NCBI GenBank assembly: GCA_964440465.1
Contig: CAYTSI010000002.1
Location: forward strand, 15,559-79,558
Direction: 5' to 3'
DNA from: an uncultured Spirochaetales bacterium
GTDB taxonomy: Bacteria; Spirochaetota; Spirochaetia; SPDA01; CAZSGZ01
DNA: 64,000 nucleotides
Shown here: in pieces, positions 1 through 64,000 of the stretch
How positions within the stretch are numbered: the first letter of the stretch is position 1
How the letters are laid out: every line of letters starts with the position of its first letter
The notes under the pieces: model-generated
Databases searched by the model: none
What the model saw: only the letters and a program-made list of their open reading frames with translations
Told to the model about the DNA's origin: nothing
Made by a program: the position numbers and the translations under genes

Positions 1-690
1 CTCCTTGTTCCGGACATTTCTCTCGCGGTGGCCGAGAAATTCGCCCTGAAGGGGAAGAAGGTCCTTGTTCTCTTAACGGACATGACCAACTTTGCCGATG
101 CCTTGAAGGAAATCGCGATTACCATGGAGCAGGTCCCGTCTAACCGGGGATACCCCGGGGACCTCTACAGCCAGCTGGCGGCACGGTACGAAAAGGCGGT
201 GGACTTCGAAGGCGCCGGCTCGATTACCGTCCTCGCGGTCACCACAATGCCGGGTGACGATGTTACCCATCCGATCCCGGACAATACCGGATACATTACC
301 GAGGGGCAGTACTACCTTAGGAACGGACGGATAGAACCGTTTGGAAGTCTTTCCCGGCTGAAACAGCTGGTCAATCAGTCGACCAGGGCCGACCACCGCT
401 CCCTGATGGACGGCATGATTAAGCTGTACGCCGCGTACAAAGAATCACTTGAAAAGAAGTCCATGGGGTTCATGATGAACGATTGGGACGAAAAACTGCT
501 GAAATACGGTGAAATATTTGAACGGGAAATGATGGACCTCTCCGTAAATATTCCTTTAGAAGAAGCGCTGGACAACGGCTGGAAAATCTTAGCCGAATGT
601 TTTACCTCTGAAGAAACGGGGCTCCGGTCGGACCTGCTTTCCAATTTTTGGCCGAAAGAGGCGGAGAAACCTGCAGAAGTGACGACATAA
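1..690 (+). CDS. atpB: V-type ATP synthase subunit B, 5'-partial (runs off window start)
   Basis: Frame-1 translation from nt 1 gives ...[38 protein letters not shown]...FGSLSRL, typical V1 B-subunit C-terminal half. Followed by D, I and K subunit genes. Confidence 0.85.
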
Positions 691-692
691 TT

Positions 693-1289
693 ATGGCGAA
701 TGTTAAACTGACAAAAAACGAGCAGAAAAAACAGCGGGACGCGTTAAAACGGTTTCAGCGCTATCTGCCCACCCTTATCCTGAAAAAACAGCAGCTGCAG
801 ATGGTCATCCGTCAAGTAGAGGCGAAGGAGCGGGAAAAGCGGCGGGAACAGGAATTTGTACGGGAAAATATACAATCCTGGATAGCGGTTTTCGGGGAGG
901 AATATCCCCTCGCGGACCTCGTTTCCATCGAGTCAGTGGATACGGACACCGGAAACATCGCCGGTGTGGACATTCCTGTGTTTACAGCCATTCGGTTCAA
1001 AGAGACCGAGTACGACCTTTTTGCTGCCCCCGTCTGGATCGATACGGCGGTACAGCGGCTGAAAGCGATTATTGCCCTGGACGAAGAGGTGAAAATACTA
1101 CAACGGCAGGTTGAACTTCTCAATCAGGAACTTCGGACAACGAGCCAGCGGGTGAATTTGTTCGAAAAGGTAAAAATACCTGAAACCAAGGAAAATATCC
1201 GGGTAATAGGGATTTACCTTGGAGACCAGCAGACGGCCGCGGTTGTACGGGGGAAAATTGCAAAAAATAAACTGGTAAAGGAAGCCTGA
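693..1289 (+). CDS. atpD: V-type ATP synthase subunit D
   Basis: MANVKLTKNEQKKQRDALKRFQRYLPTLILKKQQLQ... is a coiled-coil D-subunit-like protein. The ATG lies 2 nt after the subunit B stop. The track ORF at 648 is an out-of-frame upstream extension. Confidence 0.75.
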   Translation: MANVKLTKNEQKKQRDALKRFQRYLPTLILKKQQLQMVIRQVEAKEREKRREQEFVRENIQSWIAVFGEEYPLADLVSIESVDTDTGNIAGVDIPVFTAIRFKETEYDLFAAPVWIDTAVQRLKAIIALDEEVKILQRQVELLNQELRTTSQRVNLFEKVKIPETKENIRVIGIYLGDQQTAAVVRGKIAKNKLVKEA

Positions 1290-1291
1290 AC

Positions 1292-3199
1292 ATGATTGTT
1301 CCGATGAAAAAAGTGTTCCTCCTCGTTGTAGAAAAAGAAAAGAAGAGCGCGCTGCGGAAACTCAGCAAACTCGGGGTACTGCATATCGAAACCATCCCCG
1401 GCGAAAGCGCCGAACTTACCGAGCTCTTGGAACAGAAGGAAAAAACTACATCCGCCCTGATGCAAATTTCCGACGAACAGGCAAAAGATGTGGAGGAGAT
1501 CGTTACCGACGAACCGGTTGCCGCTTCCGTGGAAACGGAGCATGTGCGGGTCCGGGAAGAAATTGATCACATCCTGTCGCTCGCCGAACAGAAACAAGAG
1601 GCCGTTGAAGAACTCGCGAAACTAAAACGGGAATACGATAAACTATCGGTGTGGGGTAATTTCGACCCCCGGGAAATCGGGACCCTCGAAGAGAAAGGGG
1701 TCCTCCTCCGCCTGTATCAGGTATCGAAGGATGAATTCGACACCATCAAGGCCAAGGACAAATGCTTTATTGTCAATAAGACAAAAAACATGGTCCGTTT
1801 CGCCTTCGTTGCCCGCGGGGAAGAGGAGCTTCCTCCGTTTCCGGCCGTGCCGCTTCCCGAAATGGGTATGGCGGAGCTTCAGGAGCGGACCGCGCGGTTG
1901 GAACAGGACATCCGTAATGTCGATGAGACGATGTGTCACAAACACTACGTCCGGACGGCCATTGAAAAAGAACTGGAAGAGATTGACGGTAAAATTTATT
2001 TCGAGCAGGCCCATCTCAGCATGGGTGTGGAAGAAAAAATTGCCTACCTGAAGGGGTTTGCCCCGGTACAGACGGCGGAACTTCTCAAGGAGGCGGCGGC
2101 AACGAACGGCTGGGGGCTTCGGATCGAAGACCCTTCGGAAGATGATGAAGTGCCGACCCTTGTAAAAAACCCGAAATGGATACGGATAATTCAGCCGATT
2201 TTCGATCTCATCGGTACCGTCCCGGGATACAGAGAGTACGATATCAGTTTCTTTTTCCTCTTCTTCTTCAGCATATTTTTCGCGATGATTATCGGAGACG
2301 CGGGGTATGGAAGCATTCTGTTTGCCGGCGCCCTCATTGGAATTATCAAAGGGGCCGCTTCGAAAAAAGGGGTGTCAACGGCCACGGCGTTACTGGCCGT
2401 CTTGAGCCTTTCGACAATCGGCTGGGGGGCGGTTACCGGCACCTGGTTCGGTTCGGAATATATTGTGGACAACACCTTCCTTTCCCGGCTGGTGATCGAC
2501 AGAGTCGCAACATTTAACCCGAGAAGCAGCGAAACGGTCAAGTTTATATGCTTCGTCATTGGAACGGTACAAATTGCAATCGCGCATGTGTGGAAATTTC
2601 TCGCCGAACTCAAGAAGAAGCCCGTCATTAAAGCGTTTACACAGCTCGGCTGGTTTATCATGGTTTTAGGTCTGTACTACCTCGTATTAAGCCTTGTGCT
2701 CAATACCGGGGAGATACGGGAATTTACCTTCCTCGACCGGGTCCTGAAACCGGTCAGTATGCCGGGGTACAGTCTGTACATGCTGATTGCCGGTGCCGCG
2801 ATGGTTATCCTGTTTTCAAAGCAGGAAGGGCAGTTTTTTAAGGGAATTCTCAAGGGCTTCGGCGGATTTTTAACCACCTTTCTCGACAGCATCGGCGCTT
2901 TTTCCGATATTATTTCCTACATCAGGCTCTTCGCGGTAGGACTGGCAACGGTAGAGATAGCGAAAAGTTTCAACGAAATGGCCGCGGGAAGCGGCAGCGG
3001 AGTTACCGGAATTATCGGCGGTGCGATCATATTGATTTTCGGACATACCCTCAATCTGGCAATGGGCGCCTTAAGTGTCATTGTCCACGGCGTGCGTCTG
3101 AATATGCTGGAATTTTCGGGCCATTTGGGAATGGAATGGACTGGGAGACCTTATACACCGCTGCGGGAACGCGGCAGTGGATATGAAGATAAAAAATAG
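1292..3199 (+). CDS. atpI: V-type ATP synthase subunit I (a/116-kDa subunit)
   Basis: 635 aa with a hydrophilic N-terminal half and a multi-TM C-terminal half. It sits between D and K as in T. pallidum-type V-ATPase operons. Confidence 0.85.
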   Translation: MIVPMKKVFLLVVEKEKKSALRKLSKLGVLHIETIPGESAELTELLEQKEKTTSALMQISDEQAKDVEEIVTDEPVAASVETEHVRVREEIDHILSLAEQKQEAVEELAKLKREYDKLSVWGNFDPREIGTLEEKGVLLRLYQVSKDEFDTIKAKDKCFIVNKTKNMVRFAFVARGEEELPPFPAVPLPEMGMAELQERTARLEQDIRNVDETMCHKHYVRTAIEKELEEIDGKIYFEQAHLSMGVEEKIAYLKGFAPVQTAELLKEAAATNGWGLRIEDPSEDDEVPTLVKNPKWIRIIQPIFDLIGTVPGYREYDISFFFLFFFSIFFAMIIGDAGYGSILFAGALIGIIKGAASKKGVSTATALLAVLSLSTIGWGAVTGTWFGSEYIVDNTFLSRLVIDRVATFNPRSSETVKFICFVIGTVQIAIAHVWKFLAELKKKPVIKAFTQLGWFIMVLGLYYLVLSLVLNTGEIREFTFLDRVLKPVSMPGYSLYMLIAGAAMVILFSKQEGQFFKGILKGFGGFLTTFLDSIGAFSDIISYIRLFAVGLATVEIAKSFNEMAAGSGSGVTGIIGGAIILIFGHTLNLAMGALSVIVHGVRLNMLEFSGHLGMEWTGRPYTPLRERGSGYEDKK

Positions 3200-3228
3200 A
3201 AAGATTTCATGGTAAAGGAGTAGAAATA

Positions 3229-3660
3229 ATGAATGTTGGGTTAATAGGAGTCGGCGCGGCACTTGCTTTTGCTGCAATAGGATCTGCCATCGGTGCCGGA
3301 GCGGCGGGAATGGCAGCTGTCGGGGCGTGGAAAAAATGTTTTGCTCAGAACAAGCCCGCTCCCTTTATGCTGGTGGCCTTTGTCGGGGCGCCGCTTACAC
3401 AGACAATTTACGGATTTATTCTCATGAACACCCTCCGGGAAGCCGCTGAAGGCATGGACCCGATGCTGCTGTTAGGGGCAGGCATCCTCGGCGGAATTGC
3501 CATGGGATTCTCAGCGATGTTTCAGGGAAAAGCAGGAGCTGCCGCGTCGGACGCGTTGGCTGAAACCGGGAAAGGGTTCGGAAACTATATTATGGTCCTC
3601 GGCCTTGTGGAAACAGTTGCCCTTTTTGTCATGGTTTTTCTCATGGGCATTGTCGGTTAA
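3229..3660 (+). CDS. atpK: V-type ATP synthase subunit K (proteolipid c-ring)
   Basis: 143 aa, Gly/Ala-rich hydrophobic hairpins (GAALAFAAIGSAIGAGAAG...). AAGGAG RBS upstream. Confidence 0.85.
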   Translation: MNVGLIGVGAALAFAAIGSAIGAGAAGMAAVGAWKKCFAQNKPAPFMLVAFVGAPLTQTIYGFILMNTLREAAEGMDPMLLLGAGILGGIAMGFSAMFQGKAGAAASDALAETGKGFGNYIMVLGLVETVALFVMVFLMGIVG

Positions 3661-3687
3661 CGTACCGGAGGAAGTACGAATTCAGCA

Positions 3688-4743
3688 ATGAAACCCCTCC
3701 GGAGAACGACCCGTCCGGTGAAGGTCGGGTCGTGTGTTATCGGAGGCGGAAACCCCGTTACCATACAGACGATGTGGAAGGCCCCGCTTACGAAGGAGAT
3801 TGAGGAGACAGTTTCCGGCATACGGCGGCTTACGGACATCGGCTGCGATATAATCCGCTTTGCAGTGCCGGACATGGAATCCGCCGGCGTGTTAGGCCGT
3901 ATTGCCCGAGTGTCGCCGATACCGGTGGTAGCGGACATCCATTTCGACTACACATTGGCCCTTGCCTGTCTCGATACGCCGATAGCGAAAATACGGATAA
4001 ATCCGGGAAATATCGGGACCCCGGCGAAGATCCGTGAAGTGCTGAAAAAGGCCGACGCTTTGGGAAAGCCGATCCGGGTGGGGATTAACAGCGGCTCTCT
4101 GCCGGGGAAGCTTAGGAAAGAAGCGGACCGCGGCGGAGCTATGGTCAAGGCTGCCGAGGAAGAGATACATCTGCTGGAGCAGGCGGGCTTTCGGTCCGCC
4201 GTATTTTCGCTGAAATCTTCGAATTTGGAGGAGATGATAGAGGCAAACGCGCGGTTTTCCGAACGCTACGATTATCCGCTGCACATCGGAATGACGGAAG
4301 CGGGACCGCTGGTGCCGGGAATTGTCCGGAATTCCATCGGTATCTCCCGTCTCCTCGCGATGGGTATCGGCGACACCATCCGTGTTTCGCTGTCGGATTC
4401 ACCGGAGAATGAAATAATCACTGGCAAAGCGGTTTTATCTGCCGAAAATCTATATCAGGGGGGAGTAAAGATAATTTCCTGCCCAACCTGCGGAAGAAAG
4501 ACCTTCGATGTGGAAGGTTTTCTTGCAAGTATTGAAGAGGACCTGGAGAGAATGAAAAAACCGATCACCATCGCCGTAATGGGTTGTGAGGTAAACGGTC
4601 CCGGAGAGGCAAAACACGCCGACTTAGGCATTACCGGTGCCGGGAACAGCGTTCTGCTGTTTAAAAAAGGAAAAATTTTCGGCAGGACCGGTCTCGAAGA
4701 AGGAAAAAACCTGTTTTTAAAGGAACTGCATTCGAAATGCTGA
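3688..4743 (+). CDS. ispG: 4-hydroxy-3-methylbut-2-en-1-yl diphosphate synthase (GcpE)
   Basis: GGGNPVTIQTMW, INPGNIG and the C-terminal CPTCGR...MGCEVNGPGE 4Fe-4S cysteine motif are characteristic of IspG. Confidence 0.9.
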   Translation: MKPLRRTTRPVKVGSCVIGGGNPVTIQTMWKAPLTKEIEETVSGIRRLTDIGCDIIRFAVPDMESAGVLGRIARVSPIPVVADIHFDYTLALACLDTPIAKIRINPGNIGTPAKIREVLKKADALGKPIRVGINSGSLPGKLRKEADRGGAMVKAAEEEIHLLEQAGFRSAVFSLKSSNLEEMIEANARFSERYDYPLHIGMTEAGPLVPGIVRNSIGISRLLAMGIGDTIRVSLSDSPENEIITGKAVLSAENLYQGGVKIISCPTCGRKTFDVEGFLASIEEDLERMKKPITIAVMGCEVNGPGEAKHADLGITGAGNSVLLFKKGKIFGRTGLEEGKNLFLKELHSKC

Positions 4744-5621
4744 AGAAATTGTTGTATCTCGTCATTATCGCCGGTCCGTTTCTTGCAGCAGCCGGGGCGC
4801 AGGAAAAAGATATTTACGAACTGCCCTCGTGGCTTATTTTGGAATACGGCAGAAAAGCCTTTAGTGAAAAGGAACTCGGCGTTGCCCTCCGGTACGCGCG
4901 GGAGGCAATAGAAAAAGAGGGAAGGTTTTTTCCCGAGGCGGAAATTTTAATCGGTGATGTGTTCCGCGGGGAAGGAAATACCGATTTGGCCGTAAAGCAG
5001 TATGAAAAAGCCTTGGCAAGCGCGCGGCAGCTCTATGTTCTTAACGATAAATACAAAATTCTTTATAAGATCGCGGACATTCACCGGGAGGAAGATCCGG
5101 AAACATACGAAGAGACCCTTCGCCGGGTCCTTGAAGACGATGAAATGTACAATCAGGCGGTCATGACGGACCTCGGGACGAAGATGACAGCGATGCTCCG
5201 GAATGAGGGGCTGAATAAACTCCTTGTTCTCTACCGTCTGCGGAGTTATCACTCATTAGAGGCCCACACTGCATTAGGACGGCTCTACTCGGAACAAGGA
5301 CAATGGGAAAAGGCCGCGCTCCATTTTATTTTTTCCGTTGTTACGGTTTTTTCCCGCTGTATTGAAGAATACAAAATGTACGACCCCGAATACATATTCG
5401 AAGAAGCGGACATATTCTTGAGTTTGACAAAACGGTATACTGCAATTCAGGAATATATCGAACATACCGGGCTGTTTGTCGATCTCTACTACCTCGGAGC
5501 GGTCCTGCAAGCACTTGGAGCAAAAACGGAAACGCCGCGGACTATCTGGGAAACAGCCCTCCGCCATACCGCGGACCCCCGGCTAAAAAACCGCCTCGAG
5601 TTCGAGGTGGAGAATTTATAA
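4737..5621 (+). CDS. hypothetical secreted protein (signal peptide, helical/TPR-like)
   Basis: N-terminal signal-like MLKKLLYLVIIAGPFLAAAGA. Overlaps the ispG stop by 7 nt. No recognisable catalytic motif. Confidence 0.45.
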   Translation: MLKKLLYLVIIAGPFLAAAGAQEKDIYELPSWLILEYGRKAFSEKELGVALRYAREAIEKEGRFFPEAEILIGDVFRGEGNTDLAVKQYEKALASARQLYVLNDKYKILYKIADIHREEDPETYEETLRRVLEDDEMYNQAVMTDLGTKMTAMLRNEGLNKLLVLYRLRSYHSLEAHTALGRLYSEQGQWEKAALHFIFSVVTVFSRCIEEYKMYDPEYIFEEADIFLSLTKRYTAIQEYIEHTGLFVDLYYLGAVLQALGAKTETPRTIWETALRHTADPRLKNRLEFEVENL

Positions 5622-5689
5622 CACAATCTCCGGCCCTTCTCACTTGTCACGTGGATATAAATTTCGTACTCTTCCCTTCGGAGCTATGA

Positions 5690-8512
5690 GTGAATTCGAT
5701 CATTATAAAAGGCGCCCGCGAGCATAATCTGAAAAACATCGACCTGGAACTGCCCCGGGACAAACTGATTGTCATATCCGGGCTGAGCGGGTCCGGAAAA
5801 TCTTCGCTGGCCTTCGATACGGTGTTCGCGGAGGGGCAGCGGCGGTATGTCGAGTCCCTTTCCTCCTATGCCCGCCAGTTTTTGGGAAGGATGGACAAAC
5901 CGGATGTCGATTATATCGAAGGATTATCGCCGGCGATCAGTATTGAACAGAAAACAAGCCACCGGAATCCCCGGTCAACCGTGGGAACGGTGACGGAAAT
6001 ATACGATTACTTCAGGCTTCTTTACGCGCGGGTGGGCAAACCCCATTGTCCGCGGTGCGGCAGAGAAATAGAAGAGCAGTCGGTAGACCAGATTATCGAC
6101 ACGATCCTCGCGCATCCGGAAGGGACAAAGCTGATGATTCTCGCCCCGATGGTGCGGGGGAAAAAGGGTGAGCATCAGAAAATATTCCAAGACGCGCTCG
6201 GGGCCGGGTTTGTCCGGGTGCGGGTCAACGGTGAGACGCGGTCTCTGGATGAGGCAATTGTTCTTGACAAACGGAAAAAGCATTCCGTCGAAATTATTGT
6301 CGACAGGATCAAAGTCCGGCGTGACGGTAGAAAACGGATTGCCGATTCGGTGGAAACGGCCCTGGAATTAACCGACGGCCAGGTCCTTGTCGTTGTCGGG
6401 AAAGACAAAAACGAGGAGGAATATTTCTTCTCTCAGCACAGTTCCTGCAGTGTGTGCGGCATCAGTATCCCCGAACTGCAGCCGCGGCTTTTTTCGTTCA
6501 ACAACCCGTACGGCGCCTGTACTTCCTGCGACGGTCTCGGCATAACCCTCGAATTCGACCCGGAACTGGTCATTCCCGATCCGTCCCTCTCATTCAATCA
6601 GCGGGGAGTTGTCCCCTACAACCCCGAGGCAAACTGGCAGCGGAGCTGGTTCGAGGCCCTGGCGAAACACTACGGGTTTAGTTTAAATACTCCCTTAGGG
6701 GAGCTGCCGGAGGACCTCCTGCAGGTTATTCTGTACGGAAGCGGCGACAAGGTGGACGTCAAATATGTCAACAAAAATAAGACCGGAAAATTTGAATATA
6801 CTTCCCGATTTCCGGGGGTCTTGAACGAACTGAAACGGCGGTACATTGAAACAACTTCCGAGGGGATTAAACAGTGGCTCGAACAGTTTATGAGCCAGCG
6901 GAAATGCAAAGCCTGCGGAGGAAAACGGCTGAAGCCGGAGGCCCTCGCGGTTACCACGGGAGGGAAAAACATTCACGATATTACGGCGTTGTCGGTACGG
7001 GACTGCAGCCATTTTTTTCAAAACCTCGAACTGAATGAAACCGAAGGCAAGATTGCCGGTCAAATTGTAAAAGAAATTACCGCGAGGCTGTCGTTTCTGC
7101 GGAAAGTGGGCCTCGACTACATTACCCTGGAGCGGAAAGCCTCCACCCTCTCCGGCGGTGAGGCGCAGCGCATCCGGCTGGCCACCCAAATCGGCTCATC
7201 ACTGGTAGGGGTGCTGTATATTCTCGACGAGCCGACAATCGGGCTGCACCAGCGGGACAATCAACGGCTTATCGATACGCTGAAACATCTCCGCGACTTG
7301 GGAAACACCCTTATTGTGGTGGAGCACGACGAGCAGACCCTGAGGACCGCCGATTACATTGTCGATTTAGGGCCGGGGGCCGGAGTCAACGGCGGCCGAA
7401 TTACGGCGGCGGGTACGCTTGAGGAAGTTGTTGCCAATACAAACAGTCTTACCGGACGGTACCTGGCGGGGGAGGAGTTTATCGCTAACAGGGGCAGCAG
7501 GAGGCCCGGCAGCGGAACAATGCTGAAGGTGTACGGCGCCCGGGAGCACAATCTCAAGAACATCGACATTGCCGTCCCCCTGGGGACGTTTTCCGTTATC
7601 ACCGGCGTTTCGGGATCGGGAAAATCGACCCTTTTGGAAGACATCCTGTGCCCGGCGCTGCTGAATACGCTGTCCCGGACAAAACGGCCGACGGGGGACT
7701 ATGACAGGCTGGAAGGGTACGAAGAGATAGAAAAGGTCATCAACATCGATCAGGACCCCATCGGGAGGACCCCCAGGTCGAACCCCGCGACCTATGTCGG
7801 ACTGTTTACACCAATTCGGGAGCTTTTCGCCTCTCTTCCCGAATCGAAGGCCCGGGGATATAAGCCGGGGCGGTTTTCCTTCAATGTAACGGGAGGGCGG
7901 TGTGAAAACTGCCAGGGTGCCGGGACAATTAAAATCGAGATGCATTTTCTTCCGGATGTCTATATTACCTGCGATGTATGCAAAGGACGGAGGTTCAACA
8001 AGGAGACCCTGGACATCCGCTATAAAGGAAAAAATATCTACGAAGTCCTCGACATGACGGTAGACGATGCCGCGGCTTTTTTCCAGGCAATTCCAAAGGT
8101 TGAAACGAAGCTGCGGACCCTGCGGGAGGTGGGCCTGGGCTATATAAAACTGGGGCAGTCGGCGTTGACTCTTTCGGGGGGAGAAGCGCAGCGGATAAAA
8201 CTTTCACTCGAACTTTCCAAACGGATAACAGGGACCACATTTTATATTTTAGACGAACCGACAACGGGGCTGCATTTCGGGGACGTAAAAAAACTTCTTG
8301 AAGTGCTGCAGACGCTGGTGGACAAGGGGAATACCGTTGTGCTGATTGAACATAACCTGGACATTATTAAACAGGCGGACTATATCATTGATCTCGGCCC
8401 GGAAGGGGGGGAGAACGGCGGCAGATGCATTGCATCCGGTACGCCCGAAGAGGTCGCGAAAACAACGGGCTCCTATACGGGACAGTATCTCCGGAACGTG
8501 TTGAGGGGGTAA
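5690..8512 (+). CDS. uvrA: excinuclease ABC subunit A
   Basis: GTG start giving (M)[18 protein letters not shown]. Two ABC ATPase modules ([10 protein letters not shown] and [10 protein letters not shown]), LSGGEAQR signature twice, zinc-finger Cys clusters. 940 aa. Confidence 0.95.
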
Positions 8513-8513
8513 T

Positions 8514-11500
8514 TTGCCGAGATTTACCGGATTTGTTTGTATTCTATTCTTCTTTCCCGCCCTTTTTCTCTATACCCGGGACCTTGACGATATAACGGCC
8601 GCTGAAATGAGAAGAACCGCGGCCGAAGAAACGGAAGAAACGGAGGCGACGCTGCTGGAAAAGACCCTTCGGATCGATATCGATACGGCGGGGTATTTCG
8701 AACTGCTTGCATGGTGTAAACGTGCCGGCTTGCCGGAACAAGGGGACAAAAAAACCTTGGCCGGCAGACTGTACAGCTACTATAACATCCCTCCGGAAAA
8801 AACGGAGGAGGAAGCCGGGAAGGGCAAAAAAATTACCATTGAATCGGCAAAAACCACCGATTATTTTACCGTCGAAGAAGTGGAAGAGGATTACATCATT
8901 GTAAAGGGAGATGTAATTATCCGGATTTTGGATGAGGAAAAGGGGAGTGAACACAGCATACGGGCCGAAGAAATTTATTTCAATCAAACGAAAAATATCC
9001 TGGCCGCCGAAGGAAACGTCGTCTACACGCTTACGGAAAACGGGAAAGAAGAGACCTTTTTCGGAAAAAGCCTGCATTTTTCATTAGATACCTGGGAAGG
9101 GGTCTTCTTTCAGGGGGTTTCGGTAAGCGATCAGCAAATCGAAGAAGAAACCGTTACCTTCCGTTACTACGGCGATACCATATACCGCTCCGAAAAAGAC
9201 GCAATCCGCCTGGAAGACGGCATTATTTCATCGAGCAAGCCGAAGGAACCATACTACCGGATCGAAGCAAAAAAGATATGGGTCTTGGCCCCCGGTGAAT
9301 GGGCGATATTAGGCGCCTCGATTTATGTGGGCGAAATTCCGATGATGTATCTTCCCTTTTTTTTCAGGAACAGGGACAAGGTCGTCTTCCGTCCGTCCAT
9401 GGGGTTTCGCGACAAGGGGGGCTTTTTTCTGCAGACTACCACCTATTTTATCGGCGAAGCGGACCCGGATGAAGACACCCTCTCATTTCTTCAGCTGGGC
9501 GCCGCCGATGACGGTACCGCGAAAAAAGTGCTGAAAGGTATATATCTTCGTTCCGAAGGGACCTTGACCCGGGAGGAACAGCAGGAAAAACAGGCACTCC
9601 GGCAGGCCGGGACCTACGGTAAACTGATGTTTGACGCCTACTCAAGACTCGGGGTTTTTACCGGCCTCGATATAAACATCGGTGAAACCGAATGGCTGAA
9701 GAATGTAGTTCTCTTCGCCGGTATTGCCCGGAGCCGGGATATTTTTATCGACCCCGAGACCGGATGGTATACGCCGTACTGGGTAACTCCGGAAGGCGCC
9801 GTTGCCTCCCGCTGGAATACCTCGTATATTGCCGGGAATGAGGTCCCCTTCAGGTACGGAATGCAGGCCGCTCTGCTCCTATCTCATCCCGTTTTCAGCA
9901 TCGACGGCAATATCGAGACGTTTTCCGATCCCTCTTTTTCCCGCGATTTTTTCGATAGGAGGGAAGAAACCGACTGGCGTGAATTTATCGGCATTAGTGA
10001 AGAAGCGGACCTGACGGAGGGACCGGGAGAAACGGTGGAAAGCGCCGAAGGGGAACGGGAAACGAACAGACTTTCCTGGTACGCCCGCGGAAAACTGACA
10101 CCGAAAGCCGAATTCCTGCACCCCTATGTAACGGACCTGCAGATCAGCAGGGCGGATGTGGGAGTAAACTGGAAAACCAAGGAAATGGAAATAACCGATG
10201 AAAACCTCCCGGCGGAAGAGTCGCGGACCGAATATTCCCTGCCGGAAAAGCGGTTTTTTTATCCCGATACCATGCTTCTGCCTTCAGCGGCAGCCTCCCT
10301 GTCGGGGCAGGTTGTTAACGTACGTTTTCCCCGGGACAAGAAAAAGCCGGAGGAAGAGGAGAAGGAGCGGGAGGAATTCCCCGGGAAGGGCCTGCTCCGC
10401 CCCTGGCCGGCGGCGGAAAACCCGGACACAGAAGCAGCAGCAGAGGAAGGGGAAATTGCCGGTCCGCCGAAGCTCCGTGTTCCGGATAGTCTGACCGACG
10501 CGGCCCTGCCGAAACTTCCCGGGCCCGTTTTGTACCGGCAAAGTCTCTCCTACAGCCTCAAGCCCTCCGTTTCCGTAGACCACCGGCTGAACTCCGGTTT
10601 GTGGGAATCTCACCGGGACATCGATTTCGCGAAGAAATTTTCCCTGTTGTATACACAGAATTCCTTTGAAGTAAGCAGTCAGTCCGATTTTTACAATTCA
10701 TTGGCTGCGGTAAAAGATACCGTTACCCTGTCGGGAGCGTATAAAGACCATTTCAACCGCAGTGATGATATCGGAGAGGAGGAGTGGGCGAACTACAAGC
10801 TCGACGATTACACTGCCACCGCGTTTCTTACGGTAAACGACCTTACCGCGGCGATCAAACCGTTCATGACGGTTGCCGTGCTGGAGCAATCGGCGGTAAC
10901 CTATAATCTGCAGACAGTACTCTTTAAAAAGGAATATAGCAAAACGGACGAAAACGGTAATCCGGTCTTTACCGATTCAGCTGCCTCCTGGGACAAGGAA
11001 TTCATCCCGAAGCATTCTCTCTCCTCTAATGTTATTCTCCGCGCTTTAGAGGAGGACCAAAAGCTCTCCCTGGAGTATGTGCTGCCGCCGCTGCTGCAGC
11101 TTGTCAGCGCCCGGCTGACCCTGCAGACGGGGCCGTTCGGACATTATATTGCCTGGAGCACGGGGGAAAAGGAGCTGGAAGAAGACCCTGAACAGACTGA
11201 ATGGAAGATGAACCCCCTGGAGCTGCAGGAAAGCTTTTCCTTAAAGGAGTATCTGCTTGTGCGGCAGCGGTTCCTCTATTCCTTTGAATTCAGCCGCTGG
11301 TCGGAAAGTAAGTCCACCCTCAGGCTTTCATTTTTTGAGAAAAACCTCACGCTGCAGGAGGTGTTTATTTTCGGATTTGCAAATGATGAGGCCCTGGAGT
11401 CGGGACCGCCGCTGTTCGATCATCCCTTTTCAAGCGTGACGGAACTGAAAATTTGGTGGTTTTCGGCCGCCTTTCGGGCAAAAAACACCTACGCGTATGA

Positions 11501-12089
11501 AATCGACCCCGCGGTCGGATGGGTACAGCAGGAAGAGCAGTCCTTTCAGCCGGAATCGGTGCAGTTCGCGTTGCAGTACAAGCCGCGGTTCGACCCCTTC
11601 TGGAAAAACCGGCTCCGCTTCGGGATAAACCTGCAGACAGCCTGGAATATCAGTTTGCTGCAGTATACGAGCAGCTCACTTTCCTTTCAACTCGATTTTA
11701 CCTTCGCCATACATGAATTTCTTAAAATATCATTCGGCATCCACAGTGAAAACACCGAAATGTACCGGTATTTTCAAAAACCCTGCGATGAAGTCGGCGT
11801 ACCGAAACGGCGGTTTGGCACGGATTTGCTAAAATCTCTGAACATATTTTCCATGGATGACAGGGTGGACTCCCCTTTTAACGCCAGAAGTGTAACACTT
11901 TCCGTTGTCCACCACCTCCGCGACTGGGACCTGAATATTGATTATTCCGGCAGTCCACTACTCGAAACCGGCGATGGGGGAATGCAGTCCTACAAGTGGG
12001 ACTGGTCTCTTTCCTTCTACGTCCAGTGGAACCCGATACCCGAATTGAAGCGGAAAATACAGGGGAACGACGAGGAGATAATCTATTAA
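8514..12089 (+). CDS. LptD/OstA-like giant outer-membrane protein (TP0515-like)
   Basis: TTG start right after uvrA. Hydrophobic N-terminus. An OstA_N-like segment (IRAEEIYFNQTKNILAAEGNVVYTL). 1191 aa with aromatic-rich beta-strand-like C-terminal region. Same uvrA then LptD-like order as T. pallidum TP0514-TP0515. Confidence 0.55.
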   Translation: MPRFTGFVCILFFFPALFLYTRDLDDITAAEMRRTAAEETEETEATLLEKTLRIDIDTAGYFELLAWCKRAGLPEQGDKKTLAGRLYSYYNIPPEKTEEEAGKGKKITIESAKTTDYFTVEEVEEDYIIVKGDVIIRILDEEKGSEHSIRAEEIYFNQTKNILAAEGNVVYTLTENGKEETFFGKSLHFSLDTWEGVFFQGVSVSDQQIEEETVTFRYYGDTIYRSEKDAIRLEDGIISSSKPKEPYYRIEAKKIWVLAPGEWAILGASIYVGEIPMMYLPFFFRNRDKVVFRPSMGFRDKGGFFLQTTTYFIGEADPDEDTLSFLQLGAADDGTAKKVLKGIYLRSEGTLTREEQQEKQALRQAGTYGKLMFDAYSRLGVFTGLDINIGETEWLKNVVLFAGIARSRDIFIDPETGWYTPYWVTPEGAVASRWNTSYIAGNEVPFRYGMQAALLLSHPVFSIDGNIETFSDPSFSRDFFDRREETDWREFIGISEEADLTEGPGETVESAEGERETNRLSWYARGKLTPKAEFLHPYVTDLQISRADVGVNWKTKEMEITDENLPAEESRTEYSLPEKRFFYPDTMLLPSAAASLSGQVVNVRFPRDKKKPEEEEKEREEFPGKGLLRPWPAAENPDTEAAAEEGEIAGPPKLRVPDSLTDAALPKLPGPVLYRQSLSYSLKPSVSVDHRLNSGLWESHRDIDFAKKFSLLYTQNSFEVSSQSDFYNSLAAVKDTVTLSGAYKDHFNRSDDIGEEEWANYKLDDYTATAFLTVNDLTAAIKPFMTVAVLEQSAVTYNLQTVLFKKEYSKTDENGNPVFTDSAASWDKEFIPKHSLSSNVILRALEEDQKLSLEYVLPPLLQLVSARLTLQTGPFGHYIAWSTGEKELEEDPEQTEWKMNPLELQESFSLKEYLLVRQRFLYSFEFSRWSESKSTLRLSFFEKNLTLQEVFIFGFANDEALESGPPLFDHPFSSVTELKIWWFSAAFRAKNTYAYEIDPAVGWVQQEEQSFQPESVQFALQYKPRFDPFWKNRLRFGINLQTAWNISLLQYTSSSLSFQLDFTFAIHEFLKISFGIHSENTEMYRYFQKPCDEVGVPKRRFGTDLLKSLNIFSMDDRVDSPFNARSVTLSVVHHLRDWDLNIDYSGSPLLETGDGGMQSYKWDWSLSFYVQWNPIPELKRKIQGNDEEIIY

Positions 12090-12109
12090 TTCGCCTTGAC
12101 GAAGGCTGA

Positions 12110-13078
12110 TTGAGGGCTATACACTTACAGACGATGACAATTGTATTGGAAGATAAGAGCGTTGTACCCGACTTGTGCGGCGTCAACGATGAGAATTTAA
12201 AAATAATCGAAACATTACTCCAAGAGCGGGTGTTTTCAAAGGGAAATGAACTCTTCTTTCTGTCGGAAGACAGGGAGAAACAGAGGGTGTTCCGGAACAT
12301 GATAGAACAGCTCGAAGACCACGCGCGGACGGGACATCATCCGGGTCCGGACCTCATCCGGTCAATTTTCAGGACATTGCGCAGTCCGGAAGATGAGGAC
12401 CCGGGACAGCTTATTGAATCGATGATCAATATCCCCGGTTACGCGAAGGTTTTTCCGAAAAGCCTTCACCAGGCGCGGTATGTCGGGGCGTTACAGCAGT
12501 TCGATATTGTGTTCGGAATAGGACCTGCCGGGACCGGGAAGACCTATCTCGCGATTGCCTCGGCTTTAGCGGAAATTATCGACAAGCAGAAGACGAAACT
12601 TGTCCTTACCCGCCCCGTTGTGGAGGCGGGGGAGAACCTCGGATTTCTTCCCGGAGACTTGACCCAGAAAATAAGTCCGTACCTCAGACCGCTGTACGAT
12701 GCCATCGACTCCTTTATCCCCTACGAACTGGAGCATAAACTGGAGGACACCCGGATTATAGAAATTGCACCCCTCGCGTATATGCGGGGAAGGAGCCTTC
12801 AAGACAGTATTATTATCCTCGATGAAGCACAAAATACGACGAAAGCGCAGATGAAGATGTTTCTGACCCGCATCGGGAAAAACTCAAAGGCAATTATCAC
12901 CGGTGACGTTACGCAAATCGATCTGCCGAAGAAAAACCGGTCCGGGCTCGTGCATGCCGAAAAAATATTGAGAGGGATCCCGGGTATCAATTTTACTTTT
13001 TTTGACGGACAGGATGTTATTCGGAACCCTCTTATAAAAAAAATAATAGAAGCGTATGAAAAAGAAGAAAAACAGTAA
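12110..13078 (+). CDS. ybeZ: PhoH-like ATPase (YbeZ)
   Basis: Walker A GPAGTGKTYLA. PhoH-family motifs LTRPVVEAGENLGFLPGD and IILDEAQNTT. Start is either TTG 12110 or ATG 12134. Confidence 0.85.
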   Translation: MRAIHLQTMTIVLEDKSVVPDLCGVNDENLKIIETLLQERVFSKGNELFFLSEDREKQRVFRNMIEQLEDHARTGHHPGPDLIRSIFRTLRSPEDEDPGQLIESMINIPGYAKVFPKSLHQARYVGALQQFDIVFGIGPAGTGKTYLAIASALAEIIDKQKTKLVLTRPVVEAGENLGFLPGDLTQKISPYLRPLYDAIDSFIPYELEHKLEDTRIIEIAPLAYMRGRSLQDSIIILDEAQNTTKAQMKMFLTRIGKNSKAIITGDVTQIDLPKKNRSGLVHAEKILRGIPGINFTFFDGQDVIRNPLIKKIIEAYEKEEKQ

Positions 13079-15278
13079 TTCATCTTCAACCGTCGGCATT
13101 TTTCATATACGTTCCAGCTCAGGCAGGGACAAGGTCCGGGCCCTTATCATTGCCGCTGCCTTTCTCGCGGCCTACGGACTGCTGCTGACGTTTACCCCCT
13201 TGTCATTCCGGTACACCAGCGTAAACGGCAGCCGATATGACCCGGGGGGGCCGGCGGAACGGGACATTGTCGTTGCAAATGATATTATTTATACCGACGA
13301 AGAGGCGACGGCAACGAAAATTGAGGCGGAGCAGCGCTTAGTCCCTCCGGTTTTTAAAGTAAGCGAAACCGTAACGGAAGCGGTCCTTGCCAACTACAAG
13401 GCCGTCCGCGAGATTTTTACCCGGAACAGGTTTACTGAAAAGGACCCCCAGTTGGTTTTTACGGAAATCCAGGCAACACTTCCCAATGAATTCAGTTACG
13501 AACAGATAGAACTGTTAACTTTATTTCCCGGGGTACACGAAATATTTTCCGCCGGTAGGGACATCCTCGAAACACTATTGACACGGGGGTTAATCAACCC
13601 GGCGGTTGTAGAGGAGGTTTTTATACCGGGGGTCGTCGAAGTGTGGAGGTGGAAGGAAGAACGGTATGAGAAAACAATACTGCCGAAAGATGAGGTAATA
13701 ACCCTCGAGACCCTCCCGGCCGCGGTACGCCGGGAAGCGGCGGAACTCGGTGTTCCCGCTGAATATACCGGGTATATTGAACTTCTCGTAACACAATTAG
13801 CCGAAACAAACGCCTTCTATGACGAAGAAGAAACACTGGTGAAGAAAGAAAAAATCAGCAAAGAGACATCCCCGGTGAAGAAAAAACTCTCCTCCGGCGA
13901 ATTAATCGTCCGGGAGGGAGAAACCGTTACGGAAAAAATCATCGCGAAGATCAACGTACTGACGGGACATTCGAAACGGGTAAATATCTACAGTTTGGCC
14001 GGGACCGGACTTTTCCTGCTGCTTTTAGTTATTATTTCCGTTTTTCTGTTTCGGCCGCCCCTGACCGCGATACGACTGAACAATATTCAGCTGATTATTC
14101 TTCTGTCCCTCTTTCTCCTGTTCATTCTTTCAGCATTTATATTGGACCGGACGGTACAGCTGGATACCTGGATCCCCTTCGCGGTGCTTCTCCCCGCCGC
14201 GTTCTTTGCAATGCTCATCTCCGTTATCATCAATACCCGAATTTCACTCTACTTTGTGGTCGGCGTTTCAGTTACCGCCCTCTTTATTACCCGCCTCGAT
14301 CCGGTCTCATTCATGTTTGTTTTCTCTTCCGGAATTATCGCCAATATCCTTGTAAAAAATGCCGAAAAGAGGATCGAGCTGGTCCGGAGTGTTTTCATTC
14401 TGGCGGCCCTAAGCGGTATTATCATGCTGATGCTCGGTGCCCTTGAAAGAATCGATGTACGGTATCTGTTACCGGCCTTCGGATGGGGGGTCGCGCACGG
14501 TTTTGCCTCGGGGATAATCAATTTGGGGGTCCTGCCGCTTTTTGAGCACTGGCTGAATATACCGACCCGTTTCCGTCTGCTGGAACTGTCCGACCCGAAC
14601 ACCCCTCTGTTAAAGAAGATGCTGTCCCTCGCGCCGGGGACCTACAGCCATTCTTTAAACGTTGCCAATCTCGCGGAGTCGGCCTGCAAGGAAATCGGCG
14701 CGAACCCGCTTCTCGCCCGGGTCGGCGCGTATTACCACGATATCGGGAAAATCGAGCAGGCGGAATATTTTATTGAAAATCAGAAAGAGGCAAACAAGCT
14801 CATCGGTCTGAATCCGAGTCTTTCAGTTTCGGTCATTAAATCACATGTAAAAATCGGCATTGAAAAGGCAAAGGAACTCAAACTTCCGAAGGCCGTTATC
14901 GATATTATTTCACAGCACCACGGCAGCGGACTTATTAACTACTTTTACACTGAAGCATTGAAAAATGAAAAAAACAGTAAAATTAGCAAGGAAGATTATT
15001 CCTATTCCGAGCCGGTCCCGACAAGCAGGGAGGCGGCGGTAGTAATGCTGGCCGATACCGTGGAAGCCGCGGTCAGGACCTTGAAGAAACCGACACTATC
15101 AAAGATAAGTAAATATGTGTGGGACCTGTTTCTCTACAAAATTACGGAGCAGCAGCTCAACAACAGCGAACTGACCCTGAAAGATCTGGAAACAATTAAA
15201 AATATCTTTGTACATATTTTAGCGGGTTATTTCCACGCCCGGATTGAATATCCTCAGACAAACGGAAACGGGAATTGA
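13056..15278 (+). CDS. 7TM receptor with intracellular HD-GYP-like HD hydrolase domain (7TMR-HD, YqfF-like)
   Basis: N-terminal signal/TM, large extracytoplasmic domain, seven or more TM helices, C-terminal HD domain (HSLNVANLAESACKEIGA...YYHDIGK). Canonical position between phoH and ybeY. Confidence 0.8.
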   Translation: MKKKKNSNSSSTVGIFHIRSSSGRDKVRALIIAAAFLAAYGLLLTFTPLSFRYTSVNGSRYDPGGPAERDIVVANDIIYTDEEATATKIEAEQRLVPPVFKVSETVTEAVLANYKAVREIFTRNRFTEKDPQLVFTEIQATLPNEFSYEQIELLTLFPGVHEIFSAGRDILETLLTRGLINPAVVEEVFIPGVVEVWRWKEERYEKTILPKDEVITLETLPAAVRREAAELGVPAEYTGYIELLVTQLAETNAFYDEEETLVKKEKISKETSPVKKKLSSGELIVREGETVTEKIIAKINVLTGHSKRVNIYSLAGTGLFLLLLVIISVFLFRPPLTAIRLNNIQLIILLSLFLLFILSAFILDRTVQLDTWIPFAVLLPAAFFAMLISVIINTRISLYFVVGVSVTALFITRLDPVSFMFVFSSGIIANILVKNAEKRIELVRSVFILAALSGIIMLMLGALERIDVRYLLPAFGWGVAHGFASGIINLGVLPLFEHWLNIPTRFRLLELSDPNTPLLKKMLSLAPGTYSHSLNVANLAESACKEIGANPLLARVGAYYHDIGKIEQAEYFIENQKEANKLIGLNPSLSVSVIKSHVKIGIEKAKELKLPKAVIDIISQHHGSGLINYFYTEALKNEKNSKISKEDYSYSEPVPTSREAAVVMLADTVEAAVRTLKKPTLSKISKYVWDLFLYKITEQQLNNSELTLKDLETIKNIFVHILAGYFHARIEYPQTNGNGN

Positions 15279-15721
15279 ATTCGACGGATGTAAGTTCACA
15301 TGTCCATGTCTCCGGTCCGACAGCCGAAAGGACCGCTCTGTTCTGCAACAGGGTCCTTGAACTGCTGGGGAAAAAGGATTGGGAGGTGTCCGTTCTCTTC
15401 TGTAATGACCTGGAGATACGGGAACTAAACAAGAATTATCGAAACCTGGACGCGGCAACGAACGTTCTTTCATTTCCCCAGGATGATCATTTTCAGGACC
15501 ATACCCGGTTTTTTGCCGGAGACGTTGTAGTGTCTTTGGAAACGGCGGAACGGGAGAGGGCCGGCGGGGAGGCAACCCTGGAAGATGTGGTAAAACGGCT
15601 TTTAATTCACGGCATACTCCATCTCGACGGGTTTGACCACGGCAGCGATGAGGAGTATAACAAAATGAACAGGTATGAAGAACATATATTGTCCGAACTA
15701 AAGGGAGTAAGGATATTTTGA
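15275..15721 (+). CDS. ybeY: endoribonuclease YbeY (rRNA maturation factor)
   Basis: HGILHLDGFDH zinc-binding motif. 148 aa. ATGA overlap with the upstream gene. Confidence 0.85.
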   Translation: MNSTDVSSHVHVSGPTAERTALFCNRVLELLGKKDWEVSVLFCNDLEIRELNKNYRNLDAATNVLSFPQDDHFQDHTRFFAGDVVVSLETAERERAGGEATLEDVVKRLLIHGILHLDGFDHGSDEEYNKMNRYEEHILSELKGVRIF

Positions 15722-16506
15722 AACAGGAAAATTTTTTCAAGAAGCTGATGAACCGGAAAAAAAACGGCAGACAGGAAGATTTCGACAAGCTCGGCACCAT
15801 CGAGCGGGACATGATTCGGGGGGTTGTGGAGCTGTCGAACACGGCAGTCAAGGAAATTATGGTCCCGAGAATCGATGTCGTTTTTTTGGCCCTGGAAATG
15901 CCCCTGGAGGAGCTGATGTCCAAAATCATCGAGTCCGGACACTCCCGGTTTCCCGTATACGATACCACAATAGATAATGTCGTTGGGGTCCTGTATGTGA
16001 AAGATCTGCTGAATTACTTCTTTACAAATGAAAAAATTGAAATTGGAAAAATAATCCGGAAGGTCTATTTTATTCCCGAAAGCAAGAAATGCGACAGCCT
16101 TCTCCTTGAATTCAAACGGAAACATGTGCATATTGCCGTTGTTGTAGATGAATACGGCGGAGTTTCCGGTATCGCCTGTTTGGAAGATGTTCTCGAGGAA
16201 ATTGTCGGAGAAATTCAGGATGAGTTTGATAATGAAGTGGAAGACATTATCGAAATAAGTCCGGGGACCTATCTCTGCGACGCCCGGGTCGATATCGAGG
16301 ATTTACAGGAACATACCGGAATAAACATTCCCGATGAAGATTTCGACACCCTCGGCGGGTTTGTGTTCGATCTTTTCGGAAAAATTCCCGTTAAATTTGA
16401 AAAGGTGACCAATAAGGGTAATGATTTTATAATACAGGACATGGAAGGCCATAAAATTAAGACGGTCAAAATTATCATGCACCCGGGGTATGAGGATGAA
16501 GAATAA
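15718..16506 (+). CDS. corC: CBS-pair/CorC_HlyC domain protein (CorC-like Mg/Co efflux accessory)
   Basis: Two CBS domains plus a C-terminal transporter-associated domain. TTG start overlapping the ybeY stop (alternative ATG at 15748). Confidence 0.8.
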   Translation: MKQENFFKKLMNRKKNGRQEDFDKLGTIERDMIRGVVELSNTAVKEIMVPRIDVVFLALEMPLEELMSKIIESGHSRFPVYDTTIDNVVGVLYVKDLLNYFFTNEKIEIGKIIRKVYFIPESKKCDSLLLEFKRKHVHIAVVVDEYGGVSGIACLEDVLEEIVGEIQDEFDNEVEDIIEISPGTYLCDARVDIEDLQEHTGINIPDEDFDTLGGFVFDLFGKIPVKFEKVTNKGNDFIIQDMEGHKIKTVKIIMHPGYEDEE

Positions 16507-18592
16507 CAAGGCCGCCGCGATTTTATTTTTTTTCATGCTTCTCCCCCCCGGGGGCATCTTCGCGCAGGCGGACGCCGCGGCCGTCAGGAAGCTGTACGGC
16601 GAGGGGGTTCAGGAATATCGGCAGGAAAACTATTACCGGGCAATTGAACTGTATAAGGAGGCACTGCATCAGTCTCCCGCGTATCTGGACCCCCTGCGGG
16701 GGCTGGCGGAAGCCTACTTTATGCTGGGGGAATACAGGGAGGCGCTGCATTGGTGTGAAGAGGCCCTCCGGTACGACAAAAACAGTCTGGTGCTCAAAAC
16801 GCTGAAGGCCAGGATCTATATCGGTTTAGGAGAATACGGACCCGCGGAAAATCTCTTCCGGGAAGTTCTCGCGGTGGAGCCGTACAATTTTGAAGCCCAG
16901 TTCGGTATGGCGGAACTGGATATCGTCCGGGGAAGGACGGTGCAGGCCCGGCTGTGGTATGAAAAGGCCATGGACCTGCAGCCGGGAAACCGGAGGGCAA
17001 TTCTGTCCCTCGCCCTGGTGTACGAAGCAGCCGGCCGCCTTGAAAAAGCGGAGGAGCTGGTAAAACTCGCGCTTCACCACTATCCCGCGAACTATATGGT
17101 CCAGTATTTGGCGGGAAAACACTATATGAGCAGAGGGAAGCTTGCGAAAGCGGAGATGCACGCGAAAAAGGCGCTGGCATTAAAGCACCATTTTCCCGAA
17201 GCGACCCTGCTTGTCAGTACCATTTACTTGCGGCAGGGTAATTTTGAAAATGTGGTGAAGACGGTAGAAGAACTGATAAAAACCCACGGTGACAATCACC
17301 TTCTCTGGTATACCTTAGGCGCCGCGTACGAAAACACCGGCAGCATTGTAAAAAGCCTCAACGCCTACTCGCGGGTGCTGCGGATCCGGCCGGACGACGA
17401 AATAGCGCGAATTGCAGTTGAAAATCTGGTTACGCGCGAGTATGGGCCCGAAGCGCCGGAGCGGACACGCCTGGGGGAATATCATTTTCAAAAAGGCAGG
17501 ACGCTGCAGAGCAGAAATTATTATCAGCCGGCCTTAGAGGAATACCGGAGGGGGCTTCTGCTGGCGCCGTTTTCCAAAGAGGGGCGCGTACTGCAGGCTG
17601 AAGTATTCAAGGCCTTCGGGTATTACGAAAAATATCTTTCCGAACTGCTGATCCTTGAAAACGAAGGACTGGCGGATAACCGGGTACGGGATGAAATTGA
17701 AATTTATACAAGCTTTCTCGACGATGAAGTGTCGGACAGATGGGGGGTCCGGCAATACCCGTCCCCCCTCGGGGAAAGCGGCGGAGGAGGGGATGAACGC
17801 CGGCTCCTCGACCGGAGTAAGAACCAATTTCCGGTACTCTTCTTCTTTGACGGAAACGCGACAAAGACGGAACATCCGCTGTCGGAAGAAAAAATCGCGG
17901 CCTATTTTCTCAGGAACCTGCGGGGCGGGGAAAAAATCGGCCCGGCGGCCGAGGAGGAGAGGCCCCATCGGTATACTGGATTCGCGGAGGCCTTTCGGCT
18001 GGCAAGAGAGAAGAACAGCGATTTCTTTCTCGTTTTTTCATACCGGGAGAACGGGAGGGCTTTTTCAGCGGAATGCGAACTCTACAATAGCGCTACGGGA
18101 AGCAGCATCCGTTCGTACCGGGTCTTCAGAACGGGAAACGACAAGGTGAAAAACGCGGTCGGCAAATTGTCCGAATATATCGACGCCTCTTTGCCGCTGC
18201 GGGGACTGCTTATTGATAAGAAATTCGATACTGCCGCTATTAATCTCGGCAGGACCGACGGTATCGAGCCGGAAATGCAGTTCAGGATCGTGGAAACGGC
18301 GGCGGTTACGATCAATCCTGAAAACCTGAAGTTTTCCTATCCCGATGACAGCATCCTCGGCACCTTTACCGTAACGGAAACGGACGAACTCATTTCGGAA
18401 GGTACCTTAGAGTCGGCCATTTTTTTCGATTTGATCAATCCCGGCGACACCGTTCTGCCTGCCCCGGAGGTGACTGAAGAAGATCCCGAAGAACAGACGG
18501 AAGGGGTGCAAGAAGAGGAACAACAAGAGGAAGAGCAGATGAGAAGAACGAAGAACATCGATTTATACCGGGAAATCCTTAAAATCCAATAA
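16490..18592 (+). CDS. TPR-repeat protein with signal peptide
   Basis: N-terminal signal (AAILFFFMLLPPGGIFAQA), multiple TPR-like repeats (YYRAIELYKEALHQSP...), acidic C-terminal tail. Confidence 0.6.
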   Translation: MRMKNNKAAAILFFFMLLPPGGIFAQADAAAVRKLYGEGVQEYRQENYYRAIELYKEALHQSPAYLDPLRGLAEAYFMLGEYREALHWCEEALRYDKNSLVLKTLKARIYIGLGEYGPAENLFREVLAVEPYNFEAQFGMAELDIVRGRTVQARLWYEKAMDLQPGNRRAILSLALVYEAAGRLEKAEELVKLALHHYPANYMVQYLAGKHYMSRGKLAKAEMHAKKALALKHHFPEATLLVSTIYLRQGNFENVVKTVEELIKTHGDNHLLWYTLGAAYENTGSIVKSLNAYSRVLRIRPDDEIARIAVENLVTREYGPEAPERTRLGEYHFQKGRTLQSRNYYQPALEEYRRGLLLAPFSKEGRVLQAEVFKAFGYYEKYLSELLILENEGLADNRVRDEIEIYTSFLDDEVSDRWGVRQYPSPLGESGGGGDERRLLDRSKNQFPVLFFFDGNATKTEHPLSEEKIAAYFLRNLRGGEKIGPAAEEERPHRYTGFAEAFRLAREKNSDFFLVFSYRENGRAFSAECELYNSATGSSIRSYRVFRTGNDKVKNAVGKLSEYIDASLPLRGLLIDKKFDTAAINLGRTDGIEPEMQFRIVETAAVTINPENLKFSYPDDSILGTFTVTETDELISEGTLESAIFFDLINPGDTVLPAPEVTEEDPEEQTEGVQEEEQQEEEQMRRTKNIDLYREILKIQ

Positions 18593-19645
<1,053 letters not shown>

Positions 19646-19657
19646 GAGCACCGGTAT

Positions 19658-20839
19658 ATGTCGGTAAAAACAGTCAAAGACATCGATGTAAAGAACAAAC
19701 GGGTAATTATGCGCGCGGACTTCAATGTTCCCCTCAAAGAGGGGAACATTACCGACGATACCCGTATCCGCGCGGCACTTCCGACAATAAAGTATATTCT
19801 AGAGCAGGAAGGCGCCTCCCTCGTGCTGATGAGCCACCTCGGCAGGCCGAAGGGGAAGAAAGATCCGGCCTTCAGCCTGGCACCGGTTGCCGGCAGATTG
19901 TCCGAACTCCTTGGAAAAACCGTAAAAATGGCCCCCGACTGTATCGGGCCGGAAGTCGAGGAAATGACAAAGGGTACGGCCGGAGAAATACTGCTTTTGG
20001 AAAATGTCAGGTTTTACGAAGAAGAAACCGGCAATGACGAAGGCTTCGCGAAAAAACTTGCCGCGCTCGGGGATGTGTATGTAAACGACGCCTTCGGGAC
20101 AGCCCACCGGGCCCACGCGTCGACGGAGGGGATAGCGCGGTTTCTGCCCGCGGTGGCGGGGTTCCTTATTGAAAAAGAAGTTGCATTTTTCAGTCCCCTC
20201 TTAGCAGACCCGAAGCAGCCCTTTGTCGCGGTCATCGGCGGGGCGAAAGTCTCGAGTAAAATCGGTGTTCTCGAAACACTGCTGCCGAAATGTTCCACAC
20301 TCATCATCGGCGGCGGAATGGCATACACTTTTCTGCGCGTGCAGAATTATAGTGTCGGGAAATCTTTGGTTGAGGAGGAGTACCTCGATACCGCGAAAAA
20401 GCTGCTGGATGATGTCGAAAAAATGGGAAAAGAGATCATTCTCCCGGTGGACCATATGGTGGGAGATGAATTTTCAGAGAACGCAAAAGCGGAATACGTG
20501 GATTCGGTCGATATTCCGGACGGCAAAATTGCCATGGATATCGGCCCGGAAACACTGAAGCTGATACAACAGCGGATCGCGGAAGCAGCGTCCCTGGTAT
20601 GGAACGGCCCGATGGGCGTTTTTGAATTTGACGCGTTTGCCAAGGGAACGATGGAAACGGCAACGTACGTTGCAAATTGCAGCGGAACGACCGTTATCGG
20701 CGGCGGCGACAGTGTCGCTGCGGTAAATAAATTCAAACTTGCCGATAAAATCGACCATGTTTCTACCGGCGGCGGTGCTTCACTCGAGTTCCTGGAAGGA
20801 AAAACACTGCCCGGGATAGCGGCGCTGCGGACAAAATAA
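19658..20839 (+). CDS. pgk: phosphoglycerate kinase
   Basis: [17 protein letters not shown] and GGGASLE motifs. 393 aa. Confidence 0.95.
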
Positions 20840-20851
20840 AAGGATGGAAAA

Positions 20852-21598
20852 ATGAGGCCATATTATATTGCCGGAAACTGGAAAATGAACAAAACAGCGG
20901 CCGAAGCGGCCGTTTTGGCACAAGAACTTGTCGGGAAGCTGAAGTCCTGCCCCCACAGGCTGCTTATTGCTCCTTCTTTTACTTCAATTCCCGCGGTCGC
21001 TGAAGCGGTAAGGGGAACGAATATCCGTTTGGGGGCCCAGAACATGGCCTCTGTCGAGAGCGGCGCCCATACCGGGGAAGTTTCTGTTCTGATGCTGAAA
21101 GACCTTGGGGTCGGTACGGTAATCCTCGGGCATTCGGAACGGAGACATGTCTACGGTGAAAAAGACGAACGTATCAACGAAAAAGTCCTTCTCGCGCTGC
21201 GGCACGGACTTGAAGTCATTCTCTGTGTCGGGGAAACCCTCGACCAGCGGGAGGCCGGTGAGGTTGAAAACGTTGTTGTCCGGCAGATACGGGAAGGATT
21301 GAAGAATGTCGGCGCCGGGGACATTGCAAATGTGGTAATTGCCTACGAACCGGTTTGGGCAATCGGTACCGGTAAAACAGCGACACCCGAGGACGCGGAA
21401 GCTGTCCATTCGGTAGTGCGGAAAACCATCCGTGACCTGTATTCCGATTCCGTCGCCGATTCGATGATTATTCAGTACGGCGGCAGCGTAAAACCTGAAA
21501 ATGTTTCCGGTCTTATGGCAAAAGAAAATATTGACGGGGCCCTTGTGGGAGGCGCTTCCTTGACATCGGATATGTTTGTTCCGATTGCGGAATTCTAA
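20852..21598 (+). CDS. tpiA: triosephosphate isomerase
   Basis: IAGNWKMN, AYEPVWAIGTGKTA and GGASL motifs. 248 aa. Confidence 0.95.
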   Translation: MRPYYIAGNWKMNKTAAEAAVLAQELVGKLKSCPHRLLIAPSFTSIPAVAEAVRGTNIRLGAQNMASVESGAHTGEVSVLMLKDLGVGTVILGHSERRHVYGEKDERINEKVLLALRHGLEVILCVGETLDQREAGEVENVVVRQIREGLKNVGAGDIANVVIAYEPVWAIGTGKTATPEDAEAVHSVVRKTIRDLYSDSVADSMIIQYGGSVKPENVSGLMAKENIDGALVGGASLTSDMFVPIAEF

Positions 21599-21618
21599 AA
21601 GTAAAAAGGTGTTGATAG

Positions 21619-21969
21619 ATGGGTATTTTAGGAATTGTATTATTAGTGATATTTTTACTCAGCGCGGTGCTTCTCATTGTTCTCGTGCTGATGCAGGATG
21701 AGCAGGGGGAAGGTCTGGGCGGACTTTTCGGCGGCGGAAGCTCAACCACATTCGGTTCGAGATCGGGAAATATTCTAACGAAGTTTACCGGAATTTTGGG
21801 CGCGATATTTCTTACCTGCAGTTTCGGACTTGCCTGGATAAACCGGACCCAGGAAGAAGGAGACGTTATCGGCGCGGCGCGGAAGCGGCAGGCTGAAGAA
21901 ACGAAAATAGAAGCCTGGTGGCTTCCGGAGGACGGAAGCGGCGGCCCGGAGGAAACGGGCGCGGAATAA
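21619..21969 (+). CDS. secG: preprotein translocase subunit SecG
   Basis: Two TM helices with the Gly-rich loop GLGGLFGGGSSTTFGSRSGN. Conserved tpiA-secG adjacency. Confidence 0.8.
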   Translation: MGILGIVLLVIFLLSAVLLIVLVLMQDEQGEGLGGLFGGGSSTTFGSRSGNILTKFTGILGAIFLTCSFGLAWINRTQEEGDVIGAARKRQAEETKIEAWWLPEDGSGGPEETGAE

Positions 21970-21978
21970 CGGCACGTA

Positions 21979-22395
21979 ATGCGGACAGCGGTAGTATTTT
22001 TCAGCGTAAACAAGCGGGACAAACTCCGTGCAATCGCCGGGGAACTGGCGAAAGGAATTGAAGAGCAGGGGTGTTATGTCGACGTAATCGACGCAAACCG
22101 CGATGTGAACTCGAAACTCACGATTTACAACTACATTGTCGTGGGTACGGAACCGCTTTCAGCATTCGGCGGAAAAATAAGCGAGTCAATTGGAACATAC
22201 CTTGCGAACAGCGGAATTGTAGCGGGGAAAAGGTCCTTTGCCTTCATCCTCGGCGGCGGGGTGCGTACCGCAAAAACGCTCACCGCGCTTATGAAAACCA
22301 TGGAACATGAAGGGATGTATTTAAAATATTCCGACGTTATCAACTCACCGGTTGACGCGCGTGAAATCGGCAGGCAGCTGCATATAACTTCATGA
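21979..22395 (+). CDS. hypothetical protein (flavodoxin-like fold suspected)
   Basis: 138 aa with alternating beta/alpha pattern (AVVFFSVNK...IVVGTEP...FAFILGGG). No FMN-binding T/SGNT motif seen. Confidence 0.4.
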   Translation: MRTAVVFFSVNKRDKLRAIAGELAKGIEEQGCYVDVIDANRDVNSKLTIYNYIVVGTEPLSAFGGKISESIGTYLANSGIVAGKRSFAFILGGGVRTAKTLTALMKTMEHEGMYLKYSDVINSPVDAREIGRQLHITS

Positions 22396-23189
22396 AAGGT
22401 CCGCGGAAAGATTATTATAAAATCCTCGGAGTTCCGAAAAACGCCGGCCTCGCGGAAATAAAAAAGGCCTTCCGGCGGAAAGCGAAAGAAATTCATCCCG
22501 ACACCGGAATCCATCATAAGCGGTCGGAACCGGCGGTGCGGGAAGTCATTACGGCGTATCAGGTCCTCAGTAACAGTAAATCGAGGAAAGAATACGACCG
22601 TGTGTACGTTCGGTATGAAGACGCGCAATTTAATTACCGCGATTTTCTTCTCAATCGAAAAGAGGACCCCGGCTGCCGGGGGAAACTCATTTTTTTCGAT
22701 CTTCTGCACAAAAACGAGGAATCGGCCATTTCCTTCTACAACGAATTGATGGCAACAGGTTCCTTTTCCCTGGAAGAAGAGTTAGGACGGGAGGATTTTA
22801 TGGACTGTGCTTTCCTTCTGTCGGAAGAATTTGAAAAAAAACGTGATTTTAAACGGGCTTTTCACCTGCTGTACCGGATATCGGAACTCGAGGAGGTGGA
22901 ACACTATTTTAAGCATTTTATGGAAGACGTGCAGATTAAAATGAAAGATGTTATCTGTAAAAAGATGCACGGAAAAATATCGAAGGAATTCCAAATAAAC
23001 TGTATTCAGCAGGTGCTGACGCTGCCTGTCTACGAAAAGGAATATCCGGTATATTTGAAAAAGCTTGCCGAAGTGTATTCCGAGATGGGAAAAATCGAAA
23101 AAGCGAGATATTATTTAAAACAATGTTTGGACTTGAAACCGGGACAGTCCGGAATCGAGAACTTACGAAAAAAATTGGCTTATTCTTGA
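22392..23189 (+). CDS. J-domain (DnaJ-like) protein with helical C-terminal region
   Basis: DYYKILGVPKNAGLAEIKKAFRRKAKEIHPDTG contains the HPD motif. No Gly/Phe or zinc-finger region, so not canonical DnaJ. Confidence 0.65.
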   Translation: MKGPRKDYYKILGVPKNAGLAEIKKAFRRKAKEIHPDTGIHHKRSEPAVREVITAYQVLSNSKSRKEYDRVYVRYEDAQFNYRDFLLNRKEDPGCRGKLIFFDLLHKNEESAISFYNELMATGSFSLEEELGREDFMDCAFLLSEEFEKKRDFKRAFHLLYRISELEEVEHYFKHFMEDVQIKMKDVICKKMHGKISKEFQINCIQQVLTLPVYEKEYPVYLKKLAEVYSEMGKIEKARYYLKQCLDLKPGQSGIENLRKKLAYS

Positions 23190-23243
23190 CATCGCCTAAA
23201 CGCGTTGGTAGGTTGAAATAAGCTAAAGAAAAGGATTGAACAG

Positions 23244-24326
23244 ATGAAACGGTTAACGATATGCTTTATAGCCGCTCTGTGCGCCGGCGCCGCGGCGTCC
23301 GCCCAGATACTGGACCAGCCGGCGGCGACGATCAATTATACGGAATCGGAAATGATAACTGCCAAACAGCTCGATTCGGCGGCCTCCCAGCTGAGACAGC
23401 AGTACAGCATGCTCGGCCAGCCCGTACCGTCCCGGGGTGAAATCCTGGAAGAGCTGGTTATTTCGAAACTTATTCTGCAGGCAGCGAAGAAAGAAAACAT
23501 AACGGTCTCCGATTCGGAGATAAAGTCCGCCATCCGGGCACAGCTGGGTCCGGAGGGAGTAAACGTTACGGATGAACAGCTCCAGATGCTCGTACGGCAG
23601 CAGACAGGCCTCGGCTGGTCCGATTATCTGAAACAGGGAAAGGAACAGCTGATGGTGCAGAATTACATCAAATTAAAGAAACAGTCCCTGTTTAACAATG
23701 TCGCCCCCCCTTCGGACGAGGAAATCAGGGACATCTACGAGGAAAATCAGCACCTGTTTATCAATCCGGAGATGGTACGGTTCAGCCAGATATTCCGGGA
23801 CACCAGGAACCTGGGCCGGGAAGAGAAGCAGAAGGCGAGGGAGTTAATGGAGGAAATATACCGGGACCTGCGGAACGGAAGGGCCTCCTTCGACGACCTG
23901 GTCCTGAAATATTCAGATGACACTCAGTCGAGGTATAAGGGCGGAGATGTCGGATATCTTGCCAGAAACGACGCGAATTCCAAGCAGCTGCTGGGAACGA
24001 CATTTTTTCAGACCGTTTTCGATACCCCGGAAGGGCAGGTTTCATCGATTGTTGAATCGAACATCGGGTACCATATTATTAAAGTAACCGAAAAATTACC
24101 CGCCCGGCTCCTCGGACTGCGGGACAAGGTTACCCCGGCATCGAAAGAAACGGTCCGGGACAGAATTATCTCGCTGAAAACAATGGAAAAACAACAGAAG
24201 CTGTTCCAGCAGGCCGTCGGGGAAATTGTCCAGGACCTGAAACGGTATGCTGAAATACGGATTTACGCGTCCAACGCTGGTATCAATGCTTCGGAATTGA
24301 CCTATTTCCGCGACAGCGTCCGGTAG
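23244..24326 (+). CDS. SurA/PrsA-like peptidyl-prolyl cis-trans isomerase (parvulin domain), secreted
   Basis: Signal peptide. SurA_N-like helical region. Parvulin-type domain (GGDVGYLARND...GYHIIKV). Confidence 0.7.
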   Translation: MKRLTICFIAALCAGAAASAQILDQPAATINYTESEMITAKQLDSAASQLRQQYSMLGQPVPSRGEILEELVISKLILQAAKKENITVSDSEIKSAIRAQLGPEGVNVTDEQLQMLVRQQTGLGWSDYLKQGKEQLMVQNYIKLKKQSLFNNVAPPSDEEIRDIYEENQHLFINPEMVRFSQIFRDTRNLGREEKQKARELMEEIYRDLRNGRASFDDLVLKYSDDTQSRYKGGDVGYLARNDANSKQLLGTTFFQTVFDTPEGQVSSIVESNIGYHIIKVTEKLPARLLGLRDKVTPASKETVRDRIISLKTMEKQQKLFQQAVGEIVQDLKRYAEIRIYASNAGINASELTYFRDSVR

Positions 24327-24337
24327 CCGCGGCTGCT

Positions 24338-24760
24338 ATGGGGGTACGCCGCCGGGGACGGATACTTGCGTTTCAAGCCTTGTTCAGCTGGGAAATAAGC
24401 AGGTCCGATACGGCCGAACTTCTCCGCTTCCCGTGGATCGCCGACGGTACTGGGCCGGAATATTCGGAGGATGTCCTCGCGTTCGCGCGTCTTTTGGTCC
24501 ACGGCTGCATAGAAAACATCGAAGCAGTGGATAACGAAATTAAAGAACATCTCGAACACTGGGACATTACGCGGCTGGTCAAGGTCGATCTTGCTCTCCT
24601 TCGGCTGGGGTGTTATTCTTTACTCTATCAGCGCCAGATACCGGCCACCGTTACCATTGACGAGGCCGTGGACATAGCAAAAATGTTCGGCTGTGACGAT
24701 TCATACCGGTTTATCAACGGCGTATTAGACGGGATACGGAAAAGCATTGAAACAGGGTAG
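24338..24760 (+). CDS. nusB: transcription antitermination factor NusB
   Basis: RRRGRILAFQALFSWE N-terminus and NusB-family helices. 140 aa. Confidence 0.85.
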   Translation: MGVRRRGRILAFQALFSWEISRSDTAELLRFPWIADGTGPEYSEDVLAFARLLVHGCIENIEAVDNEIKEHLEHWDITRLVKVDLALLRLGCYSLLYQRQIPATVTIDEAVDIAKMFGCDDSYRFINGVLDGIRKSIETG

Positions 24761-26414
24761 GAGCGGAAAACGGTTAGTACTCATCCTTAGTATCGCGGTC
24801 ATCCTCTTTGGCGGCGGCGGTATTTTCGCCTATTTGAAGTGGTTCAGGCCGGGGAGTGATGTCCCGGATGTGCCCGCGATCCTCCTGGAAGCCGATTACG
24901 CCCTGGAAAACGGATTTTATTCCGAAGCCGCGGACATTCTCGAAAAAACAAGGTCCTACACCGGCAGCAGCCAGGAATGGATGCGAATTCTCAGGCGTGC
25001 CGAAGCTGTAAGCCGGGGGACCGGCGATTACCGTTTTCTCCGCGGTTACGGTAAGGCTGCCGTCAGCGATCTGCCGGGTAATGAGGAGCTTCACGCGGTG
25101 TACACCTATGCCCTCATCCGGACGGGACTCTACGAAGACGCCTACGAACATGCCGCACGGCATCTTGAATCGAAATTGTACCACTCCCTTATCGCGGAAG
25201 CCGCCCTCAATCTCGGTCCGCAAGCGTATGATCCGAAAGAACTTGAGGATAACGAGTTTTCCGTGTTTCTCGCCGATGCCCCCGCCGGAGACCCGGGCTT
25301 TTTTGAGGAACTGGCCGCGGAGTACCAGGATGACCGCCTTTTTGCCGCCTCGGCTGTTGCCTGGATGATGGAGGGAAATGTCGAGAGGGCGGTCGAGAAC
25401 GCGGTAAAGATCAATTCCGGAGACTTCACCCTCCTGAAATACTACATCTACTACGATTACGGAGTATACGATACCGCCGGAGAGCTGCTGTCGGAACTTC
25501 GATACACGTCCGAGTTTGATACGACCGAGGGTCTGCTCCTGCGCGCCGACCTTGAAATGGCCATGGGCAGTTTCGAAAAAGCAGGGGACACCTACAGGAC
25601 GATAATCGAAGACGATCCGGAGGCGAGCTGGATACCCTACCTGAATACCGCGTGGATTTATACCCGGAAGGGTGAATATGAACAAGCCGCCGATGCGTTA
25701 ATCGGAGGCTACGAGCTGTTTCCAGGAAAAGAGGAAGTGGCAACGGCCTTTTCAATTTTTCTGCTGCAGATAACCCGGGTAGATATCGACAACGCGGTCC
25801 TGCTGCAACTCGAGGAGGGACTACGGGAACACGAAGAGATGCTTGGCGTATACCGGCAGGCCGTGCAGGCGTCCAAAAGCCCGGAACGGTACCGGGCAAT
25901 TCTCTGGGAACTGTTCAACCTGCATCCCGAAAACGTGAAAATTGCCCAGTATTTTGCATGGTATCTGCTGGGAATAAAAGATATCGTCGACCTTCGGCTC
26001 GTTCTTGAAAAATCGGAAAACCGCTACGGGGAAATGGAATGGATATGGTTTTTTCACGGTTGTATTTATGCCGTCAGAGGACAGATCGAAACCGCGGAAG
26101 AATATTTTGTACAGTCGCTGGAAAAAAACGACAGGTGGGAGACGGCCTATAATCTGGCACTGCTGGCCATGCGGTACGGCAATACGGACAAGGCCTATGA
26201 ATATTTCCGCGCTGCGGAATTACAATTGACGGCAAAAAAGGAAACCCACGGCACAATTATCGCGCAAATTAGAGTAAAAACGGCCTGGATACTCTATGTA
26301 AACGGTCAGCATGATGCATCAAAACGGCAGGTGGACTACGCCCTGGAAATGGACGGCGGGAATCTGGAGGGGCAATTACTGCGGAAGAAGCTTGAAGCTG
26401 AAACAAAAAGGTGA
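24747..26414 (+). CDS. membrane-anchored TPR-repeat protein
   Basis: TTG start. One N-terminal TM (LVLILSIAVILFGGGGIFAYL), then TPR-like helical repeats through the C-terminus. Confidence 0.55.
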   Translation: MKQGRSGKRLVLILSIAVILFGGGGIFAYLKWFRPGSDVPDVPAILLEADYALENGFYSEAADILEKTRSYTGSSQEWMRILRRAEAVSRGTGDYRFLRGYGKAAVSDLPGNEELHAVYTYALIRTGLYEDAYEHAARHLESKLYHSLIAEAALNLGPQAYDPKELEDNEFSVFLADAPAGDPGFFEELAAEYQDDRLFAASAVAWMMEGNVERAVENAVKINSGDFTLLKYYIYYDYGVYDTAGELLSELRYTSEFDTTEGLLLRADLEMAMGSFEKAGDTYRTIIEDDPEASWIPYLNTAWIYTRKGEYEQAADALIGGYELFPGKEEVATAFSIFLLQITRVDIDNAVLLQLEEGLREHEEMLGVYRQAVQASKSPERYRAILWELFNLHPENVKIAQYFAWYLLGIKDIVDLRLVLEKSENRYGEMEWIWFFHGCIYAVRGQIETAEEYFVQSLEKNDRWETAYNLALLAMRYGNTDKAYEYFRAAELQLTAKKETHGTIIAQIRVKTAWILYVNGQHDASKRQVDYALEMDGGNLEGQLLRKKLEAETKR

Positions 26415-26450
26415 TACCCTTTCATTCAGGATTTGTTGTAAGGAGTTAGT

Positions 26451-26891
26451 ATGGCAAAAGTTAGCGAATCTGCAAATTGTCTTATCGGAGAAGGTTCGGT
26501 TTTCGAGGGGAGATTTTTTGTAGAAGGATCGATACGCATCGAAGGCAAATTCGAAGGTGAAATAAAAACGGAAGACCAGCTCGTTATTGCTCCCAGCGGG
26601 AAAGTGAAGACCGATATCGTCGCGAAACGGGTTGTTGTAGCCGGGACACTCATCGGCAACATCAAGGCTTCGGAAGAGGTCAATCTGCTGGAAACGGGGA
26701 AGGTCTTGGGGAATATCGAAACTCCGAAACTAATCGTAGAGCCGGGAATCGTTTCGCAGGGGAAAGTCTCAATTACTTCAAATGTCTCCGGGGAAGTTGA
26801 ATCGGTTATCAATACCGCCTTCGGGGAGGACGCGAAAACATTATTTTCCAATCTTGGTAATGAAAAAAAACCTAAGCAAAAACAGGAATAA
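26451..26891 (+). CDS. bactofilin (polymer-forming cytoskeletal protein, DUF583)
   Basis: Right-handed beta-helix repeat pattern (SVFEGRFFVEGSIRIEGKFEGEIKTEDQLVIAPSGKVKTDIVAKRVVVAGTLIGNIKA...). AAGGAG RBS. Confidence 0.75.
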   Translation: MAKVSESANCLIGEGSVFEGRFFVEGSIRIEGKFEGEIKTEDQLVIAPSGKVKTDIVAKRVVVAGTLIGNIKASEEVNLLETGKVLGNIETPKLIVEPGIVSQGKVSITSNVSGEVESVINTAFGEDAKTLFSNLGNEKKPKQKQE

Positions 26892-26916
26892 CAGCGGTCC
26901 GAGTTCCGTACAGGAA

Positions 26917-27669
26917 ATGATACGCCTGAAAAACAAAGATGAAATCAAACGGATAAAGGACTCGGGACGTATTTTAGGGGAAATGTACAGTAAAATACGA
27001 CCGCTGATAGTACCGGGAATAAGCACCGGCGAGCTTGACAAGTTCGCGCGCGACTTTGTGGAAAAACGGGGGGCGAAAGCGGCCTTTTTCGGGTATATGG
27101 AGTATCCCGCCTCCCTCTGCGTTTCCGTGAATGAGGAAGTAATTCACGGAATCCCGGGAAAACGGAAACTGCTGGAGGGGGACATTATCAGTCTCGATTT
27201 CGGGGTGGACCTGAAAGGGTATATCAGCGATTCCGCCTTTAGCATGGCGGTGGGGAAGATCTCCCCGGAGGCGGAACAACTGATGGACCTTACCCGGAAA
27301 GCACTCTACGCGGCGATTGAACAAGCCGCGGCGGGCAATAGAATACGGGACATATCCGCGGCGGTGTACGGAAAGGCTGAAGAAAAGGGATACGGAGTGG
27401 TAAGAGAATATTGCGGACACGGCGTGGGCTTCGAAGTCCACGAGCCGCCGCAGATACCGAATTATATCGCGAAGGGGAGAAACCCGCGGATCAGACCCGG
27501 AATGGTACTGGCAATCGAACCGATGATCAATGCCGGGACCGGCGATATACTGGTTTTAGACGACGAATGGACGGTAATTACCGCGGACAGAAAGTTGTCC
27601 GCCCATTTCGAACATACCGTTGCCGTTCATGAAGACTGTACCGAAATATTGACCGGCGGCGGGGACTGA
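26917..27669 (+). CDS. map: methionine aminopeptidase type I
   Basis: CHGVGFEVHE, LAIEPM and FEHTVAV metal-ligand motifs. Start chosen at MIRLKNKDEIKRIK. The track ORF from 26782 overlaps bactofilin and is probably an N-terminal over-extension (alternative ATG 26860). Confidence 0.85.
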   Translation: MIRLKNKDEIKRIKDSGRILGEMYSKIRPLIVPGISTGELDKFARDFVEKRGAKAAFFGYMEYPASLCVSVNEEVIHGIPGKRKLLEGDIISLDFGVDLKGYISDSAFSMAVGKISPEAEQLMDLTRKALYAAIEQAAAGNRIRDISAAVYGKAEEKGYGVVREYCGHGVGFEVHEPPQIPNYIAKGRNPRIRPGMVLAIEPMINAGTGDILVLDDEWTVITADRKLSAHFEHTVAVHEDCTEILTGGGD

Positions 27670-29108
27670 TGAAAAAAAAATTGTCGGCACCGGTCTGTAG
27701 TTTCGCCTGCCTTTTTTCGCTGCTGCTCTTCTCAGGCTGCGCGACCCGCGCCGGAGAGGGCCGGCTGGAGGCCGCCCTGGAACTGCAGGAGACCTTTCGC
27801 CGGATAGCCGTTGATGTCCTGCCGGTCGTGGTAAAGCTGGAAGTTGTCGAAATTACTACACAAATCGCGCCGGAAGGAGATGATTTCCCCTTTTCTCCCT
27901 GGCATTTCGGCCCTTTTGATCCGGACAAAGATCTGGAACGAAAACGGGAGTTTATCAATCAGGGAATCGGCTCCGGTGTAATTGTCGAAAAGGCCGGAGA
28001 CACGTTTTACGTCTTAACGAACGAACACGTAGCGGGAAAGGCCGACACGGTCCGCGTGCATTTATACGACAAACGGACGTTTATCGGTAAAGTTGTCGGT
28101 ACCGACAGCAGAAAGGACCTGGCAATGATTTCCTTTACCGCCCCTTCCGGAGACGTTCCTATCGCGGTACTCGGCAATTCGGAGGAGACGAGGGTAGGCG
28201 ACTGGGTGTTGGCTGTCGGCAACCCCTTCGGATATGAATCGACGATAACCACGGGAGTTGTCAGCGCGATCGGCAGGAGAGGGCCGACGGGCAGTATCAG
28301 CGATTTTATTCAGACCGACGCGGCCATCAATCAGGGGAATTCAGGCGGGGCGCTGGTGAATTTGTACGGTGAGGTGATTGGAATTAATACCTGGATTTCC
28401 ACGCCGACAGGCGGAAATATCGGCATTAGTTTTGCGATTCCCGTCAACAATGTAAAAAAGGCCCTGCGCGATTTTATCGAGGTCGGCAGTATCCGGTACG
28501 GCTGGCTGGGTATCAGCATAGCCGAACTCATGGCGCCCGCGGCGGAAGACCTCGGCGTCGCGGGTAGGAACGGTGCCTTTGTCTACCATGTGTTCCGCGG
28601 TTCGCCCGCCGCGGAAGGGGGGATTGTGCCCGGGGATTTCATCACAAAACTGAACGGTACGGACATCGAGGACTCGAACCATCTCATTTTTTTTGTCGGG
28701 GACCTCGAGCCTGAAGAAAATATTGAAATCTCCCTGATACGAAACGGCGAGCCGACGACGCTGCGGGTTGAAATCGGCCTGCGTTCCGACGCGGAAATGA
28801 TTTCCAACCAGAGTGAAGATTTATGGCCCGGAATCGGGGTACTGCCGCTGACATCCGGTGTCCGGGAAGAATTCAGCGTCGATGAAGGTCTGAAGGGTGT
28901 TATTGTGAGTGACGTGGAGCCGAAAACACCATTTCAGGAGCTTGGGGTACAATTCGGCGACATTTTGACCGAAATAAATGGTAACGGCATTCATTCGATG
29001 CATGATTTTTATACCGCCTTGACCAAAGCGGACCCGGAGGAATTCAACGTTACGGTCTTTCGAAACGGTATAAAAAATAGGCTGCCAATGGACAAGGACA
29101 ACAGCTGA
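27669..29108 (+). CDS. htrA: HtrA/DegP-family serine endopeptidase with two PDZ domains, lipoprotein-type signal
   Basis: Catalytic triad context HVAG...D...GNSGGALVN. PDZ-like C-terminal halves. Signal LLLFSGC. ATGA overlap with the map stop. Confidence 0.9.
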   Translation: MKKKLSAPVCSFACLFSLLLFSGCATRAGEGRLEAALELQETFRRIAVDVLPVVVKLEVVEITTQIAPEGDDFPFSPWHFGPFDPDKDLERKREFINQGIGSGVIVEKAGDTFYVLTNEHVAGKADTVRVHLYDKRTFIGKVVGTDSRKDLAMISFTAPSGDVPIAVLGNSEETRVGDWVLAVGNPFGYESTITTGVVSAIGRRGPTGSISDFIQTDAAINQGNSGGALVNLYGEVIGINTWISTPTGGNIGISFAIPVNNVKKALRDFIEVGSIRYGWLGISIAELMAPAAEDLGVAGRNGAFVYHVFRGSPAAEGGIVPGDFITKLNGTDIEDSNHLIFFVGDLEPEENIEISLIRNGEPTTLRVEIGLRSDAEMISNQSEDLWPGIGVLPLTSGVREEFSVDEGLKGVIVSDVEPKTPFQELGVQFGDILTEINGNGIHSMHDFYTALTKADPEEFNVTVFRNGIKNRLPMDKDNS

Positions 29109-29716
29109 TGAAAAAAGAATTTCTTTCCTACACTACCGTCCGCAATAACGCGTTGAAACTGGCGTACACCATTTACAAGGACGACTTTGTTCCGGATGTT
29201 ATTTATGTTTCCCTCCGGGGAGGGGCCTATCTCGCGAATATTCTGAGCGAATACTTTAAATTCGTGCGGAGAGACAAACATCCTGTTTTCTATGCCGCTG
29301 TGGTCGCCCGGTCCTATACCGGGATCGCGCTGCAGGAAGGGATAAAGATCGACGGCTGGACCTACGACCCCGAATATCTCCGTTCCGGGGACAAAGTGCT
29401 GCTGGTGGACGATATTTTCGACAGCGGAAAAACAATCAACAAACTGGTGGAAGTAATTTTGCAAAAGGGAATACCCCGGGAGGATGTCCGGGTGGCGGTA
29501 CACGATTACAAAGTAATTCAGTATTTAGACAGGGAGATGCCCGTCCAGCCCTATTATTACTGCAGAAAACACATTATACCGACGAAGGAGGATGAAATCT
29601 GGATACACTACTCCAGCCATGAACTGGTCGGACTGTCCGAAGAGGAGCTGGAGGAGTATTATTTCAGCGCGGACCCGGAACTCCGGGAGGCACTCAGCAT
29701 TTTTAAACAGTCATGA
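29108..29716 (+). CDS. phosphoribosyltransferase-like protein
   Basis: PRPP-binding-type motif VLLVDDIFDSGKT. 202 aa. ATGA overlaps on both sides. Confidence 0.5.
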   Translation: MKKEFLSYTTVRNNALKLAYTIYKDDFVPDVIYVSLRGGAYLANILSEYFKFVRRDKHPVFYAAVVARSYTGIALQEGIKIDGWTYDPEYLRSGDKVLLVDDIFDSGKTINKLVEVILQKGIPREDVRVAVHDYKVIQYLDREMPVQPYYYCRKHIIPTKEDEIWIHYSSHELVGLSEEELEEYYFSADPELREALSIFKQS

Positions 29717-32700
29717 AGCGAATTGTACTGCCGTTATTGCTGATATTCATTCCCCTCTTCTCCACCGCGGAAGAACACGGCGGAACTTTCCTGTTTTCCC
29801 ATACCCCCGGCAGTTATCCCCGGGACATATATCTCGAACTTACGGGGGAAGGGCCGGACGGCAGGGAGCTGTATTACTACTTTGAAGAGAGTCTCAATCA
29901 GACCCCTGTGGAATATTCAGTACCGCTCCATCTCTCCGCTCTGCAGGGAGAAACTCGTACCTATTCCCTGGTGGTTTTTGAGAAAGAGGACTGGGAAAAC
30001 CGAAAACGGGCGGTGTTTATTATTGACCGGGAAAAACCCCCGCCTCCGAAAGTTTCGGTGGAACCGGGTATTTTTTCCGATGAAATTGCCCTTACCTACC
30101 GTTCCGGCAGCGGCGGGGACGTTTATTATTCCGTAAAAACGGAAGATTACGCGGAGTACAACAAATGGGACGGCACACCGGTCCTGCTGCAGGGGAAAGA
30201 CGGGTATATAATGACATACACGGTGGGTGTGTACGCCGTCGATGAGGCGGGAAACCGGGGGCCGACAGCCGAATACACCTACGTTATCAATAAAAGTACC
30301 CGTTTTCCCGGACATTATCTTGATATTTCCAGCCCCGCGGCGGGGACGTTTCAGAATACACAGCTCCTTGCCTGTGTTCACGAAGGTTTTTCCTGGATCA
30401 GGTATACCGTTAACGGCGACAACCCGGTTACCGACGGAACTGAGTACACAACGCCGGTAATGATCCGGAAGCGGGGGAAGGTCGTTCTGCGGATCGCGGG
30501 GTATGTTCCCGACACGAAAGAAATTGTCGAAAAAAAAATTGAATACATGGTAGCGGAAGAGGCCCGGCCGCTGCTTTCCGTTGAAAGCGGAGTAATAACG
30601 GAAACGGTCCGGATAGAATTTGTAGGCGGTCCCGGCTTCCGGTATACCATGAATGATACGCCGCCGGGCATATATGATGAAACCGCTTTTTCATCACTTA
30701 CCCTCGAACCGCCGCGGAATATGCGGCGTCCCGTTGTCCTTAGGTTCGCGGACCCCGCCTCGGAAGCGGGAGATTACAGATATACCTACGTTCTTGACGG
30801 CTGGAAACCTGCAGCGCCCCGATGTTTCGCTTTTCAGCAGGAGAACAGGAGGGAATACAAGGTTGCCTTCGCCGCCGAAAGGGGAACGGCCGTTTACTAC
30901 ACCCGGGGCGGCGAAGAACCGGACACCGGTTCAATTCGGTACGCCGGGCCGTTCGCGGTGGAAGCACCCGGGCCGGGGGAAAGTCCGTCCGCGGTCATTA
31001 AGGCTGTCGCCGTCTCGCGTACCGGCGGCAGGTCCGAAACAGCGGAGCTGCGCCTCGAATTCTCCCGCGATCTCCCGCCGGCGCCCTCCGGGAAGGTTGA
31101 AAACAACAACAGGGTTATTATCGAAAAACCCGCCCCGGGGGCTGTTATTTACGAAAAGAGCAGCGACCCCTTGTCCCTGCCCGTCCCCGGTGCCGCTTCG
31201 CCGGAGATAGACGGAGACATCCTTTTTACCCTTCCCTACGGTATGGAGCAGAAAACATACCTGCAGCTGGCGCTGCGGGACAAACATGGAAATGTATCCG
31301 GACCTTCCGAGATTTTCGAATTGTCCGTCGATAATCAGCCGCCCGCGAAGCCGGTAATAAAGTTTCTCGACGGAATTGTCAAAATTACCCCGCAAAGCGG
31401 GAGTACGGCCTACTTTACCCTTGTACGGGAGGTTGACGGGACCGCGGAAGTACGAAATAGAGACGAGTTGTATGAAAAACCGTTTTTTGTTTTCGGCAGT
31501 GAGGGGAAGAAGACGGAGTATGAGCTTAGCGCGTACGCGGTCGACGGGGCGGGAAACAACAGCGGTGAAACGGATGCAATGCGGTTTTCAGTTGATACGC
31601 GGGAACCGGCGCCGCTGACCGTAAGCGGTGTCGAAGACGGCGGTATCTATAACGAAGCGGTAACAATCCGGTTTTCCTCCATGTACGCCGACCAGAAGGT
31701 CCTGTATACGGCCGAAACGGACGCGGGAGAGGGTACGGAACTTCAGGTCGATACGGCCTCAGAGGCCGCTGGAGAGGGCGTCATTGTGTTTTCCGGAGAG
31801 GAAGACACGGTACATACCTATACGGTTGCGTATGCCCCGTATTTGGAGGACAACGGCAGTATTGGAGAGACGCGGCAGCTTTCCTTCACAATCGACATGC
31901 AGCTTCCGCAAGCCCCCCGCGTGCGGGGTATTGAGCATGAGGCGGAATATGTAAACGGCGTTACCATTACCCACAGTAACCCTGAGGAAGGTGAAACGGT
32001 ATACTACAGCATCAGCACCGGCGGGACGGCCCCTCCGGACTGTTTCGGCCGGGAGGGGAGGAAATTCGTATCACCCCTGCATCTGCAAGGGGAAAAGGAC
32101 AAAAAAATAACGTATTCGCTGCTGTTCGGGTCCGTCGACGAAGCCGGAAACACAACCTACTCCGAAGAACTGTATGTATTTACCATCGACAGAGAAGCGC
32201 CGAAGGCACCGGCCGCGCGGGTAGAGTATCCCGACGAAAACATGTCCCGGGCGGAAGTGTCTGTTGAAGCCGGCGAAGAGATTTCGGTGTTTTATGAAAT
32301 AGCTGAAGGAAATATCCTCCCGGCAATTCCTCATGAGGAGTCGTCCCTCTTCGATCCCGGTTCTCCCCTTATTCTCAGCGGAAGAGATGGAGAGGATGTA
32401 ACCTACAACATCAGACTTATCAGTGTCGACGCGGCCGGAAACAGAAGCAGGGAAGTACCGGTATTTTCAGTGCGGATCGATAAAAAGGACCCCGGCGCGG
32501 GAGGGGAACCGGTATATATTTCCTATAAATCGGGCGCGGTCGACATCAGCTGGGACCATCTGCGGGGAGTAGATATTTTTTATGCTTTCGATGGTGAAGA
32601 CTGGAAGAAGTACGAATCACCACTAACCATTTCCGGCGGAAGCGCGCAAACAATTTCCTACTATTTCAAGGACCGGGCGGGAAATACAAGTAAAACCGCG

Positions 32701-34854
32701 TCGATTGAGGTGCCCGCGTATAGGATAAGCGCCGACATCGACTCCTTTCTCGCGGGCGCCGAAAACGGAGGAAGGTACAACGGGCCGGTAACCGTCTATA
32801 CCGAGTCGGGTAATTTTCTGTGCAGGTATGAAACGGCCTTCGCCGAAGAGCATCTGCGGGACATTTCCCAATTCAGCCCGATTATGGATGGAAAAAAACA
32901 ATTCGATGTGCTGCCGGGTGAAACGGCACACTTTTTTCTCGCGGCCCAGCTCTTTGACCGCGGGACAAACCTGCCCGTTTCCGAACAGGAAAAATTGCAT
33001 TTCACCATCGATACAACAAAACCGTCGGTGCCTGCCTTCGATATTACCGGGGGCACCTACTTTCAGGACACAATTACCATTCCCATCAGTGCCGAAGAAG
33101 GGGCAATTGTGTATTCGGTAACAAAATTTGACGCTTTGGGGAAACCTCTGGAAATAATCGAAGATATCCGCTATTCCACACCGGTCACTCTGGATGTGCC
33201 GAAAGGCGAATACAGCAGCTTTGCCTTGTCCGCCTATAGCGTCGATGAAGTCGGAAATAAAAGCCGCGTGGTGACCTTAGATGATCTTATTATCGATAAA
33301 AAGATTATTTACGTTTCGCGGCTGGGGAACGACGGATACGGCGGTTCGAGGAGCAGACCTTTTAAAACCCTGGGAAAGGCGGTTGCGTACGCGAAAGAAA
33401 CCGATCGAAACATCATGTATGTTTCCGGCGGGCAATTTCCAATCGATGATACCCTAACGTTCAATGAAGACCTTTTTCTGCAGGGAGGATACGATCCCTT
33501 TACGTGGAAGCAGGACGGTCCGGAGGAGACAGTTATTTCCGCGGGAGCTTATATGCCGGAAAACGGCATACTGCTCAGTATCTCCGCCGGGACAATACAC
33601 CTCAAGTCCCTGACGCTGGTAACCGACAAGAGGGACCCCGTTGTACTTCACATTTCGGGAGGCGAGCTGTCGGCATCCGCTGTAACGCTTATGAACCTTC
33701 ATACCGATTCTATGCCGCTCTTTCTGCAGGAGGGGGGGAAGGCCGAACTGCTGAACACGAAATGTACATCCTACAGCGGCAGTGCTCCGGAAATAATCAA
33801 GAACGTTTCCGGAGAGCTTCTGCTGAAAAACACAACAGTAGAAAACAAAGGGAAACACGGCGGCAGCCTCAAGGTACTTCGCGTCGAAAACAGCAAAAAA
33901 GTCCGAATTGAAAATTCGGTCTTACTTGCCGGAAGCGCCGCGGTAAGCACCGTCCTGTCCGCGAAAGATACATCGGTCGAGTGCATTGCATCGACTTTCA
34001 GCACCGGGACAGCGAACAGCAGGAGTTTCGGAATCGAGGCCGCGGGGTCGGAACTCTATGTTGAAAAATCAACAATTACCGCGAGCAGTTCTTCACGGAT
34101 CAATACCCTCATTGCCGCCTCAGCCGATTCAGCAGTTATGCTGAAAAACAGCACCCTGCACATTACCGGCGGGACCGGCGGCATCGGGATACAAGCCGCC
34201 GACTCTACGCTCGACATGTACAACTGCCTTGTAACGGGAGAAAAGGGCAATGAATTCCTCTATCCCTTTCAACTGAAACATACAAAATTTTTGGTACAGA
34301 ACAATTATATAACCATTTCCACCGCCGGGGACTTTATCGGTTTCGATGTTACCGGCGGGACCGGCAGGCTGTTCAACAATACGGTCCTGTTTGCTTCAAG
34401 TTCTCCGAACTCCTACGCCCTGCGGGGCAGAGAACCTGCTCTTTTCTATGCAGTCAACAACATCATCATGAACACGTCGGAAAAAAACGACGGCCCCTGT
34501 ATTGCCCTTGGAGGTGTAAAAGAGACACGGATTATTGCAAACAATCTGCACGGATGGAAAACGGCGCTGCAGGTCAGCGGGACCGAATACGCGGGCGTTA
34601 TGGACCTCAACAACGCCGACGGCAATGCCCGGGGGGGGGATTACCATAAAAATATTTCTGAATCTTTTACGAATAGCTTCCTCATTACAAAGACGGAGGC
34701 CCCCTATTATCTGAAGCAGTCCTCCCGCTGTGTAAACGGAGGGGTCAATGTAGAGGAAATGGGAGGTCTGCCCGTTGATTTCGAGGGGGACGTCCGTCCA
34801 AATCCCGAAGAGGGGCTCAAACCGGAATACGATATCGGCGCGGACGAGTTTTAA
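29713..34854 (+). CDS. giant secreted/surface protein: signal peptide, about 7-9 Ig-like/CHB_HEX_C-like repeats, C-terminal DUF1565-type right-handed beta-helix
   Basis: 1713 aa. Signal MKRIVLPLLLIFIPLFSTA. Recurring about-100-aa modules ending in Y.VD.AGN.S. C-terminal IIYVSRLGNDGYGGSRSRPFKTLGKAVAYA followed by N/T/S/G-rich beta-helix rungs. Confidence 0.7.
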   Translation: MKRIVLPLLLIFIPLFSTAEEHGGTFLFSHTPGSYPRDIYLELTGEGPDGRELYYYFEESLNQTPVEYSVPLHLSALQGETRTYSLVVFEKEDWENRKRAVFIIDREKPPPPKVSVEPGIFSDEIALTYRSGSGGDVYYSVKTEDYAEYNKWDGTPVLLQGKDGYIMTYTVGVYAVDEAGNRGPTAEYTYVINKSTRFPGHYLDISSPAAGTFQNTQLLACVHEGFSWIRYTVNGDNPVTDGTEYTTPVMIRKRGKVVLRIAGYVPDTKEIVEKKIEYMVAEEARPLLSVESGVITETVRIEFVGGPGFRYTMNDTPPGIYDETAFSSLTLEPPRNMRRPVVLRFADPASEAGDYRYTYVLDGWKPAAPRCFAFQQENRREYKVAFAAERGTAVYYTRGGEEPDTGSIRYAGPFAVEAPGPGESPSAVIKAVAVSRTGGRSETAELRLEFSRDLPPAPSGKVENNNRVIIEKPAPGAVIYEKSSDPLSLPVPGAASPEIDGDILFTLPYGMEQKTYLQLALRDKHGNVSGPSEIFELSVDNQPPAKPVIKFLDGIVKITPQSGSTAYFTLVREVDGTAEVRNRDELYEKPFFVFGSEGKKTEYELSAYAVDGAGNNSGETDAMRFSVDTREPAPLTVSGVEDGGIYNEAVTIRFSSMYADQKVLYTAETDAGEGTELQVDTASEAAGEGVIVFSGEEDTVHTYTVAYAPYLEDNGSIGETRQLSFTIDMQLPQAPRVRGIEHEAEYVNGVTITHSNPEEGETVYYSISTGGTAPPDCFGREGRKFVSPLHLQGEKDKKITYSLLFGSVDEAGNTTYSEELYVFTIDREAPKAPAARVEYPDENMSRAEVSVEAGEEISVFYEIAEGNILPAIPHEESSLFDPGSPLILSGRDGEDVTYNIRLISVDAAGNRSREVPVFSVRIDKKDPGAGGEPVYISYKSGAVDISWDHLRGVDIFYAFDGEDWKKYESPLTISGGSAQTISYYFKDRAGNTSKTASIEVPAYRISADIDSFLAGAENGGRYNGPVTVYTESGNFLCRYETAFAEEHLRDISQFSPIMDGKKQFDVLPGETAHFFLAAQLFDRGTNLPVSEQEKLHFTIDTTKPSVPAFDITGGTYFQDTITIPISAEEGAIVYSVTKFDALGKPLEIIEDIRYSTPVTLDVPKGEYSSFALSAYSVDEVGNKSRVVTLDDLIIDKKIIYVSRLGNDGYGGSRSRPFKTLGKAVAYAKETDRNIMYVSGGQFPIDDTLTFNEDLFLQGGYDPFTWKQDGPEETVISAGAYMPENGILLSISAGTIHLKSLTLVTDKRDPVVLHISGGELSASAVTLMNLHTDSMPLFLQEGGKAELLNTKCTSYSGSAPEIIKNVSGELLLKNTTVENKGKHGGSLKVLRVENSKKVRIENSVLLAGSAAVSTVLSAKDTSVECIASTFSTGTANSRSFGIEAAGSELYVEKSTITASSSSRINTLIAASADSAVMLKNSTLHITGGTGGIGIQAADSTLDMYNCLVTGEKGNEFLYPFQLKHTKFLVQNNYITISTAGDFIGFDVTGGTGRLFNNTVLFASSSPNSYALRGREPALFYAVNNIIMNTSEKNDGPCIALGGVKETRIIANNLHGWKTALQVSGTEYAGVMDLNNADGNARGGDYHKNISESFTNSFLITKTEAPYYLKQSSRCVNGGVNVEEMGGLPVDFEGDVRPNPEEGLKPEYDIGADEF
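34631..34639 (+). repeat. G9 homopolymer inside the giant surface-protein CDS
   Basis: gcccGGGGGGGGGatt read directly. Encodes ...NARGGDY... about 215 nt before the stop. Confidence 0.9.
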
Positions 34855-34869
34855 GCTGTAAAAAACGTC

Positions 34870-36069
34870 TTATTCACGGCTCCAGATACGCTGTCCCGCC
34901 TCGGCATTGTAGGTATTGCGCCACAGTCCGCTGCTGGTTGTACAGGCAAAAATGATATCGTCCCCGCCGCCGGCACCCGCCGGGTCATAGGCAAAGGAGC
35001 GGATCGAATTATTCGCCAGTTTTGTATTGAGATAGTTGATCGTTGTTGTTTCAGTAAGACCGCTGGGAGCGGTTATTGACAGGGAATCGGCATCGGGACC
35101 ATCGGCAATGCCGATTTCATAATAGCCGTTGTCCGATCCGACAATAACGGTTACAGCCCCGGTGTCGTCATAACCGGAACCGGGTACTTTTATCAGGTCG
35201 TAAAACACTTCAGCTGTTTCCCCGGAATATTTGGTAATGCTGGAATACCAGCCTGAAGAGATGTCGGCCGAAGAAGCGGGCCGGTTTTTTACCAAAACGA
35301 CGCCGTTTTTGGAGGAAATGAATATCTTTTCAATCTCCGGGCAGTAGTATACCCCGCCTATATTCGCGGGGGTCATGACCGTACCGCCGGTATTCGTCAA
35401 ACTGACCCGGGTCGTAAGGACGGCGGGGTCCGTGCCGGAGAAAACAGTGTCGCCGCTGATAAACCAGTAATTAGTTCCGTCGAAATCGCCGTCAAAAATC
35501 ATACGGACCGAGTAATCGTTGTCGCCGGGAAGGTCGACTAAGGAAAACGTGCTTCCGTCGGAAGAGTAGAAAAGGGCGTACGGGTCATACGCCGAATCGA
35601 GGTCTTCCTTGAGGACCGACACATACAGTCCCGAATCGACGGCCATCAATCCCGTCACCCGTTCGGACGCGGCGCCGCTTATCGAACCTGCCTCGGTCCA
35701 GGGAGCGTTACCTGCCGTGTAGGTATACAGTTTTGAGGTAGCGGCATCACCCGTTCTGTACATGGCATACAGTGTGCCGTTGAAATATTCAATGTCGGAA
35801 CTGAGCATCCCCTCCGCGGGGGGCGGGATTTCCTCCCAGTCCCCGGATTCGATGCCGCGGCTGTACACTTTCCCGGCGGCTATAAAATAGCTGTCGCCGG
35901 TTTTTGTTAATTTCCACACTTTTAACGAGTCTTCAAGGCCCTTGTCTCCCTCGAGGTCTTTTTCCACCTCCAGACTGTAGAAAATACCCATCGTTTCCTG
36001 GGTGCACCCGGAAACAAAAAGGACCAGAACAACTGATATCGTACATACATAACTACATAACTTCTTCAT
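34870..36069 (-). CDS. hypothetical lipoprotein (beta-propeller-like)
   Basis: Lipobox MKKLCSYVCTISVVLVLFVSGC. Gly/Ser/Thr/Tyr-rich repeats suggest a beta-rich fold. Start trimmed from the track ORF (36168) to the Met preceding the signal peptide. RBS ACGGAG upstream. Confidence 0.5.
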   Translation of the reverse strand: MKKLCSYVCTISVVLVLFVSGCTQETMGIFYSLEVEKDLEGDKGLEDSLKVWKLTKTGDSYFIAAGKVYSRGIESGDWEEIPPPAEGMLSSDIEYFNGTLYAMYRTGDAATSKLYTYTAGNAPWTEAGSISGAASERVTGLMAVDSGLYVSVLKEDLDSAYDPYALFYSSDGSTFSLVDLPGDNDYSVRMIFDGDFDGTNYWFISGDTVFSGTDPAVLTTRVSLTNTGGTVMTPANIGGVYYCPEIEKIFISSKNGVVLVKNRPASSADISSGWYSSITKYSGETAEVFYDLIKVPGSGYDDTGAVTVIVGSDNGYYEIGIADGPDADSLSITAPSGLTETTTINYLNTKLANNSIRSFAYDPAGAGGGDDIIFACTTSSGLWRNTYNAEAGQRIWSRE

Positions 36070-36083
36070 GGTAAATACTCCGT

Positions 36084-36707
36084 TTAAAAATGATAGAGCG
36101 CGGAGAGTGAGACTTCCAGAAAATTCCCGTAACGGTTCTGCGGCACCAGGGCATCTTTCGTATACCACTGGGGTGAAAACCAGTACACAACGTTCAAGCC
36201 GGCGGCCCAGGTACCGTTGATGTTCCAGTACAGGGAAGCGCCGGGTTTCACAATAAGCCCGACGTACAGCGATTCCTCGAGTGTAACAAAATTGAGACCG
36301 GTGCCGAGATAGATTGGTATTTCAAAGGGGTAGGCATAGAAAAAATATCCAATTTTAAAGGTTATCGGTATGATCGCCAGGACCCTGCCGAGGGGGCTGA
36401 AGGAAAAAGAACCGGCAAGTTCCGCCCCTAAGGTGAGATGTTCGGTTACGAAGGCATTCCACTCCAGGGAGCCGACACCGCCTAAAGATAAATTCGTGGA
36501 AACAGCGGAACCGCCCCCGAAAAAGAAGAGGGGAATAAATAACCCCGCGTTTACGGCAAATATCTGGTCTCCTAAGGCGTAGGAAACTTCGGGAATTCCT
36601 TCCGTTTCCTCCTCCTCCTGAGCGAAAATTTCTCCGCTTATTGAAAACAACAACGCGAAAATAGATATGAAAAGTAAAATACGTTTATGTCGCACAAAAA
36701 ACCTCAC
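36084..36707 (-). CDS. putative small outer-membrane beta-barrel protein
   Basis: Signal peptide ending AQEEEE. Alternating amphipathic beta-strands with aromatic girdle. C-terminal ...LSALYHF (terminal Phe), typical of OMP barrels. 14 nt upstream of the lipoprotein gene. Confidence 0.5.
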   Translation of the reverse strand: MRFFVRHKRILLFISIFALLFSISGEIFAQEEEETEGIPEVSYALGDQIFAVNAGLFIPLFFFGGGSAVSTNLSLGGVGSLEWNAFVTEHLTLGAELAGSFSFSPLGRVLAIIPITFKIGYFFYAYPFEIPIYLGTGLNFVTLEESLYVGLIVKPGASLYWNINGTWAAGLNVVYWFSPQWYTKDALVPQNRYGNFLEVSLSALYHF

Positions 36708-36792
36708 TTCAGTTACATAAAGATACTATCACCGCCAAAACAAATTTTCAATAGAGTTGGCATTCTAATCATGTTTTGATAGTATTGGCGGT

Positions 36793-37479
36793 ATGATTAA
36801 TAGAGTTACCGCAATTCAGGATAAAATACGAATACAAAACTGTATTATCAGTGTGGCCGACAAGACAGGATGTGCTGAATTCGTTGTAGAATTACTGAAA
36901 ATTATACCGGACCTTTCCGTTTTTTCCACCGGCGGTACATTTTCCCTTATTGAAAAAGCCCTGCCCGCGGAAAAGAAAAACGCGCTTGTCAATATTTCAG
37001 ATTTTACCGGCCGGCCGGAAATGCAGGGAGGGCTCGTGAAGACCTTGGATTTTACAATTTATACCGGTATCCTGAGCGAGCCCGGAAATAACGAGCACCG
37101 GCGGTATATTCGGGAGATAGGCGGAAGGGCCTTCGATATGATCGTTGTCAACTTGTATCCCTTCCGTCAGGCGGCGGCGAAGGAAAACAGTACGGTGGAA
37201 GATGCCCGGTCCCACATCGATATCGGCGGCCCCTCTATGCTTCGGGCGGGAGCGAAGAACTTTCTCCGGGTCGCAAGTGTCTGTGATCCTTCGGATTACG
37301 GGAGTATTATTTCCGAAATGAAAGCAAACGATGGAAGGCTTTCCGTTGCCGCGCGGCTCGATCTGGCGAAAAAGGCTTTTGCCCATACGGAAGAGTACGA
37401 CAGGGGAATTCACAGCTATTTCGAAACCATAGACGCGGATAATCTGAAGGCCGCGTACACCATTGCCGACGGGACGTAA
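36793..37479 (+). CDS. purH: PurH N-terminal module: IMP cyclohydrolase (MGS-like domain), ends at in-frame TAA
   Basis: ISVADKTG, LYPF and IDIGGPSMLRAGAKN motifs of the IMPCH domain. Stop TAA at 37477-37479 in the same frame as the next ORF. Confidence 0.75.
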   Translation: MINRVTAIQDKIRIQNCIISVADKTGCAEFVVELLKIIPDLSVFSTGGTFSLIEKALPAEKKNALVNISDFTGRPEMQGGLVKTLDFTIYTGILSEPGNNEHRRYIREIGGRAFDMIVVNLYPFRQAAAKENSTVEDARSHIDIGGPSMLRAGAKNFLRVASVCDPSDYGSIISEMKANDGRLSVAARLDLAKKAFAHTEEYDRGIHSYFETIDADNLKAAYTIADGT

Positions 37480-37482
37480 CAA

Positions 37483-38733
37483 ATGAAGAGCAAAACAATT
37501 TCTCAAATGTACAAAACGATGGAAGACGACAGTTTCCCCGAGGAAATGAGTATTTCTTTCACCGGCAGCGGCAGGACTTCAACCTTGAAGTATGAAAAAG
37601 TTACCTGGAACATCGAAGGAGTTACAAAGGGACTGCGCTACGGGGAAAATCCCGGACAGCCCGCGGCTTTGTACCGCCTCGTAAACGGAAATATCTCTAT
37701 CGCGGAATGCGAAATGATACTTCCGGGTGAACACCTGGCGTCGACTATCGATCTCCTGCAGTCGGGAAAACACCCCGGGAAAACGAATATTACCGATGTG
37801 GACAATGCCCTGAATATTCTTCGGTATTTCGGAGACACACCCTGTTCCGTAATTGTAAAACACAACAACCCCTGCGGTGCCGCGAAAGGGCCCGCGATAG
37901 GCGACGCGTATGAAAAGGCCCTGTACGCCGACAGAATTGCCGCTTTCGGCGGCGCCGTCGCGTGCAACAGAAGTATCGACACGGAAACCGCCCGGTTCAT
38001 GACGAAGAGCTATATTGAAGTTGTGGCCGCCCCTGATTTTGACCCCGGCGTTCTCGATATTTTTGCTAAGAAAAAAAACCTTCGGGTCATGAAAATCGGC
38101 GCGATCGAACGGCTCGCCTCGTTTATCGGAAAGCAGTGCATCGATTTTACCACCCTCATCGACGGCGGTGTAATTTGTCAAAGTTCCTTTGCGCCGCGGA
38201 CCCTGTCGGCGGAAGACCTCATCCCCGCGTCGGCGGAGAAAGAGGGGCGGGAGATCACCGTTGACCGCCGGCCTACCGCGGAGGAACTTGATGATATGAT
38301 TTTCGGCTGGCTCGTGGAAACAGGAATAACCAGCAACTCGGTCATTTATATCAAGGACGGCGTAACCGTCGGCATCGGGACCGGGGAGCAGGACCGGGTC
38401 GGCGTCGCGGAAATCGCGCGGGACAAGGCCTATAAAAAGACCGCCGAGAGGATCAGCTGGCTTCGGTATCAATCGGCTTATGCCGATTTGGATGAAGCAC
38501 GGAAAACAGAGGTCCTGGAAGAGGCGGCAGGCGGTCACGGCGGCCTGGATGCGTCCGTTATGGTTTCCGATGCCTTTTTTCCGTTTCGGGACGGAATTGA
38601 AGTCGGTCTTCGGGAAGGCGTTTCGGCAGTTGTTCAGCCGGGAGGCGCGATCCGCGACGGAGACTGTATCGAAGCGTGCAATGAATACGGAGCGGCGATG
38701 ATGTTTACGGGACAGCGCTGCTTTAAACACTAA
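37483..38733 (+). CDS. purH: PurH C-terminal module: AICAR formyltransferase domain
   Basis: LRYGENPGQ, VKHNNPCGAA, SDAFFPFRDG motifs. In frame with 36793..37479 (690 nt apart). Confidence 0.8.
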   Translation: MKSKTISQMYKTMEDDSFPEEMSISFTGSGRTSTLKYEKVTWNIEGVTKGLRYGENPGQPAALYRLVNGNISIAECEMILPGEHLASTIDLLQSGKHPGKTNITDVDNALNILRYFGDTPCSVIVKHNNPCGAAKGPAIGDAYEKALYADRIAAFGGAVACNRSIDTETARFMTKSYIEVVAAPDFDPGVLDIFAKKKNLRVMKIGAIERLASFIGKQCIDFTTLIDGGVICQSSFAPRTLSAEDLIPASAEKEGREITVDRRPTAEELDDMIFGWLVETGITSNSVIYIKDGVTVGIGTGEQDRVGVAEIARDKAYKKTAERISWLRYQSAYADLDEARKTEVLEEAAGGHGGLDASVMVSDAFFPFRDGIEVGLREGVSAVVQPGGAIRDGDCIEACNEYGAAMMFTGQRCFKH

Positions 38734-40043
38734 TGGCAACATTTTATATCGAAACATACGGCTGTCAGATGAATAAGGCGGAATCCAGCTACATAGCACT
38801 CCATCTTGTCCAGCACGGAATGGAGGAAACCGATGATCCTGAACAAGCGGACAATGTAATTATTCATACCTGTTCGGTGCGGCAGACAGCGGAAAACAGA
38901 ATCTGGGGACGGCTGGGCCGGTATACCGCTTTAAAGAAGAAACGGGACTTCAATCTTATTGTTGCCGGCTGCATGGCGGACAGACTGGGCGGGGAAATAC
39001 AAAAAAAATCGCCGGAAGTCGATTATGTACTCGGAAACGCGGAAAAAATGGATATTTTCAGCGTACTTGCCCGGGAGGAGGAGAGACGGCCGCGGACAAA
39101 GCCGGCGAACGGGAAGCGGGACTACCGTTTTCCCCTTACCTACGGATATTCCGGGGCGTTTCAGGCCTATGTGCCGATTCTCCACGGCTGCGACAATTTT
39201 TGTACCTACTGCATTGTTCCCCGCGTCAGGGGGCGGGAACTGTCCCGTTCCGGGGAAAAAATACTGTATGAATGCAAAGTGCTTGAAGAGGCAGGGGTAC
39301 GGGAAATTACCTTTCTCGGGCAGAATGTCAATTCATACCGGGGAACATATAAAAACGGCACCCTCGACTTCCCCGCGCTCCTTCGGCTTATCCTTAGGGA
39401 GAGCCGCCGTGTCCCGTGGTTCCGCTTCCTCACATCCCATCCGAAAGATTTTTCCAACGGGTTAATTGAATGCATAGCGGAAAATCCGAGGTTGTGCAGG
39501 GAAATCCACCTGCCGGTGCAGCACGGCTCCGACACCGTTTTAGCGGCAATGAATCGGCGGTATACCCGGGAGACATATCTTGCCCTCGCGGGGAAAATAA
39601 AGCAGGCAATCCCCGATGCCTCCCTTACAACGGACATTCTTATCGGATTCCCCGGGGAGACGGAGCGGGATTTCCTAGATACCGTCGACCTCCTGAAAGC
39701 GGTACAGTTCGATGACGCTTACACCTACAAGTACAATATCCGGGAGGGAACGCCGGCGGCGGGGCTCCCGGACCAGGTGCCGGAAGATGTAAAACAAAAT
39801 AGATTGGAAGAAATTATTGCAATTCAGCGTGATATCAGTAACAATAGGAGAAAGTGCCGGGTAGGGGACGTAACGGATGTGCTTGTAAAACAATTTTCGA
39901 AACGGAACAGCGCGGAACTGCTCGGTGTGGCCGAATTCGGCGCGTCGGTTGTTTTTTCCGGCACATTACATGATATCGGGGCCATCGTTCCCGTGAGGCT
40001 TACCTCCGCGGCGGGCTCCACATTGAAAGGAGAGAAAATATAA
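38733..40043 (+). CDS. miaB: MiaB-family tRNA methylthiotransferase (radical SAM + TRAM)
   Basis: N-terminal YIETYGCQMN (UPF0004/MTTase), radical-SAM CDNFCTYCIVP, C-terminal TRAM-like domain. Confidence 0.8.
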   Translation: MATFYIETYGCQMNKAESSYIALHLVQHGMEETDDPEQADNVIIHTCSVRQTAENRIWGRLGRYTALKKKRDFNLIVAGCMADRLGGEIQKKSPEVDYVLGNAEKMDIFSVLAREEERRPRTKPANGKRDYRFPLTYGYSGAFQAYVPILHGCDNFCTYCIVPRVRGRELSRSGEKILYECKVLEEAGVREITFLGQNVNSYRGTYKNGTLDFPALLRLILRESRRVPWFRFLTSHPKDFSNGLIECIAENPRLCREIHLPVQHGSDTVLAAMNRRYTRETYLALAGKIKQAIPDASLTTDILIGFPGETERDFLDTVDLLKAVQFDDAYTYKYNIREGTPAAGLPDQVPEDVKQNRLEEIIAIQRDISNNRRKCRVGDVTDVLVKQFSKRNSAELLGVAEFGASVVFSGTLHDIGAIVPVRLTSAAGSTLKGEKI

Positions 40044-40345
40044 TGGTACCTTGGAAGTTAGTTTTATTTCTTATACTGATGACGCTGTTTGTCGTTTTTG
40101 CCGGATTCAACATAAAAAATGTGTCCGATATATCCGTAGGGTTTACGACCATTACCGATGTACCGATTTTTTTAAGCCTGTTCATCGCGTTTCTCGCCGG
40201 CGCGTTCTTAACGCTCCCCTTTGCATTCGGCAGGAGGAGAAAGAAAGAAAAATCAGCGGCGGAGAAGATGAAAAAAGAAGATATTGAAAATGAGATAAGA
40301 GAAGAGGGGAGAAACTCCGATATAAAAAAGGATGAAGCCGAGTAA
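40043..40345 (+). CDS. LapA-like (DUF1049) small membrane protein
   Basis: Two TM helices followed by a K/E-rich tail. 100 aa. ATGG overlap with miaB. Confidence 0.45.
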   Translation: MVPWKLVLFLILMTLFVVFAGFNIKNVSDISVGFTTITDVPIFLSLFIAFLAGAFLTLPFAFGRRRKKEKSAAEKMKKEDIENEIREEGRNSDIKKDEAE

Positions 40346-41369
40346 ATTAGGCATTTTCCTTTTTTTCCTTCTGCCCTCTTTCTGTTCAGCCGACATTCTC
40401 GAAGCGGCTGTAGAAGAGCAGCGCGCGGGTAACCATTCCCGGGCCGCCGAGCATTTCGAAAACTGGCTTCCGGAACATGCCGACAGTGAAGAACTTCCCG
40501 AGGTCCTTGCTCTCTATTTCGAATCGGTCCGGGACCCGCGGAAGGCGCAACAGGTCCTGCGGGAAGTCCAGGCGGGATGCACGAACAGGGAAAACAGTGC
40601 AATACTTCTTTTTCACCTTGCCTTTTTGCAGGAAATGACGGGAAACATCTCCGATGCTCAACAGATGTTTGAATTTTCCAATACGCGGTCGACAAAAGCA
40701 GCGGATATTTCTAATTTTTTTCATTCCATCAGACTTCTCATATCAATGGGGGAGTTCGGCAGGGCGGAAGCGCAGACGAAGGCAATTATTACCACCGCCG
40801 GAGACAGTATGCTCAGCAGCCGGGGAAAGCTTTTTCTGTCCTATATTACATATCTAACGGGTAAGTTGAAGGAAGGGGAACGCCTTCTTTCAGAGACACA
40901 CGCCTATATTGAAAAAATGTCGGCGGCTGACGTGTATCTTTTTTATACCCTTTCCGAAATGTACGGCCGGGCACAATTCTCCGATACAGCGAGGGAACTG
41001 CTGTCGTCAAAATACGGCGGCAGCATCGAGTCTGCCGCGGCGGAAGAGGGGAGTACCGTCGTTATCGGACCGTCACTCCATCATTTCCAAGTATCGTCCG
41101 TTCAGCGGGAAGAAGAAAAAGAAAATCGGGTCATGCAAGACAGCGGTACGGTGCGTATTCAAACCGGAATATTCGCAAAACGGGATAACGCGGAAACACT
41201 GGTAGTTGCGCTCGGGCAAAACGGTTTTTCCGCGGAGACGGTGCGGGTTGACCGGGAAGGCCCGCCGTTGTACAAGGTCGTTTCTCCACCACTGCCGGCA
41301 GAGAGTTCCCAGGAATATATTCTTCAGCTGAAAGAAAAGGGGTTTGAAGGGTTTCTACTCTTCCCCTGA
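40332..41369 (+). CDS. SPOR-domain protein with signal peptide and helical region
   Basis: Signal KLGIFLFFLLPSFCSA. C-terminal SPOR-like fold (VRIQTGIFAKRDNAETLVVALGQNGFSAETV...YKVVSPPL). Confidence 0.55.
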   Translation: MKPSKLGIFLFFLLPSFCSADILEAAVEEQRAGNHSRAAEHFENWLPEHADSEELPEVLALYFESVRDPRKAQQVLREVQAGCTNRENSAILLFHLAFLQEMTGNISDAQQMFEFSNTRSTKAADISNFFHSIRLLISMGEFGRAEAQTKAIITTAGDSMLSSRGKLFLSYITYLTGKLKEGERLLSETHAYIEKMSAADVYLFYTLSEMYGRAQFSDTARELLSSKYGGSIESAAAEEGSTVVIGPSLHHFQVSSVQREEEKENRVMQDSGTVRIQTGIFAKRDNAETLVVALGQNGFSAETVRVDREGPPLYKVVSPPLPAESSQEYILQLKEKGFEGFLLFP

Positions 41370-42917
41370 TACCTCATTCACTTCTTCCGTTTCGTTCCGT
41401 TCATACCGCACATACAGCCGGGAAGTTTCCCCGAAGGGTTGAAAGCCGGACACACCAATTTTGCCGGGAGTAAGCGTTAGTTTGTAAATAGTTATTTGTT
41501 CGGTGAAGTCGACGGTCTGTTCGAGAAGATACCGTTTCGATTCGGCAACCGTATTCGATTCACTTAGGACCTTGATATTAAGGATCGTGTCGCCTTCGAT
41601 ATCATACATCGAATATTTCCCGCGGAGGGGAGTGCCGCCGGTTCTCATTTCAATGAAGGGACGCGCGAAGAGTATGCTGTCTCCGAATGAATTTTTGTAC
41701 TCCCCGCGTACTTCTTCGGGAGAGAGCACCACGCCGGTGTGAGAATACATTGCGTCCGTTACAACGCCCGCCTGGGCGGGACCGTGCAGACGGGTAAACG
41801 TACCGTCCCACATAAAATTACTTTTCGTGAAATCCCTGTCATTTATCTCGATTTTTATTACATCCATGCTTTCGACGTAAATGGAAACGTACTTCTTTAT
41901 AAACGGCACCATTTTATTGGTAACGGATATATAAATACTGTTGGGAATTCTCGTCCGGTGGGAGCTTTCCCATTCATACAGCTCCTGAATGTCTTGGGAA
42001 AAAAAGACAATTTGTCCCTCATCCGGGTTGAAAAATATGGTGGTCTGCTGATTATCGTCTTCCGGGCCGGACGTAATCCACGGTCCTGCCAAAAAATCCT
42101 CAAAGGCTTTCGTGTCCTTTGTAAAAAGTTCACGGAGCTGGGCTGCTTCGATTATTTTCCCGGGAATATACTCCACCTTTCCTTTAACGTACCTGTTTTC
42201 CTGATATTTCCAGTAATATTCTTCACGGACCAAGTCCATGATATTTTCCGTGTCCCTGTCTTGGGAGAAGGTGATAATCGGAAAGCTGCGGCCGTTCCGC
42301 TGGCCTTGTTTGTACGCCTGGCTCCGTTCATACTCATGAATATCGATGCTTCCGTCGGCCGTAATGGAGCATATGGAGGTGTAATACAGACCGACCCCGG
42401 ACGGGGAAAAGGTCTGCCGGTAGATGTCGAGACTCCTCAACCCTTGCTTATCGATTCCGGAACAGAGGATTTCCAGTTTGTGATCGCCGATAATATCGAT
42501 AAAACTGATAATAAAGTTGCGGACATTTGTCGCGTTGGTAACAGCTTCCCAGGAAAGAACATACTCGTTTGAAATCTCGTCGAAATCAATCAGCTTCAGT
42601 ATTATTTCTCCGTCCGGATTGTTTCTCATTTTTCCAAATATAATTTGCTCGTCCGTTTGGTCAAGATCGAGGTTTTGATTGATTATTTTTGCCGGCAGAA
42701 ATTGTTCGTCAAGGTCGATAAGCGGTCCTACGTCGAGGCCGCCGCTATCGGTAGAAAAAGTGCCGCTTTGCTGTTCCCCGGCATTCCTGTTCCGTTCCGC
42801 CGCAGTTATTTCCCTGGGGACCGGCGGGGGAGAAGAATCGGAGGTGGGCCCCGAAGGTCCGCAGGAAAGGAGCAGGACCGGGAGGAGAATGGCGGGTACC
42901 GTAATTAATTGTCTCAC
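41355..42917 (-). CDS. hypothetical lipoprotein
   Basis: Lipobox LLLSCGPSG followed by a Pro/Ser-rich linker. 520 aa. Last gene of a four-gene minus-strand cluster. Confidence 0.5.
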   Translation of the reverse strand: MRQLITVPAILLPVLLLSCGPSGPTSDSSPPPVPREITAAERNRNAGEQQSGTFSTDSGGLDVGPLIDLDEQFLPAKIINQNLDLDQTDEQIIFGKMRNNPDGEIILKLIDFDEISNEYVLSWEAVTNATNVRNFIISFIDIIGDHKLEILCSGIDKQGLRSLDIYRQTFSPSGVGLYYTSICSITADGSIDIHEYERSQAYKQGQRNGRSFPIITFSQDRDTENIMDLVREEYYWKYQENRYVKGKVEYIPGKIIEAAQLRELFTKDTKAFEDFLAGPWITSGPEDDNQQTTIFFNPDEGQIVFFSQDIQELYEWESSHRTRIPNSIYISVTNKMVPFIKKYVSIYVESMDVIKIEINDRDFTKSNFMWDGTFTRLHGPAQAGVVTDAMYSHTGVVLSPEEVRGEYKNSFGDSILFARPFIEMRTGGTPLRGKYSMYDIEGDTILNIKVLSESNTVAESKRYLLEQTVDFTEQITIYKLTLTPGKIGVSGFQPFGETSRLYVRYERNETEEVNEVSGEE

Positions 42918-42922
42918 AGATA

Positions 42923-43903
42923 TTATGTAAAATATTTTTCAAGCATTTGCAAGACGTTTGCCCGTGCTTGTTCAAAAGAGTCACGGCATTTAAATCCGGC
43001 CGCGGTTTTATGACCGCCGCCGCTGAAGGTCTGGGCTATTTCGGCAACATCGATATTACCTTTCGATCTGAGGGAACAGCGCCGGACCCCTTCGGTATTT
43101 TCCTTAAAAAAAATGGAAACTTTTATGCTTTCACTTTTTAAGGGCATGTTGATAAACATTGCGGCCTCTTCATAGGAGGCGTTGCATTCATCAATCATTT
43201 CTTTTCGCAGTGTCTGTATGGCCACATGGCGGTCAAATGTGAGCTCTAACGTGGCAAGTACCTTCGATTGAAGAACGAGGGATGATACTGAATTGCTTTC
43301 ATAAATTTTCTGATAGATGAAATTCGGATTTACCCCTTTCCTGACAAGTTCATATGCGATAAGAAAGGTTTTTTCGGTCGTCTTCGGATAAATAAAGGAG
43401 CCGGTATCGTACACAATGCCGACGTACAGGGCATTTGCAATATCTAACGATACGCGCACCCCCATCCGGATAAAAACATCATAGAGGATTTCACACGTGC
43501 TGGAGGCTTCCTCGAGTATACAGTTTTCCGTTTCCGCGTCTTCTGCCTGATGATGATCGATAATGATGCAGCTCTTGACCCGGGGAAGAACAATGTCCCG
43601 AATCTGGCCGATATTATTGATATCGTTGGTGTCGAGGATAACTAGCACCCGGCCGGCGGGGTCGATATCAAGATGCCGCTCATGTTCCAGCACGACGATT
43701 GTTTCTTCGGGATCGAGAAACTGGTAGGAATGAGGCATCGGATCGGCATTGAATACAACACAATTTTTACCCAGCTGTTTCAGCGCGCGATACAAGGCCA
43801 TTTCGCTGCCGATCGCGTCACCGTCGGGTGTTTCATGGGCTGTTAGTATAAAATTGCTGTTCGAATTCAGTACGTCCACAAGGGAAGCGAGGCGGTCCGC
43901 CAT
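42923..43903 (-). CDS. nrnA: DHH/DHHA1 phosphoesterase (NrnA-like nanoRNase / pAp phosphatase)
   Basis: DHH motifs HETPDGDAIGS, ILDTND and IIDHHQ. DHHA1 GGGHKTAAGF. Confidence 0.8.
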   Translation of the reverse strand: MADRLASLVDVLNSNSNFILTAHETPDGDAIGSEMALYRALKQLGKNCVVFNADPMPHSYQFLDPEETIVVLEHERHLDIDPAGRVLVILDTNDINNIGQIRDIVLPRVKSCIIIDHHQAEDAETENCILEEASSTCEILYDVFIRMGVRVSLDIANALYVGIVYDTGSFIYPKTTEKTFLIAYELVRKGVNPNFIYQKIYESNSVSSLVLQSKVLATLELTFDRHVAIQTLRKEMIDECNASYEEAAMFINMPLKSESIKVSIFFKENTEGVRRCSLRSKGNIDVAEIAQTFSGGGHKTAAGFKCRDSFEQARANVLQMLEKYFT

Positions 43904-45016
43904 TTACTGTTCCTTTCCGGTAAGGCAGGACCCTTTTTTTATAACTTTCCGCTGTTTAATGTCTGATTTTGCAGCACCCCAGCCGATACACGAAGCCGGC
44001 TCCATAACGGTCCCTCCGGGGACCTCGATGTCGAAACCGATAACGGAAAGACCCGAATGGACCTGTTCGGGATAGTCCTTGTTGACCGCTTTCGACATTC
44101 CACCGATTATAGATTTGTCGCCGATTGTCGTTCCGGGAGAAGGTTCGAGGGTGAAGGGCAGCAAAACGGCGTTTTTAACTACAGCCTTTTTCCCAATGGT
44201 GTGGCCGGGAAAAATAACGCTGTCAATTATTTTTGCTCCTTCCCGTACGGTAACGTTTGTAAAAAGAAAGGAATTTTCTACATAGCCGTCAATCCTGCCT
44301 CCGGGTGAAAACAGAGAGTTTTTAACCGAACCGGTTCTCCCGATTTCCGAGTCTTTGGGCTTTCTTTCGTACAGGCGGTGCAAATCGGGATGCAGAAAGG
44401 TAGGGGCGTCGACACATTTCCGGTAACTGTTGTACAGACTGTAAATTGTAGTATGCAGAAATAGGGTGCCGGAGATTTCCCGCTGGTCGGTAAAATGAAG
44501 AAGAAGATGGGCAAAGAGTCCTTCCGCTGTTCTGTCCCGTCCTTCCTTCCGAAGGGAAGAAAGAACATTCGAAAAAAACCGGCCGGTGCAGAGAAACAAA
44601 TCAACGGGGACCGTGCCGACGGAGCACTTGATTAATTGTGTATCGGCGAGTGTTTTTATCATGTTCTGAAGACTGCCGCTGTCGAGGGTTAAAAGCGAAG
44701 ACATGTTCTGGATAATGAGGGAGGCCGGGTCTTTTTTCAGGATAACGTCGATTACCCGCTGAATGTCGTGTTCATAGGGAATAATATCAATATCGATACT
44801 GTAGTCTTTTATTTTATCCTCTAGTACCTTTACCCGCTTCGGCACGGTAACGATCCCGCAATGTGCCGACGGAAAAGAAAGAATATTAGCGGCGGAGATT
44901 TCCAGACCTGTAAAGCCGCCCGCCGCCGGAAGGTCTGAAAAAAAGTAACCCGGCGGAAAACCGGGACAGTCCGTAAATGTACCTGTATCGAAGAGAAGAT
45001 AATATGTTACGGCCAT
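43904..45016 (-). CDS. GlgC/GlgD-like nucleotidyltransferase-family protein with C-terminal left-handed beta-helix; N-terminal NTP-binding motif degenerate
   Basis: C-terminal hexapeptide-repeat region resembling ADP-glucose pyrophosphorylase (SVKNSLFSPGGRIDGYVENSFLFTNVTVREGAKIIDSVIF). No GxGxRL loop found at the N-terminus. Confidence 0.4.
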   Translation of the reverse strand: MAVTYYLLFDTGTFTDCPGFPPGYFFSDLPAAGGFTGLEISAANILSFPSAHCGIVTVPKRVKVLEDKIKDYSIDIDIIPYEHDIQRVIDVILKKDPASLIIQNMSSLLTLDSGSLQNMIKTLADTQLIKCSVGTVPVDLFLCTGRFFSNVLSSLRKEGRDRTAEGLFAHLLLHFTDQREISGTLFLHTTIYSLYNSYRKCVDAPTFLHPDLHRLYERKPKDSEIGRTGSVKNSLFSPGGRIDGYVENSFLFTNVTVREGAKIIDSVIFPGHTIGKKAVVKNAVLLPFTLEPSPGTTIGDKSIIGGMSKAVNKDYPEQVHSGLSVIGFDIEVPGGTVMEPASCIGWGAAKSDIKQRKVIKKGSCLTGKEQ

Positions 45017-45019
45017 ATG

Positions 45020-46411
45020 TTATACTGCCTTAAAATACAGTTCTTTTTTCAGTCCGGACTTTGCCTTCGCGGTAATTTTTTCACCTAAAACGGAGCCGGG
45101 CACATCGTCCGGCAGGGTAAACCACTTCGTATCAAGGGAAGAAAGTGTAAGCGCGTCGCCGCTGTACCTAATTACCGCTACTGTTTTTTCCCCTTTTTCA
45201 CGGACAACGACATAACCGGCGCCGTCACGGTCGAGGTAGATACTCTCTCCTTCTGCCAGTGTAATCGGCGCCGCCTGGGCGGGGCGGTTGTCGATATACA
45301 GTCTGAATTCACAGGGTTTATTTTTTTTCACGCGCAGCAGCAGCAGTACCGCCCCTGCCGCGGCGGCGAGAAAAAGGAGGGCGATAACGGGAATTATCCA
45401 AATGTTGCTGCCGAAAAACCCTTTCACTTCAATTGTTACATCTGCCTGAGCGGGGGTAAAAACAGTCAGCCCCTGAAAGGTAAAGGTGAGGGTTGTATCG
45501 TATGTTCCCGGCGCGAGGGCCTGATCGATGGTAATGGGAATTTGTATTTCTTCCGCGCCTTCTTTCGGCAGCGTATATGAACCGCCTTCCGCGAGTACCT
45601 CGTTTTCTACACCGGAAGCATGGAAATCGGCGATAATCCTGTTTAATACGATTTCCTGCTCACTCGAATAACCCTGAACCGAAAGCGGAACGGTCAGTAC
45701 GCTCTTCCCGTGTTTGTCCGGCGGCCGGACACGCGGCGGAGACGTTATTGTAATTGTACCGAAAAGGTCTTCGGTTTTTTCGGTAATTTCCTCCTGCGTC
45801 GGTTCTTCACTGGTTTCGATATACCCGCCGGAGAGCTGTTCCGCGAGTTCTTTCGCGGCGGAGGCGGTACCGATCCCTAAAACATGGATTTTCCAGCCTT
45901 CTTTCTGGATGGTCCGTGCGTTTTCCAAAAACGCGTGGTTGAAGGTGCCGTCGGGAGAATAATATTTACTCTCCTCGGGCGCCTCCTGCTTTCCGTCGGT
46001 AACAAGGAGGAGATATTTCCGCCGGTCCGGCTGTTCATAGTTTTCGATGGCCGCTTTCAGGGTGTCTAAAGCGTTTCCGATATCGGTATAACTCCCGTCG
46101 GCGGCAAGGGAGCCGATTATCCGCTTGAATTCGAGTTTTGCATCTGTTCCCGCCGTGTCCTCCGCGATAAGAACTTCAGCTTTGCCGTAGAACTGTATGA
46201 CCACGAACCTGTCACCCGGTATGAGGGTATCTTCGATAAGTGTGTCGATAACATAATTCTTGACGGGACCGATCTCTTCCTCCATGGAAAGAGATTTATC
46301 CAAAACAACGAAAATGTCGATATTCTCTTCCCGTTGGTCGGAAAATAGTGAAAAAATGGACACGAGGGATAGAATTACACCTAAAACCATATACTGTATT
46401 TGTTTATTCAT
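45020..46411 (-). CDS. von Willebrand factor A domain membrane protein (vWA-TM-cytoplasmic domain)
   Basis: N-terminal signal/TM. MIDAS DKSLSM...TDG. Internal TM IWIIPVIALLFLAAAAGAVLLLL. About 110-aa C-terminal domain of unknown type. Confidence 0.65.
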   Translation of the reverse strand: MNKQIQYMVLGVILSLVSIFSLFSDQREENIDIFVVLDKSLSMEEEIGPVKNYVIDTLIEDTLIPGDRFVVIQFYGKAEVLIAEDTAGTDAKLEFKRIIGSLAADGSYTDIGNALDTLKAAIENYEQPDRRKYLLLVTDGKQEAPEESKYYSPDGTFNHAFLENARTIQKEGWKIHVLGIGTASAAKELAEQLSGGYIETSEEPTQEEITEKTEDLFGTITITSPPRVRPPDKHGKSVLTVPLSVQGYSSEQEIVLNRIIADFHASGVENEVLAEGGSYTLPKEGAEEIQIPITIDQALAPGTYDTTLTFTFQGLTVFTPAQADVTIEVKGFFGSNIWIIPVIALLFLAAAAGAVLLLLRVKKNKPCEFRLYIDNRPAQAAPITLAEGESIYLDRDGAGYVVVREKGEKTVAVIRYSGDALTLSSLDTKWFTLPDDVPGSVLGEKITAKAKSGLKKELYFKAV

Positions 46412-46475
46412 ACTCCGCCCCTTCTATAGTATGAGAATACCATAGGATGGGAAAGTAAAAAAGCAGAAAAAACGC

Positions 46476-46489
46476 AAAAAAAAAAAAAA
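46476..46489 (+). repeat. A14 homopolymer in divergent intergenic/promoter region
   Basis: acgcAAAAAAAAAAAAAAcatacTTTACA read directly. Lies 67 nt upstream of the 46557 ATG and 65 nt upstream of the vWA start on the other strand. Confidence 0.9.
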
Positions 46490-46556
46490 CATACTTTACA
46501 TTTAGCCCACCTTATTGTTAAGCTGTAACTGAATACAATCGTAAGGAGAAATAGAT

Positions 46557-48611
46557 ATGGGAAGTGTAGATCTGCCTAAAAGCCCGATGGTATTTCATCC
46601 GGAAAAACGGAGCGCTGTAGGGTCTCGTAACTCCTTGGCACAAGAAAGCAGAGATCAGCAAAAAGAAGTCGACAGACTGTTAGAGGAAGAGGTCGACAAG
46701 GTCATAAATCATATAAATGCAAAACTGCCAAGAGAAGTGCTCGAGCGTCTGGATGTCATGGGCGGGTTGAAAGAAAAGTTGTACAACTATTTCAACCAGA
46801 ATTACCAAAACATGTTTAACCGTTACATCACTACTACAGAGGATGAAATGGTTAAAAAAGTCAGGAACTATATCGACAAGGAGGAAATGAAAGTCCTCAC
46901 GCGGTATACTCCGAAGGAGATCGCCGAGCTTCTCGATCAGGTCGGCGGCATGGACAAGTTTAATACCGGTGAAATTGAAAAATCCGTGGTGAATATGTAC
47001 GGTCACCTTCAGGGTCACATCCAGCGCGGGCTGAACGACCTTGAAAACCATACAAACTCCCTTCTCCGGCAAAAAACCGATGTCGGTGCTTTCATACGGG
47101 GTGAAAATGCCTATTCCATCGTCAAGTGTTCCTTTAAGGACAACATCAGGAGACCGAAAACCGTAACCGACGTCAAACTGTCGGTCAATATCCTCGATTC
47201 CGAACTCATCAGTCCTATTTTTCACTATCAGGTAACCGTTGAATATCTGGTAAAAGACCTGATTTCGAAAAACATCATGGACACCATCGATAAGGAAATC
47301 GAAAAATACAAAGACGAACTTATCGATGAAGGAAAGGAAGAACCGAACGACAGCGAAATTATCTTCGAAAAGATGAACAGGGTAACGGATCACACCGACG
47401 ATGATCAGGACAATCCCAAATCGAAACGATATAAATACCTCGCGAAAGATTTGATGGACAGGATCGAAGGATTACGGGCTGAAATTGATCCCGAAGAATT
47501 TGACGCGGCCAACATCAGAGAAAACATAAAAGAGATAATCGACATCGAAAATATTCGTAATAGGGGATACAACACTGCGATCAATTCTATTACCAGTATC
47601 CTCGACACGTCCAAAATGGGATATCAATTTGTCGAGAATATGAAAAACACCCGGGAATTGATTCTGCGGGAATACGAAGACACCGATCCGGAACACCTTC
47701 CGGACGAGCGGTACCAACTTACGCTGAAGTATTACGACAACGCTCAGCTGAACGAAGAACGGAAAGCCTACGATGTCATGATCCAGTCCTTTCAGGTAGA
47801 AACAAGCCATCTCTGGGATGTTCTTGAAATGGTGTATGTCGACTCAAAATTTATGAAAGGAGTTGTCGATTTCGACGATTTGGCACGGAAATACAAAAAC
47901 AAGATTAAAAAGAAAATCAAAATGAAAACCGGCGATCCTCTATATGAAGATATCGAGAAGAGCTGGGATGAAATTTCGTTCGTGAAACCCGCTGAAACAA
48001 AAGTCGAACAGCTGAACCGGACTTTTCAGTTTGAAAAGGACAAGGAAAAGCGAAAAATGATCCTCATGAAAGACAAACTGCAGGAGATGTACGGTTTCCG
48101 GTACCCGATCCAGCGGAGAGTTATGGAAGACCGCTTGTCCTTCCTCGAACGGGAGTTCAACAAATTCGATTATATCATCAATCCGTATCACATCCAGCCG
48201 GGGCTCTTGTTAGACGTGGACATTACGTCGATTAAGCGGAAAAAGGCGACCCTCGACGGCATGGCAAACGTGTTGAATGAATTTCTCCATGGAGTATCGA
48301 AGGGTTTCCAGGACGCCGCTTTCGCGTCATTCTCCAGAAGAAGGTCCACCATCCGTGACGACATTGAAATGAGTTTCTCCACGGACATGGAGGGAGAAGC
48401 ACAGGCGCCCGGTCAGAGCTACCTCGATATGCTGAATGCTCCCGCGGAAAGTGAATCCGTTGAACCTTCAGAGATGGTCGAAGAATCAGTACCATCCCCG
48501 CCGAAACGAAAAAGCAGCACAAAGAAAAAAGGTGTAGTAGACTCCGGATCCAAATCGCGGAGAGGAAGAAAACCGAAAAAAAGTTCGGGTGACGAACTGA
48601 AAACTCTGTAA
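46557..48611 (+). CDS. highly charged coiled-coil protein, candidate cytoplasmic filament protein CfpA-like
   Basis: 684 aa (about 79 kDa), E/K/D-rich, long predicted helices, Lys-rich C-terminal tail. AGGAG RBS 8 nt before the ATG. Followed by a strong intrinsic terminator. Neighbouring ppdK echoes the T. pallidum cfpA neighbourhood (TP0746-TP0748). Assignment is from memory of size/composition/context only. Confidence 0.45.
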
Positions 48612-48616
48612 TTATA

Positions 48617-48654
48617 AAAACCTATTTCCCTTCGGGGAAATAGGTTTTTCTTTC
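48617..48654 (+). terminator. rho-independent terminator
   Basis: AAAACCTATTTCCC-ttcg-GGGAAATAGGTTTT perfect 14-bp stem followed by TCTTTC. Confidence 0.65.
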
Positions 48655-48680
48655 ATACCGATTTTACAAAGGATACAAAT

Positions 48681-49721
48681 ATGGTTGCTGCACAAAAGAA
48701 ATATGAGAACCTGAGTACGAGGGAGGGATTTAACGACTCCCTGCTCCATTTCAGGGCCGTATCGTCTATTTTAGGTGACTTTGAAGGGAAGACAAATCTT
48801 GCAGACCTTGTCCGCGAGCTTATCGATGACAAGAAAATTACAATTCCACAGATAGATGCAATCGTTCACGCTCTCCTCGTCGACAAATACGGATATTTTT
48901 TCAGGTCAGTTAACTTTGAAAAAAGTCTTACTGATTTCAGTACGATTAGTGCTGAAACAAAAAAATGGAAAGCCGTCGATGTTGTAATTGCTTATTGCCA
49001 TCCTGAATTAGGCCTTACCCTGATAAATCCGAAAAACGAAGACCATTTTGAAGCGGTTACACAGTTGAAGAAGGACGAACTCGCCGTTGTTTACGCCGGG
49101 GCCTTTGATAAGGAGCTGGATAAAAAAACAGCCGATACCGCCCTCGATACAATGCTCGCGCTTTTGAACGGAACGTCGAAGAAAACTCCTGCCGCCCTGT
49201 TAAAGGGAAGTTTTTCTTACAAAAAGAAAGAAAAGAAAGCAGCAGTGCCGGAAAAGGCGAAAAAATCCACCCGGAGCAAATCGGCCGCGAAGGCGGCCCC
49301 GAAAGCCGCGGCAGCCGGCACCGGGGCGAAAACGCCGGAAAAAGCGGCAAAACCCGCGGCGGCGCCTGAACAAGCAGCTTCATCCGGACCGAAGCGGATG
49401 ACACCGATGTATTCCGTGCCGGTAACAAACGAGCTCTTTCACAATGGAAATGTAGAAGCATGGAAACGGATTATTCAGAGCTATACGGCGAAACATCCGG
49501 ACTGTGAAGTTCTCGTTTTCTACGACGGTGAAAGGATCCACGACATCAACACCCTCTTTAAATGGGGGAAAGTAAAGCACGGCAGCGCGATTTTGTTTGC
49601 CGTTGTCGGTGCCGAGATAAAGGATGTTGCAAAATTGCAGAGATACCTTCAGCAGGGTGCGAGCCACCGTTTTGAAGATTTTCTGAAATTTCCTGTAAAT
49701 CAAATAATCGATCTCTTTTAG
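48681..49721 (+). CDS. hypothetical protein with histone-H1-like Lys/Ala/Pro-rich internal linker
   Basis: Two globular halves separated by KKEKKAAVPEKAKKSTRSKSAAKAAPKAAAAGTGAKTPEKAAKPAAAPEQ. Confidence 0.5.
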   Translation: MVAAQKKYENLSTREGFNDSLLHFRAVSSILGDFEGKTNLADLVRELIDDKKITIPQIDAIVHALLVDKYGYFFRSVNFEKSLTDFSTISAETKKWKAVDVVIAYCHPELGLTLINPKNEDHFEAVTQLKKDELAVVYAGAFDKELDKKTADTALDTMLALLNGTSKKTPAALLKGSFSYKKKEKKAAVPEKAKKSTRSKSAAKAAPKAAAAGTGAKTPEKAAKPAAAPEQAASSGPKRMTPMYSVPVTNELFHNGNVEAWKRIIQSYTAKHPDCEVLVFYDGERIHDINTLFKWGKVKHGSAILFAVVGAEIKDVAKLQRYLQQGASHRFEDFLKFPVNQIIDLF

Positions 49722-49743
49722 GAAATTGGAAACGAGGAAATCT

Positions 49744-52389
49744 ATGAAAAATAATATCCATTTGTTCAGCAAAAAAGAATACGTGAAGGACGATGAAATC
49801 CTGGAAAAAATCGGAATACGGGGCAGGGAGGCAAACGATTTTGCCAGCCTCAATTTACCGATCCTCCCGGGATTCATTGTCGATTCCGATCTTGCCGGAA
49901 AAATTGAGGATACCGATTTAAAACCGTATGTAAAAGACCACATGAAAAAGGTGGAGAAGGACACGAAAAAAGTTTTCGGCGACCCGGAAAATCCTATGCT
50001 CGCGAAAATTGTTATCAGCCCGAACTTAGCAATTGTACGGTATCCGACGCTTCACAATTACGGATTGACCGAAAAAACCCTCCCCGGTTTCAACGCGTTT
50101 GTGGGAGGAAACTTCGCCTTTCACGAACTGCAGTTTCTCATCAAGGGGAGTCTTGAGATCGAGATAAAAATCGCGGAACTCGAAAAGCGGGCAAAAGACG
50201 TAAAAACAATTGAAAAGACCCTGGAAAAACTTGAACAAGAGATGGAAAAGCCTGTTCCCGCGAATTTACGGGAAAAGTCACTGGAAAAATACAAAGCGTT
50301 GCTTCCCGAAGGGTTTTTCGAAGATGCCTACACCCAGCTCGAACTCGCGCTGAAACGGATCAGCCGGATGCTCGCGTTAGACGAAATGAACGACGACGAC
50401 GCGGCCCTTATTATTCAGCCGATGGTCCACGGTAATTACGGCAAAGATTCAGCGAGCGGGATGTTTTTCACACGGGATGTGGTTACCGGAGAAAAAAAGC
50501 TGCAGGGCGCCTTTCAGGTAGACAAGTTCGATACCGTCGAATCGGAAGGAAAGGACATCAATAAAATCGGTAAGGATAGCCTGAAAGAACTTGAACGGAT
50601 AGCCGCTATTGTCGAAGACCATTTCAAAGAGATTCGCAGAATACGGTTTACCATTGAAAACGGCAAGGTATGGCTTATCGATCAGCGGGCGCTGATGACA
50701 AAATCGACCCAGGCGGAAATCCAGACCCTCCTCGACCTCAACAAACGGAAAATCGTGGATGAAGAATATGTCCTTAATGCAATAAAGCCGGGCCAGCTGA
50801 ACGAAATCCTTCATCCGATTATCGATGTAACATCGGTCAAAAACTTGAAAACGATTTCCGGAGGCATTGCCGGGGCTCCCGGCGCGGCCATCGGAAAAAT
50901 TTATTTTTCCACCGACGGTCTTATTGAAGCGAGGAAAGAGGCACTGCAGAAAGGCGAGGACACCCGGTTCATCCTCTGCATGTCCGCCACCTTTGCCGAA
51001 GACGTTAAAGCCATCGAAGTTTCCACCGGTGTTTTGAGTAACGAAGGCGGGTACGCGGCGCACGCGTCGGTTGTCGCCCGCCAGTACGGTAAGGTTTCCT
51101 TAGTAAAACCGGAGATGAAAATTCGGGGCAACAAAGCGCTGATCGGTAAAATTACCATAAAAGAAGGTGATTACATCAGCTTAAGCGTCCCGAACTACGG
51201 GGACCCGGAAGTTTACCTCGGCAAAGCCGGTCTCATCGAACCGGACCCGAAAAAGTCGGGCCTTCTCGACTTTATCGATATTATCAACAAGCATCTATCG
51301 GATTTTCACGTCCGGGTAAATGCCGACACACCCCGAGACGCGGAGCTTGCCTTGAGTTTCGGCGCCCAGGGAATCGGGCTGTGCCGGACGGAACATATGT
51401 TTTTCGATGAAAAACGGATCAATGTGTTTCGGGAGATGATCCTCTCCGAAACGGAAAAAAAACGGAGCGCCATCCTCGCGAAGCTGAAAACGATGCAGAA
51501 GAGCGATTTTTACAAATTGTTCAAAATTATGGACGGAAAGGAAGTAACAATCCGCCTCTTAGACGCCCCGCTTCACGAATTTCTTCCCCATAACAAGGAA
51601 GAGATGGCCGTTTTCTTAGAATATTTAAAGAAGCAGAACAAGGGAAAAGCCATTCCGAAAACGGAAATACAGGCCGCCATGGACCAGCTCGACGAGTTCA
51701 ATCCCATGTTAGGCCACCGGGGCTGCCGTATTGCCGTATCATATCCCGAAATCTACCATATGCAGGTGGAGGCAATTTTCGAGGCCGCGTATGCCCTGAA
51801 AAAGGAAGGCGGGAAAGTATTTCCGGAAATCATGATCCCCCTCGTGGGGAATGAGAACGAACTCAAAATTATCGTTCACGGGAAACGGATCGAAGGAACA
51901 ACTTACAGGGGCCTGATGGAAATTGAAGAGGAGGTGCGGAAGAAACTCAAAGCCCGCCCTCTGGATTTCAAAGTAGGCACCATGATTGAACTTCCCGTCG
52001 CGGCGTTAGGAGCGGGGAAAATCGCGAAGTACGCCCAATTCTTTTCGTTCGGAACAAACGATTTAACACAAACAACCCTCGGTCTTTCGAGGGACGATTT
52101 CAACTCATTTATGCCGGATTACACCCAATTCGACCTGCTCGCGGGAAACCCCTTCGAGTATTTGGATGAACAGGTGAAGGAACTGATAGCTACCGCGGTC
52201 CGCAGAGGGACAATAACACGCCCGGACCTGAAAAAGGGACTGTGCGGTGAACACGGGGCCGTACCGGAAAATATTAAATTTTGCATGGATGTCGGATTAG
52301 ATTACGTTTCATGTTCCACTTACAGTGTGCCGATAGCAAACCTTTCGGTGGTGCAGTACACCCTCAAAAAACGCGCCGGATCGGCCTAG
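49744..52389 (+). CDS. ppdK: pyruvate, phosphate dikinase
   Basis: Phospho-His region GGYAAHASVVARQYG. PEP-utilizing signature GLCRTEHMFF. C-terminal TIM-barrel motifs. ATG 49744 with GAGGAAA RBS. The track start 49726 is TTG. Confidence 0.8.
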   Translation: MKNNIHLFSKKEYVKDDEILEKIGIRGREANDFASLNLPILPGFIVDSDLAGKIEDTDLKPYVKDHMKKVEKDTKKVFGDPENPMLAKIVISPNLAIVRYPTLHNYGLTEKTLPGFNAFVGGNFAFHELQFLIKGSLEIEIKIAELEKRAKDVKTIEKTLEKLEQEMEKPVPANLREKSLEKYKALLPEGFFEDAYTQLELALKRISRMLALDEMNDDDAALIIQPMVHGNYGKDSASGMFFTRDVVTGEKKLQGAFQVDKFDTVESEGKDINKIGKDSLKELERIAAIVEDHFKEIRRIRFTIENGKVWLIDQRALMTKSTQAEIQTLLDLNKRKIVDEEYVLNAIKPGQLNEILHPIIDVTSVKNLKTISGGIAGAPGAAIGKIYFSTDGLIEARKEALQKGEDTRFILCMSATFAEDVKAIEVSTGVLSNEGGYAAHASVVARQYGKVSLVKPEMKIRGNKALIGKITIKEGDYISLSVPNYGDPEVYLGKAGLIEPDPKKSGLLDFIDIINKHLSDFHVRVNADTPRDAELALSFGAQGIGLCRTEHMFFDEKRINVFREMILSETEKKRSAILAKLKTMQKSDFYKLFKIMDGKEVTIRLLDAPLHEFLPHNKEEMAVFLEYLKKQNKGKAIPKTEIQAAMDQLDEFNPMLGHRGCRIAVSYPEIYHMQVEAIFEAAYALKKEGGKVFPEIMIPLVGNENELKIIVHGKRIEGTTYRGLMEIEEEVRKKLKARPLDFKVGTMIELPVAALGAGKIAKYAQFFSFGTNDLTQTTLGLSRDDFNSFMPDYTQFDLLAGNPFEYLDEQVKELIATAVRRGTITRPDLKKGLCGEHGAVPENIKFCMDVGLDYVSCSTYSVPIANLSVVQYTLKKRAGSA

Positions 52390-52442
52390 ATGCATAGATG
52401 AAAAGAAGAATACGGAAAAAATAGTATACACAAACACGACAG

Positions 52443-52476
52443 GCGGCGCGGAAGAATTCTCCCGGCGCTTTTTGTT
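52443..52476 (+). terminator. putative intrinsic terminator between convergent genes
   Basis: GC-rich imperfect hairpin around the palindromic GGAAGAATTCTCC core followed by TTTTTGTT. Confidence 0.35.
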
Positions 52477-52487
52477 CGATGTTGATT

Positions 52488-53033
52488 TTACCAGATATTG
52501 AATTTTTTCAAATTCTCAATAACAATTTTCGCGGCTTTTTTCGCGTCCGCGGAAGGGACCTGCGCTTCTTTGTTCAATGTTTGGGTGAAAAAATATTCCA
52601 ATGTTGTAAGGACTTCCGGCATGGTATAAAAAACAAGGGCGAAATTGACTCCCGTGGGCCGTAAAACGGTGAATGAGGAGTAAGAGATAATCGGCTCCTT
52701 GCTTACCATAATTTTCGTTTGGTTTTTCGCGGTATGTATTTCGAGTTCTTTAAACCGGTGAGGGATTCCCTCTCTTGATTTTCTGCTGACGGGTTCAACA
52801 TATTTTTCCGGATATGAAGCGGGCTCTACAAGGATGTAGAGTTTGTTGCCGTCGGTTTGGAAGGTAAGACCCTCCTCGGTAAGATAAATGCTTTTTACAC
52901 CGCTGTAGGCGACAATTTCGTATATTGAATAGGTTGATTTACTATCGAAAAATGAAGAAACGATATAACCGCCGTCTTTCGGCAGTTTTTCCGTTGAGTA
53001 TGCTTGAAACAGATCTAACGCTTTTTCGGCCAT
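52488..53033 (-). CDS. hypothetical protein
   Basis: 181-aa ORF with an RBS (GGAGG) upstream. No recognisable motif. Confidence 0.45.
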   Translation of the reverse strand: MAEKALDLFQAYSTEKLPKDGGYIVSSFFDSKSTYSIYEIVAYSGVKSIYLTEEGLTFQTDGNKLYILVEPASYPEKYVEPVSRKSREGIPHRFKELEIHTAKNQTKIMVSKEPIISYSSFTVLRPTGVNFALVFYTMPEVLTTLEYFFTQTLNKEAQVPSADAKKAAKIVIENLKKFNIW

Positions 53034-53080
53034 GGATAACCTCCTGTATTTCTAGATGAAGTATACCTGAGGTGGAGGAA

Positions 53081-55042
53081 TTATCCAACTATTTTTTTTT
53101 CAATTTCTTCGGCATGGCGCGTGAATTTATTACTCATATCGGCAAAGCCTTTGTTTTTATATACCACCGCGATATTTCTGTACGCCCTGCTGTCCCCCGG
53201 CGCGTCGTCGGCGGCCTCCCTGAAAATTCGGAGCGCCGTCTCTTCGTCTCCGGCCTTGTACAACAGAGAGCCGAGGATAAGCCGCAGACTTAAGGTCGGC
53301 GGGACCTCCCGCAGCGCGCGCTGTAAAAAATCAGCGGCAAATTGGACCTTCCCCATTTTTTCGTAGCAGAACACGATCGATTTAATGTACTCCTCCGATT
53401 TCGGCCGTTTCATCAGCAGTTCTTTGTATAAAATCGCGGCATCACGGTACTGGCCAGTCTTCCGGTAGCAAATTGCAAGAAGCCGCTTCGTCATCTCATC
53501 TTTCGTTCTGTAGGGAAGATATTTCAAAATTTGCCGGACCGCGTCTTCGTATTTTTCCATCGACATCAGAAGAATAATAAAATCCTTTCTTCGCGAAGGA
53601 TCATCGGAGAAAACGGAAAAATAGTGATAGTAGACGGTTTCCAATTCGGTGAACTGTTCCTGTTCGCGGTATAAATCGATCAAATTGATATAGGCGTCGT
53701 AATTGTCGTTTTGCAGCGTAATTGCCTTTTTCAGCCACTTGTCGGCCAAATGGTCGAGGTCTCCTCGAATGTACTGTTCCGCTAAGGCATTGAACAGGTT
53801 GGGGTCCGGGCCGAGATGTTTTATTGCCTCACGGACAAGGGGGATGGTCTGTTTCGGCGGATAATGAAGTCTGCACTTGCACATAACGATAAAAAACTGG
53901 ACCGATGTGTTATCGGGGTCGCGGCTGATAATTTTCTGAAGCTCAGTGAGCATGGCTTGATACTTCTCTTCCTGCCAGTACACCATGGCCAGTCCGTACC
54001 GTGTTTCCGTATTATGAGGGTCCGCTTCGACGGAGCGGAGGAAGTGGTTTTTGGCTTTTTCCATATCACCGAGGTTCCTGTACGCCTCACCGACAATACC
54101 GTGAGCCACAGGATCGGAATAGTCTTCCTTCAGTGCCCGGTTACCGTAATAAATCGATTTGCGGTATTCCTCCCGCGTAAAATGATGCATGCACAGGGTG
54201 CGTGACATTTCCGATTCGGTAAAAAAATCATTTCGAATAAACGGAACCTTTTGCTTCAGTCCTTCGATAATCTCGGCGGCCTCCTCCCGTCTGCCGGTAA
54301 AATAGAGCATTGCCGCTTTCCGCATCAGCAGCCCCGCGTCATCGGGGGAGGAGCGCAGCGCGGTATCGTAATGGGAGAGGGCCTCGCTGTAATCTCCCTT
54401 GTTCCGTGCAATCAGGCCGAGGTAAATATGAATAAAATCGGCGTCCATACCCCGGTTTAGGAGAAAATGGAACATTTGGCCGGCCAGTTCATGGTTTCCG
54501 GCGTAAAACTCCTTTACCCCGTGGGCGGAGAGGGCATTGAGGTATCCGTTGTAGAGCCTTCCGGTGCTGCCGGTGAGTTCGACGGCATGTCCGAGGAGCG
54601 GAGAAGCAAGCTCCGGGCGTTTTAGTTTCAGGTATGTCAGCCCGAGAAGACCGAGGATTTGCGGGTTCGCGGAATCGAGGCTGTAGGCCCGCCGCAGATA
54701 CCGAAGGGCGTAATCCTCCATGCGAAGCGTCAGGTAGGTGCGGCCGAGGAAAAAGTATCCGGCGCTTTCCTTCGGGCGGAGGAGGATAAAATGTTTGTAC
54801 ATGCCGATACTTTTTTCGTATTTTCCCAAGGCATGATAGCTTCTGCCTAAATAGAGGAGTGCTTCCGGTATGTGTTCCGTCTCGCTTACGATTTTTTCAA
54901 GGTTGTTGACCGCTTTATCGTAGTCCTTCCGCTTTCCCGCTTCGAGGGCTTCCGCGAAAAGTCTGGAATGTGATGCCGCTGCCGCCATATACGCGGAGTG
55001 TATCATACAAAGCGGCTTTGACAAAACCTGCCGTTTCTGCAA
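53081..55042 (-). CDS. TPR-repeat protein
   Basis: Many TPR units (ALLYLGRSYHALGKYEKSIGMYKHFI...). The start is probably an internal Met (for example 55006), because only 9 nt separate the track start from the purB start. Confidence 0.6.
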   Translation of the reverse strand: MQKRQVLSKPLCMIHSAYMAAAASHSRLFAEALEAGKRKDYDKAVNNLEKIVSETEHIPEALLYLGRSYHALGKYEKSIGMYKHFILLRPKESAGYFFLGRTYLTLRMEDYALRYLRRAYSLDSANPQILGLLGLTYLKLKRPELASPLLGHAVELTGSTGRLYNGYLNALSAHGVKEFYAGNHELAGQMFHFLLNRGMDADFIHIYLGLIARNKGDYSEALSHYDTALRSSPDDAGLLMRKAAMLYFTGRREEAAEIIEGLKQKVPFIRNDFFTESEMSRTLCMHHFTREEYRKSIYYGNRALKEDYSDPVAHGIVGEAYRNLGDMEKAKNHFLRSVEADPHNTETRYGLAMVYWQEEKYQAMLTELQKIISRDPDNTSVQFFIVMCKCRLHYPPKQTIPLVREAIKHLGPDPNLFNALAEQYIRGDLDHLADKWLKKAITLQNDNYDAYINLIDLYREQEQFTELETVYYHYFSVFSDDPSRRKDFIILLMSMEKYEDAVRQILKYLPYRTKDEMTKRLLAICYRKTGQYRDAAILYKELLMKRPKSEEYIKSIVFCYEKMGKVQFAADFLQRALREVPPTLSLRLILGSLLYKAGDEETALRIFREAADDAPGDSRAYRNIAVVYKNKGFADMSNKFTRHAEEIEKKIVG

Positions 55043-55051
55043 TTATTTTGT

Positions 55052-56533
55052 ATGCGGCAGCGAAACATCTTTTGTAATATATCCCCCCTCGACCATCGGT
55101 ATTTTTTAAGCAACGAAAAAGTCTTTACCGAATTAAGCCGCTACGTAAGCGAAGAAGCTTCCATACGGTACTGCCTGCGGGCGGAAGCGGCCCTTCTGAA
55201 GAGTCATGTCGACCTTTTTTTCGGCGGAGATGCCGAAAAAAAGGCCATAGCCGACGCGGCCGCGGACGCGGTAACTCCTGAGGAAGTGTACGCCGAGGAG
55301 GAGAAGACCCGGCACAACATCCGGGCTTTAGTGCATGTGTTTCAGCGGCGCCTTCCCGAGGAACTGCGGCCATATGTTCACTTAGGAGCGACTTCGGTTG
55401 ATATTTTAGACACCGCGGCCGCGGCGCGGATGAAGGAGGCGGTCCTGCGGGTCATTTTGCCTCTGTTAGAGGACGTCGAACTCCTGCTGTGCGGCCTTGC
55501 CAGGGACAATGCCGGCGTACCGCAGACCGGACGCACCCACGGACAGCACGCGGTCCCGATAACTGTCGGCTTCACCTTTGCCGAATACGTTGCCAGGCTG
55601 GGAAAATCGATACGGGAAATGGAAACCAGGGCACGGGACCTGCGGGGCAAGCTGGCAGGCGCCGTAGGGGCCTACAACGCTACAAGTCTCCTGGTAAAGG
55701 ACCCCGCCGCGCTGGAACGGCGGTACCTCGGCTATCTACACCTTCAGCCGCCGGAATATTCGAACCAGATGGTGGAACCGGAATACCAGCTCCGCCTGCT
55801 GACGGAAATCAATACCGCCTTCGGTATTCTTGCAAATCTAGCGGACGATCTTCGCCAGCTGCAGCGGTCGGAAATAGGGGAGGTGGTGGAATTTTTTTCG
55901 GCGGACCAGGTGGGTTCATCTACTATGCCCCAGAAGCGCAACCCCTGGAACAGTGAACATGTCAAAAGCCTCTGGAAAGCATTCGCGCCCCGGGTGCTTA
56001 CTTTTTATATGGACCAGATTTCGGAACATCAGCGTGATTTGACAAACTCGGCATCCTCCCGGTTTTCCGCCGATTTTCTCGCGGGATTCTGTGCCGCGGC
56101 GGAGCGGATGAAACGGATTTTAGGGGGGCTGCATGTGGATACGGAACGGTGCCTGCAGAATATCCGGATGGGAGGGGATTCCCTTCTCGCCGAGGCGATG
56201 TACATACTCCTCGCGGCTTCGGGACATCCCGACGGACATGAATACATTCGACGGAAAACGACGCGGGCCCGCGGGGAAGAAAAAAGTTTAGAAACACTGC
56301 TTCGGGAAGACGCCGGTGTGTGGGAAAGTATTACCGCGGAGCTGCGGAAGAATTACGGCATGGACGCCGGTGAACTGTTCAGCAGGCCCGAATTATACCG
56401 CGGGAAAGCGGAAGAGCGGGCCCTCGAGTTAGCGGACACTTACGGTGCTGAAATGAGGGCACTGAACGAACGGCTTACCGCGGAAGCGGAGGCAGAGGAA
56501 AACACGAGAAGGAAAACAGATGATGAAAATTGA
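55052..56533 (+). CDS. purB: adenylosuccinate lyase
   Basis: ISPLDHRY near the N-terminus and GSSTMPQKRNPWNSEH signature, E. coli-type PurB. Confidence 0.9.
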   Translation: MRQRNIFCNISPLDHRYFLSNEKVFTELSRYVSEEASIRYCLRAEAALLKSHVDLFFGGDAEKKAIADAAADAVTPEEVYAEEEKTRHNIRALVHVFQRRLPEELRPYVHLGATSVDILDTAAAARMKEAVLRVILPLLEDVELLLCGLARDNAGVPQTGRTHGQHAVPITVGFTFAEYVARLGKSIREMETRARDLRGKLAGAVGAYNATSLLVKDPAALERRYLGYLHLQPPEYSNQMVEPEYQLRLLTEINTAFGILANLADDLRQLQRSEIGEVVEFFSADQVGSSTMPQKRNPWNSEHVKSLWKAFAPRVLTFYMDQISEHQRDLTNSASSRFSADFLAGFCAAAERMKRILGGLHVDTERCLQNIRMGGDSLLAEAMYILLAASGHPDGHEYIRRKTTRARGEEKSLETLLREDAGVWESITAELRKNYGMDAGELFSRPELYRGKAEERALELADTYGAEMRALNERLTAEAEAEENTRRKTDDEN

Positions 56534-57959
56534 AGAATCCCTCAGTTATGACGATATTTTGCTCATACCCGCATATTCCGCGCTGCAGGCCGGGGACGCC
56601 GATGTGTCCGCGCGGCTTACGAAAACAATACGGCTGAATATTCCCGTTGTATCCGCGGCAATGGACACGGTAACTGAAGACGGTCTGGCAATAGCAATCG
56701 CGTTAGAAGGGGGGGGCGGAGTCATTCACCGGAATATGGAGCCGGAACAGCAGGCTGCTCAGGTGGGCAGAGTAAAGCGGTATTTGAACTGGGTAATAGA
56801 AAACCCCATTACCGTTGAAAAAAACCAAACAGTGGCCTTTGTGCGGCAGCTGATGGACCGCAACAAAGTGTCCGGCCTTCCGGTTATCGATGAAAAAAAC
56901 AAATTATGCGGAATTATCACCGGAAGGGACCTCAGGTTCTGCAGGGACGATTCCCTTATTGTAAAGGAGGTAATGACCTCCGAGCCCATCGTTGAATACG
57001 GAGAACCGAGTATTCAAAGCGCCCAGGAAAAATTTGACGACCATAAAATAGAAAAACTGCCCGTAATCGATAAAGAGGGAAATCTTACCGGACTCATTAC
57101 GGTAAAGGACATGGAAAAGCATCAAAAATTTCCAAAAGCGGCGGTTGACGGACGGGGCAGGCTTATTGTCGGCGCCGCGGTGTCGCCGGTCGATTATTCC
57201 ATCCGGATGCCTCTGCTGCTGAACAGCAAGGTCGATTTTGTCGTTATCGATACGGCCCACGGAGATTCGGAAAGCGTTATCGCAGCCGTCGGTGCAATTA
57301 AAAAGGAGTACAGTGTACAGGTAATCGGCGGGAACGTGGCAACGGCGGAAGGCGCGAAACGGCTTATCGATGCCGGAGCGGACGCGGTGAAGGTCGGCGT
57401 CGGCCCCGGTTCCATCTGCACAACCAGAATCGTCGCGGGAATCGGCGTCCCCCAGTTCAGCGCCGTTGTTGCCTGTGCCGAGGAGGCGTCGAAGCAGGGT
57501 GTTCCGGTAATTGCCGACGGAGGGATTAAATTTTCCGGGGACATCGTAAAAGCAGTCGCGGGCGGCGCGGATACGGTAATGATCGGAAACCTGTTAGCGG
57601 GGCTGAAAGAGGCGCCGGGAAGAGAAATTATCTTCGACGGACGGATGTTCAAGACCTACCGCGGCATGGGGTCGGTAGGAGCCATTAAGGACGGCGGCGG
57701 CGACAGGTATCAGATGAAGGACAATTCGGACCCGGTCCCCGAGGGGATAGAAGGAAGGGTGCCCTACAAGGGAGAGTTGAAACCCTATCTGCATCAGCTT
57801 GTAACGGGCCTGCAAAAAGGAATGGCCTACTGCGGCTGTGCCACCATTACGGAATTGCGGGAATATAAAAAGTTTGTTAAGATCTCCCCCGCGTCGCTGC
57901 GGGAAAGCCATGCCCACGATGTCATTATTACCCACGACGCTCCGAACTATTCGAGATAA
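56520..57959 (+). CDS. guaB: IMP dehydrogenase
   Basis: YDDILLIP, CBS pair, catalytic GIGVPQ...GPGSICTTR, IADGGIKFSGD. Confidence 0.95.
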   Translation: MMKIEESLSYDDILLIPAYSALQAGDADVSARLTKTIRLNIPVVSAAMDTVTEDGLAIAIALEGGGGVIHRNMEPEQQAAQVGRVKRYLNWVIENPITVEKNQTVAFVRQLMDRNKVSGLPVIDEKNKLCGIITGRDLRFCRDDSLIVKEVMTSEPIVEYGEPSIQSAQEKFDDHKIEKLPVIDKEGNLTGLITVKDMEKHQKFPKAAVDGRGRLIVGAAVSPVDYSIRMPLLLNSKVDFVVIDTAHGDSESVIAAVGAIKKEYSVQVIGGNVATAEGAKRLIDAGADAVKVGVGPGSICTTRIVAGIGVPQFSAVVACAEEASKQGVPVIADGGIKFSGDIVKAVAGGADTVMIGNLLAGLKEAPGREIIFDGRMFKTYRGMGSVGAIKDGGGDRYQMKDNSDPVPEGIEGRVPYKGELKPYLHQLVTGLQKGMAYCGCATITELREYKKFVKISPASLRESHAHDVIITHDAPNYSR

Positions 57960-57972
57960 TAAGGAAGGACAG

Positions 57973-59202
57973 ATGAATATTGTTGTTGTAGGCGCCCAAT
58001 GGGGCGATGAGGGAAAAGGGAAAATTGTCGATTATCTCGCTTCCGAGTCGGACCTGGTCATCAGGTTTTCAGGCGGGGCAAACGCGGGACACACCATCGT
58101 TATCGGGGACGAGACCTACAAACTCCATCTAATTCCGTCGGGAATCGTCTACCCTGACCAGTCGGTCCTGCTCGGTTCCGGCATGGTCATTGATCCTGAA
58201 GCACTTTTCGAAGAACTGTCCATGCTCGAGGAAAAAGGGATTGACTGGAAGGGCAGGGTATTCATTTCCGACCGGGCCCACATGGTGCTTCCGGGGCATA
58301 AACGGCAGGACCTTGAAATGGACAGGCAGAGAAAGCAGCCGTTAGGTACTACCGGCAGGGGGATCGGTATTACGTACGCTTTAAAGGCCCATAGAATGGG
58401 ATTACGCTTCGCCGATGTGGAAAACAAAGAGGCCCGCGCTGAGTTGGACGAAAACGATAGGGCATTTATCGATTCCTACGCGGAAAAACTAACGCCGATG
58501 ATCGTGGATATTGCTTCGTATATGGCGGACAGTACCGGAAAACGGGTCCTTTTTGAAGGCGCGCAGGGAGTTCTCCTCGATATTGACTGCGGAACGTATC
58601 CTTATGTTTCCTCCGGCAGTTCAATCGCCGCCGGAGCGGCCGCGGGCTGCGGAATCGGGCCGCGGAATATCGACAAGGTATTAGGTGTATTCAAAGCGTA
58701 TCAAACCCGGGTGGGCAACGGCCCCTTTCCGACGGAATTCACCGAAGACCGCGACGGCGATCTGGAACACCGTGTCCGGGAATTAGGCCGGGAGTACGGG
58801 GTGACCACCGGAAGGCCGCGGCGCTGCGGCTACCTCGACCTGGTAGCTCTCCGCTATGCCTGCAGGGTCAGTTCCATCGACGATTTGGTGCTGACGCATA
58901 TCGATGTGTACGACGAAATGGACACAATTTCGGTCTGTACCGCCTATGAAATTGACGGCAGGAGGGTTGAAAATTTTCCCGCCTCCGCGGCCGACCTTGC
59001 AAAGGCGAGGCCGGTGCTGCGGGAATTCCCCGGATGGAAGCAGTCGGTCCGGCAGTGTAAAAGCTTTGAAGAATTTCCGGAAGAGACACAGGATTATATC
59101 CGGTTTATTGAAGAATTTACCCAAACGAGGGTTGGAATTGTTTCGGTTGGATACCGGAGAAGCGAAACGATTTTGAGAACGGCACCTTGGACACAATTGT
59201 AA
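57973..59202 (+). CDS. purA: adenylosuccinate synthetase
   Basis: MNIVVVGAQWGDEGKGKIVD P-loop and GGANAGHT. AAGGAAGG RBS. The track ORF from 57838 is an upstream extension. Confidence 0.95.
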   Translation: MNIVVVGAQWGDEGKGKIVDYLASESDLVIRFSGGANAGHTIVIGDETYKLHLIPSGIVYPDQSVLLGSGMVIDPEALFEELSMLEEKGIDWKGRVFISDRAHMVLPGHKRQDLEMDRQRKQPLGTTGRGIGITYALKAHRMGLRFADVENKEARAELDENDRAFIDSYAEKLTPMIVDIASYMADSTGKRVLFEGAQGVLLDIDCGTYPYVSSGSSIAAGAAAGCGIGPRNIDKVLGVFKAYQTRVGNGPFPTEFTEDRDGDLEHRVRELGREYGVTTGRPRRCGYLDLVALRYACRVSSIDDLVLTHIDVYDEMDTISVCTAYEIDGRRVENFPASAADLAKARPVLREFPGWKQSVRQCKSFEEFPEETQDYIRFIEEFTQTRVGIVSVGYRRSETILRTAPWTQL

Positions 59203-60734
59203 TAATTGATTTCGGAGGTCAGACAACCCAGCTGATCGCGCGGCGGATCCGCGAGGCGGGTGTTTTTACCGAAATACTCCCGTCGGATACATCCGCGCGC
59301 ACAATCGACACGGAAGAGGTGAGGGGAATTATTTTCTCCGGCTCTCCCTACTCAGTCTATGCGGATGATGCTCCCGGAATCGATACCGCTCTTCTCGAAT
59401 TGGGGGTTCCCGTACTTGGAATCTGTTACGGAATGCACCTGCTGGTACACCACTTTTCCGGCCGCGTCGTTAATCATCCGACACGGGAATTCGGAAAGAT
59501 GCGGGTGCATCTACGCGGGCAGAATCCGCTTTTTAACGGCATTCCAGAAGAGTTGAACAGCTGGATGAGCCACGGCGACAGTATCGCCGAACTTCCCGAC
59601 GGATTTACCGTTTTGGCGGAAACGGAAGATTATCCCGCGGCTGTGTATGCACCTGATCGGAACATCTACGGACTGCAGTTTCATCCCGAAGTCACCCACT
59701 GCGAGTACGGGACGGAGATTCTCAGCAATTTCGCGGTGGAAATCTGCGGCTGTTCTCAGGACTGGACAATGGAACACTATGTGGAGGATGAAACAAAACG
59801 GGTCCGAACGCGGGTGGGAGACGGCAAGGTCCTTCTGTTAATTTCCGGCGGCGTTGACTCGAGTGTTACCGCGGCCCTGCTGCTGCATGCCCTCGACCCG
59901 GACCAAGTGCACCTCTTGTACATCGACACCGGGCTGATGCGGAAAAATGAAACCGAAGAAGTTGCAAAGATCCTTTCCGATTCCGGTGCCCGGCATATTC
60001 ATATCGTGGATGCCGAAACGGAATTTCTCAACGGGCTGCAAGGGGAAACCGACCCGGAGAAAAAACGGGAGATAATCGGCGATCTTTTTATTACCCTGAT
60101 GGAGCGGGAAATACGGAAACTCCGGATCCCGGATGCAATTCTCGCGCAGGGCACCCTCTATACCGATATGATCGAGTCGGGCAAGGGAGTGGGGAACAAG
60201 GCAAAGGTCATCAAGTCCCATCACAATGTCCGCTCCCCCCTTATCGAAGAGAAACGGAACAGGGGCCTTGTCATCGAACCGCTTTCACTCCTCTACAAAG
60301 ACGAGGTGCGGAAGCTCGGCAGTTACCTGCGGCTGCCGGACAGAGTCGTTAACCGGCATCCCTTTCCGGGGCCGGGGCTCGGGGTGCGCATTCTCGGGGA
60401 AGTGACGAAGGAAAAGTGTGATATTCTCCGGGAGGCCGATGCCATTTACATCGAGGAGCTGAAAAAACGGGACCTGTACGTAAAAATATGGCAGGCCTTC
60501 GCGGTCCTTCTGCCGATCCGGACCGTCGGTGTTACCGGCGACGAGCGCCATTACGGATACGTAATAAGCCTGAGGGCCGTTGTCTCATTTGACGGCATGA
60601 CTGCCGACGTATATCCCTTCGACATGAAAGACATTCTCGAAATAGCGAACCGGATTACCAACACTGTCCGTGAAGCGGGAAGGGTTGTTTACGATATTTC
60701 CAGCAAACCGCCCGCTACAATCGAGTGGGAGTAG
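59187..60734 (+). CDS. guaA: GMP synthase (glutamine-hydrolysing)
   Basis: GATase LGICYGMHLL and SHGD. ATP-PPase SGGVDSSV. C-terminal dimerisation domain. TTG start assumed. Confidence 0.9.
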   Translation: MDTIVIIDFGGQTTQLIARRIREAGVFTEILPSDTSARTIDTEEVRGIIFSGSPYSVYADDAPGIDTALLELGVPVLGICYGMHLLVHHFSGRVVNHPTREFGKMRVHLRGQNPLFNGIPEELNSWMSHGDSIAELPDGFTVLAETEDYPAAVYAPDRNIYGLQFHPEVTHCEYGTEILSNFAVEICGCSQDWTMEHYVEDETKRVRTRVGDGKVLLLISGGVDSSVTAALLLHALDPDQVHLLYIDTGLMRKNETEEVAKILSDSGARHIHIVDAETEFLNGLQGETDPEKKREIIGDLFITLMEREIRKLRIPDAILAQGTLYTDMIESGKGVGNKAKVIKSHHNVRSPLIEEKRNRGLVIEPLSLLYKDEVRKLGSYLRLPDRVVNRHPFPGPGLGVRILGEVTKEKCDILREADAIYIEELKKRDLYVKIWQAFAVLLPIRTVGVTGDERHYGYVISLRAVVSFDGMTADVYPFDMKDILEIANRITNTVREAGRVVYDISSKPPATIEWE

Positions 60735-60744
60735 GCTTTTGAGA

Positions 60745-61101
60745 TGGAGATGCCGAGAGTCGAACTCGGGTCCTAAAGTGCGTACCGCAGGCTTCTACAG
60801 GCATAGTTTCCTCTTTATGTGTCGAAGCAGGGTTGGCTCGGAAACCCGCCGTCTGCTTCCAGTGGCCTGAGAAAATGTCCCTTTACAAGCTCAGGCTCGA
60901 ATAAAGGTAAGCCCTGGTTTCTGTCGGACTATCCGGTCCTCAGGGCTGTGTACCGGTAGTCCGAGACCGGCTGCTTACGCTGCCAGTGCAAAGTCTGCTT
61001 GAGTGTTATCTTCAGCAGTTAATTTTTCCGCTTTATAGGAGCTCGGCCCTCCACCCGCGACCTACGATCTCATTCACTCCAGTCGAAACCGTGTCATCCC
61101 C
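60745..61101 (-). ncRNA. ssrA: tmRNA (ssrA)
   Basis: Minus-strand 5'-GGGGAUGACACGGUUUCGACUGGAG... pairs with the 3' end ...GGACCCGAGUUCGACUCUCGGCAUCUCCA (T-arm GUUCGACUC, acceptor stem, discriminator A, CCA not encoded). Internal tag ORF GCU GAA GAU AAC ACU CAA GCA GAC UUU GCA CUG GCA GCG UAA encodes AEDNTQADFALAA (+ strand 60975-61016). smpB lies immediately upstream. Confidence 0.8.
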
Positions 61102-61110
61102 GTTAAGCAT

Positions 61111-61139
61111 ATAATACTAGAAAATCGGCATTTCGGCAA
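61111..61139 (-). promoter_or_regulatory. candidate sigma70 promoter for ssrA (TTGCCG-17-TATTAT)
   Basis: On the minus strand: TTGCCG (61139-61134), 17-nt spacer, TATTAT (61116-61111), about 9 nt before the tmRNA 5' G at 61101. Confidence 0.4.
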
Positions 61140-61165
61140 GCGAAGGCGCAAAAATGAGTGCGGTT

Positions 61166-61636
61166 TTAAAACCTTCCGCGCATTTCACGCTCCGCCTCGC
61201 GCTTCAGGTCTTTCTGTTTGATGCTTTCCCGCTTATCGTGCGTTTTCTTCCCCTTGCAGATGCCGATTTCAACTTTGACAATACCGTTTTTAAGATAAAA
61301 GCGCAGAGGGACGAGAGTAAAACCTTTTTCATCAACCTTCCGTGCAAGCCGTTTCATTTCCTGCTTGTGCACTAAGAGTTTTCTGTCCCGCAGCGGTTCA
61401 TGATTATGAATATTGCCGAAGTCGTAGGGTGATATATGCAGCCCGATAAGCCATAATTCTTTGTCCCGGATACGCGCGTAGGAGTCGGTAAAAGAAAATT
61501 TACCGTTTTTAACAGATTTTACTTCGGTGCCGGCAAGGACGATGCCCGCTTCGAAAGTTTCATCTACAATGTAATTGAAAAACGCCTGTTTGTTTTTCGC
61601 GAGGTTTTTCGCGGCAGAACTTTTATCGGCACTCAT
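61166..61636 (-). CDS. smpB: SsrA-binding protein SmpB
   Basis: AKNKQAFFNYIVDETFEAGIVLAGTEVKS...LRFYLKNGIVKVEIGICKGKK is SmpB-typical. Start trimmed from the track ORF to MSADKSS. Confidence 0.85.
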   Translation of the reverse strand: MSADKSSAAKNLAKNKQAFFNYIVDETFEAGIVLAGTEVKSVKNGKFSFTDSYARIRDKELWLIGLHISPYDFGNIHNHEPLRDRKLLVHKQEMKRLARKVDEKGFTLVPLRFYLKNGIVKVEIGICKGKKTHDKRESIKQKDLKREAEREMRGRF

Positions 61637-61644
61637 AGAATTCT

Positions 61645-63237
61645 CTAGTTTTTCGGGACTATTGCCGGGCGGAACCCGAGAAACGGGGTACACCAATCCG
61701 GCGGCTGGCTGCCCCGGGATGAAATTGATACAAGGTCCTCCATAACGGCGTAGGACCCGCCGCGGACCGATTTTTCGACGCCGGAAAATACCGGATCGGG
61801 AAGTATCCTGCCGCCGTCTTCCCCGAAAAGCACAAAGTCGGAGGAGGCGTACCAGTTATCGCACCATTCCCACAAATTTCCGTAAAAATCAACAAGATGA
61901 CGTTTCCCGTTTCTGGTAACGGGTTTCGGGCCTGCCGAGGCATCGCTGTGCAGAACGGCGCCGTCGGCAGATGAGAAGTTCGCCGCGGTTTCCCACTCAT
62001 ATTCGTCGGGCAGGCGGACGGTAAAATCGGCCGCGACAAAACCGGGCAGTTTGGTTTCAATCCAGCGGCAGTATTCCGCGGCGACGAAGTACGATACAAA
62101 GGCAGCCGGGAGATCGGAGTCCCGGTTCTCGTCCCAGTCTTTCAGGTAATCTTCGGTAACAAGTCCGTCCCGTATGAGCTCCTCTCTTTTGGAAGGATGG
62201 AATTGGGGGCGTTCTTCGATGAATTTGGAGAACTGCCGGTAGCTTATTTCCGAACTGCCGATATAAAAGGGCCGGGACGTATAGACGACGGGAAAGGAAT
62301 CCTGTCCGGCGGCGCCGAGGATGAATGTACCTTGAGGGATAAAAATAAAATCGATACCCGCGACGGTAACCACCTGCATATCATCGACGGGCGTATCGGC
62401 GGGATGCTCGGCGGAAGATTCCAGCGCTTCAATGAGTTCCGCGCGGGCAGAATTGTACCAGGTGCCGGTACGTACCGCTTCGAGGCGGTCGCCGGAAAGA
62501 GCGGAGGCGGCCCAGAACGGAAGGTTTCCCATACGGTCCTGTGCCGCCGCGGCAGCTGCTATTGTGTCGAGGAGGGAAGAGGGTGACAGGGCGCGTCCTT
62601 TTGTCCTCGACAACACAAATCCGCGCAAAAAATCCTTCAAGAGTGCTTCGTTATTCACAAGCGGGGCCGCGGCGGTAAAAAAACTGCTGATCGCGGCATC
62701 ATCAATATCCATGTTTCCGTAATATATTCCTGCTATCGCCGTGCTGATAACCGGTTCGGGCTGATAGCGATAGTGAAACGAACTGATGCCGGACCAGTCC
62801 GCGAAATCGGTAAACGCGGCAGTAAGGGGCGATACGGGCGTTTCAGCTTCGAGACGGACGGAAACAGGGTGTTTTTTTGGAAACAGCAGACTGCCGAACA
62901 GCCTGCTGCCGACTGTTATTGTTTTAGAATAGGAAATGTAGCCGTTTTTCCCAATGGTGATCTGCCGGTCCCCGGCGGAAACAAACTGCTTGCAGGGAGC
63001 GGTCCCCGCGTACGCGCCGTCGATGTAAACCGCCGCCGATTCCGGAAGGACGGTAAAATGCAGTTCCTCCCCTGGATTACGGACCCCCGGCAGCAGAAAA
63101 ACGAGAAAGAGGATGATGACAACCGCGGCTGCGTAGAGAACGGTCAGATACACCCCGGGGCGGATATTCCCGATCGGTTTCAGCTTTACTTCTATCTCAT
63201 CGATAGATGTAATCTCTTTTTTCTTCTTTTTGCGCAT
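61645..63237 (-). CDS. PEGA-domain + FGE-sulfatase (SUMF1/DUF323) domain membrane protein
   Basis: N-terminal TM. PEGA-like VLPESAAVYIDGAYAGTAP. C-terminal GNLWEWCDNWY...VRGGSY formylglycine-generating-enzyme-like fold. Confidence 0.65.
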   Translation of the reverse strand: MRKKKKKEITSIDEIEVKLKPIGNIRPGVYLTVLYAAAVVIILFLVFLLPGVRNPGEELHFTVLPESAAVYIDGAYAGTAPCKQFVSAGDRQITIGKNGYISYSKTITVGSRLFGSLLFPKKHPVSVRLEAETPVSPLTAAFTDFADWSGISSFHYRYQPEPVISTAIAGIYYGNMDIDDAAISSFFTAAAPLVNNEALLKDFLRGFVLSRTKGRALSPSSLLDTIAAAAAAQDRMGNLPFWAASALSGDRLEAVRTGTWYNSARAELIEALESSAEHPADTPVDDMQVVTVAGIDFIFIPQGTFILGAAGQDSFPVVYTSRPFYIGSSEISYRQFSKFIEERPQFHPSKREELIRDGLVTEDYLKDWDENRDSDLPAAFVSYFVAAEYCRWIETKLPGFVAADFTVRLPDEYEWETAANFSSADGAVLHSDASAGPKPVTRNGKRHLVDFYGNLWEWCDNWYASSDFVLFGEDGGRILPDPVFSGVEKSVRGGSYAVMEDLVSISSRGSQPPDWCTPFLGFRPAIVPKN

Positions 63238-63305
63238 AGATAGGAGAGTATATGTTCATTCTTTACTTGTCAATGTAGCATGTTCTATGATAATTTGTGC
63301 CAATT

Positions 63306-64000
63306 ATGGGAAAATGGGTCGACACAGTTGAAGATGTTACCGCGTCCGTCATTTTATGGCGGCGGCGGCGGAAATTCATTAAAAAACAGAAGCAGAAAGC
63401 AAAACATCCCGTCAGGGATTGGATTGAGGCCTTTCTGTGGGCCGCGCTGGTGGTATTGCTCATCAACCAGTATCTTATTCAGGCCTATAAAATTCCCTCG
63501 GGGTCGATGAAAAACACCCTCTTAAACGGCGACCGGATTTTTGTCAATAAATTCATTTACGGTCCGGAACTGCTGCCGGGGGCGGGTAAACTGCCGAGTA
63601 TCCATCAGCCGAAACAGAGTCAGGTAATTATTTTTGAAAACCCCTCCTACCTGCCGAAGGGGACCATCTTCGACATCCTGCAGCGGGCAATATATATGGT
63701 CACCCTTTCGTTAGTGGATATAGATAAGGACAAATACGGCGAACCGCGGCCCCATTTTCTCATCAAGCGCGCGGTCGGCGTCGGCGGCGACAGACTGCGG
63801 TTTACCGAAGGGGAGGTCGAATTTCTTCTTCCGGATTCGAAGGAGTGGGTCCGCGAACAGGAACTGCCGCGCTACGACGCGGCCGATTACACCATTAGGC
63901 GTATGGTCCATAACGACGAATACAGATACATCCGCCTTTCCGGCATCGCCGAGGCCTACGCGTCCGCGGGAATACCAATGTCTCCTGATATGCGGGAGGC
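63306..64000 (+). CDS. lepB: signal peptidase I, 3'-partial (runs off window end)
   Basis: Not in the ORF track because no stop falls in the window. Manual translation gives MGKWVDTV...DWIEAFLWAALVVLLINQYLIQAYKIPSGSMKNTLLNGDRIFVNKF with catalytic Ser in SGSM and a later KRAVGVGGD box. Confidence 0.8.
   Translation, partial: MGKWVDTVEDVTASVILWRRRRKFIKKQKQKAKHPVRDWIEAFLWAALVVLLINQYLIQAYKIPSGSMKNTLLNGDRIFVNKFIYGPELLPGAGKLPSIHQPKQSQVIIFENPSYLPKGTIFDILQRAIYMVTLSLVDIDKDKYGEPRPHFLIKRAVGVGGDRLRFTEGEVEFLLPDSKEWVREQELPRYDAADYTIRRMVHNDEYRYIRLSGIAEAYASAGIPMSPDMRE

Follow-up and report, generated by a model that had tools for sequence, protein, structure and literature searches.

The giant gene at 29713..34854 on the forward strand (ATG start, 1713 codons and a stop) of the 64,000-nucleotide stretch of DNA analysed here (the window) is a real gene, and belongs to a widely conserved but uncharacterised family of exported, rod-shaped spirochaete proteins. 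The DNA comes from an uncultured spirochaete that lives in hypersaline microbial mats of the Andes and is known only from metagenomes. The explanation that we favour, and consider probable as a whole, is that the gene product is a Sec-exported non-lipoprotein with a predicted mass of ~185 kDa, cut by signal peptidase I, the mature form of which would be a long all-beta rod of 13 modules in a fixed and positionally conserved order. The rod would carry a smooth right-handed beta-helix 'head', nearest in shape to the passengers of non-enzymatic autotransporters and closed by a conserved, choice-of-anchor-Q-like C-terminal cap. Inherited vertically, the gene would belong to the core genome of a Spirochaetia clade. 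It would be transcribed last in a cluster for housekeeping and envelope quality control (map-htrA-PRTase-giant), with reinitiation at the PRTase stop codon as the probable mode of translation. In the cell envelope, at the surface or in the periplasm, the protein would most likely serve a structural or a binding function (adhesin- or fibre-like), and a run of nine G near the end of the gene would be incidental, with an occasional slip there giving a defective protein without its most conserved segment.

A preliminary description, made from the sequence, had reported an open reading frame of 1713 aa at exactly these positions and strand, encoding an exported, repeat-rich protein with a signal peptide and a parallel beta-helix near the C-terminus, and all of these points are borne out, domain and fold evidence indicating an all-beta protein. 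The signal peptide (29713..29769, forward strand; residues 1-19, MKRIVLPLLLIFIPLFSTA followed by EE), as read from the translation, consists of MKR, a hydrophobic run and STA/EE, and is of the SPase-I type. It lacks the lipobox Cys expected at the end of the signal peptide of a spirochaetal lipoprotein; Cys is absent from residues 1-200, and a lipobox-like motif is missing in 94 of 98 family members. No outer-membrane anchor, beta-barrel or recognised sorting signal was found in the protein. With respect to type V autotransporters, a beta-helical passenger is present, and the C-terminal translocator barrel is absent in Pfam and NCBIfam searches.

The region following the signal peptide (residues 20-1195; 29770..33297, forward strand) comprises 13 beta-sandwich modules, delimited by linker motifs, all-vs-all phmmer comparison and the family alignment. 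Modules 1 to 7 span residues 20-108, 109-196, 197-284, 285-365, 366-452, 453-541 and 542-631, and modules 8 to 13 residues 632-730, 731-828, 829-925, 926-1005, 1006-1102 and 1103-1195. The earlier count of roughly eight modules of about 100 aa is thus replaced by 13 of 80-99 aa each, based on the [IV]D..P.xP linkers and the family alignment, and the VDxAGNxS-like strand said to end every module is recognisable, as a D-x-x-G-N motif, in seven of the 13. Of the Pfam families examined, CHB_HEX_C_1 and Fn3_assoc (PF13290/PF13287) reach the gathering threshold for the whole protein (58.8 and 65.9 bits), and CHB_HEX_C_1 is also passed individually by modules 3, 5 and 11; Big_13 and Big_6 pass as whole-protein scores only. 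Module 11 falls just under the 23-bit threshold of Fn3_assoc (21.6 bits), and its residues 952-1000 match the OmpL47-type domain NF047446 with 76.6 bits (cutoff 40). The AF2 model of residues 1-1197 has all-beta secondary structure at a low confidence (pLDDT 45.5) that is too poor for a structural count or classification of the modules or for a fold search; the module folds therefore rest on Pfam and secondary structure. Each module pairs with the module at the same position in the 33 relatives compared, and this positional orthology indicates that the array is old and its length fixed.

The modules are followed by a right-handed parallel beta-helix (33298..34572, forward strand; residues about 1196-1620), a linker (34573..34677, forward strand; residues 1621-1655) and a C-terminal tail (34678..34851, forward strand; residues 1656-1713), the protein ending 93 residues past the helix. 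The helix, which opens with a conserved N-cap (IIYVS..GND..G.R..PF.TL..A), is confidently modelled in the structure prediction, and its last confident rung precedes the linker, which was delimited by family alignments and low pLDDT and carries the family motif D.nPfGG..H.NI.E. A DUF1565-type beta-helix had been proposed at the C-terminus; the helix stands, while the DUF1565 (PF07602) match covers the helix N-cap only (profile positions 3-38 of 257) and lies below the gathering threshold (18.1 vs 20.3 bits), and it is a conserved tail that follows the helix. This tail (L...S.CVNGG...D.eG..RPNP..G.kP.YDIGADEF) is better conserved than any other region of the protein, with a mean identity to relatives of 44.9% vs 21% for the helix body, and appears to be a divergent choice-of-anchor-Q-like domain: NF041518 (choice-of-anchor Q) scores 13.5 bits on it (E=0.06; curated cutoff 25) and matches 11 of 12 family tails at E<=0.1 (best E 1.4e-5). 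The tail is absent in four related lineages (P0002/P0010, P0003 and P0004), so that some backgrounds at least can do without it.

The gene lies behind three genes on the forward strand, which encode a type I methionyl aminopeptidase (map, 26860..27669; Peptidase_M24 1.1e-48, TIGR00500 4e-96; start at 26782, 26860 or 26917 in alternative gene calls), a 479-aa periplasmic serine protease of the HtrA/DegP family (htrA, 27669..29108; TIGR02037 7.9e-125, Trypsin_2 and two PDZ domains) and a 202-aa PRTase-like protein (29108..29716; Pribosyltran 4.6e-10, with weak HGPRT/PyrR-type NCBIfam matches). Convergent to it, on the reverse strand, are the genes for a predicted lipoprotein of 399 aa (34870..36069; lipobox LFVSG/C), for which no family match was found in Pfam or NCBIfam, and for a small outer-membrane beta-barrel protein of the TP0733/TP_0126 family (36084..36707; NF047328 1.4e-55), which is syntenic in relatives. 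The start and stop codons overlap at all three junctions of the map, htrA, PRTase-like and giant chain, as had been claimed, the ATGA form being confined to the PRTase/giant junction (4 nt) and the map/htrA and htrA/PRTase junctions being 1-nt overlaps (TGATG). The proposal that these overlaps imply co-translation with a protease/chaperone is not supported, as the exact overlaps vary in relatives and the cluster is a long same-strand housekeeping run: the successive gaps of the chain are 64, 34 and 7 nt at locus L002, and 51 nt separate map from htrA at L009. The PRTase/giant junction shows an overlap or a gap of <=7 nt in L002, L009 and L013. No Shine-Dalgarno-like motif was seen upstream of the giant ATG, and the ATGA overlap together with this absence would be compatible with termination-reinitiation coupling of the giant gene to the PRTase gene.

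Tight packing behind htrA and the PRTase-like gene is confirmed, the htrA-PRTase-giant order being kept in divergent relatives. The order map-htrA-PRTase-giant-(lipoprotein)-(TP0733-type OMP) recurs in five divergent loci (L001, L002, L009, L012 and L013; GC 39-62%), which were established as orthologues by tblastn among 26 loci returned by a search with a 4-sequence tail alignment, most of them matching the generic DIGADE end motif alone. The family was brought to light by an exhaustive HMMER search (2766 matches, 106 at E<=1e-30, about 100 with the same length and layout), a word-indexed homology search with the C-terminal 521 aa having found nothing, the query protein included. It comprises at least 100 sequence clusters at 50% identity, of about 1550-1850 aa, which carry only the names 'hypothetical' or 'CHB_HEX_C domain protein' and the named sources of which are solely Spirochaetia/Spirochaetota MAGs, including an Alkalispirochaeta MAG. 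Scanning a genome collection gave no relative with the window protein as query and named a single Alkalispirochaeta MAG with P0004; a word-indexed homology search with a 34-sequence profile gave, beyond three known clusters, unrelated multi-Ig proteins only. Identity across the orthologous loci is 25-30% for the giant gene and 40-65% for its neighbours, the PRTase-like protein being the best conserved of these (62-65%), and the lipoprotein, which every orthologous locus encodes (21-29% identity), is fast-evolving like the giant gene. At a shorter distance, the giant gene is identical or nearly so in four other assemblies; it differs there at 0-8 of its 5142 nt, much as htrA does, which gives no sign of diversifying selection at the strain scale.

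These data bear on where the protein acts and on what it does. A periplasmic scaffold or ruler, that is, a rod of fixed length tied to peptidoglycan, outer-membrane biogenesis or cell shape and not exposed at the surface, would agree with the SPase-I signal without lipobox or outer-membrane anchor, with the strict conservation of module number and order and with the envelope and shape genes that adjoin the giant gene (SurA-like, TPR, bactofilin, HtrA, outer-membrane beta-barrel and lipoprotein). It is nevertheless doubtful, since faster divergence, as seen in the giant gene and the lipoprotein beside it (25-30% vs 40-65%), is more typical of exposed proteins, the domain matched by module 11 is found also in the surface-exposed Leptospira OmpL47, and the nearest fold relatives are extracellular.

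We regard as somewhat less likely still a secreted polysaccharide-active enzyme, in which the helix would act as a lyase, hydrolase or epimerase that degrades or remodels mat exopolysaccharide and the modules would be carbohydrate-associated spacers. Many of the fold matches are indeed PL6/PL9 lyases, GH55/GH87/GH110 enzymes, alginate epimerases and phage depolymerases; the helix N-cap matches the glycoside hydrolase BT_1002, CHB_HEX_C_1 modules typically accompany glycosidases (with a match to the beta-hexosaminidase 6q63), and P0002 carries a Pel9A-like_beta_helix match. The Foldseek search of the helix against the PDB, however, yielded generic beta-helix matches only, with weak scores (E 2.5e-4 or worse, TM <0.4), and by far the closest structural neighbour is the passenger of Vag8, which is non-enzymatic. 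Moreover, the only helix-body positions conserved at >=80% among 34 relatives are G1342, A1409, G1432, G1489, N1556, N1582, N1610, G1614, I1584 and W1615; as these are only Gly, Asn and Ala besides I1584 and W1615, a conserved catalytic acid or base is not apparent. In helix-body columns of the alignment (21% identity), no D, E, K, R or H reaches this level, nor was there a match to any family-specific model. A CAZyme would also be unusual in having core-genome synteny and a constant 13-module length.

The G9 homopolymer is present at exactly the positions given in the preliminary description (34631..34639, forward strand), where CGG GGG GGG GAT encodes R1640, G1641, G1642 and D1643; it had been placed inside the beta-helix and is found instead beyond the last confident rung, in the linker (pLDDT about 30-40) that precedes the tail. 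It exceeds the length of about 7-8 nt at which homopolymers are considered slippable, and a slip would, as claimed, alter the C-terminal end, giving 1666 aa (-1) or 1645 aa (+1), both products remaining in frame through the helix and losing the tail alone. The tract lies neither in a promoter nor in the 5' part of the ORF but in codons 1640-1643 of 1713; being at 96% of the ORF, which slips spare, it is unable to switch the protein off. It is not over-represented against codon usage and composition: a G/C run of >=9 arose in 333 of 2000 synonymous-codon shuffles of the giant gene (17%) and in 246 of 300 shuffles of the window's 43 CDS (82%; mean 1.38 vs 1 observed). GGG accounts for 26% of Gly codons and CGG with AGG for 64% of Arg codons, and a G8 is present in the housekeeping IMP dehydrogenase (IMPDH) gene of the window; in a genome of ~51% GC that uses many GGG and CGG codons, a G9 is by itself no evidence of a contingency locus. 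The Gly-Gly that it encodes is conserved across the family (G1642 being the majority residue, in 88% of 34 family sequences), and the tract itself is not kept at the orthologous site, where relatives read AAT GGT or GGC GGA with mixed Gly codons; the orthologous ORFs hold no G/C run of >=7 save an unrelated C8 elsewhere in L002. G9 is present in five of five consensus assemblies (>=99.8% identical), which align without indels across 11-22 kb; a consensus could still hide minority G8 or G10 forms. Nor was a G/C run of >=7 found in 36707-36793, upstream of the TP_0126-family neighbour, where a promoter poly-G as in T. pallidum was looked for.

Poly-G tracts of 7-11 nt do vary in T. pallidum (PMC7864442), which counts in favour of phase variation, and those of tprE/G/J, tprF/I, tprL and tp0126 (PMC7864442) resemble G9 as spirochaetal homopolymeric G tracts of similar length. 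The parallel drawn with Treponema is weak: the documented switches act mainly in promoters, modulating transcription (PMC7864442), and the characterised tracts vary within isolates and are common to subspecies, unlike G9, which is intragenic, invariant in the five assemblies, missing in orthologues and at chance frequency, in an organism that is mat-dwelling and not a host-associated treponeme. A phase-variable surface protein, in which slipped-strand mispairing at G9 would alternate full-length and C-terminally cut forms and so alter the surface, is very improbable in spite of the natural relatives without a tail, since the tract is a chance-level one in a late position, comparable to that of a housekeeping gene, in a free-living organism, and a slip would delete the best-conserved part of the protein. 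Judged from the sequence, the tract is an incidental run arising from the codons for a conserved Arg-Gly-Gly-Asp, with no sign of an on/off switch, and phase-variation research gains nothing from the window.

A family that keeps one layout of 13 modules and a beta-helix, and one place on the chromosome, among spirochaetes that differ widely in GC content is of modest usefulness in itself, and a cultured member could show how large proteins other than lipoproteins and beta-barrels are put into the spirochaetal envelope. A more speculative view, to which we give little weight, is that free-living Spirochaetia have, in this family, a core envelope fibre that has so far escaped recognition: a fixed-length 13-module rod with an autotransporter-like head, exported although it has neither barrel nor lipobox nor any known sorting signal, and always encoded directly behind the htrA and PRTase-like genes, beside the fast-evolving lipoprotein and the TP0733-type barrel. 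If true, either the surface of spirochaetes would be reached by a new route or the protein would be a ruler spanning the periplasm.

The giant protein resembles several known systems in part. The best structural match to the helix is the Vag8 passenger of Bordetella pertussis (PDB 7akv; 12% identity), and other autotransporter beta-helix passengers, namely pertactin, UpaB, Hap and Fap2, are also among the closest known systems. Unlike these autotransporters, in which the helix is N-terminal to the barrel, the giant protein has no C-terminal beta-barrel translocator and carries its helix C-terminal to a 13-module stalk. The choice-of-anchor Q (NF041518) and DUF1565 (PF07602) proteins resemble it in the D..G..RP....DIGA.E end and the IYVS..G.D..G....P N-cap, and differ in that the window protein scores below threshold for both (tail 13.5 and DUF1565 18.1 bits) and has no sorting signal after the domain. 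Among spirochaetes, the full-length equivalog models are not reached (OmpL47 44.5 vs 250 bits; others 22.6-25.5 vs 380 bits), and OmpL47 is far smaller (39 kDa vs about 185 kDa). The helix N-cap nevertheless resembles that of LIC10774, of the Leptospira LIC10774/LIC10365 surface-protein family, and module 11 shares its OmpL47-type domain (NF047446) with Leptospira OmpL47 (LIC13050), a spirochaetal SPase-I non-lipoprotein that is surface-exposed by experiment (PMC2698987).

The giant gene is a single open reading frame at 29713-34854 (+ strand), which starts with ATG and encodes 1713 residues. The N-terminus of the protein, MKRIVLPLLLIFIPLFSTA followed by EE, has a basic n-region, a hydrophobic core of 13 residues and small residues at -3/-1, and is a signal of the signal-peptidase-I type. 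No Cys is found in the first 200 residues of the translation and therefore there is no lipobox; a lipobox-like motif is absent from 94 of 98 family members. Residues 20-1195 comprise 13 beta-sandwich modules (M1-M13) of 80-99 amino acids each, bounded by recurrent linkers of the form [IV]D..P.xP. The preliminary description had recognised about eight modules with a Y..VDxAGNxS-like end; the motif is genuine, D-x-x-G-N occurring at the end of seven modules, and the module count needed correction. The whole protein scored above the Pfam thresholds for Fn3_assoc (65.9 bits), CHB_HEX_C_1 (58.8), Big_13 (34.9) and Big_6 (28.1). DUF1565 remained below threshold (18.1 bits against 20.3, over residues 1205-1242 only). 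When the modules were scanned singly, CHB_HEX_C_1 was passed by modules 3, 5 and 11 and Fn3_assoc by modules 3 and 5, with module 11 just under (21.6 against 23 bits), while modules 2, 7 and 10 gave just sub-threshold matches to Big_3_4 or Big_13 on the last strand. Modules 2, 7, 9, 10 and 13 recognise each other in phmmer comparisons, modules 1, 8 and 11 do so more weakly, and modules 3, 4, 5, 6 and 12 have diverged further. Residues 1-1197 are all-beta in the AF2 model, but confidence is low (mean pLDDT 45.5), which leaves the sequence as the evidence for the module folds.

The C-terminal part (residues 1190-1713) is modelled by AF2 as a right-handed parallel beta-helix, with pLDDT above 90 over most of residues 1199-1620 (approximately) and below 50 after about residue 1623. 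The NCBIfam family LIC10774 matches weakly and is confined to the helix N-cap. Structural neighbours of the helix include the adhesins pertactin, UpaB, PfbA, Hap and Fap2, together with Vag8, which the family profile matches by sequence too (E=2.3e-4). As no beta-barrel follows the helix, the protein is not an autotransporter. The structural neighbours also take in polysaccharide lyases, epimerases and phage depolymerases, which would be compatible with an enzymatic head. In the 34-sequence family set, the helix-body positions conserved at 80% or more are Gly, Asn and Ala plus I1584 and W1615 only, a pattern that looks structural, and no acidic or basic helix-body residue reaches that level across the relatives (21% identity). 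Since no catalytic site is visible in the helix body, a binding or structural head is weakly favoured over an enzyme.

A word-indexed homology search gave four clusters only; when the C-terminal domain was run exhaustively as a profile, 2766 proteins matched at E<=1e-3, of which 106 reached E<=1e-30. Some 100 family representatives measure 1550-1850 amino acids, and in these the helix begins at residue 1140-1270 or thereabouts. The few names given ('hypothetical protein' or 'chitobiase/beta-hexosaminidase C-terminal domain-containing protein') belong to entries from Spirochaetia/Spirochaetota MAGs, and one relative is found in an Alkalispirochaeta MAG. The family, to which the giant gene adds a new member, is uncharacterised and widespread among spirochaetes, and its domains are of known types. 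Across the family (34-sequence alignment) all 13 linkers align, as do the D.AGN.S strands, and the best match of each window module is the module at the same position in other members (for example M1 29/29, M3 32/32, M12 29/30 and M13 29/33). The modules are hence positionally orthologous, and the array is ancient and of fixed length.

By mean identity to 30 relatives, no region is better conserved than the tail (1656-1713; 44.9%), ahead of the N-cap (39%), the modules (24-34%) and the helix body (21%). An ending of the form D.eG..RPNP..G..P.YDIGADEyy is present in 60 of 109 full-length members, and 11 of 12 such tails match the NCBIfam choice-of-anchor Q model (best E 1.4e-5); with 13.5 bits against a cutoff of 25, the tail of the window protein falls short of that model's threshold. 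Just upstream lies the motif D.nPfGG..H.NI.E, with which R-G-G-D of the window protein aligns. G1642 does not vary among 12 aligned sequences; in a set of 34 it remains the majority residue (88%), and Gly-Gly occupies the G1641-G1642 site in 38 of 52 parsed tails. Among the closest relatives in overall length (P0002/P0010, P0003/P0009 and P0004, from the divergent loci L002 and L001), the choice-of-anchor-Q-like tail has been lost; P0002/P0010 end about 20 residues past the PfGG-equivalent motif, roughly where the G8 slip product of the window would end. Other subfamilies end in PPFD.K.PH.GN, FSGNR[IV]DQGL or ELNT[FY].GF..P.GN.S.

The nine-G run (G9) is present at exactly 34631-34639, in CGG GGG GGG GAT (R1640-G1641-G1642-D1643). 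It had been placed inside the beta-helix domain and proposed as a phase-variation switch. The fall in pLDDT after about residue 1623 puts the Arg-Gly-Gly past the end of the helix body, within a linker that is modelled poorly. A slip to G8 would yield a 1666-aa product with 24 new residues and a slip to G10 a 1645-aa product. Because G1641-G1642 is conserved, the tract mirrors, in nucleotides, a Gly-Gly pair set between Arg (CGG) and Asp (GAT). From the window codon usage (GGG 26% of Gly codons, CGG+AGG 64% of Arg codons), the probability of at least nine G given RGGD is about 0.04, and the giant gene encodes 24 Gly-Gly dipeptides. Synonymous shuffling of the gene produced a G/C run of at least nine in 333 of 2000 trials, and shuffling of the window's 43 CDS in 246 of 300 (mean 1.38 runs against 1 observed). 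The same species-level sequence (gene identity 99.84-100%) occurs in five assemblies, the window included, from JGI sample 3300012009, run ERR1878617 and two 'microbial mat' runs of PRJEB25599. These are colinear over 11-22 kb with no indels, and hence every homopolymer, G9 included, is of equal length in all five; being consensus assemblies, they would not reveal other tract lengths carried by a minority of a population. Where the tail is retained, orthologues code the site as AAT GGT or GGC GGA and have no G/C run of seven or more, and those without the tail have no tract at the site either. Apart from the length of G9, no observation favours programmed phase variation, and several tests argue against it. 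The poly-G switches documented in T. pallidum are mostly located in promoters and show variation within isolates (PMC7864442). PRJEB25599 samples the hypersaline mats of Tebenquiche and La Brava, Atacama (bioRxiv 10.1101/870428), and the organism is therefore an uncultured free-living spirochaete and not a demonstrated Treponema. The preliminary observations were largely real, but the feature that stood out most in them, G9 as a switch, is an ordinary one.

Other homopolymers were also observed. A G8 tract (56709-56716) within the IMP dehydrogenase gene (56520-57959) shows that long G runs arise incidentally in housekeeping genes of this genome. G7 tracts are present at 33732, 8405 and 13244. 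A9 tracts occur at 27672-27680, as htrA codons 2-4 (Lys-Lys-Lys) directly after the overlapping start, and at 30530-30538 in module 3 of the giant gene, both of the same length in all assemblies covering them. The longest tract in the window, A14 (46476-46489), which the other assemblies compared do not reach, sits in 145 nt of intergenic sequence, with a divergent VWA-domain gene (45020-46411, - strand) on one side and an unannotated 684-aa gene (46557-48611, + strand) on the other, and on position alone is a better candidate than G9 for a length-variable promoter element. In the Alkalispirochaeta MAG contig CBDESZ010000018.1 (L001/L007, 7100-10000), map, htrA and the PRTase-like gene are called as fragments of 154, 175, 185, 80 and 81 aa, probably frameshift errors of long-read assembly rather than real pseudogenes, which cautions against judging homopolymer states from such assemblies.

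The original interpretation is supported in part, namely for an exported protein of repeats plus a beta-helix whose gene lies in a putative operon with htrA. Start and stop codons overlap at all three junctions of the supposed ATGA chain; ATGA itself occurs only between the PRTase-like gene (29108-29716) and the giant gene (tcATGAag, 4 nt), the map/htrA and htrA/PRTase junctions both reading cTGATGa (1 nt). In the divergent orthologous loci L002, L009 and L013, the PRTase-like and giant genes overlap or stand no more than 7 nt apart, and the other junctions are not conserved (L002, gaps of 34-64 nt; L009, a gap of 51 nt). As the exact overlaps are not kept, co-translation with HtrA finds no support as a functional statement. 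No Shine-Dalgarno-like sequence was found in the 20 nt before the PRTase/giant overlap. The giant gene would be co-transcribed with its neighbours, and its translation may be coupled by reinitiation.

Loci of 39% to 62% GC share the order (TPR)-(bactofilin)-map-htrA-PRTase-giant, after which come, on the other strand, a ~400-aa protein and a TP0733/TP_0126-type barrel, and then purH. Identity to the window proteins in orthologous loci is 40-65% for the neighbours and only 25-30% for the giant gene. The ~400-aa neighbour, here a predicted lipoprotein of 399 aa (34870-36069, - strand; lipobox MKKLCSYVCTISVVLVLFVSG followed by C) with no Pfam or NCBIfam match, is convergent to the giant gene at every orthologous locus and evolves equally fast (21-29% identity); it is a possible partner for the giant protein. 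The TP0733/TP_0126-family outer-membrane barrel (36084-36707, - strand) and a protein with a pallilysin beta-barrel domain (41355-42917, - strand), both syntenic in relatives, are hallmarks of Treponema-like spirochaetes and are present here in a free-living mat organism. Elsewhere in the window are a 1191-aa protein (8514-12089, + strand) adjoining uvrA (5690-8512), labelled LptD/OstA by one source and lacking a Pfam match at E<=1e-4, and a tmRNA gene (60742-61101, - strand; RF00023, 150 bits), the sole Rfam family found.

The envelope-related neighbours of the giant gene (a SurA-like protein, the TPR protein, bactofilin, HtrA, the lipobox-bearing 399-aa protein and the TP0733-type barrel), together with its fixed module count and core-genome position, suggest an envelope fibre or scaffold. 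The protein would thus reside in the envelope, on the surface or in the periplasm, with a presumed binding or structural function. Its array, fixed in length, differs from the recently expanding repeats of typical adhesins. Module 11 matches an OmpL47-type domain (NCBIfam, residues 952-1000, 76.6 bits, cutoff 40); OmpL47 of Leptospira is a signal-peptidase-I non-lipoprotein, surface-exposed as judged by proteolysis, immunofluorescence and biotinylation (PMC2698987), and the shared domain offers a precedent for, rather than proof of, surface exposure of the giant protein.

Follow-up and report, generated by a model that had tools for sequence, protein, structure and literature searches.

The fused, bifunctional PurH has been described in older reviews as "almost uniformly" present in non-archaea (PMC6797443, PMC3261824), and its two halves are known to function apart. 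Truncated human and S. lugdunensis PurH halves are active separately, and the naturally unfused PurH2 of Archaeoglobus fulgidus, AF1811, is active in vitro and complements E. coli (PMC6797443); unfused PurH1 had not been characterised as of the same publication. A survey of 1403 genomes by Cruz et al. (Genome Biol Evol, 2019) named the stand-alone genes purV (AICARFT) and purJ (IMPCH) and, in the main text, reports the purV/purJ arrangement for 44 of 1266 bacterial OTUs, as the commonest one after purH, and as fixed in Desulfobacterales, Desulfovibrionales, Thermodesulfobacteria, Prevotellaceae and Fervidobacteriaceae (PMC6486802). Here we analyse a locus of this kind in a stretch of 64,000 nucleotides (the window) from an uncultured Spirochaetales bacterium. 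We consider it highly probable that the region holds a two-gene replacement for the bifunctional purH, that is, an old, conserved and naturally split pair. Stand-alone purJ and purV are already described in bacteria and their arrangement in the window is ordinary; what is added here is modest and comprises the lineage, a conserved extension of PurV, the statistics of the junction, an unlinked state in the PVC group and an annotation gap.

The features of the region are collected in Table 1. Both genes lie in the same reading frame, and a single codon, CAA at 37480-37482, separates the purJ stop from the purV ATG. The ORF coordinates and the translation across the junction (...TIADGT, stop, QMKSKTISQMYKTMEDD...) agree with those of the original prediction, and the break lies, as was also claimed there, at the IMPCH/AICARFT boundary, which can be seen from the Pfam and NCBIfam purH profile matches of both ORFs. 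Two minus-strand ORFs overlapping purJ and purV are regarded as shadow ORFs, given that conserved coding genes occupy the plus-strand frames opposite them.

Table 1. Coordinates in the window of the purJ/purV locus and of features around it.
Feature	Position	Strand	Description
promoter-like site	36757..36785	+	TTGGCA - 17 nt - TAGTAT, TG before -10; from a consensus scan, weak
purJ (ORF1)	36793-37479	+	putative stand-alone IMP cyclohydrolase, PurH2 / IMPCH half of PurH, 228 aa
weak SD-like GGGA	37471..37474	+	inside the final purJ codons, 8 nt before the purV ATG
purJ TAA stop	37477-37479	+	3 nt before the purV start
purV (ORF2)	37483-38733 (TAA 38731-38733)	+	putative stand-alone 10-formyl-THF-dependent AICAR formyltransferase, PurH1 / AICARFT half, 416 aa
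PurV N-terminal extension	37483..37623	+	residues 1-47; larger part of the "expanded linker"; unmatched by fused-PurH profiles
helical insertion in PurV	38431..38547	+	approximately residues 317-355; phmmer alignments to 3zzm and 4ehi break here
miaB-like gene	38733..40043	+	radical-SAM methylthiotransferase; UPF0004 + Radical_SAM + TRAM
ORF upstream of purJ	36084-36707	-	
ORF overlapping purJ/purV	36997-37506	-	taken to be a shadow ORF
ORF overlapping purJ/purV	37579-38799	-	taken to be a shadow ORF
ORF compared with the purB model	55052-56533		
guaB, purA, guaA	56520-60734		NCBIfam

With respect to gene identity, purJ is a separate gene with its own stop, and this stop is present in 59 of 59 loci at which the two genes are linked. 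Its product carries the MGS domain (PF02142) and positions 2-65 of PF01808 (Pfam), spans positions 3-204 of the NCBIfam purH profile, and matches the IMPCH domains of PurH/ATIC structures in the PDB with E values of 7e-35 to 2e-27. The motifs LVKTL, NLYPF, IDIGG and RAGAKN align with those PurH motifs that hold human K66, Y104, D125 and K137, the lists of catalytic and substrate residues for IMPCH and AICARFT being taken from PMC3261824. A homologue search of about 5.8 billion proteins returned 3273 matches, the best 120 of which are, without exception, stand-alone proteins of 222-265 aa, and identity to Desulfobacterales purJ amounts to 44-53%. The conserved catalytic residues, taken together with the published activity of PurH halves, suggest that PurJ is an IMP cyclohydrolase, converting FAICAR into IMP.

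The purV product in turn carries PF01808 positions 69-311, beginning at its residue 40 (Pfam), and from residue 48 onward spans positions 212-510 of the NCBIfam purH profile. Searching about 5.8 billion proteins yielded 8000 matches; the best 120 of these, from Spirochaetia, Chitinivibrionales, Kiritimatiellae and other sources, are all 404-430 aa long and 61-92% identical, with a query coverage of mostly 98-100% (minimum 96%). A fused protein is absent from the best 120 matches of PurJ and from those of PurV alike. Identity to Desulfobacterales purV is 57-63%. Residues R52, Y53, K126, H127, S284-N285-S286, F366-P367 and R412 do not vary among 50 family members and sit in LRYGxNP, KHxNP, SNS, FFPF and the C-terminal R, the AICAR-binding and catalytic motifs of PurH; the alignment with PurH structures covers R52/Y53 of LRYGENP (M. 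tuberculosis PurH) as well as the FFPF and C-terminal motifs. From shared motifs and the human ATIC sequence, we take the corresponding human residues to be R208, Y209, K267, H268 and R589, a mapping made by motif and not by direct alignment, in which the SNS motif has no derived human equivalent. An AlphaFold2 model of PurV (mean pLDDT 78.8) matches, outside the N-terminal extension, the AICARFT domains of PDB PurH/ATIC structures with E values down to 2e-21 (Foldseek). In the same model helices are predicted at 306-329 and 338-350, around the insertion of 39 residues that is not present in bacterial fused PurH structures. Eukaryotic ATIC presumably has a longer insertion at this site, going by the human sequence. 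PurV would thus be, on its conserved catalytic residues and the published activity of PurH halves, an AICAR formyltransferase converting AICAR into FAICAR. Neither PurJ nor PurV passes any of the NCBIfam models tested, and the family assignment therefore rests on domain-level homology. Among the matches, PurV goes under the name "IMP cyclohydrolase" in NCBI records and PurJ under "hypothetical protein", and a pipeline built around a single purH may annotate such a locus as a pseudogene or the purine pathway as incomplete.

The original prediction had placed an expanded linker between the two domains. The roughly 50 extra residues are real, and comprise the last ~10 residues of PurJ and the first 39-47 of PurV, which have no counterpart in fused-PurH profiles; what does not stand is their identity as a linker, as structure prediction and conservation make most of them a folded N-terminal extension characteristic of this PurV subfamily. 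Within the extension, Y10, F18, P19, S25, F26, T34, L35, E38, K39, W42 and I44 show little or no variation across phyla, and the first 47 codons show a pN of 0.035 and a pS of 0.556 in comparison with the closest relative, L083. AlphaFold2 predicts a helix at residues 4-11 and strands at 21-28, 31-39, 41-44 and 47-50 (pLDDT ~68-83), and this predicted helix with its small four-strand beta-sheet runs into the LRYGENP substrate motif. A phmmer search with the N-terminal 53 residues of PurV as query, run on 1.84 billion representatives, gave as top matches FG-GAP-like repeat proteins, which are spurious by sequence, the genuine matches all being short fragments aligned over their own residues 2-53, except for one with a miscalled start, aligned over residues 44-92. 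The extension was not found inside a fused protein among these 1.84 billion representatives, in a list from which full-length family members are oddly absent. A junction-spanning query of 109 aa likewise retrieved no fused form, and its 34 candidates are all fragments of one side of the junction. Since the extension occupies the site at which IMPCH is attached in fused PurH, capping of the IMPCH-facing surface or docking of PurJ are its obvious candidate roles, and by this analogy it may serve one or the other. A more specific proposal is that the extension and the ~10-residue C-terminal tail of PurJ together form a docking module, from which a non-covalent PurH-like complex with efficient hand-off of FAICAR might arise; we put this forward tentatively and think it rather unlikely. 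A single stop-codon mutation at the frequent in-frame junction of stop, 3 nt and ATG would produce a long-linker fused PurH and, if true, the purJ/purV family would offer a living example of how genes fuse and split.

We then turn to the relatives of the locus; all those examined, with identities between 92% and 57%, have the split form. L083 (PurV 92% identical) has TAA, 3 nt and ATG in frame, as in the window, whereas L084 (80%) has an ATGA overlap, L001 (78%) an overlap of 11 nt and L085 (73%) an overlap of 8 nt, all three out of frame; the uninterrupted purH for which the original prediction looked to close relatives occurs in none of these four. Another 80 loci, 57-63% identical, came from a scan of species-representative genomes. 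In 59 loci purV is immediately preceded by an IMPCH gene, at a spacing of -40 to +365 nt, and frame offsets of 0, 1 and 2 occur in 19, 22 and 18 of them, which is chance level. The commonest single junction is stop, 3 nt and ATG, found in 8 of the 59 loci and in the window besides; L083 has it, and so do seven loci of Desulfobacterota (Desulfobacterales-type). In the Desulfobacterales loci with this junction, the upstream gene carries AGGAG in its final codons, and such placement of the SD accounts for the spacing. The shared reading frame is thus a coincidence of a common tight-junction geometry, and to call purH "interrupted by an in-frame TAA", as had been done, is misleading. At 25 loci no IMPCH homologue was found: four of these end at a contig edge, and at the 21 with adequate flank none lies within ~3 kb on either side. 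The 21 loci belong mostly to the PVC group (Kiritimatiellae, Lentisphaerae/Victivallales, Verrucomicrobiota), with one from Latescibacterota and a few from unclassified MAGs. Stand-alone PurJ homologues are nevertheless known, from our search, in Kiritimatiellae/Kiritimatiellota and Lentisphaerae, and therefore the two genes can be fully unlinked, in agreement with the published opinion that fusion of the PurH domains is not needed. Taken together, the known purJ/purV lineages are extended to Treponema-like spirochaetes, Kiritimatiellae/Lentisphaerae, Chitinivibrionales and Latescibacterota. The proteins of spirochaetes, Desulfobacterota and the PVC group are 57-66% identical, a similarity that horizontal transfer might explain.

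Both genes are maintained by selection. Nei-Gojobori dN/dS values against the four relatives are 0.08-0.14 for purJ and 0.07-0.10 for purV, the purV comparisons with L084 and L085 giving no ratio as synonymous sites are saturated. Purifying selection acts on purJ, on purV and on the N-terminal extension of PurV; there is no relaxation of selection of the kind expected of a pseudogene, and an intact fused orthologue was not found in any relative examined. Four independent assemblies, each from another run or sample (ERR2407577, ERR2407578, ERR1878617 and JGI 3300012009), share the identical junction ...GGGACG TAA CAA ATG..., with 0-1 mismatches in the 1941 nt. A microbial-mat metagenome is the source of one of these identical contigs.

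As to expression, M1 is favoured as the start of purV because it overlaps the purJ stop in relatives and because its SD score is better than that of M9, the anti-SD duplex energies being -5.0 kcal/mol for M1 and -2.1 for M9, against -5.6 as the median of the window. Translation of purV therefore probably starts at M1, by translational coupling. M9 (ATG 37507), which underlies the 408-aa products of some gene callers, was considered and is less likely, M1 being the conserved methionine. The promoter-like site of Table 1 ends 8 nt before the purJ start codon; a scan of the region for promoters and terminators returned nothing above shuffle expectation, with a count of sites no higher than in shuffles. 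At the other end, the ATG of the miaB-like gene and the purV stop share 1 nt (TAATG), and a miaB-like gene is also found 3' of purV in L083, L084, L001, L085 and L086-L089, all treponeme-like relatives, from which we infer a tight purJ-purV-miaB operon. In our proposal purJ and purV would be transcribed together with the downstream miaB-like gene, and ribosomes would stop at the purJ TAA. Translation of purV would then begin at its own ATG 3 nt further on, probably by termination-reinitiation and/or by means of the weak SD in the 3' end of purJ. The resulting PurV and PurJ polypeptides would perform steps 9 (AICAR to FAICAR) and 10 (FAICAR to IMP) of purine synthesis, an assignment made because the catalytic residues are conserved and separated PurH halves have published activity. 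Among the other purine genes that the organism was claimed to keep, guaB, purA and guaA pass their curated NCBIfam cut-offs, but the match to purB does not, the ORF in question scoring 241.8 against a cut-off of 326.2; this purB-like gene, guaB, purA and guaA form a cluster. Also encoded in the window are the cytoplasmic filament protein CfpA and a protein with a pallilysin domain, and the gene content points to a Treponema-like spirochaete as host. The minus-strand ORF just upstream of purJ has no Pfam match in the window; by position it corresponds to a TP_0126-family gene (Pfam) in the contigs of relatives.

Several alternatives to a naturally split pair were weighed. One is that the TAA is functionally read through, so that a long-linker fused PurH is made alongside the two separate proteins. 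The in-frame junction being the commonest single one speaks for this. However, two thirds of the junctions either lie out of frame or leave a wide gap, and in the PVC group the genes are unlinked, so that a fused product cannot be a necessity. Of the bacterial stop codons, TAA terminates most efficiently. The nucleotide that follows it, moreover, differs between the two loci compared (TAAC in the window, TAAA in L083), and the strong AGGAG before the stop in Desulfobacterales explains the geometry by SD placement; we therefore regard functional readthrough as very improbable. Equally slim in our estimation is the chance that the pair has been recruited to another pathway and makes no IMP, after the manner of ForH in formycin biosynthesis. 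A stand-alone IMPCH homologue of different role does exist in the PDB (6nko, ForH; E 1.8e-18 to PurJ), and the neighbours of purJ and purV are not purine genes. Yet PurJ is far closer to genuine PurH IMPCH domains (E 1e-35 to 1e-30) than to ForH, both PurH domains have kept every catalytic and substrate-binding residue, and secondary-metabolite genes were not found nearby. In addition, an anticorrelation across genomes between purV/purJ and purH, reported in the main text of Cruz et al. (PMC6486802), indicates that the pair replaces purH. The two remaining explanations, both of which the original prediction had offered next to a natural split, are refuted by the data. A recent nonsense mutation in a fused purH, leaving a pseudogene in progress, would agree with two ORFs in one frame parted by TAA and one codon, but it is hardly credible given that the relatives examined are all split, three of the four closest out of frame, that neither half has a fused protein among its best 120 matches, that dN/dS is near 0.1 in both, and that the N-terminal Met and extension of PurV are conserved. 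A sequencing or assembly error, for which its a priori possibility alone can be cited, is next to impossible with the same junction in four independent assemblies and a stop there in more distant relatives too. A naturally split, two-gene purH, the first of the three possibilities named at the outset, is supported by split relatives, selection on both genes and stand-alone families for both products.

Set against known systems, the window pair shares with bifunctional PurH/ATIC (TIGR00355, NF002049; PDB 1g8m, 1p4r, 3zzm, 4ehi and 1zcz) the domains, their N-to-C order and the catalytic residues, and differs in consisting of two polypeptides, with ~50 extra residues at the boundary and the 39-residue helical insertion. 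The purH models TIGR00355 and NF002049 score PurJ at 189 and 184 bits and PurV at 277 and 232 bits, respectively, where the cut-offs are 402 and 528; the two domains do not stand on one polypeptide that passes a curated whole-protein cut-off. NF005492 (PRK07106; 390 aa) is, like PurV, a stand-alone AICARFT-only family and one recognised by NCBI, but the window PurV reaches only 125.9 bits against its cut-off of 415 and falls into a different stand-alone subfamily. The pairs of Cruz et al. are, as in the window, stand-alone AICARFT and IMPCH genes that replace purH (PMC6486802), and judged by sequence similarity the window pair belongs to the same homologous family as those of Desulfobacterales. 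Table 3 of that study, on taxa in which a purV/purJ pattern is fixed, does not include spirochaetes, and the PurV extension, the junction geometry and a purJ-purV-miaB operon were not found in its main-text passages and term matches (PMC6486802). Finally, AF1811 of Archaeoglobus fulgidus resembles PurJ in being a naturally unfused, MGS-like PurH2 (PMC6797443, PMC3261824); the Archaeoglobus PurH2, however, pairs with PurP and not with PurH1/PurV, whereas the window has both PurH-derived halves, side by side.

The purV stop codon and the start codon of the miaB-like radical-SAM methylthiotransferase gene overlap by 1 nt (TAATG), and the gene order purJ-purV-miaB is kept in treponeme-like relatives, which ties a tRNA methylthiotransferase to purine genes within one operon. 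A promoter-like site, recognized by consensus match only, ends just 8 nt 5′ of the purJ ATG, and the frequency of such matches is not above that in shuffles; were this site used, a leaderless or near-leaderless purJ mRNA would be implied. Assignment of the window to a Treponema-like spirochaete follows from CfpA, a protein with a pallilysin domain and the ORF divergent from purJ, for which a Pfam search gave no match, the TP_0126-family match occurring only in the relatives' contigs.

Features of the window, with positions and strand
Feature	Position	Strand	Detail
ORF divergent from purJ	36084-36707	minus	same position as relatives' gene with TP_0126-family match
Promoter-like site	36757-36785		TTGGCA, 17 nt spacer, TG-n-TAGTAT
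purJ (IMPCH)	36793-37479	plus	
purV (AICARFT)	37483-38733	plus	
PurV residues 5-28	37495-37566		N-terminal extension
TAATG overlap	38731-38735		
CfpA cytoplasmic filament protein	46557-48611		1195 bits
Protein with pallilysin beta-barrel domain	41355-42917		
purB-like gene, guaB, purA, guaA cluster	55052-60734		
tmRNA gene	60745-61101	minus	tag peptide AEDNTQADFALAA

Within the cluster of the purB-like gene, guaB, purA and guaA, the purB-like protein scores 241.8 against TIGR00928, below the cut-off of 326.2, and is thus a divergent member of the adenylosuccinate-lyase family. The true purA start probably lies downstream of the listed one (GTG 57838), since the HMM match in this ORF starts only at residue 46-49.

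Among the matches listed, the label 'IMP cyclohydrolase' stands in NCBI records on the AICARFT-only protein, and the true IMPCH protein is labelled 'hypothetical protein'. JGI gives both the full bifunctional name; the naming of PurJ and PurV in public records is inverted or incomplete. In an NCBIfam profile search neither protein passes any model.

The PurV extension TISQMYKTMEDDSFPEEMSISFTG repeatedly matches very large proteins (P0247-P0253), in which the matched element is an FG-GAP/VCBS-like repeat SKIYRNNGDNTFTEQTSISLTGV, with E down to 7e-17 when summed across 8-9 repeats. We take this to be a chance likeness between beta-strand-rich motifs. PurV itself shows 57-66% identity among Spirochaetia, Desulfobacterales, Kiritimatiellae, Lentisphaerae, Chitinivibrionales and Latescibacterota (scanned loci L003-L082), which seems high for phyla so far apart; the purJ/purV system may have spread among them by horizontal transfer.

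What the first reader, a model, noticed from the sequence alone, without database searches (positions are those of the whole stretch)
46557..49721. Candidate cytoplasmic-filament (CfpA-like) locus: 79-kDa charged coiled-coil protein, terminator, histone-H1-like-linker protein, ppdK
The 684-aa ORF at 46557-48611 is strongly hydrophilic, E/K/D-rich and alpha-helical, with a poly-Lys tail. It has the best RBS and the cleanest intrinsic terminator in the window, a signature of an abundant structural protein. Its size (about 79 kDa) and its position next to ppdK match what I recall of treponemal cfpA (T. pallidum TP0748 near ppdK TP0746). The downstream 346-aa protein carries a KAAPKAAA/AKKS-type linker reminiscent of histone H1 or bacterial nucleoid-associated tails. 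It could be a filament-associated or DNA-binding partner. Neither protein has a motif I can assign from sequence alone.
Basis: partly seen in the sequence, partly recalled or inferred. Interest (0 to 1): 0.6.

Follow-up and report, generated by a model that had tools for sequence, protein, structure and literature searches.

The report
Spirochaete CfpA filament gene cluster
This is the well-known spirochaete cytoplasmic-filament gene cfpA with its two conserved downstream neighbours, and comparing many genomes suggests those neighbours (a protein of unknown function and a glycolytic enzyme) work physically with the filament.

Summary
The 684-aa ORF (46557-48611) is an orthologue of CfpA, matching NCBIfam NF040882 over its full length at 1195.6 bits (cutoff 500). 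The 346-aa gene is the TP_0747-family gene (Pfam PF27497, "TP_0747_N"). It is followed by ppdK, as in T. pallidum (TP0748, TP0747, TP0746). The size (79.8 kDa), hydrophilicity, RBS, terminator and K/A/P-rich linker are all real. The "coiled-coil" label is not supported. So the locus is a new member of a known kind.

Comparison adds more:
- The cfpA, TP_0747, PPDK-like order holds in 78 of 80 genome loci and in lineages where CfpA is only 31-64% identical.
- In three of those distant lineages the PPDK-like protein has lost catalytic residues, or its whole phospho-histidine domain, yet stays in the triad. This argues for a structural association.
- A terminator after cfpA is conserved in function (70 of 80 loci) but not in sequence.
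- Most CfpA tails carry an AT-hook-like RGRP core. It is degenerate in this window.

These points yield testable candidates for the unidentified filament-associated components.

The parts
46412..46556 (+). cfpA upstream intergenic region (145 nt), shared with the divergent VWA gene. It contains a long A-tract (about 46463-46490). AAGGAG (the RBS) lies at 46543-46548.
   Evidence: Sequence read. AAGGAG-N5-9-ATG is found at 46543. The consensus sigma-70 scan found no promoter on the + strand here, so the promoter is not located.
46557..48611 (+). cfpA: cytoplasmic filament protein CfpA, 684 aa, 79.8 kDa. The conserved core is aa 5-609 (nt 46569-48383).
   Evidence: ORF. NF040882 cfpA_ASD equivalog at 1195.6 bits (cutoff 500), full length. 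2885 homologues, the best 120 at 73-98% identity, all carrying PF27473. Composition.
48384..48608 (+). CfpA C-terminal tail (aa 610-684), predicted disordered. It has conserved islands YLDMLN (622-627), KGVVD (658-662), a basic AT-hook-like patch RRGRKPKK (668-675; nt 48558-48581) and a terminal DELKTL peptide.
   Evidence: The tail lies outside the NCBIfam model and has pLDDT about 30. In the 67-homologue alignment RGR occurs in 61 of 67 and RGRP in 40 of 67. Pfam AT_hook scores 16.4-17.2 bits (cutoff 17.4) on homologue tails but gives no hit on the window tail.
48616..48654 (+). Intrinsic terminator (or attenuator) of cfpA: a perfect 15-bp stem with a TTCG loop, followed by TTTTTCTTTC.
   Evidence: dG -20.7, z -5.8, 0 of 200 shuffles. 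An equivalent hairpin plus T-run lies within 110 nt of the cfpA stop in 70 of 80 related loci, against 2 of 80 coding-sequence controls, and the stem sequences differ.
48681..49721 (+). TP_0747-family gene (346 aa). The N-domain is aa 1-175 (48681-49205). The disordered K/A/P-rich linker is aa 176-236 (49206-49388). The C-domain is aa 237-346 (49389-49718). The RBS AAAGGA is at 48668-48673.
   Evidence: ORF. PF27497 'TP_0747_N' on an identical public protein. AF2 mean pLDDT 82.5, with two folded domains and a disordered linker. HPr-family proteins are the top structural hits. Family conservation.
49744..52389 (+). ppdK-like gene: pyruvate,phosphate dikinase-type PEP-utilising enzyme. It is 881 aa from ATG 49744; an alternative TTG start at 49726 gives 887 aa. 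The phospho-His motif GGYAAHASVVAR is at aa 435-446 (nt 51046-51081).
   Evidence: Pfam PEP-utilizers_C, PEP-utilizers and PPDK_N. TIGR01828 aligns over the full length at 660.7 bits, below its cutoff of 843. All catalytic motifs are intact. Public gene calls use the 881-aa start.
45020..46411 (-). Divergently transcribed conserved neighbour: a VWA-domain membrane protein (463 aa). It has an N-terminal hydrophobic segment (aa 5-23), a VWA domain (aa 32-190), a TM segment (aa 339-357) and a C-terminal domain of about 105 aa.
   Evidence: Pfam VWA and VWA_2. Hydrophobic segments. It lies directly upstream of cfpA on the opposite strand in nearly all of the 80 main-group loci, but not in the divergent triads.
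52488..53033 (-). Convergent conserved neighbour: a 181-aa protein with no family assignment.
   Evidence: No Pfam or NCBIfam hit. It is found directly after ppdK on the opposite strand in most main-group loci, at 47-77% identity.

Best explanation
The locus is the cfpA gene cluster of an uncultured microbial-mat spirochaete.

Shown:
- cfpA encodes the roughly 80-kDa subunit family of the cytoplasmic filament ribbon. In Treponema this ribbon runs under the inner membrane, parallel to the periplasmic flagella.
- The gene has a strong Shine-Dalgarno site and is followed by a conserved intrinsic terminator.
- Only about 22 nt separate the terminator T-run from the next start codon.

Inferred: the downstream TP_0747-family gene and ppdK are most likely expressed by partial read-through. 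This would give much CfpA and little of the two partners.

Inferred from comparative genomics: CfpA, the TP_0747-family protein and the PPDK-type enzyme form a physically associated module. The TP_0747 protein has two folded domains joined by a flexible, usually basic linker. It would act as an adaptor that couples the PPDK-type protein to the filament. It is a candidate for the unidentified bridging or accessory components of the ribbon.

Inferred: the disordered CfpA tail carries conserved short motifs, namely a basic AT-hook-like patch and a C-terminal peptide. It most likely tethers the filament to partners, possibly the nucleoid.
For: Identity:
- NF040882 matches over the full length at 1195.6 bits, cutoff 500.
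- Pfam names CfpA_C and TP_0747_N appear on identical or near-identical public proteins.
- T. pallidum numbering is 0746 for ppdK and 0748 for cfpA.

Expression architecture:
- RBS.
- Terminator at dG -20.7, z -5.8.
- The terminator is functionally conserved in 70 of 80 loci with unrelated stem sequences, against 2 of 80 in the coding-sequence control.
- Gaps are 69 nt (cfpA to TP_0747) and 22 nt (TP_0747 to ppdK).
- cfpA is listed among the highly expressed T. pallidum genes.

Association:
- The gene order cfpA, TP_0747, ppdK holds in 78 of 80 genome loci. The two exceptions are truncated contigs.
- The triad also occurs with CfpA at 64% (L093), 48% (L089), 46% (L085), 42% (L090) and 31% (L088) identity. 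Gene boundaries abut or overlap in L089, L090 and L093.
- In L089, L090 and L088 the PPDK-like protein has lost PEP-site and Cys-loop residues. L090 has the phospho-His replaced by Tyr. L088 lacks the whole swivel domain. All three stay in the triad.
- Pairwise-identity matrices of CfpA and PpdK correlate at r = 0.90, with partial r = 0.79 after controlling for two neighbouring genes (exploratory).
- P346 C-domain identity tracks CfpA identity across lineages.

Tail: motif islands sit in an otherwise hypervariable tail. Canonical KKRGRPKK recurs in a clade only 31-33% identical. Pfam AT_hook scores just under its cutoff. The T. denticola cfpA mutant shows chromosome condensation and filamentation (PMC3398590).
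Against: - No direct evidence of physical interaction exists here. Conserved gene order could reflect co-expression only.
- The main-group PPDK keeps every catalytic motif (65 of 65 loci). In T. pallidum it is regarded as a glycolytic enzyme, so it need not have any filament role.
- Some CfpA paralogues (T. primitia P0243, P0272, P0253) lie without the partners.
- The terminator between cfpA and TP_0747 argues that the genes are at least partly uncoupled. L089 and L093 have no room for one.
- The AT-hook core is degenerate in this window (RGRKP; no Pfam hit) and absent from many divergent members.
- The mirror-tree statistics are not independent observations.
- The CfpA structure model has low confidence (pLDDT 55.8), so nothing can be said about how it polymerises.
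Confidence: 0.75

Rival explanations
1. Phosphorelay reading. The TP_0747-family protein is an HPr-like phosphocarrier. The phospho-histidine of the adjacent PPDK-type enzyme, a relative of PTS Enzyme I, would pass a phosphoryl group to an invariant histidine (H254) of the HPr-like domain. The gene order would mirror ptsH-ptsI. The phosphorylated protein would then regulate filament assembly or metabolism.
For: - Foldseek independently puts HPr, Crh and NPr in about 35 of its top 45 hits (probability 0.85-0.98, target-normalised TM 0.55-0.74).
- H254 is invariant in 82 main-group sequences. By my secondary-structure-guided alignment it lies in the beta1-alpha1 loop, where HPr carries His15.
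- H254 is present exactly where the PPDK-like protein keeps its phospho-His (main group, L093, L089). It is replaced where that His is lost (L090, L088). There are no mixed cases.
- The CfpAs of L090 and L088 are only 29% identical to each other.
Against: - There is no sequence-level link to HPr. Pfam PF00381 gives no hit, a C-domain profile search of PDB sequences finds no HPr, and hhalign probability is about 1%.
- Foldseek E-values (0.07 or higher) are not significant on their own.
- No equivalent of HPr Arg17 is present (the sequence reads H-N-G-N).
- The triad persists in lineages lacking both histidines, so phosphotransfer cannot be the conserved core function.
- The co-distribution rests on only five lineages.
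Confidence: 0.2
2. Neutral or co-expression reading. The gene order is conserved only because ppdK, a highly expressed glycolytic gene, and cfpA share a strong promoter region or an old operon. The TP_0747 protein would have a function unrelated to the filament, for example as a PPDK accessory or regulatory protein.
For: - ppdK and cfpA are both among the more highly expressed T. pallidum genes.
- PPDK catalytic motifs are intact in all 65 main-group loci.
- A terminator separates cfpA from the two downstream genes in most loci.
- TP_0747 and ppdK are much more tightly spaced than cfpA and TP_0747 in the window (22 nt against 69 nt).
- The P346 N-domain co-varies more with PpdK than with CfpA (partial r 0.60 against 0.47).
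Against: - The order is kept down to 31% CfpA identity, and in lineages where the PPDK-like protein is catalytically degenerate. A shared need for glycolytic expression cannot then be the reason.
- In L089 and L085 a second cfpA paralogue directly follows the PPDK-like gene, so the pair is bracketed by cfpA genes.
- Boundaries between cfpA and TP_0747 are 3 nt or overlapping in L089 and L093.
Confidence: 0.2
3. The 346-aa protein is a nucleoid-associated DNA-binding protein that acts through its histone-H1-like K/A/P-rich linker.
For: - The window linker has pI 10.3 with 23% Lys and 31% Ala.
- 70 of 82 homologues have a linker net charge of +5 or more.
- The cfpA mutant phenotype involves the nucleoid.
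Against: - Linker length (41-86 aa) and sequence are unconserved. 11 of 82 homologues have neutral or acidic linkers, down to -15.
- Conservation is concentrated in the two folded domains.
- No DNA-binding fold was found.
Confidence: 0.1
4. CfpA is an intermediate-filament-like coiled-coil rod protein, as the finding's title implies. It would polymerise as crescentin or FilP does.
For: - The literature calls the filaments 'intermediate-like' (PMC3398590; PMC11057208).
- The protein is largely helical and highly charged.
Against: - No heptad signal exceeds shuffles, while the tropomyosin control is strongly positive.
- Predicted helices are at most 45 residues and are separated by beta-hairpins at 186-212, 358-393 and 549-558.
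- No hit to any IF or coiled-coil family in Pfam, NCBIfam or PDB sequences.
Confidence: 0.1

Closest known systems
CfpA, cytoplasmic filament protein of Treponema (T. pallidum TP0748; T. denticola, T. phagedenis). NCBIfam NF040882, Pfam PF27473.
   Same: - Full-length match far above the equivalog cutoff.
- Same size class (79.8 kDa).
- Same downstream neighbours (the TP_0747-family gene and ppdK).
- Strong expression signals.
   Different: - It comes from an uncultured microbial-mat spirochaete near the Marispirochaeta/Sediminispirochaeta group, not from a host-associated Treponema.
- Its C-terminal tail has a degenerate AT-hook-like core (RGRKP), whereas most homologues have RGRP.
PTS phosphocarrier HPr with Enzyme I (the ptsH-ptsI operon)
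   Same: - One domain of the 346-aa protein has HPr as its best structural match by two methods.
- Its gene lies directly upstream of a PEP-utilising enzyme with a phospho-His swivel domain. This enzyme belongs to the Enzyme I superfamily, and the gene order matches ptsH-ptsI.
   Different: - No sequence similarity to HPr.
- No Arg17 equivalent.
- The protein is a two-domain, 346-aa protein with a disordered linker.
- The enzyme is PPDK-type (ATP-grasp, swivel and TIM barrel), not Enzyme I.
- The candidate histidine is not conserved in distant lineages.
FtsZ-type architecture: a polymerising core, a disordered variable linker and a conserved C-terminal peptide
   Same: - The CfpA core is extremely conserved (mean pairwise identity 81%).
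- It is followed by a hypervariable disordered tail that ends in short conserved motifs.
   Different: - No sequence or fold relation to FtsZ or tubulin, and no GTPase motifs.
- The analogy concerns layout only.
- Many divergent CfpA relatives lack the long tail altogether.
Bacterial intermediate-filament-like coiled-coil proteins (crescentin, FilP, Ccrp)
   Same: They form nucleotide-independent cytoplasmic filaments that affect cell shape or division. The literature groups CfpA with them as 'intermediate-like'.
   Different: CfpA shows no heptad coiled-coil rod. Its predicted secondary structure mixes medium-length helices with beta-hairpins.
Pyruvate,phosphate dikinase (TIGR01828)
   Same: - Full-length three-domain alignment.
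- Phospho-His, PEP-site, GTND and catalytic Cys-loop motifs are all intact in the window and in 65 of 65 main-group loci.
   Different: - It scores 660.7 bits, below the equivalog cutoff of 843.
- The N-terminal nucleotide-binding motif reads GIRGREAN rather than the usual GGKGANL (the usual form is from my own knowledge).
- The Thr-Ser before the catalytic His is replaced by Ala-Ala or Ser-Ala.
- Orthologues in divergent triads are catalytically degenerate.

Membership tests
CfpA (NCBIfam NF040882 / Pfam PF27473) | Full-length match to the curated equivalog HMM above its cutoff | tested here: met
   1195.6 bits against a cutoff of 500. Residues 5-609 align to profile positions 1-605 of 605.
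CfpA (NCBIfam NF040882 / Pfam PF27473) | Hydrophilic cytoplasmic protein of about 79 kDa without signal peptide or TM segment | tested here: met
   79.8 kDa and GRAVY -0.80. No hydrophobic segment.
CfpA (NCBIfam NF040882 / Pfam PF27473) | Genomic context as in T. pallidum: cfpA, then TP0747, then ppdK | tested here: met
   The downstream gene is PF27497 'TP_0747_N', followed by ppdK. T. pallidum numbering comes from PMC8525777. The order holds in 78 of 80 loci.
CfpA (NCBIfam NF040882 / Pfam PF27473) | Assembles into the cytoplasmic filament ribbon beneath the inner membrane | not testable with these tools
   This needs filament purification, immuno-EM or cryo-ET in the source organism or a close cultured relative.
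Intermediate-filament-like coiled-coil proteins | Long central rod with heptad-repeat coiled coil | tested here: not met
   The heptad proxy gives CfpA a maximum of 0.57, against 0.55 +/- 0.06 for shuffles and 0.83 for tropomyosin. Helices are at most 45 aa with beta-hairpins between them (low-confidence model). The proxy is crude and no COILS or MARCOIL run was possible.
PTS HPr (Pfam PF00381) | HPr fold (open-faced beta-sandwich, beta-alpha-beta-beta-alpha-beta-alpha) | tested here: met
PTS HPr (Pfam PF00381) | Sequence-profile membership | tested here: not met
   No PF00381 hit at E up to 10 for 40 C-domains. Profile search against PDB sequences finds no HPr.
PTS HPr (Pfam PF00381) | Phospho-acceptor His at the N-cap of helix 1, with a neighbouring Arg (His15 and Arg17) | tested here: inconclusive
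   H254 is invariant in 82 main-group sequences and lies in the beta1-alpha1 loop by my manual alignment. There is no Arg equivalent. H254 is replaced in L090 (by Q) and L088 (by N).
AT-hook (Pfam PF02178) | R-G-R-P core flanked by K/R in a disordered region | tested here: not met
   The window has RRGRKPKK, with the Pro shifted by one, and gives no Pfam hit. In homologues the feature is met or borderline: RGRP in 40 of 67, KKRGRPKK in the distant P0320 and P0314, and PF02178 at 16.4-17.2 bits against a cutoff of 17.4.
Pyruvate,phosphate dikinase (TIGR01828) | Score above the equivalog cutoff | tested here: not met
   660.7 bits against a cutoff of 843.45. The alignment is full length (23-877 against 12-862 of 865).
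Pyruvate,phosphate dikinase (TIGR01828) | Catalytic phospho-His, PEP-site RTEH, GTND and Cys-loop motifs | tested here: met
   GGYAAHASVVAR, GLCRTEHMF, FSFGTNDL and GLCGEH are all present in the window and in 65 of 65 main-group loci. They are degenerate in L089, L090 and L088.
Histone-H1-like / nucleoid-associated basic tails | K/A/P-rich basic low-complexity segment conserved across the family | tested here: not met
   It is present in the window (pI 10.3). Across 82 homologues the net charge ranges from -15 to +15, with 11 at 0 or below, and the sequence is unalignable.
Rho-independent (intrinsic) terminator | Stable GC-containing hairpin followed directly by a U-run, downstream of a stop codon | tested here: met
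   15-bp stem, dG -20.7, z -5.8, then UUUUUCUUU, starting 5 nt after the stop codon. Functionally conserved in 70 of 80 loci.

The most novel reading that the evidence does not exclude
The spirochaete cytoplasmic filament ribbon is not a one-protein structure. CfpA, the TP_0747-family adaptor (with an HPr-fold domain) and a PPDK-type protein would form a conserved physical module. In this module a central glycolytic enzyme, or in some lineages its catalytically dead descendant, serves as a structural, bridging or regulatory component of a bacterial cytoskeleton. In most lineages a His-to-His phosphotransfer from PPDK to TP_0747 might couple the PEP/ATP state to filament behaviour.
Probability: 0.3. 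Interest if true: 0.75.

Novelty: new member of a known kind. Interest (0 to 1): 0.45.

Why it matters
CfpA has been known since 1996, and its loss in T. denticola causes chromosome condensation, filamentation and loss of pathogenicity (PMC3398590). It still has no solved structure and no assigned fold. I found no identified partner for it. The bridging and anchoring components seen by tomography (Izard 2004, cited) appear to remain unnamed.

The locus itself is ordinary: it is a correctly recognised cfpA cluster. The comparison across about 90 loci adds concrete, testable candidates:
- The TP_0747-family protein and the adjacent PPDK-type protein stay with cfpA over very deep divergence, even after the enzyme's active site decays.
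- One TP_0747 domain has an HPr-like fold.
- The CfpA tail carries an AT-hook-like motif that could explain the nucleoid phenotype.

If confirmed, this would link a bacterial cytoskeletal element to a core metabolic enzyme. It would also give a function to TP0747, a conserved hypothetical protein of the syphilis agent.

Tried and rejected

2. **Sequence searches against PDB.** Both proteins gave nothing at E up to 1.

3. **Local Pfam copy.** It has no model for either protein. The relevant families (PF27473, PF27497) are newer and were seen only as precomputed labels.

4. **Sequence-level link between P346 and HPr.** hhalign also found no internal duplication between the N-subdomain and the C-domain.

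5. **Which P346 domain is HPr-like.** This could not be settled.

6. **Apparent CfpA-TP_0747 fusion protein.** P0250 (841 aa), filed under the mussel Potamilus streckersoni, looked like a Rosetta-stone fusion. I rejected it. The gene span does not translate to the protein, so it is a spliced eukaryote-style gene model laid over a frameshift-rich bacterial contig.

7. **Primary CfpA papers.** You 1996 and Izard 2001 and 2008 are not held in the library. Their content is cited only through secondary papers or marked as my own knowledge.

8. **Literature searches.** No paper holds 'TP0747', and none of the papers listed co-mentions AT-hook with CfpA.

9. **Promoter.** The sigma-70 consensus scan found no convincing cfpA promoter.

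Full report
**Observation**

The ORFs are exactly as described:
- 46557-48611 (+), 684 aa.
- 48681-49721 (+), 346 aa.
- A PEP-utilising enzyme at 49726/49744-52389 (+).

The 684-aa protein is 79.8 kDa, pI 5.5, GRAVY -0.80, with D+E 18.4% and K+R 16.2%. It has no hydrophobic segment.

AAGGAG lies 8 nt before the ATG. It is one of only three perfect AAGGAG-N5-9-ATG sites in the window, and that count is itself at chance level.

Five nucleotides after the stop codon lies a perfect 15-bp hairpin with a TTCG loop, followed by a T-run. Its dG is -20.7 kcal/mol, z = -5.8, and 0 of 200 shuffles fold as well. It ranks in the top three of the window by energy and is the only uninterrupted long stem.

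The K/A/P-rich linker of the 346-aa protein is real (pI 10.3).

The 'coiled-coil' label does not hold. A heptad proxy scores CfpA no better than its shuffles, while tropomyosin is strongly positive. Predicted helices are at most 45 residues and alternate with beta-hairpins (low-confidence model).

**Identity**

NCBIfam's equivalog model for CfpA (NF040882) matches residues 5-609 against the whole 605-position profile, at 1195.6 bits with a cutoff of 500.

A search of the large protein collection gave 2885 homologues. The best 120 are 73-98% identical, and all carry Pfam PF27473 ('CfpA_C'). Several are named CfpA in Marispirochaeta, Sediminispirochaeta and Spirochaeta, although many are mis-named 'cytochrome c oxidase subunit II'.

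The 346-aa protein has 2834 homologues, all hypothetical, carrying Pfam PF27497. That family's name, 'TP_0747_N', refers to the T. pallidum gene between cfpA and ppdK. A T. pallidum transcriptome paper lists TPANIC_0746 as ppdK and TPANIC_0748 as cfpA (PMC8525777).

An identical copy of the 346-aa protein lies on contigs from a microbial-mat metagenome (PRJEB25599). The nearest genomes are uncultured Spirochaetales MAGs.

**Conserved context**

In 80 genome loci holding the closest CfpA relatives, tblastn finds the same block: NrnA (-), VWA membrane protein (-), cfpA (+), TP_0747-family gene (+), ppdK (+), and a 181-aa protein (-). The TP_0747 gene is present in 78 of 80 loci, and the two exceptions are truncated contigs.

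An exhaustive search of 1.84 billion cluster representatives shows that the family reaches down to about 25-30% identity (235 representatives at E up to 1e-3). The NCBIfam model still passes its cutoff for members at 42-64% identity. It fails for the most distant ones at 31-34%.

Context look-ups for these divergent members were decisive. The triad cfpA, TP_0747, PEP-utiliser recurs in:

| Locus | CfpA identity to window |
|---|---|
| L093 | 64% |
| L089 | 48% |
| L085 | 46% |
| L090 | 42% |
| L088 | 31% |

Gene boundaries abut or overlap in L089, L090 and L093. In L089 and L085 a second, tail-less cfpA paralogue follows the PEP-utiliser. Three other divergent CfpA paralogues lie alone: T. primitia ZAS-2 P0243, P0272 and P0253.

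**The enzyme**

The window's PPDK-type protein aligns over the full length with TIGR01828 but scores below its cutoff (660.7 against 843). It keeps the phospho-His motif (GGYAAHASVVAR), the PEP-site RTEH, the GTND motif and the catalytic Cys loop. So do all 65 main-group orthologues with full-length matches, and L093 and L085.

In three divergent triads the active site has decayed:
- L089 keeps the His but has RTEH changed to PCDQ, GTND to DTDM and GLCGE to GLLGR.
- L090 has the phospho-His replaced by Tyr, and its Cys loop is lost.
- L088 lacks the whole swivel domain.

That these proteins remain in the triad is the strongest argument that the association with cfpA and TP_0747 is structural rather than metabolic.

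An exploratory mirror-tree analysis on 48 sequences points the same way. The pairwise-identity matrices of CfpA and PpdK correlate at r = 0.90, with partial r = 0.79 after controlling for the neighbouring NrnA and 181-aa genes. The P346 N-domain follows PpdK (partial r 0.60). These values are not independent tests.

**The TP_0747-family protein**

The AF2 model (82 sequences, mean pLDDT 82.5) shows an N-domain at aa 1-175 (pLDDT above 90), a disordered linker at about 180-236, and a C-domain at 237-346.

No sequence-level link exists, and I could not determine which domain matches. A secondary-structure-guided alignment (my inference) favours the C-domain:
- TLFK aligns with SLFK.
- The register matches the local hhalign alignment.

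This alignment places the invariant H254 in the loop that carries His15 in HPr.

H254 is present wherever the neighbouring enzyme keeps its phospho-His, and it is replaced in the two lineages that lost it. The CfpAs of those two lineages are only 29% identical to each other. This is suggestive of a phosphorelay in most lineages. It rests on five lineages only, there is no Arg17 equivalent, and the triad survives without both histidines. I therefore rank phosphotransfer as a rival or add-on (about 0.2), not as the core function.

Residues invariant over the deepest comparison all lie in the N-domain: N18, H23, N39, Q57, D100, Y105, P108, G111 and N116. C-domain identity tracks CfpA identity (60, 60, 41 and 29% against 64, 48, 42 and 31%).

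The linker is usually basic but not always (net charge -15 to +15). A conserved H1-like DNA-binding role is therefore unlikely.

**Expression architecture**

A stable hairpin plus T-run lies within 110 nt of the cfpA stop in 70 of 80 loci, against 2 of 80 control segments inside coding sequence. The stems are unrelated in sequence, so the structure rather than the sequence is under selection.

In the window only about 22 nt separate the T-run from the next ATG, which has its own AAAGGA site. TP_0747 and ppdK are 22 nt apart. The simplest reading (inference) is one transcription unit with an attenuating terminator. It would set a high ratio of filament subunit to partners. An internal promoter within the 3' end of cfpA is not excluded.

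**The CfpA tail**

Residues 610-684 lie outside the family model and are predicted disordered. In 67 homologues the tail is hypervariable except for four islands:
- YLDMLN.
- KGVVD.
- A basic K/R-RGR-P-K-K core (RGR in 61 of 67, RGRP in 40 of 67).
- A terminal acidic-hydrophobic peptide.

Canonical KKRGRPKK recurs in a clade only 31-33% identical. Pfam's AT_hook model scores such tails at 16.4-17.2 bits against a cutoff of 17.4.

The window's own tail reads RRGRKPKK and gets no hit, so for this protein the motif is degenerate. Many divergent members have no long tail, or have an acidic one.

The layout resembles FtsZ: a conserved core, a disordered linker and terminal motifs. An AT-hook-type contact with DNA would fit the condensed-chromosome phenotype of the T. 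denticola cfpA mutant (PMC3398590). None of the papers listed in my search co-mentioned AT-hook with CfpA. This is a hypothesis only.

**Verdict**

The comparative results go beyond the annotation and give testable candidates for filament-associated components:
- A deeply conserved triad.
- Catalytically decayed PPDK-like members that stay in it.
- An HPr-like fold in the TP_0747 protein.
- A conserved terminator.
- AT-hook-like tails.

No interaction is shown here.

Noticed in passing
window 45020-46411 (-): A VWA-domain membrane protein (N-terminal hydrophobic segment, VWA domain, TM segment at aa 339-357, and a C-terminal domain of about 105 aa) is divergently transcribed from cfpA. It keeps this position in nearly all 80 main-group loci but not in the divergent triads. 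Its topology would suit a membrane anchor. In T. pallidum a nearby gene (TPANIC_0751) is annotated 'vwb'.
   Followed up: partly
window 52488-53033 (-): A 181-aa protein with no Pfam or NCBIfam family lies convergent to ppdK. It is conserved in this position in most main-group loci at 47-77% identity.
   Followed up: no
L089:12637-14550 and L085:10608-12467: In two divergent lineages a second, tail-less cfpA paralogue directly follows the PPDK-like gene, so the TP_0747/PPDK pair is bracketed by two cfpA genes. The L085 paralogue is 55% identical to the window CfpA. The L089 paralogue scores 765 bits on NF040882.
   Followed up: partly
L085 (GCA_016746295.1, contig JAEAOA010001653.1, 148 kb): A contig in the assembly of the freshwater mussel Potamilus streckersoni carries bacterial genes (sigma-54, SecA, cfpA, TP_0747, ppdK), annotated with spliced eukaryote-style gene models. 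These produce artificial 'fusion' proteins such as KAK3596126.1. The contig is presumably from a spirochaete symbiont or contaminant.
   Followed up: partly
public homologues of window 46557-48611: Many CfpA orthologues in NCBI MAG records are named 'cytochrome C oxidase subunit II'. This looks like a propagated mis-annotation.
   Followed up: no
window 49726-49746: The mechanical ORF for ppdK starts at TTG 49726 (887 aa). Public gene calls on identical contigs use ATG 49744 (881 aa), which has a GAGGA site 7 nt upstream.
   Followed up: partly
L001-L080, the 113 nt upstream of the ppdK match: A hairpin plus T-run also occurs at the TP_0747-ppdK junction segment in 23 of 74 loci. That is well above the coding-sequence control (2 of 80) though below the post-cfpA rate. 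It is not present in the window. It may be a second attenuation point in some lineages.
   Followed up: no
window 46463-46490: A long A-tract, including a run of 14 A, lies about 70-95 nt upstream of the cfpA start in the divergent intergenic region. It may be an UP-element or a bent-DNA feature. The consensus scan located no promoter.
   Followed up: no
window 43904-45016 (-): A 370-aa protein has only a C-terminal GlmU/GlgD-like left-handed beta-helix match and no recognisable nucleotidyl-transferase domain. It lies between NrnA and the VWA gene in a subset of loci.
   Followed up: no
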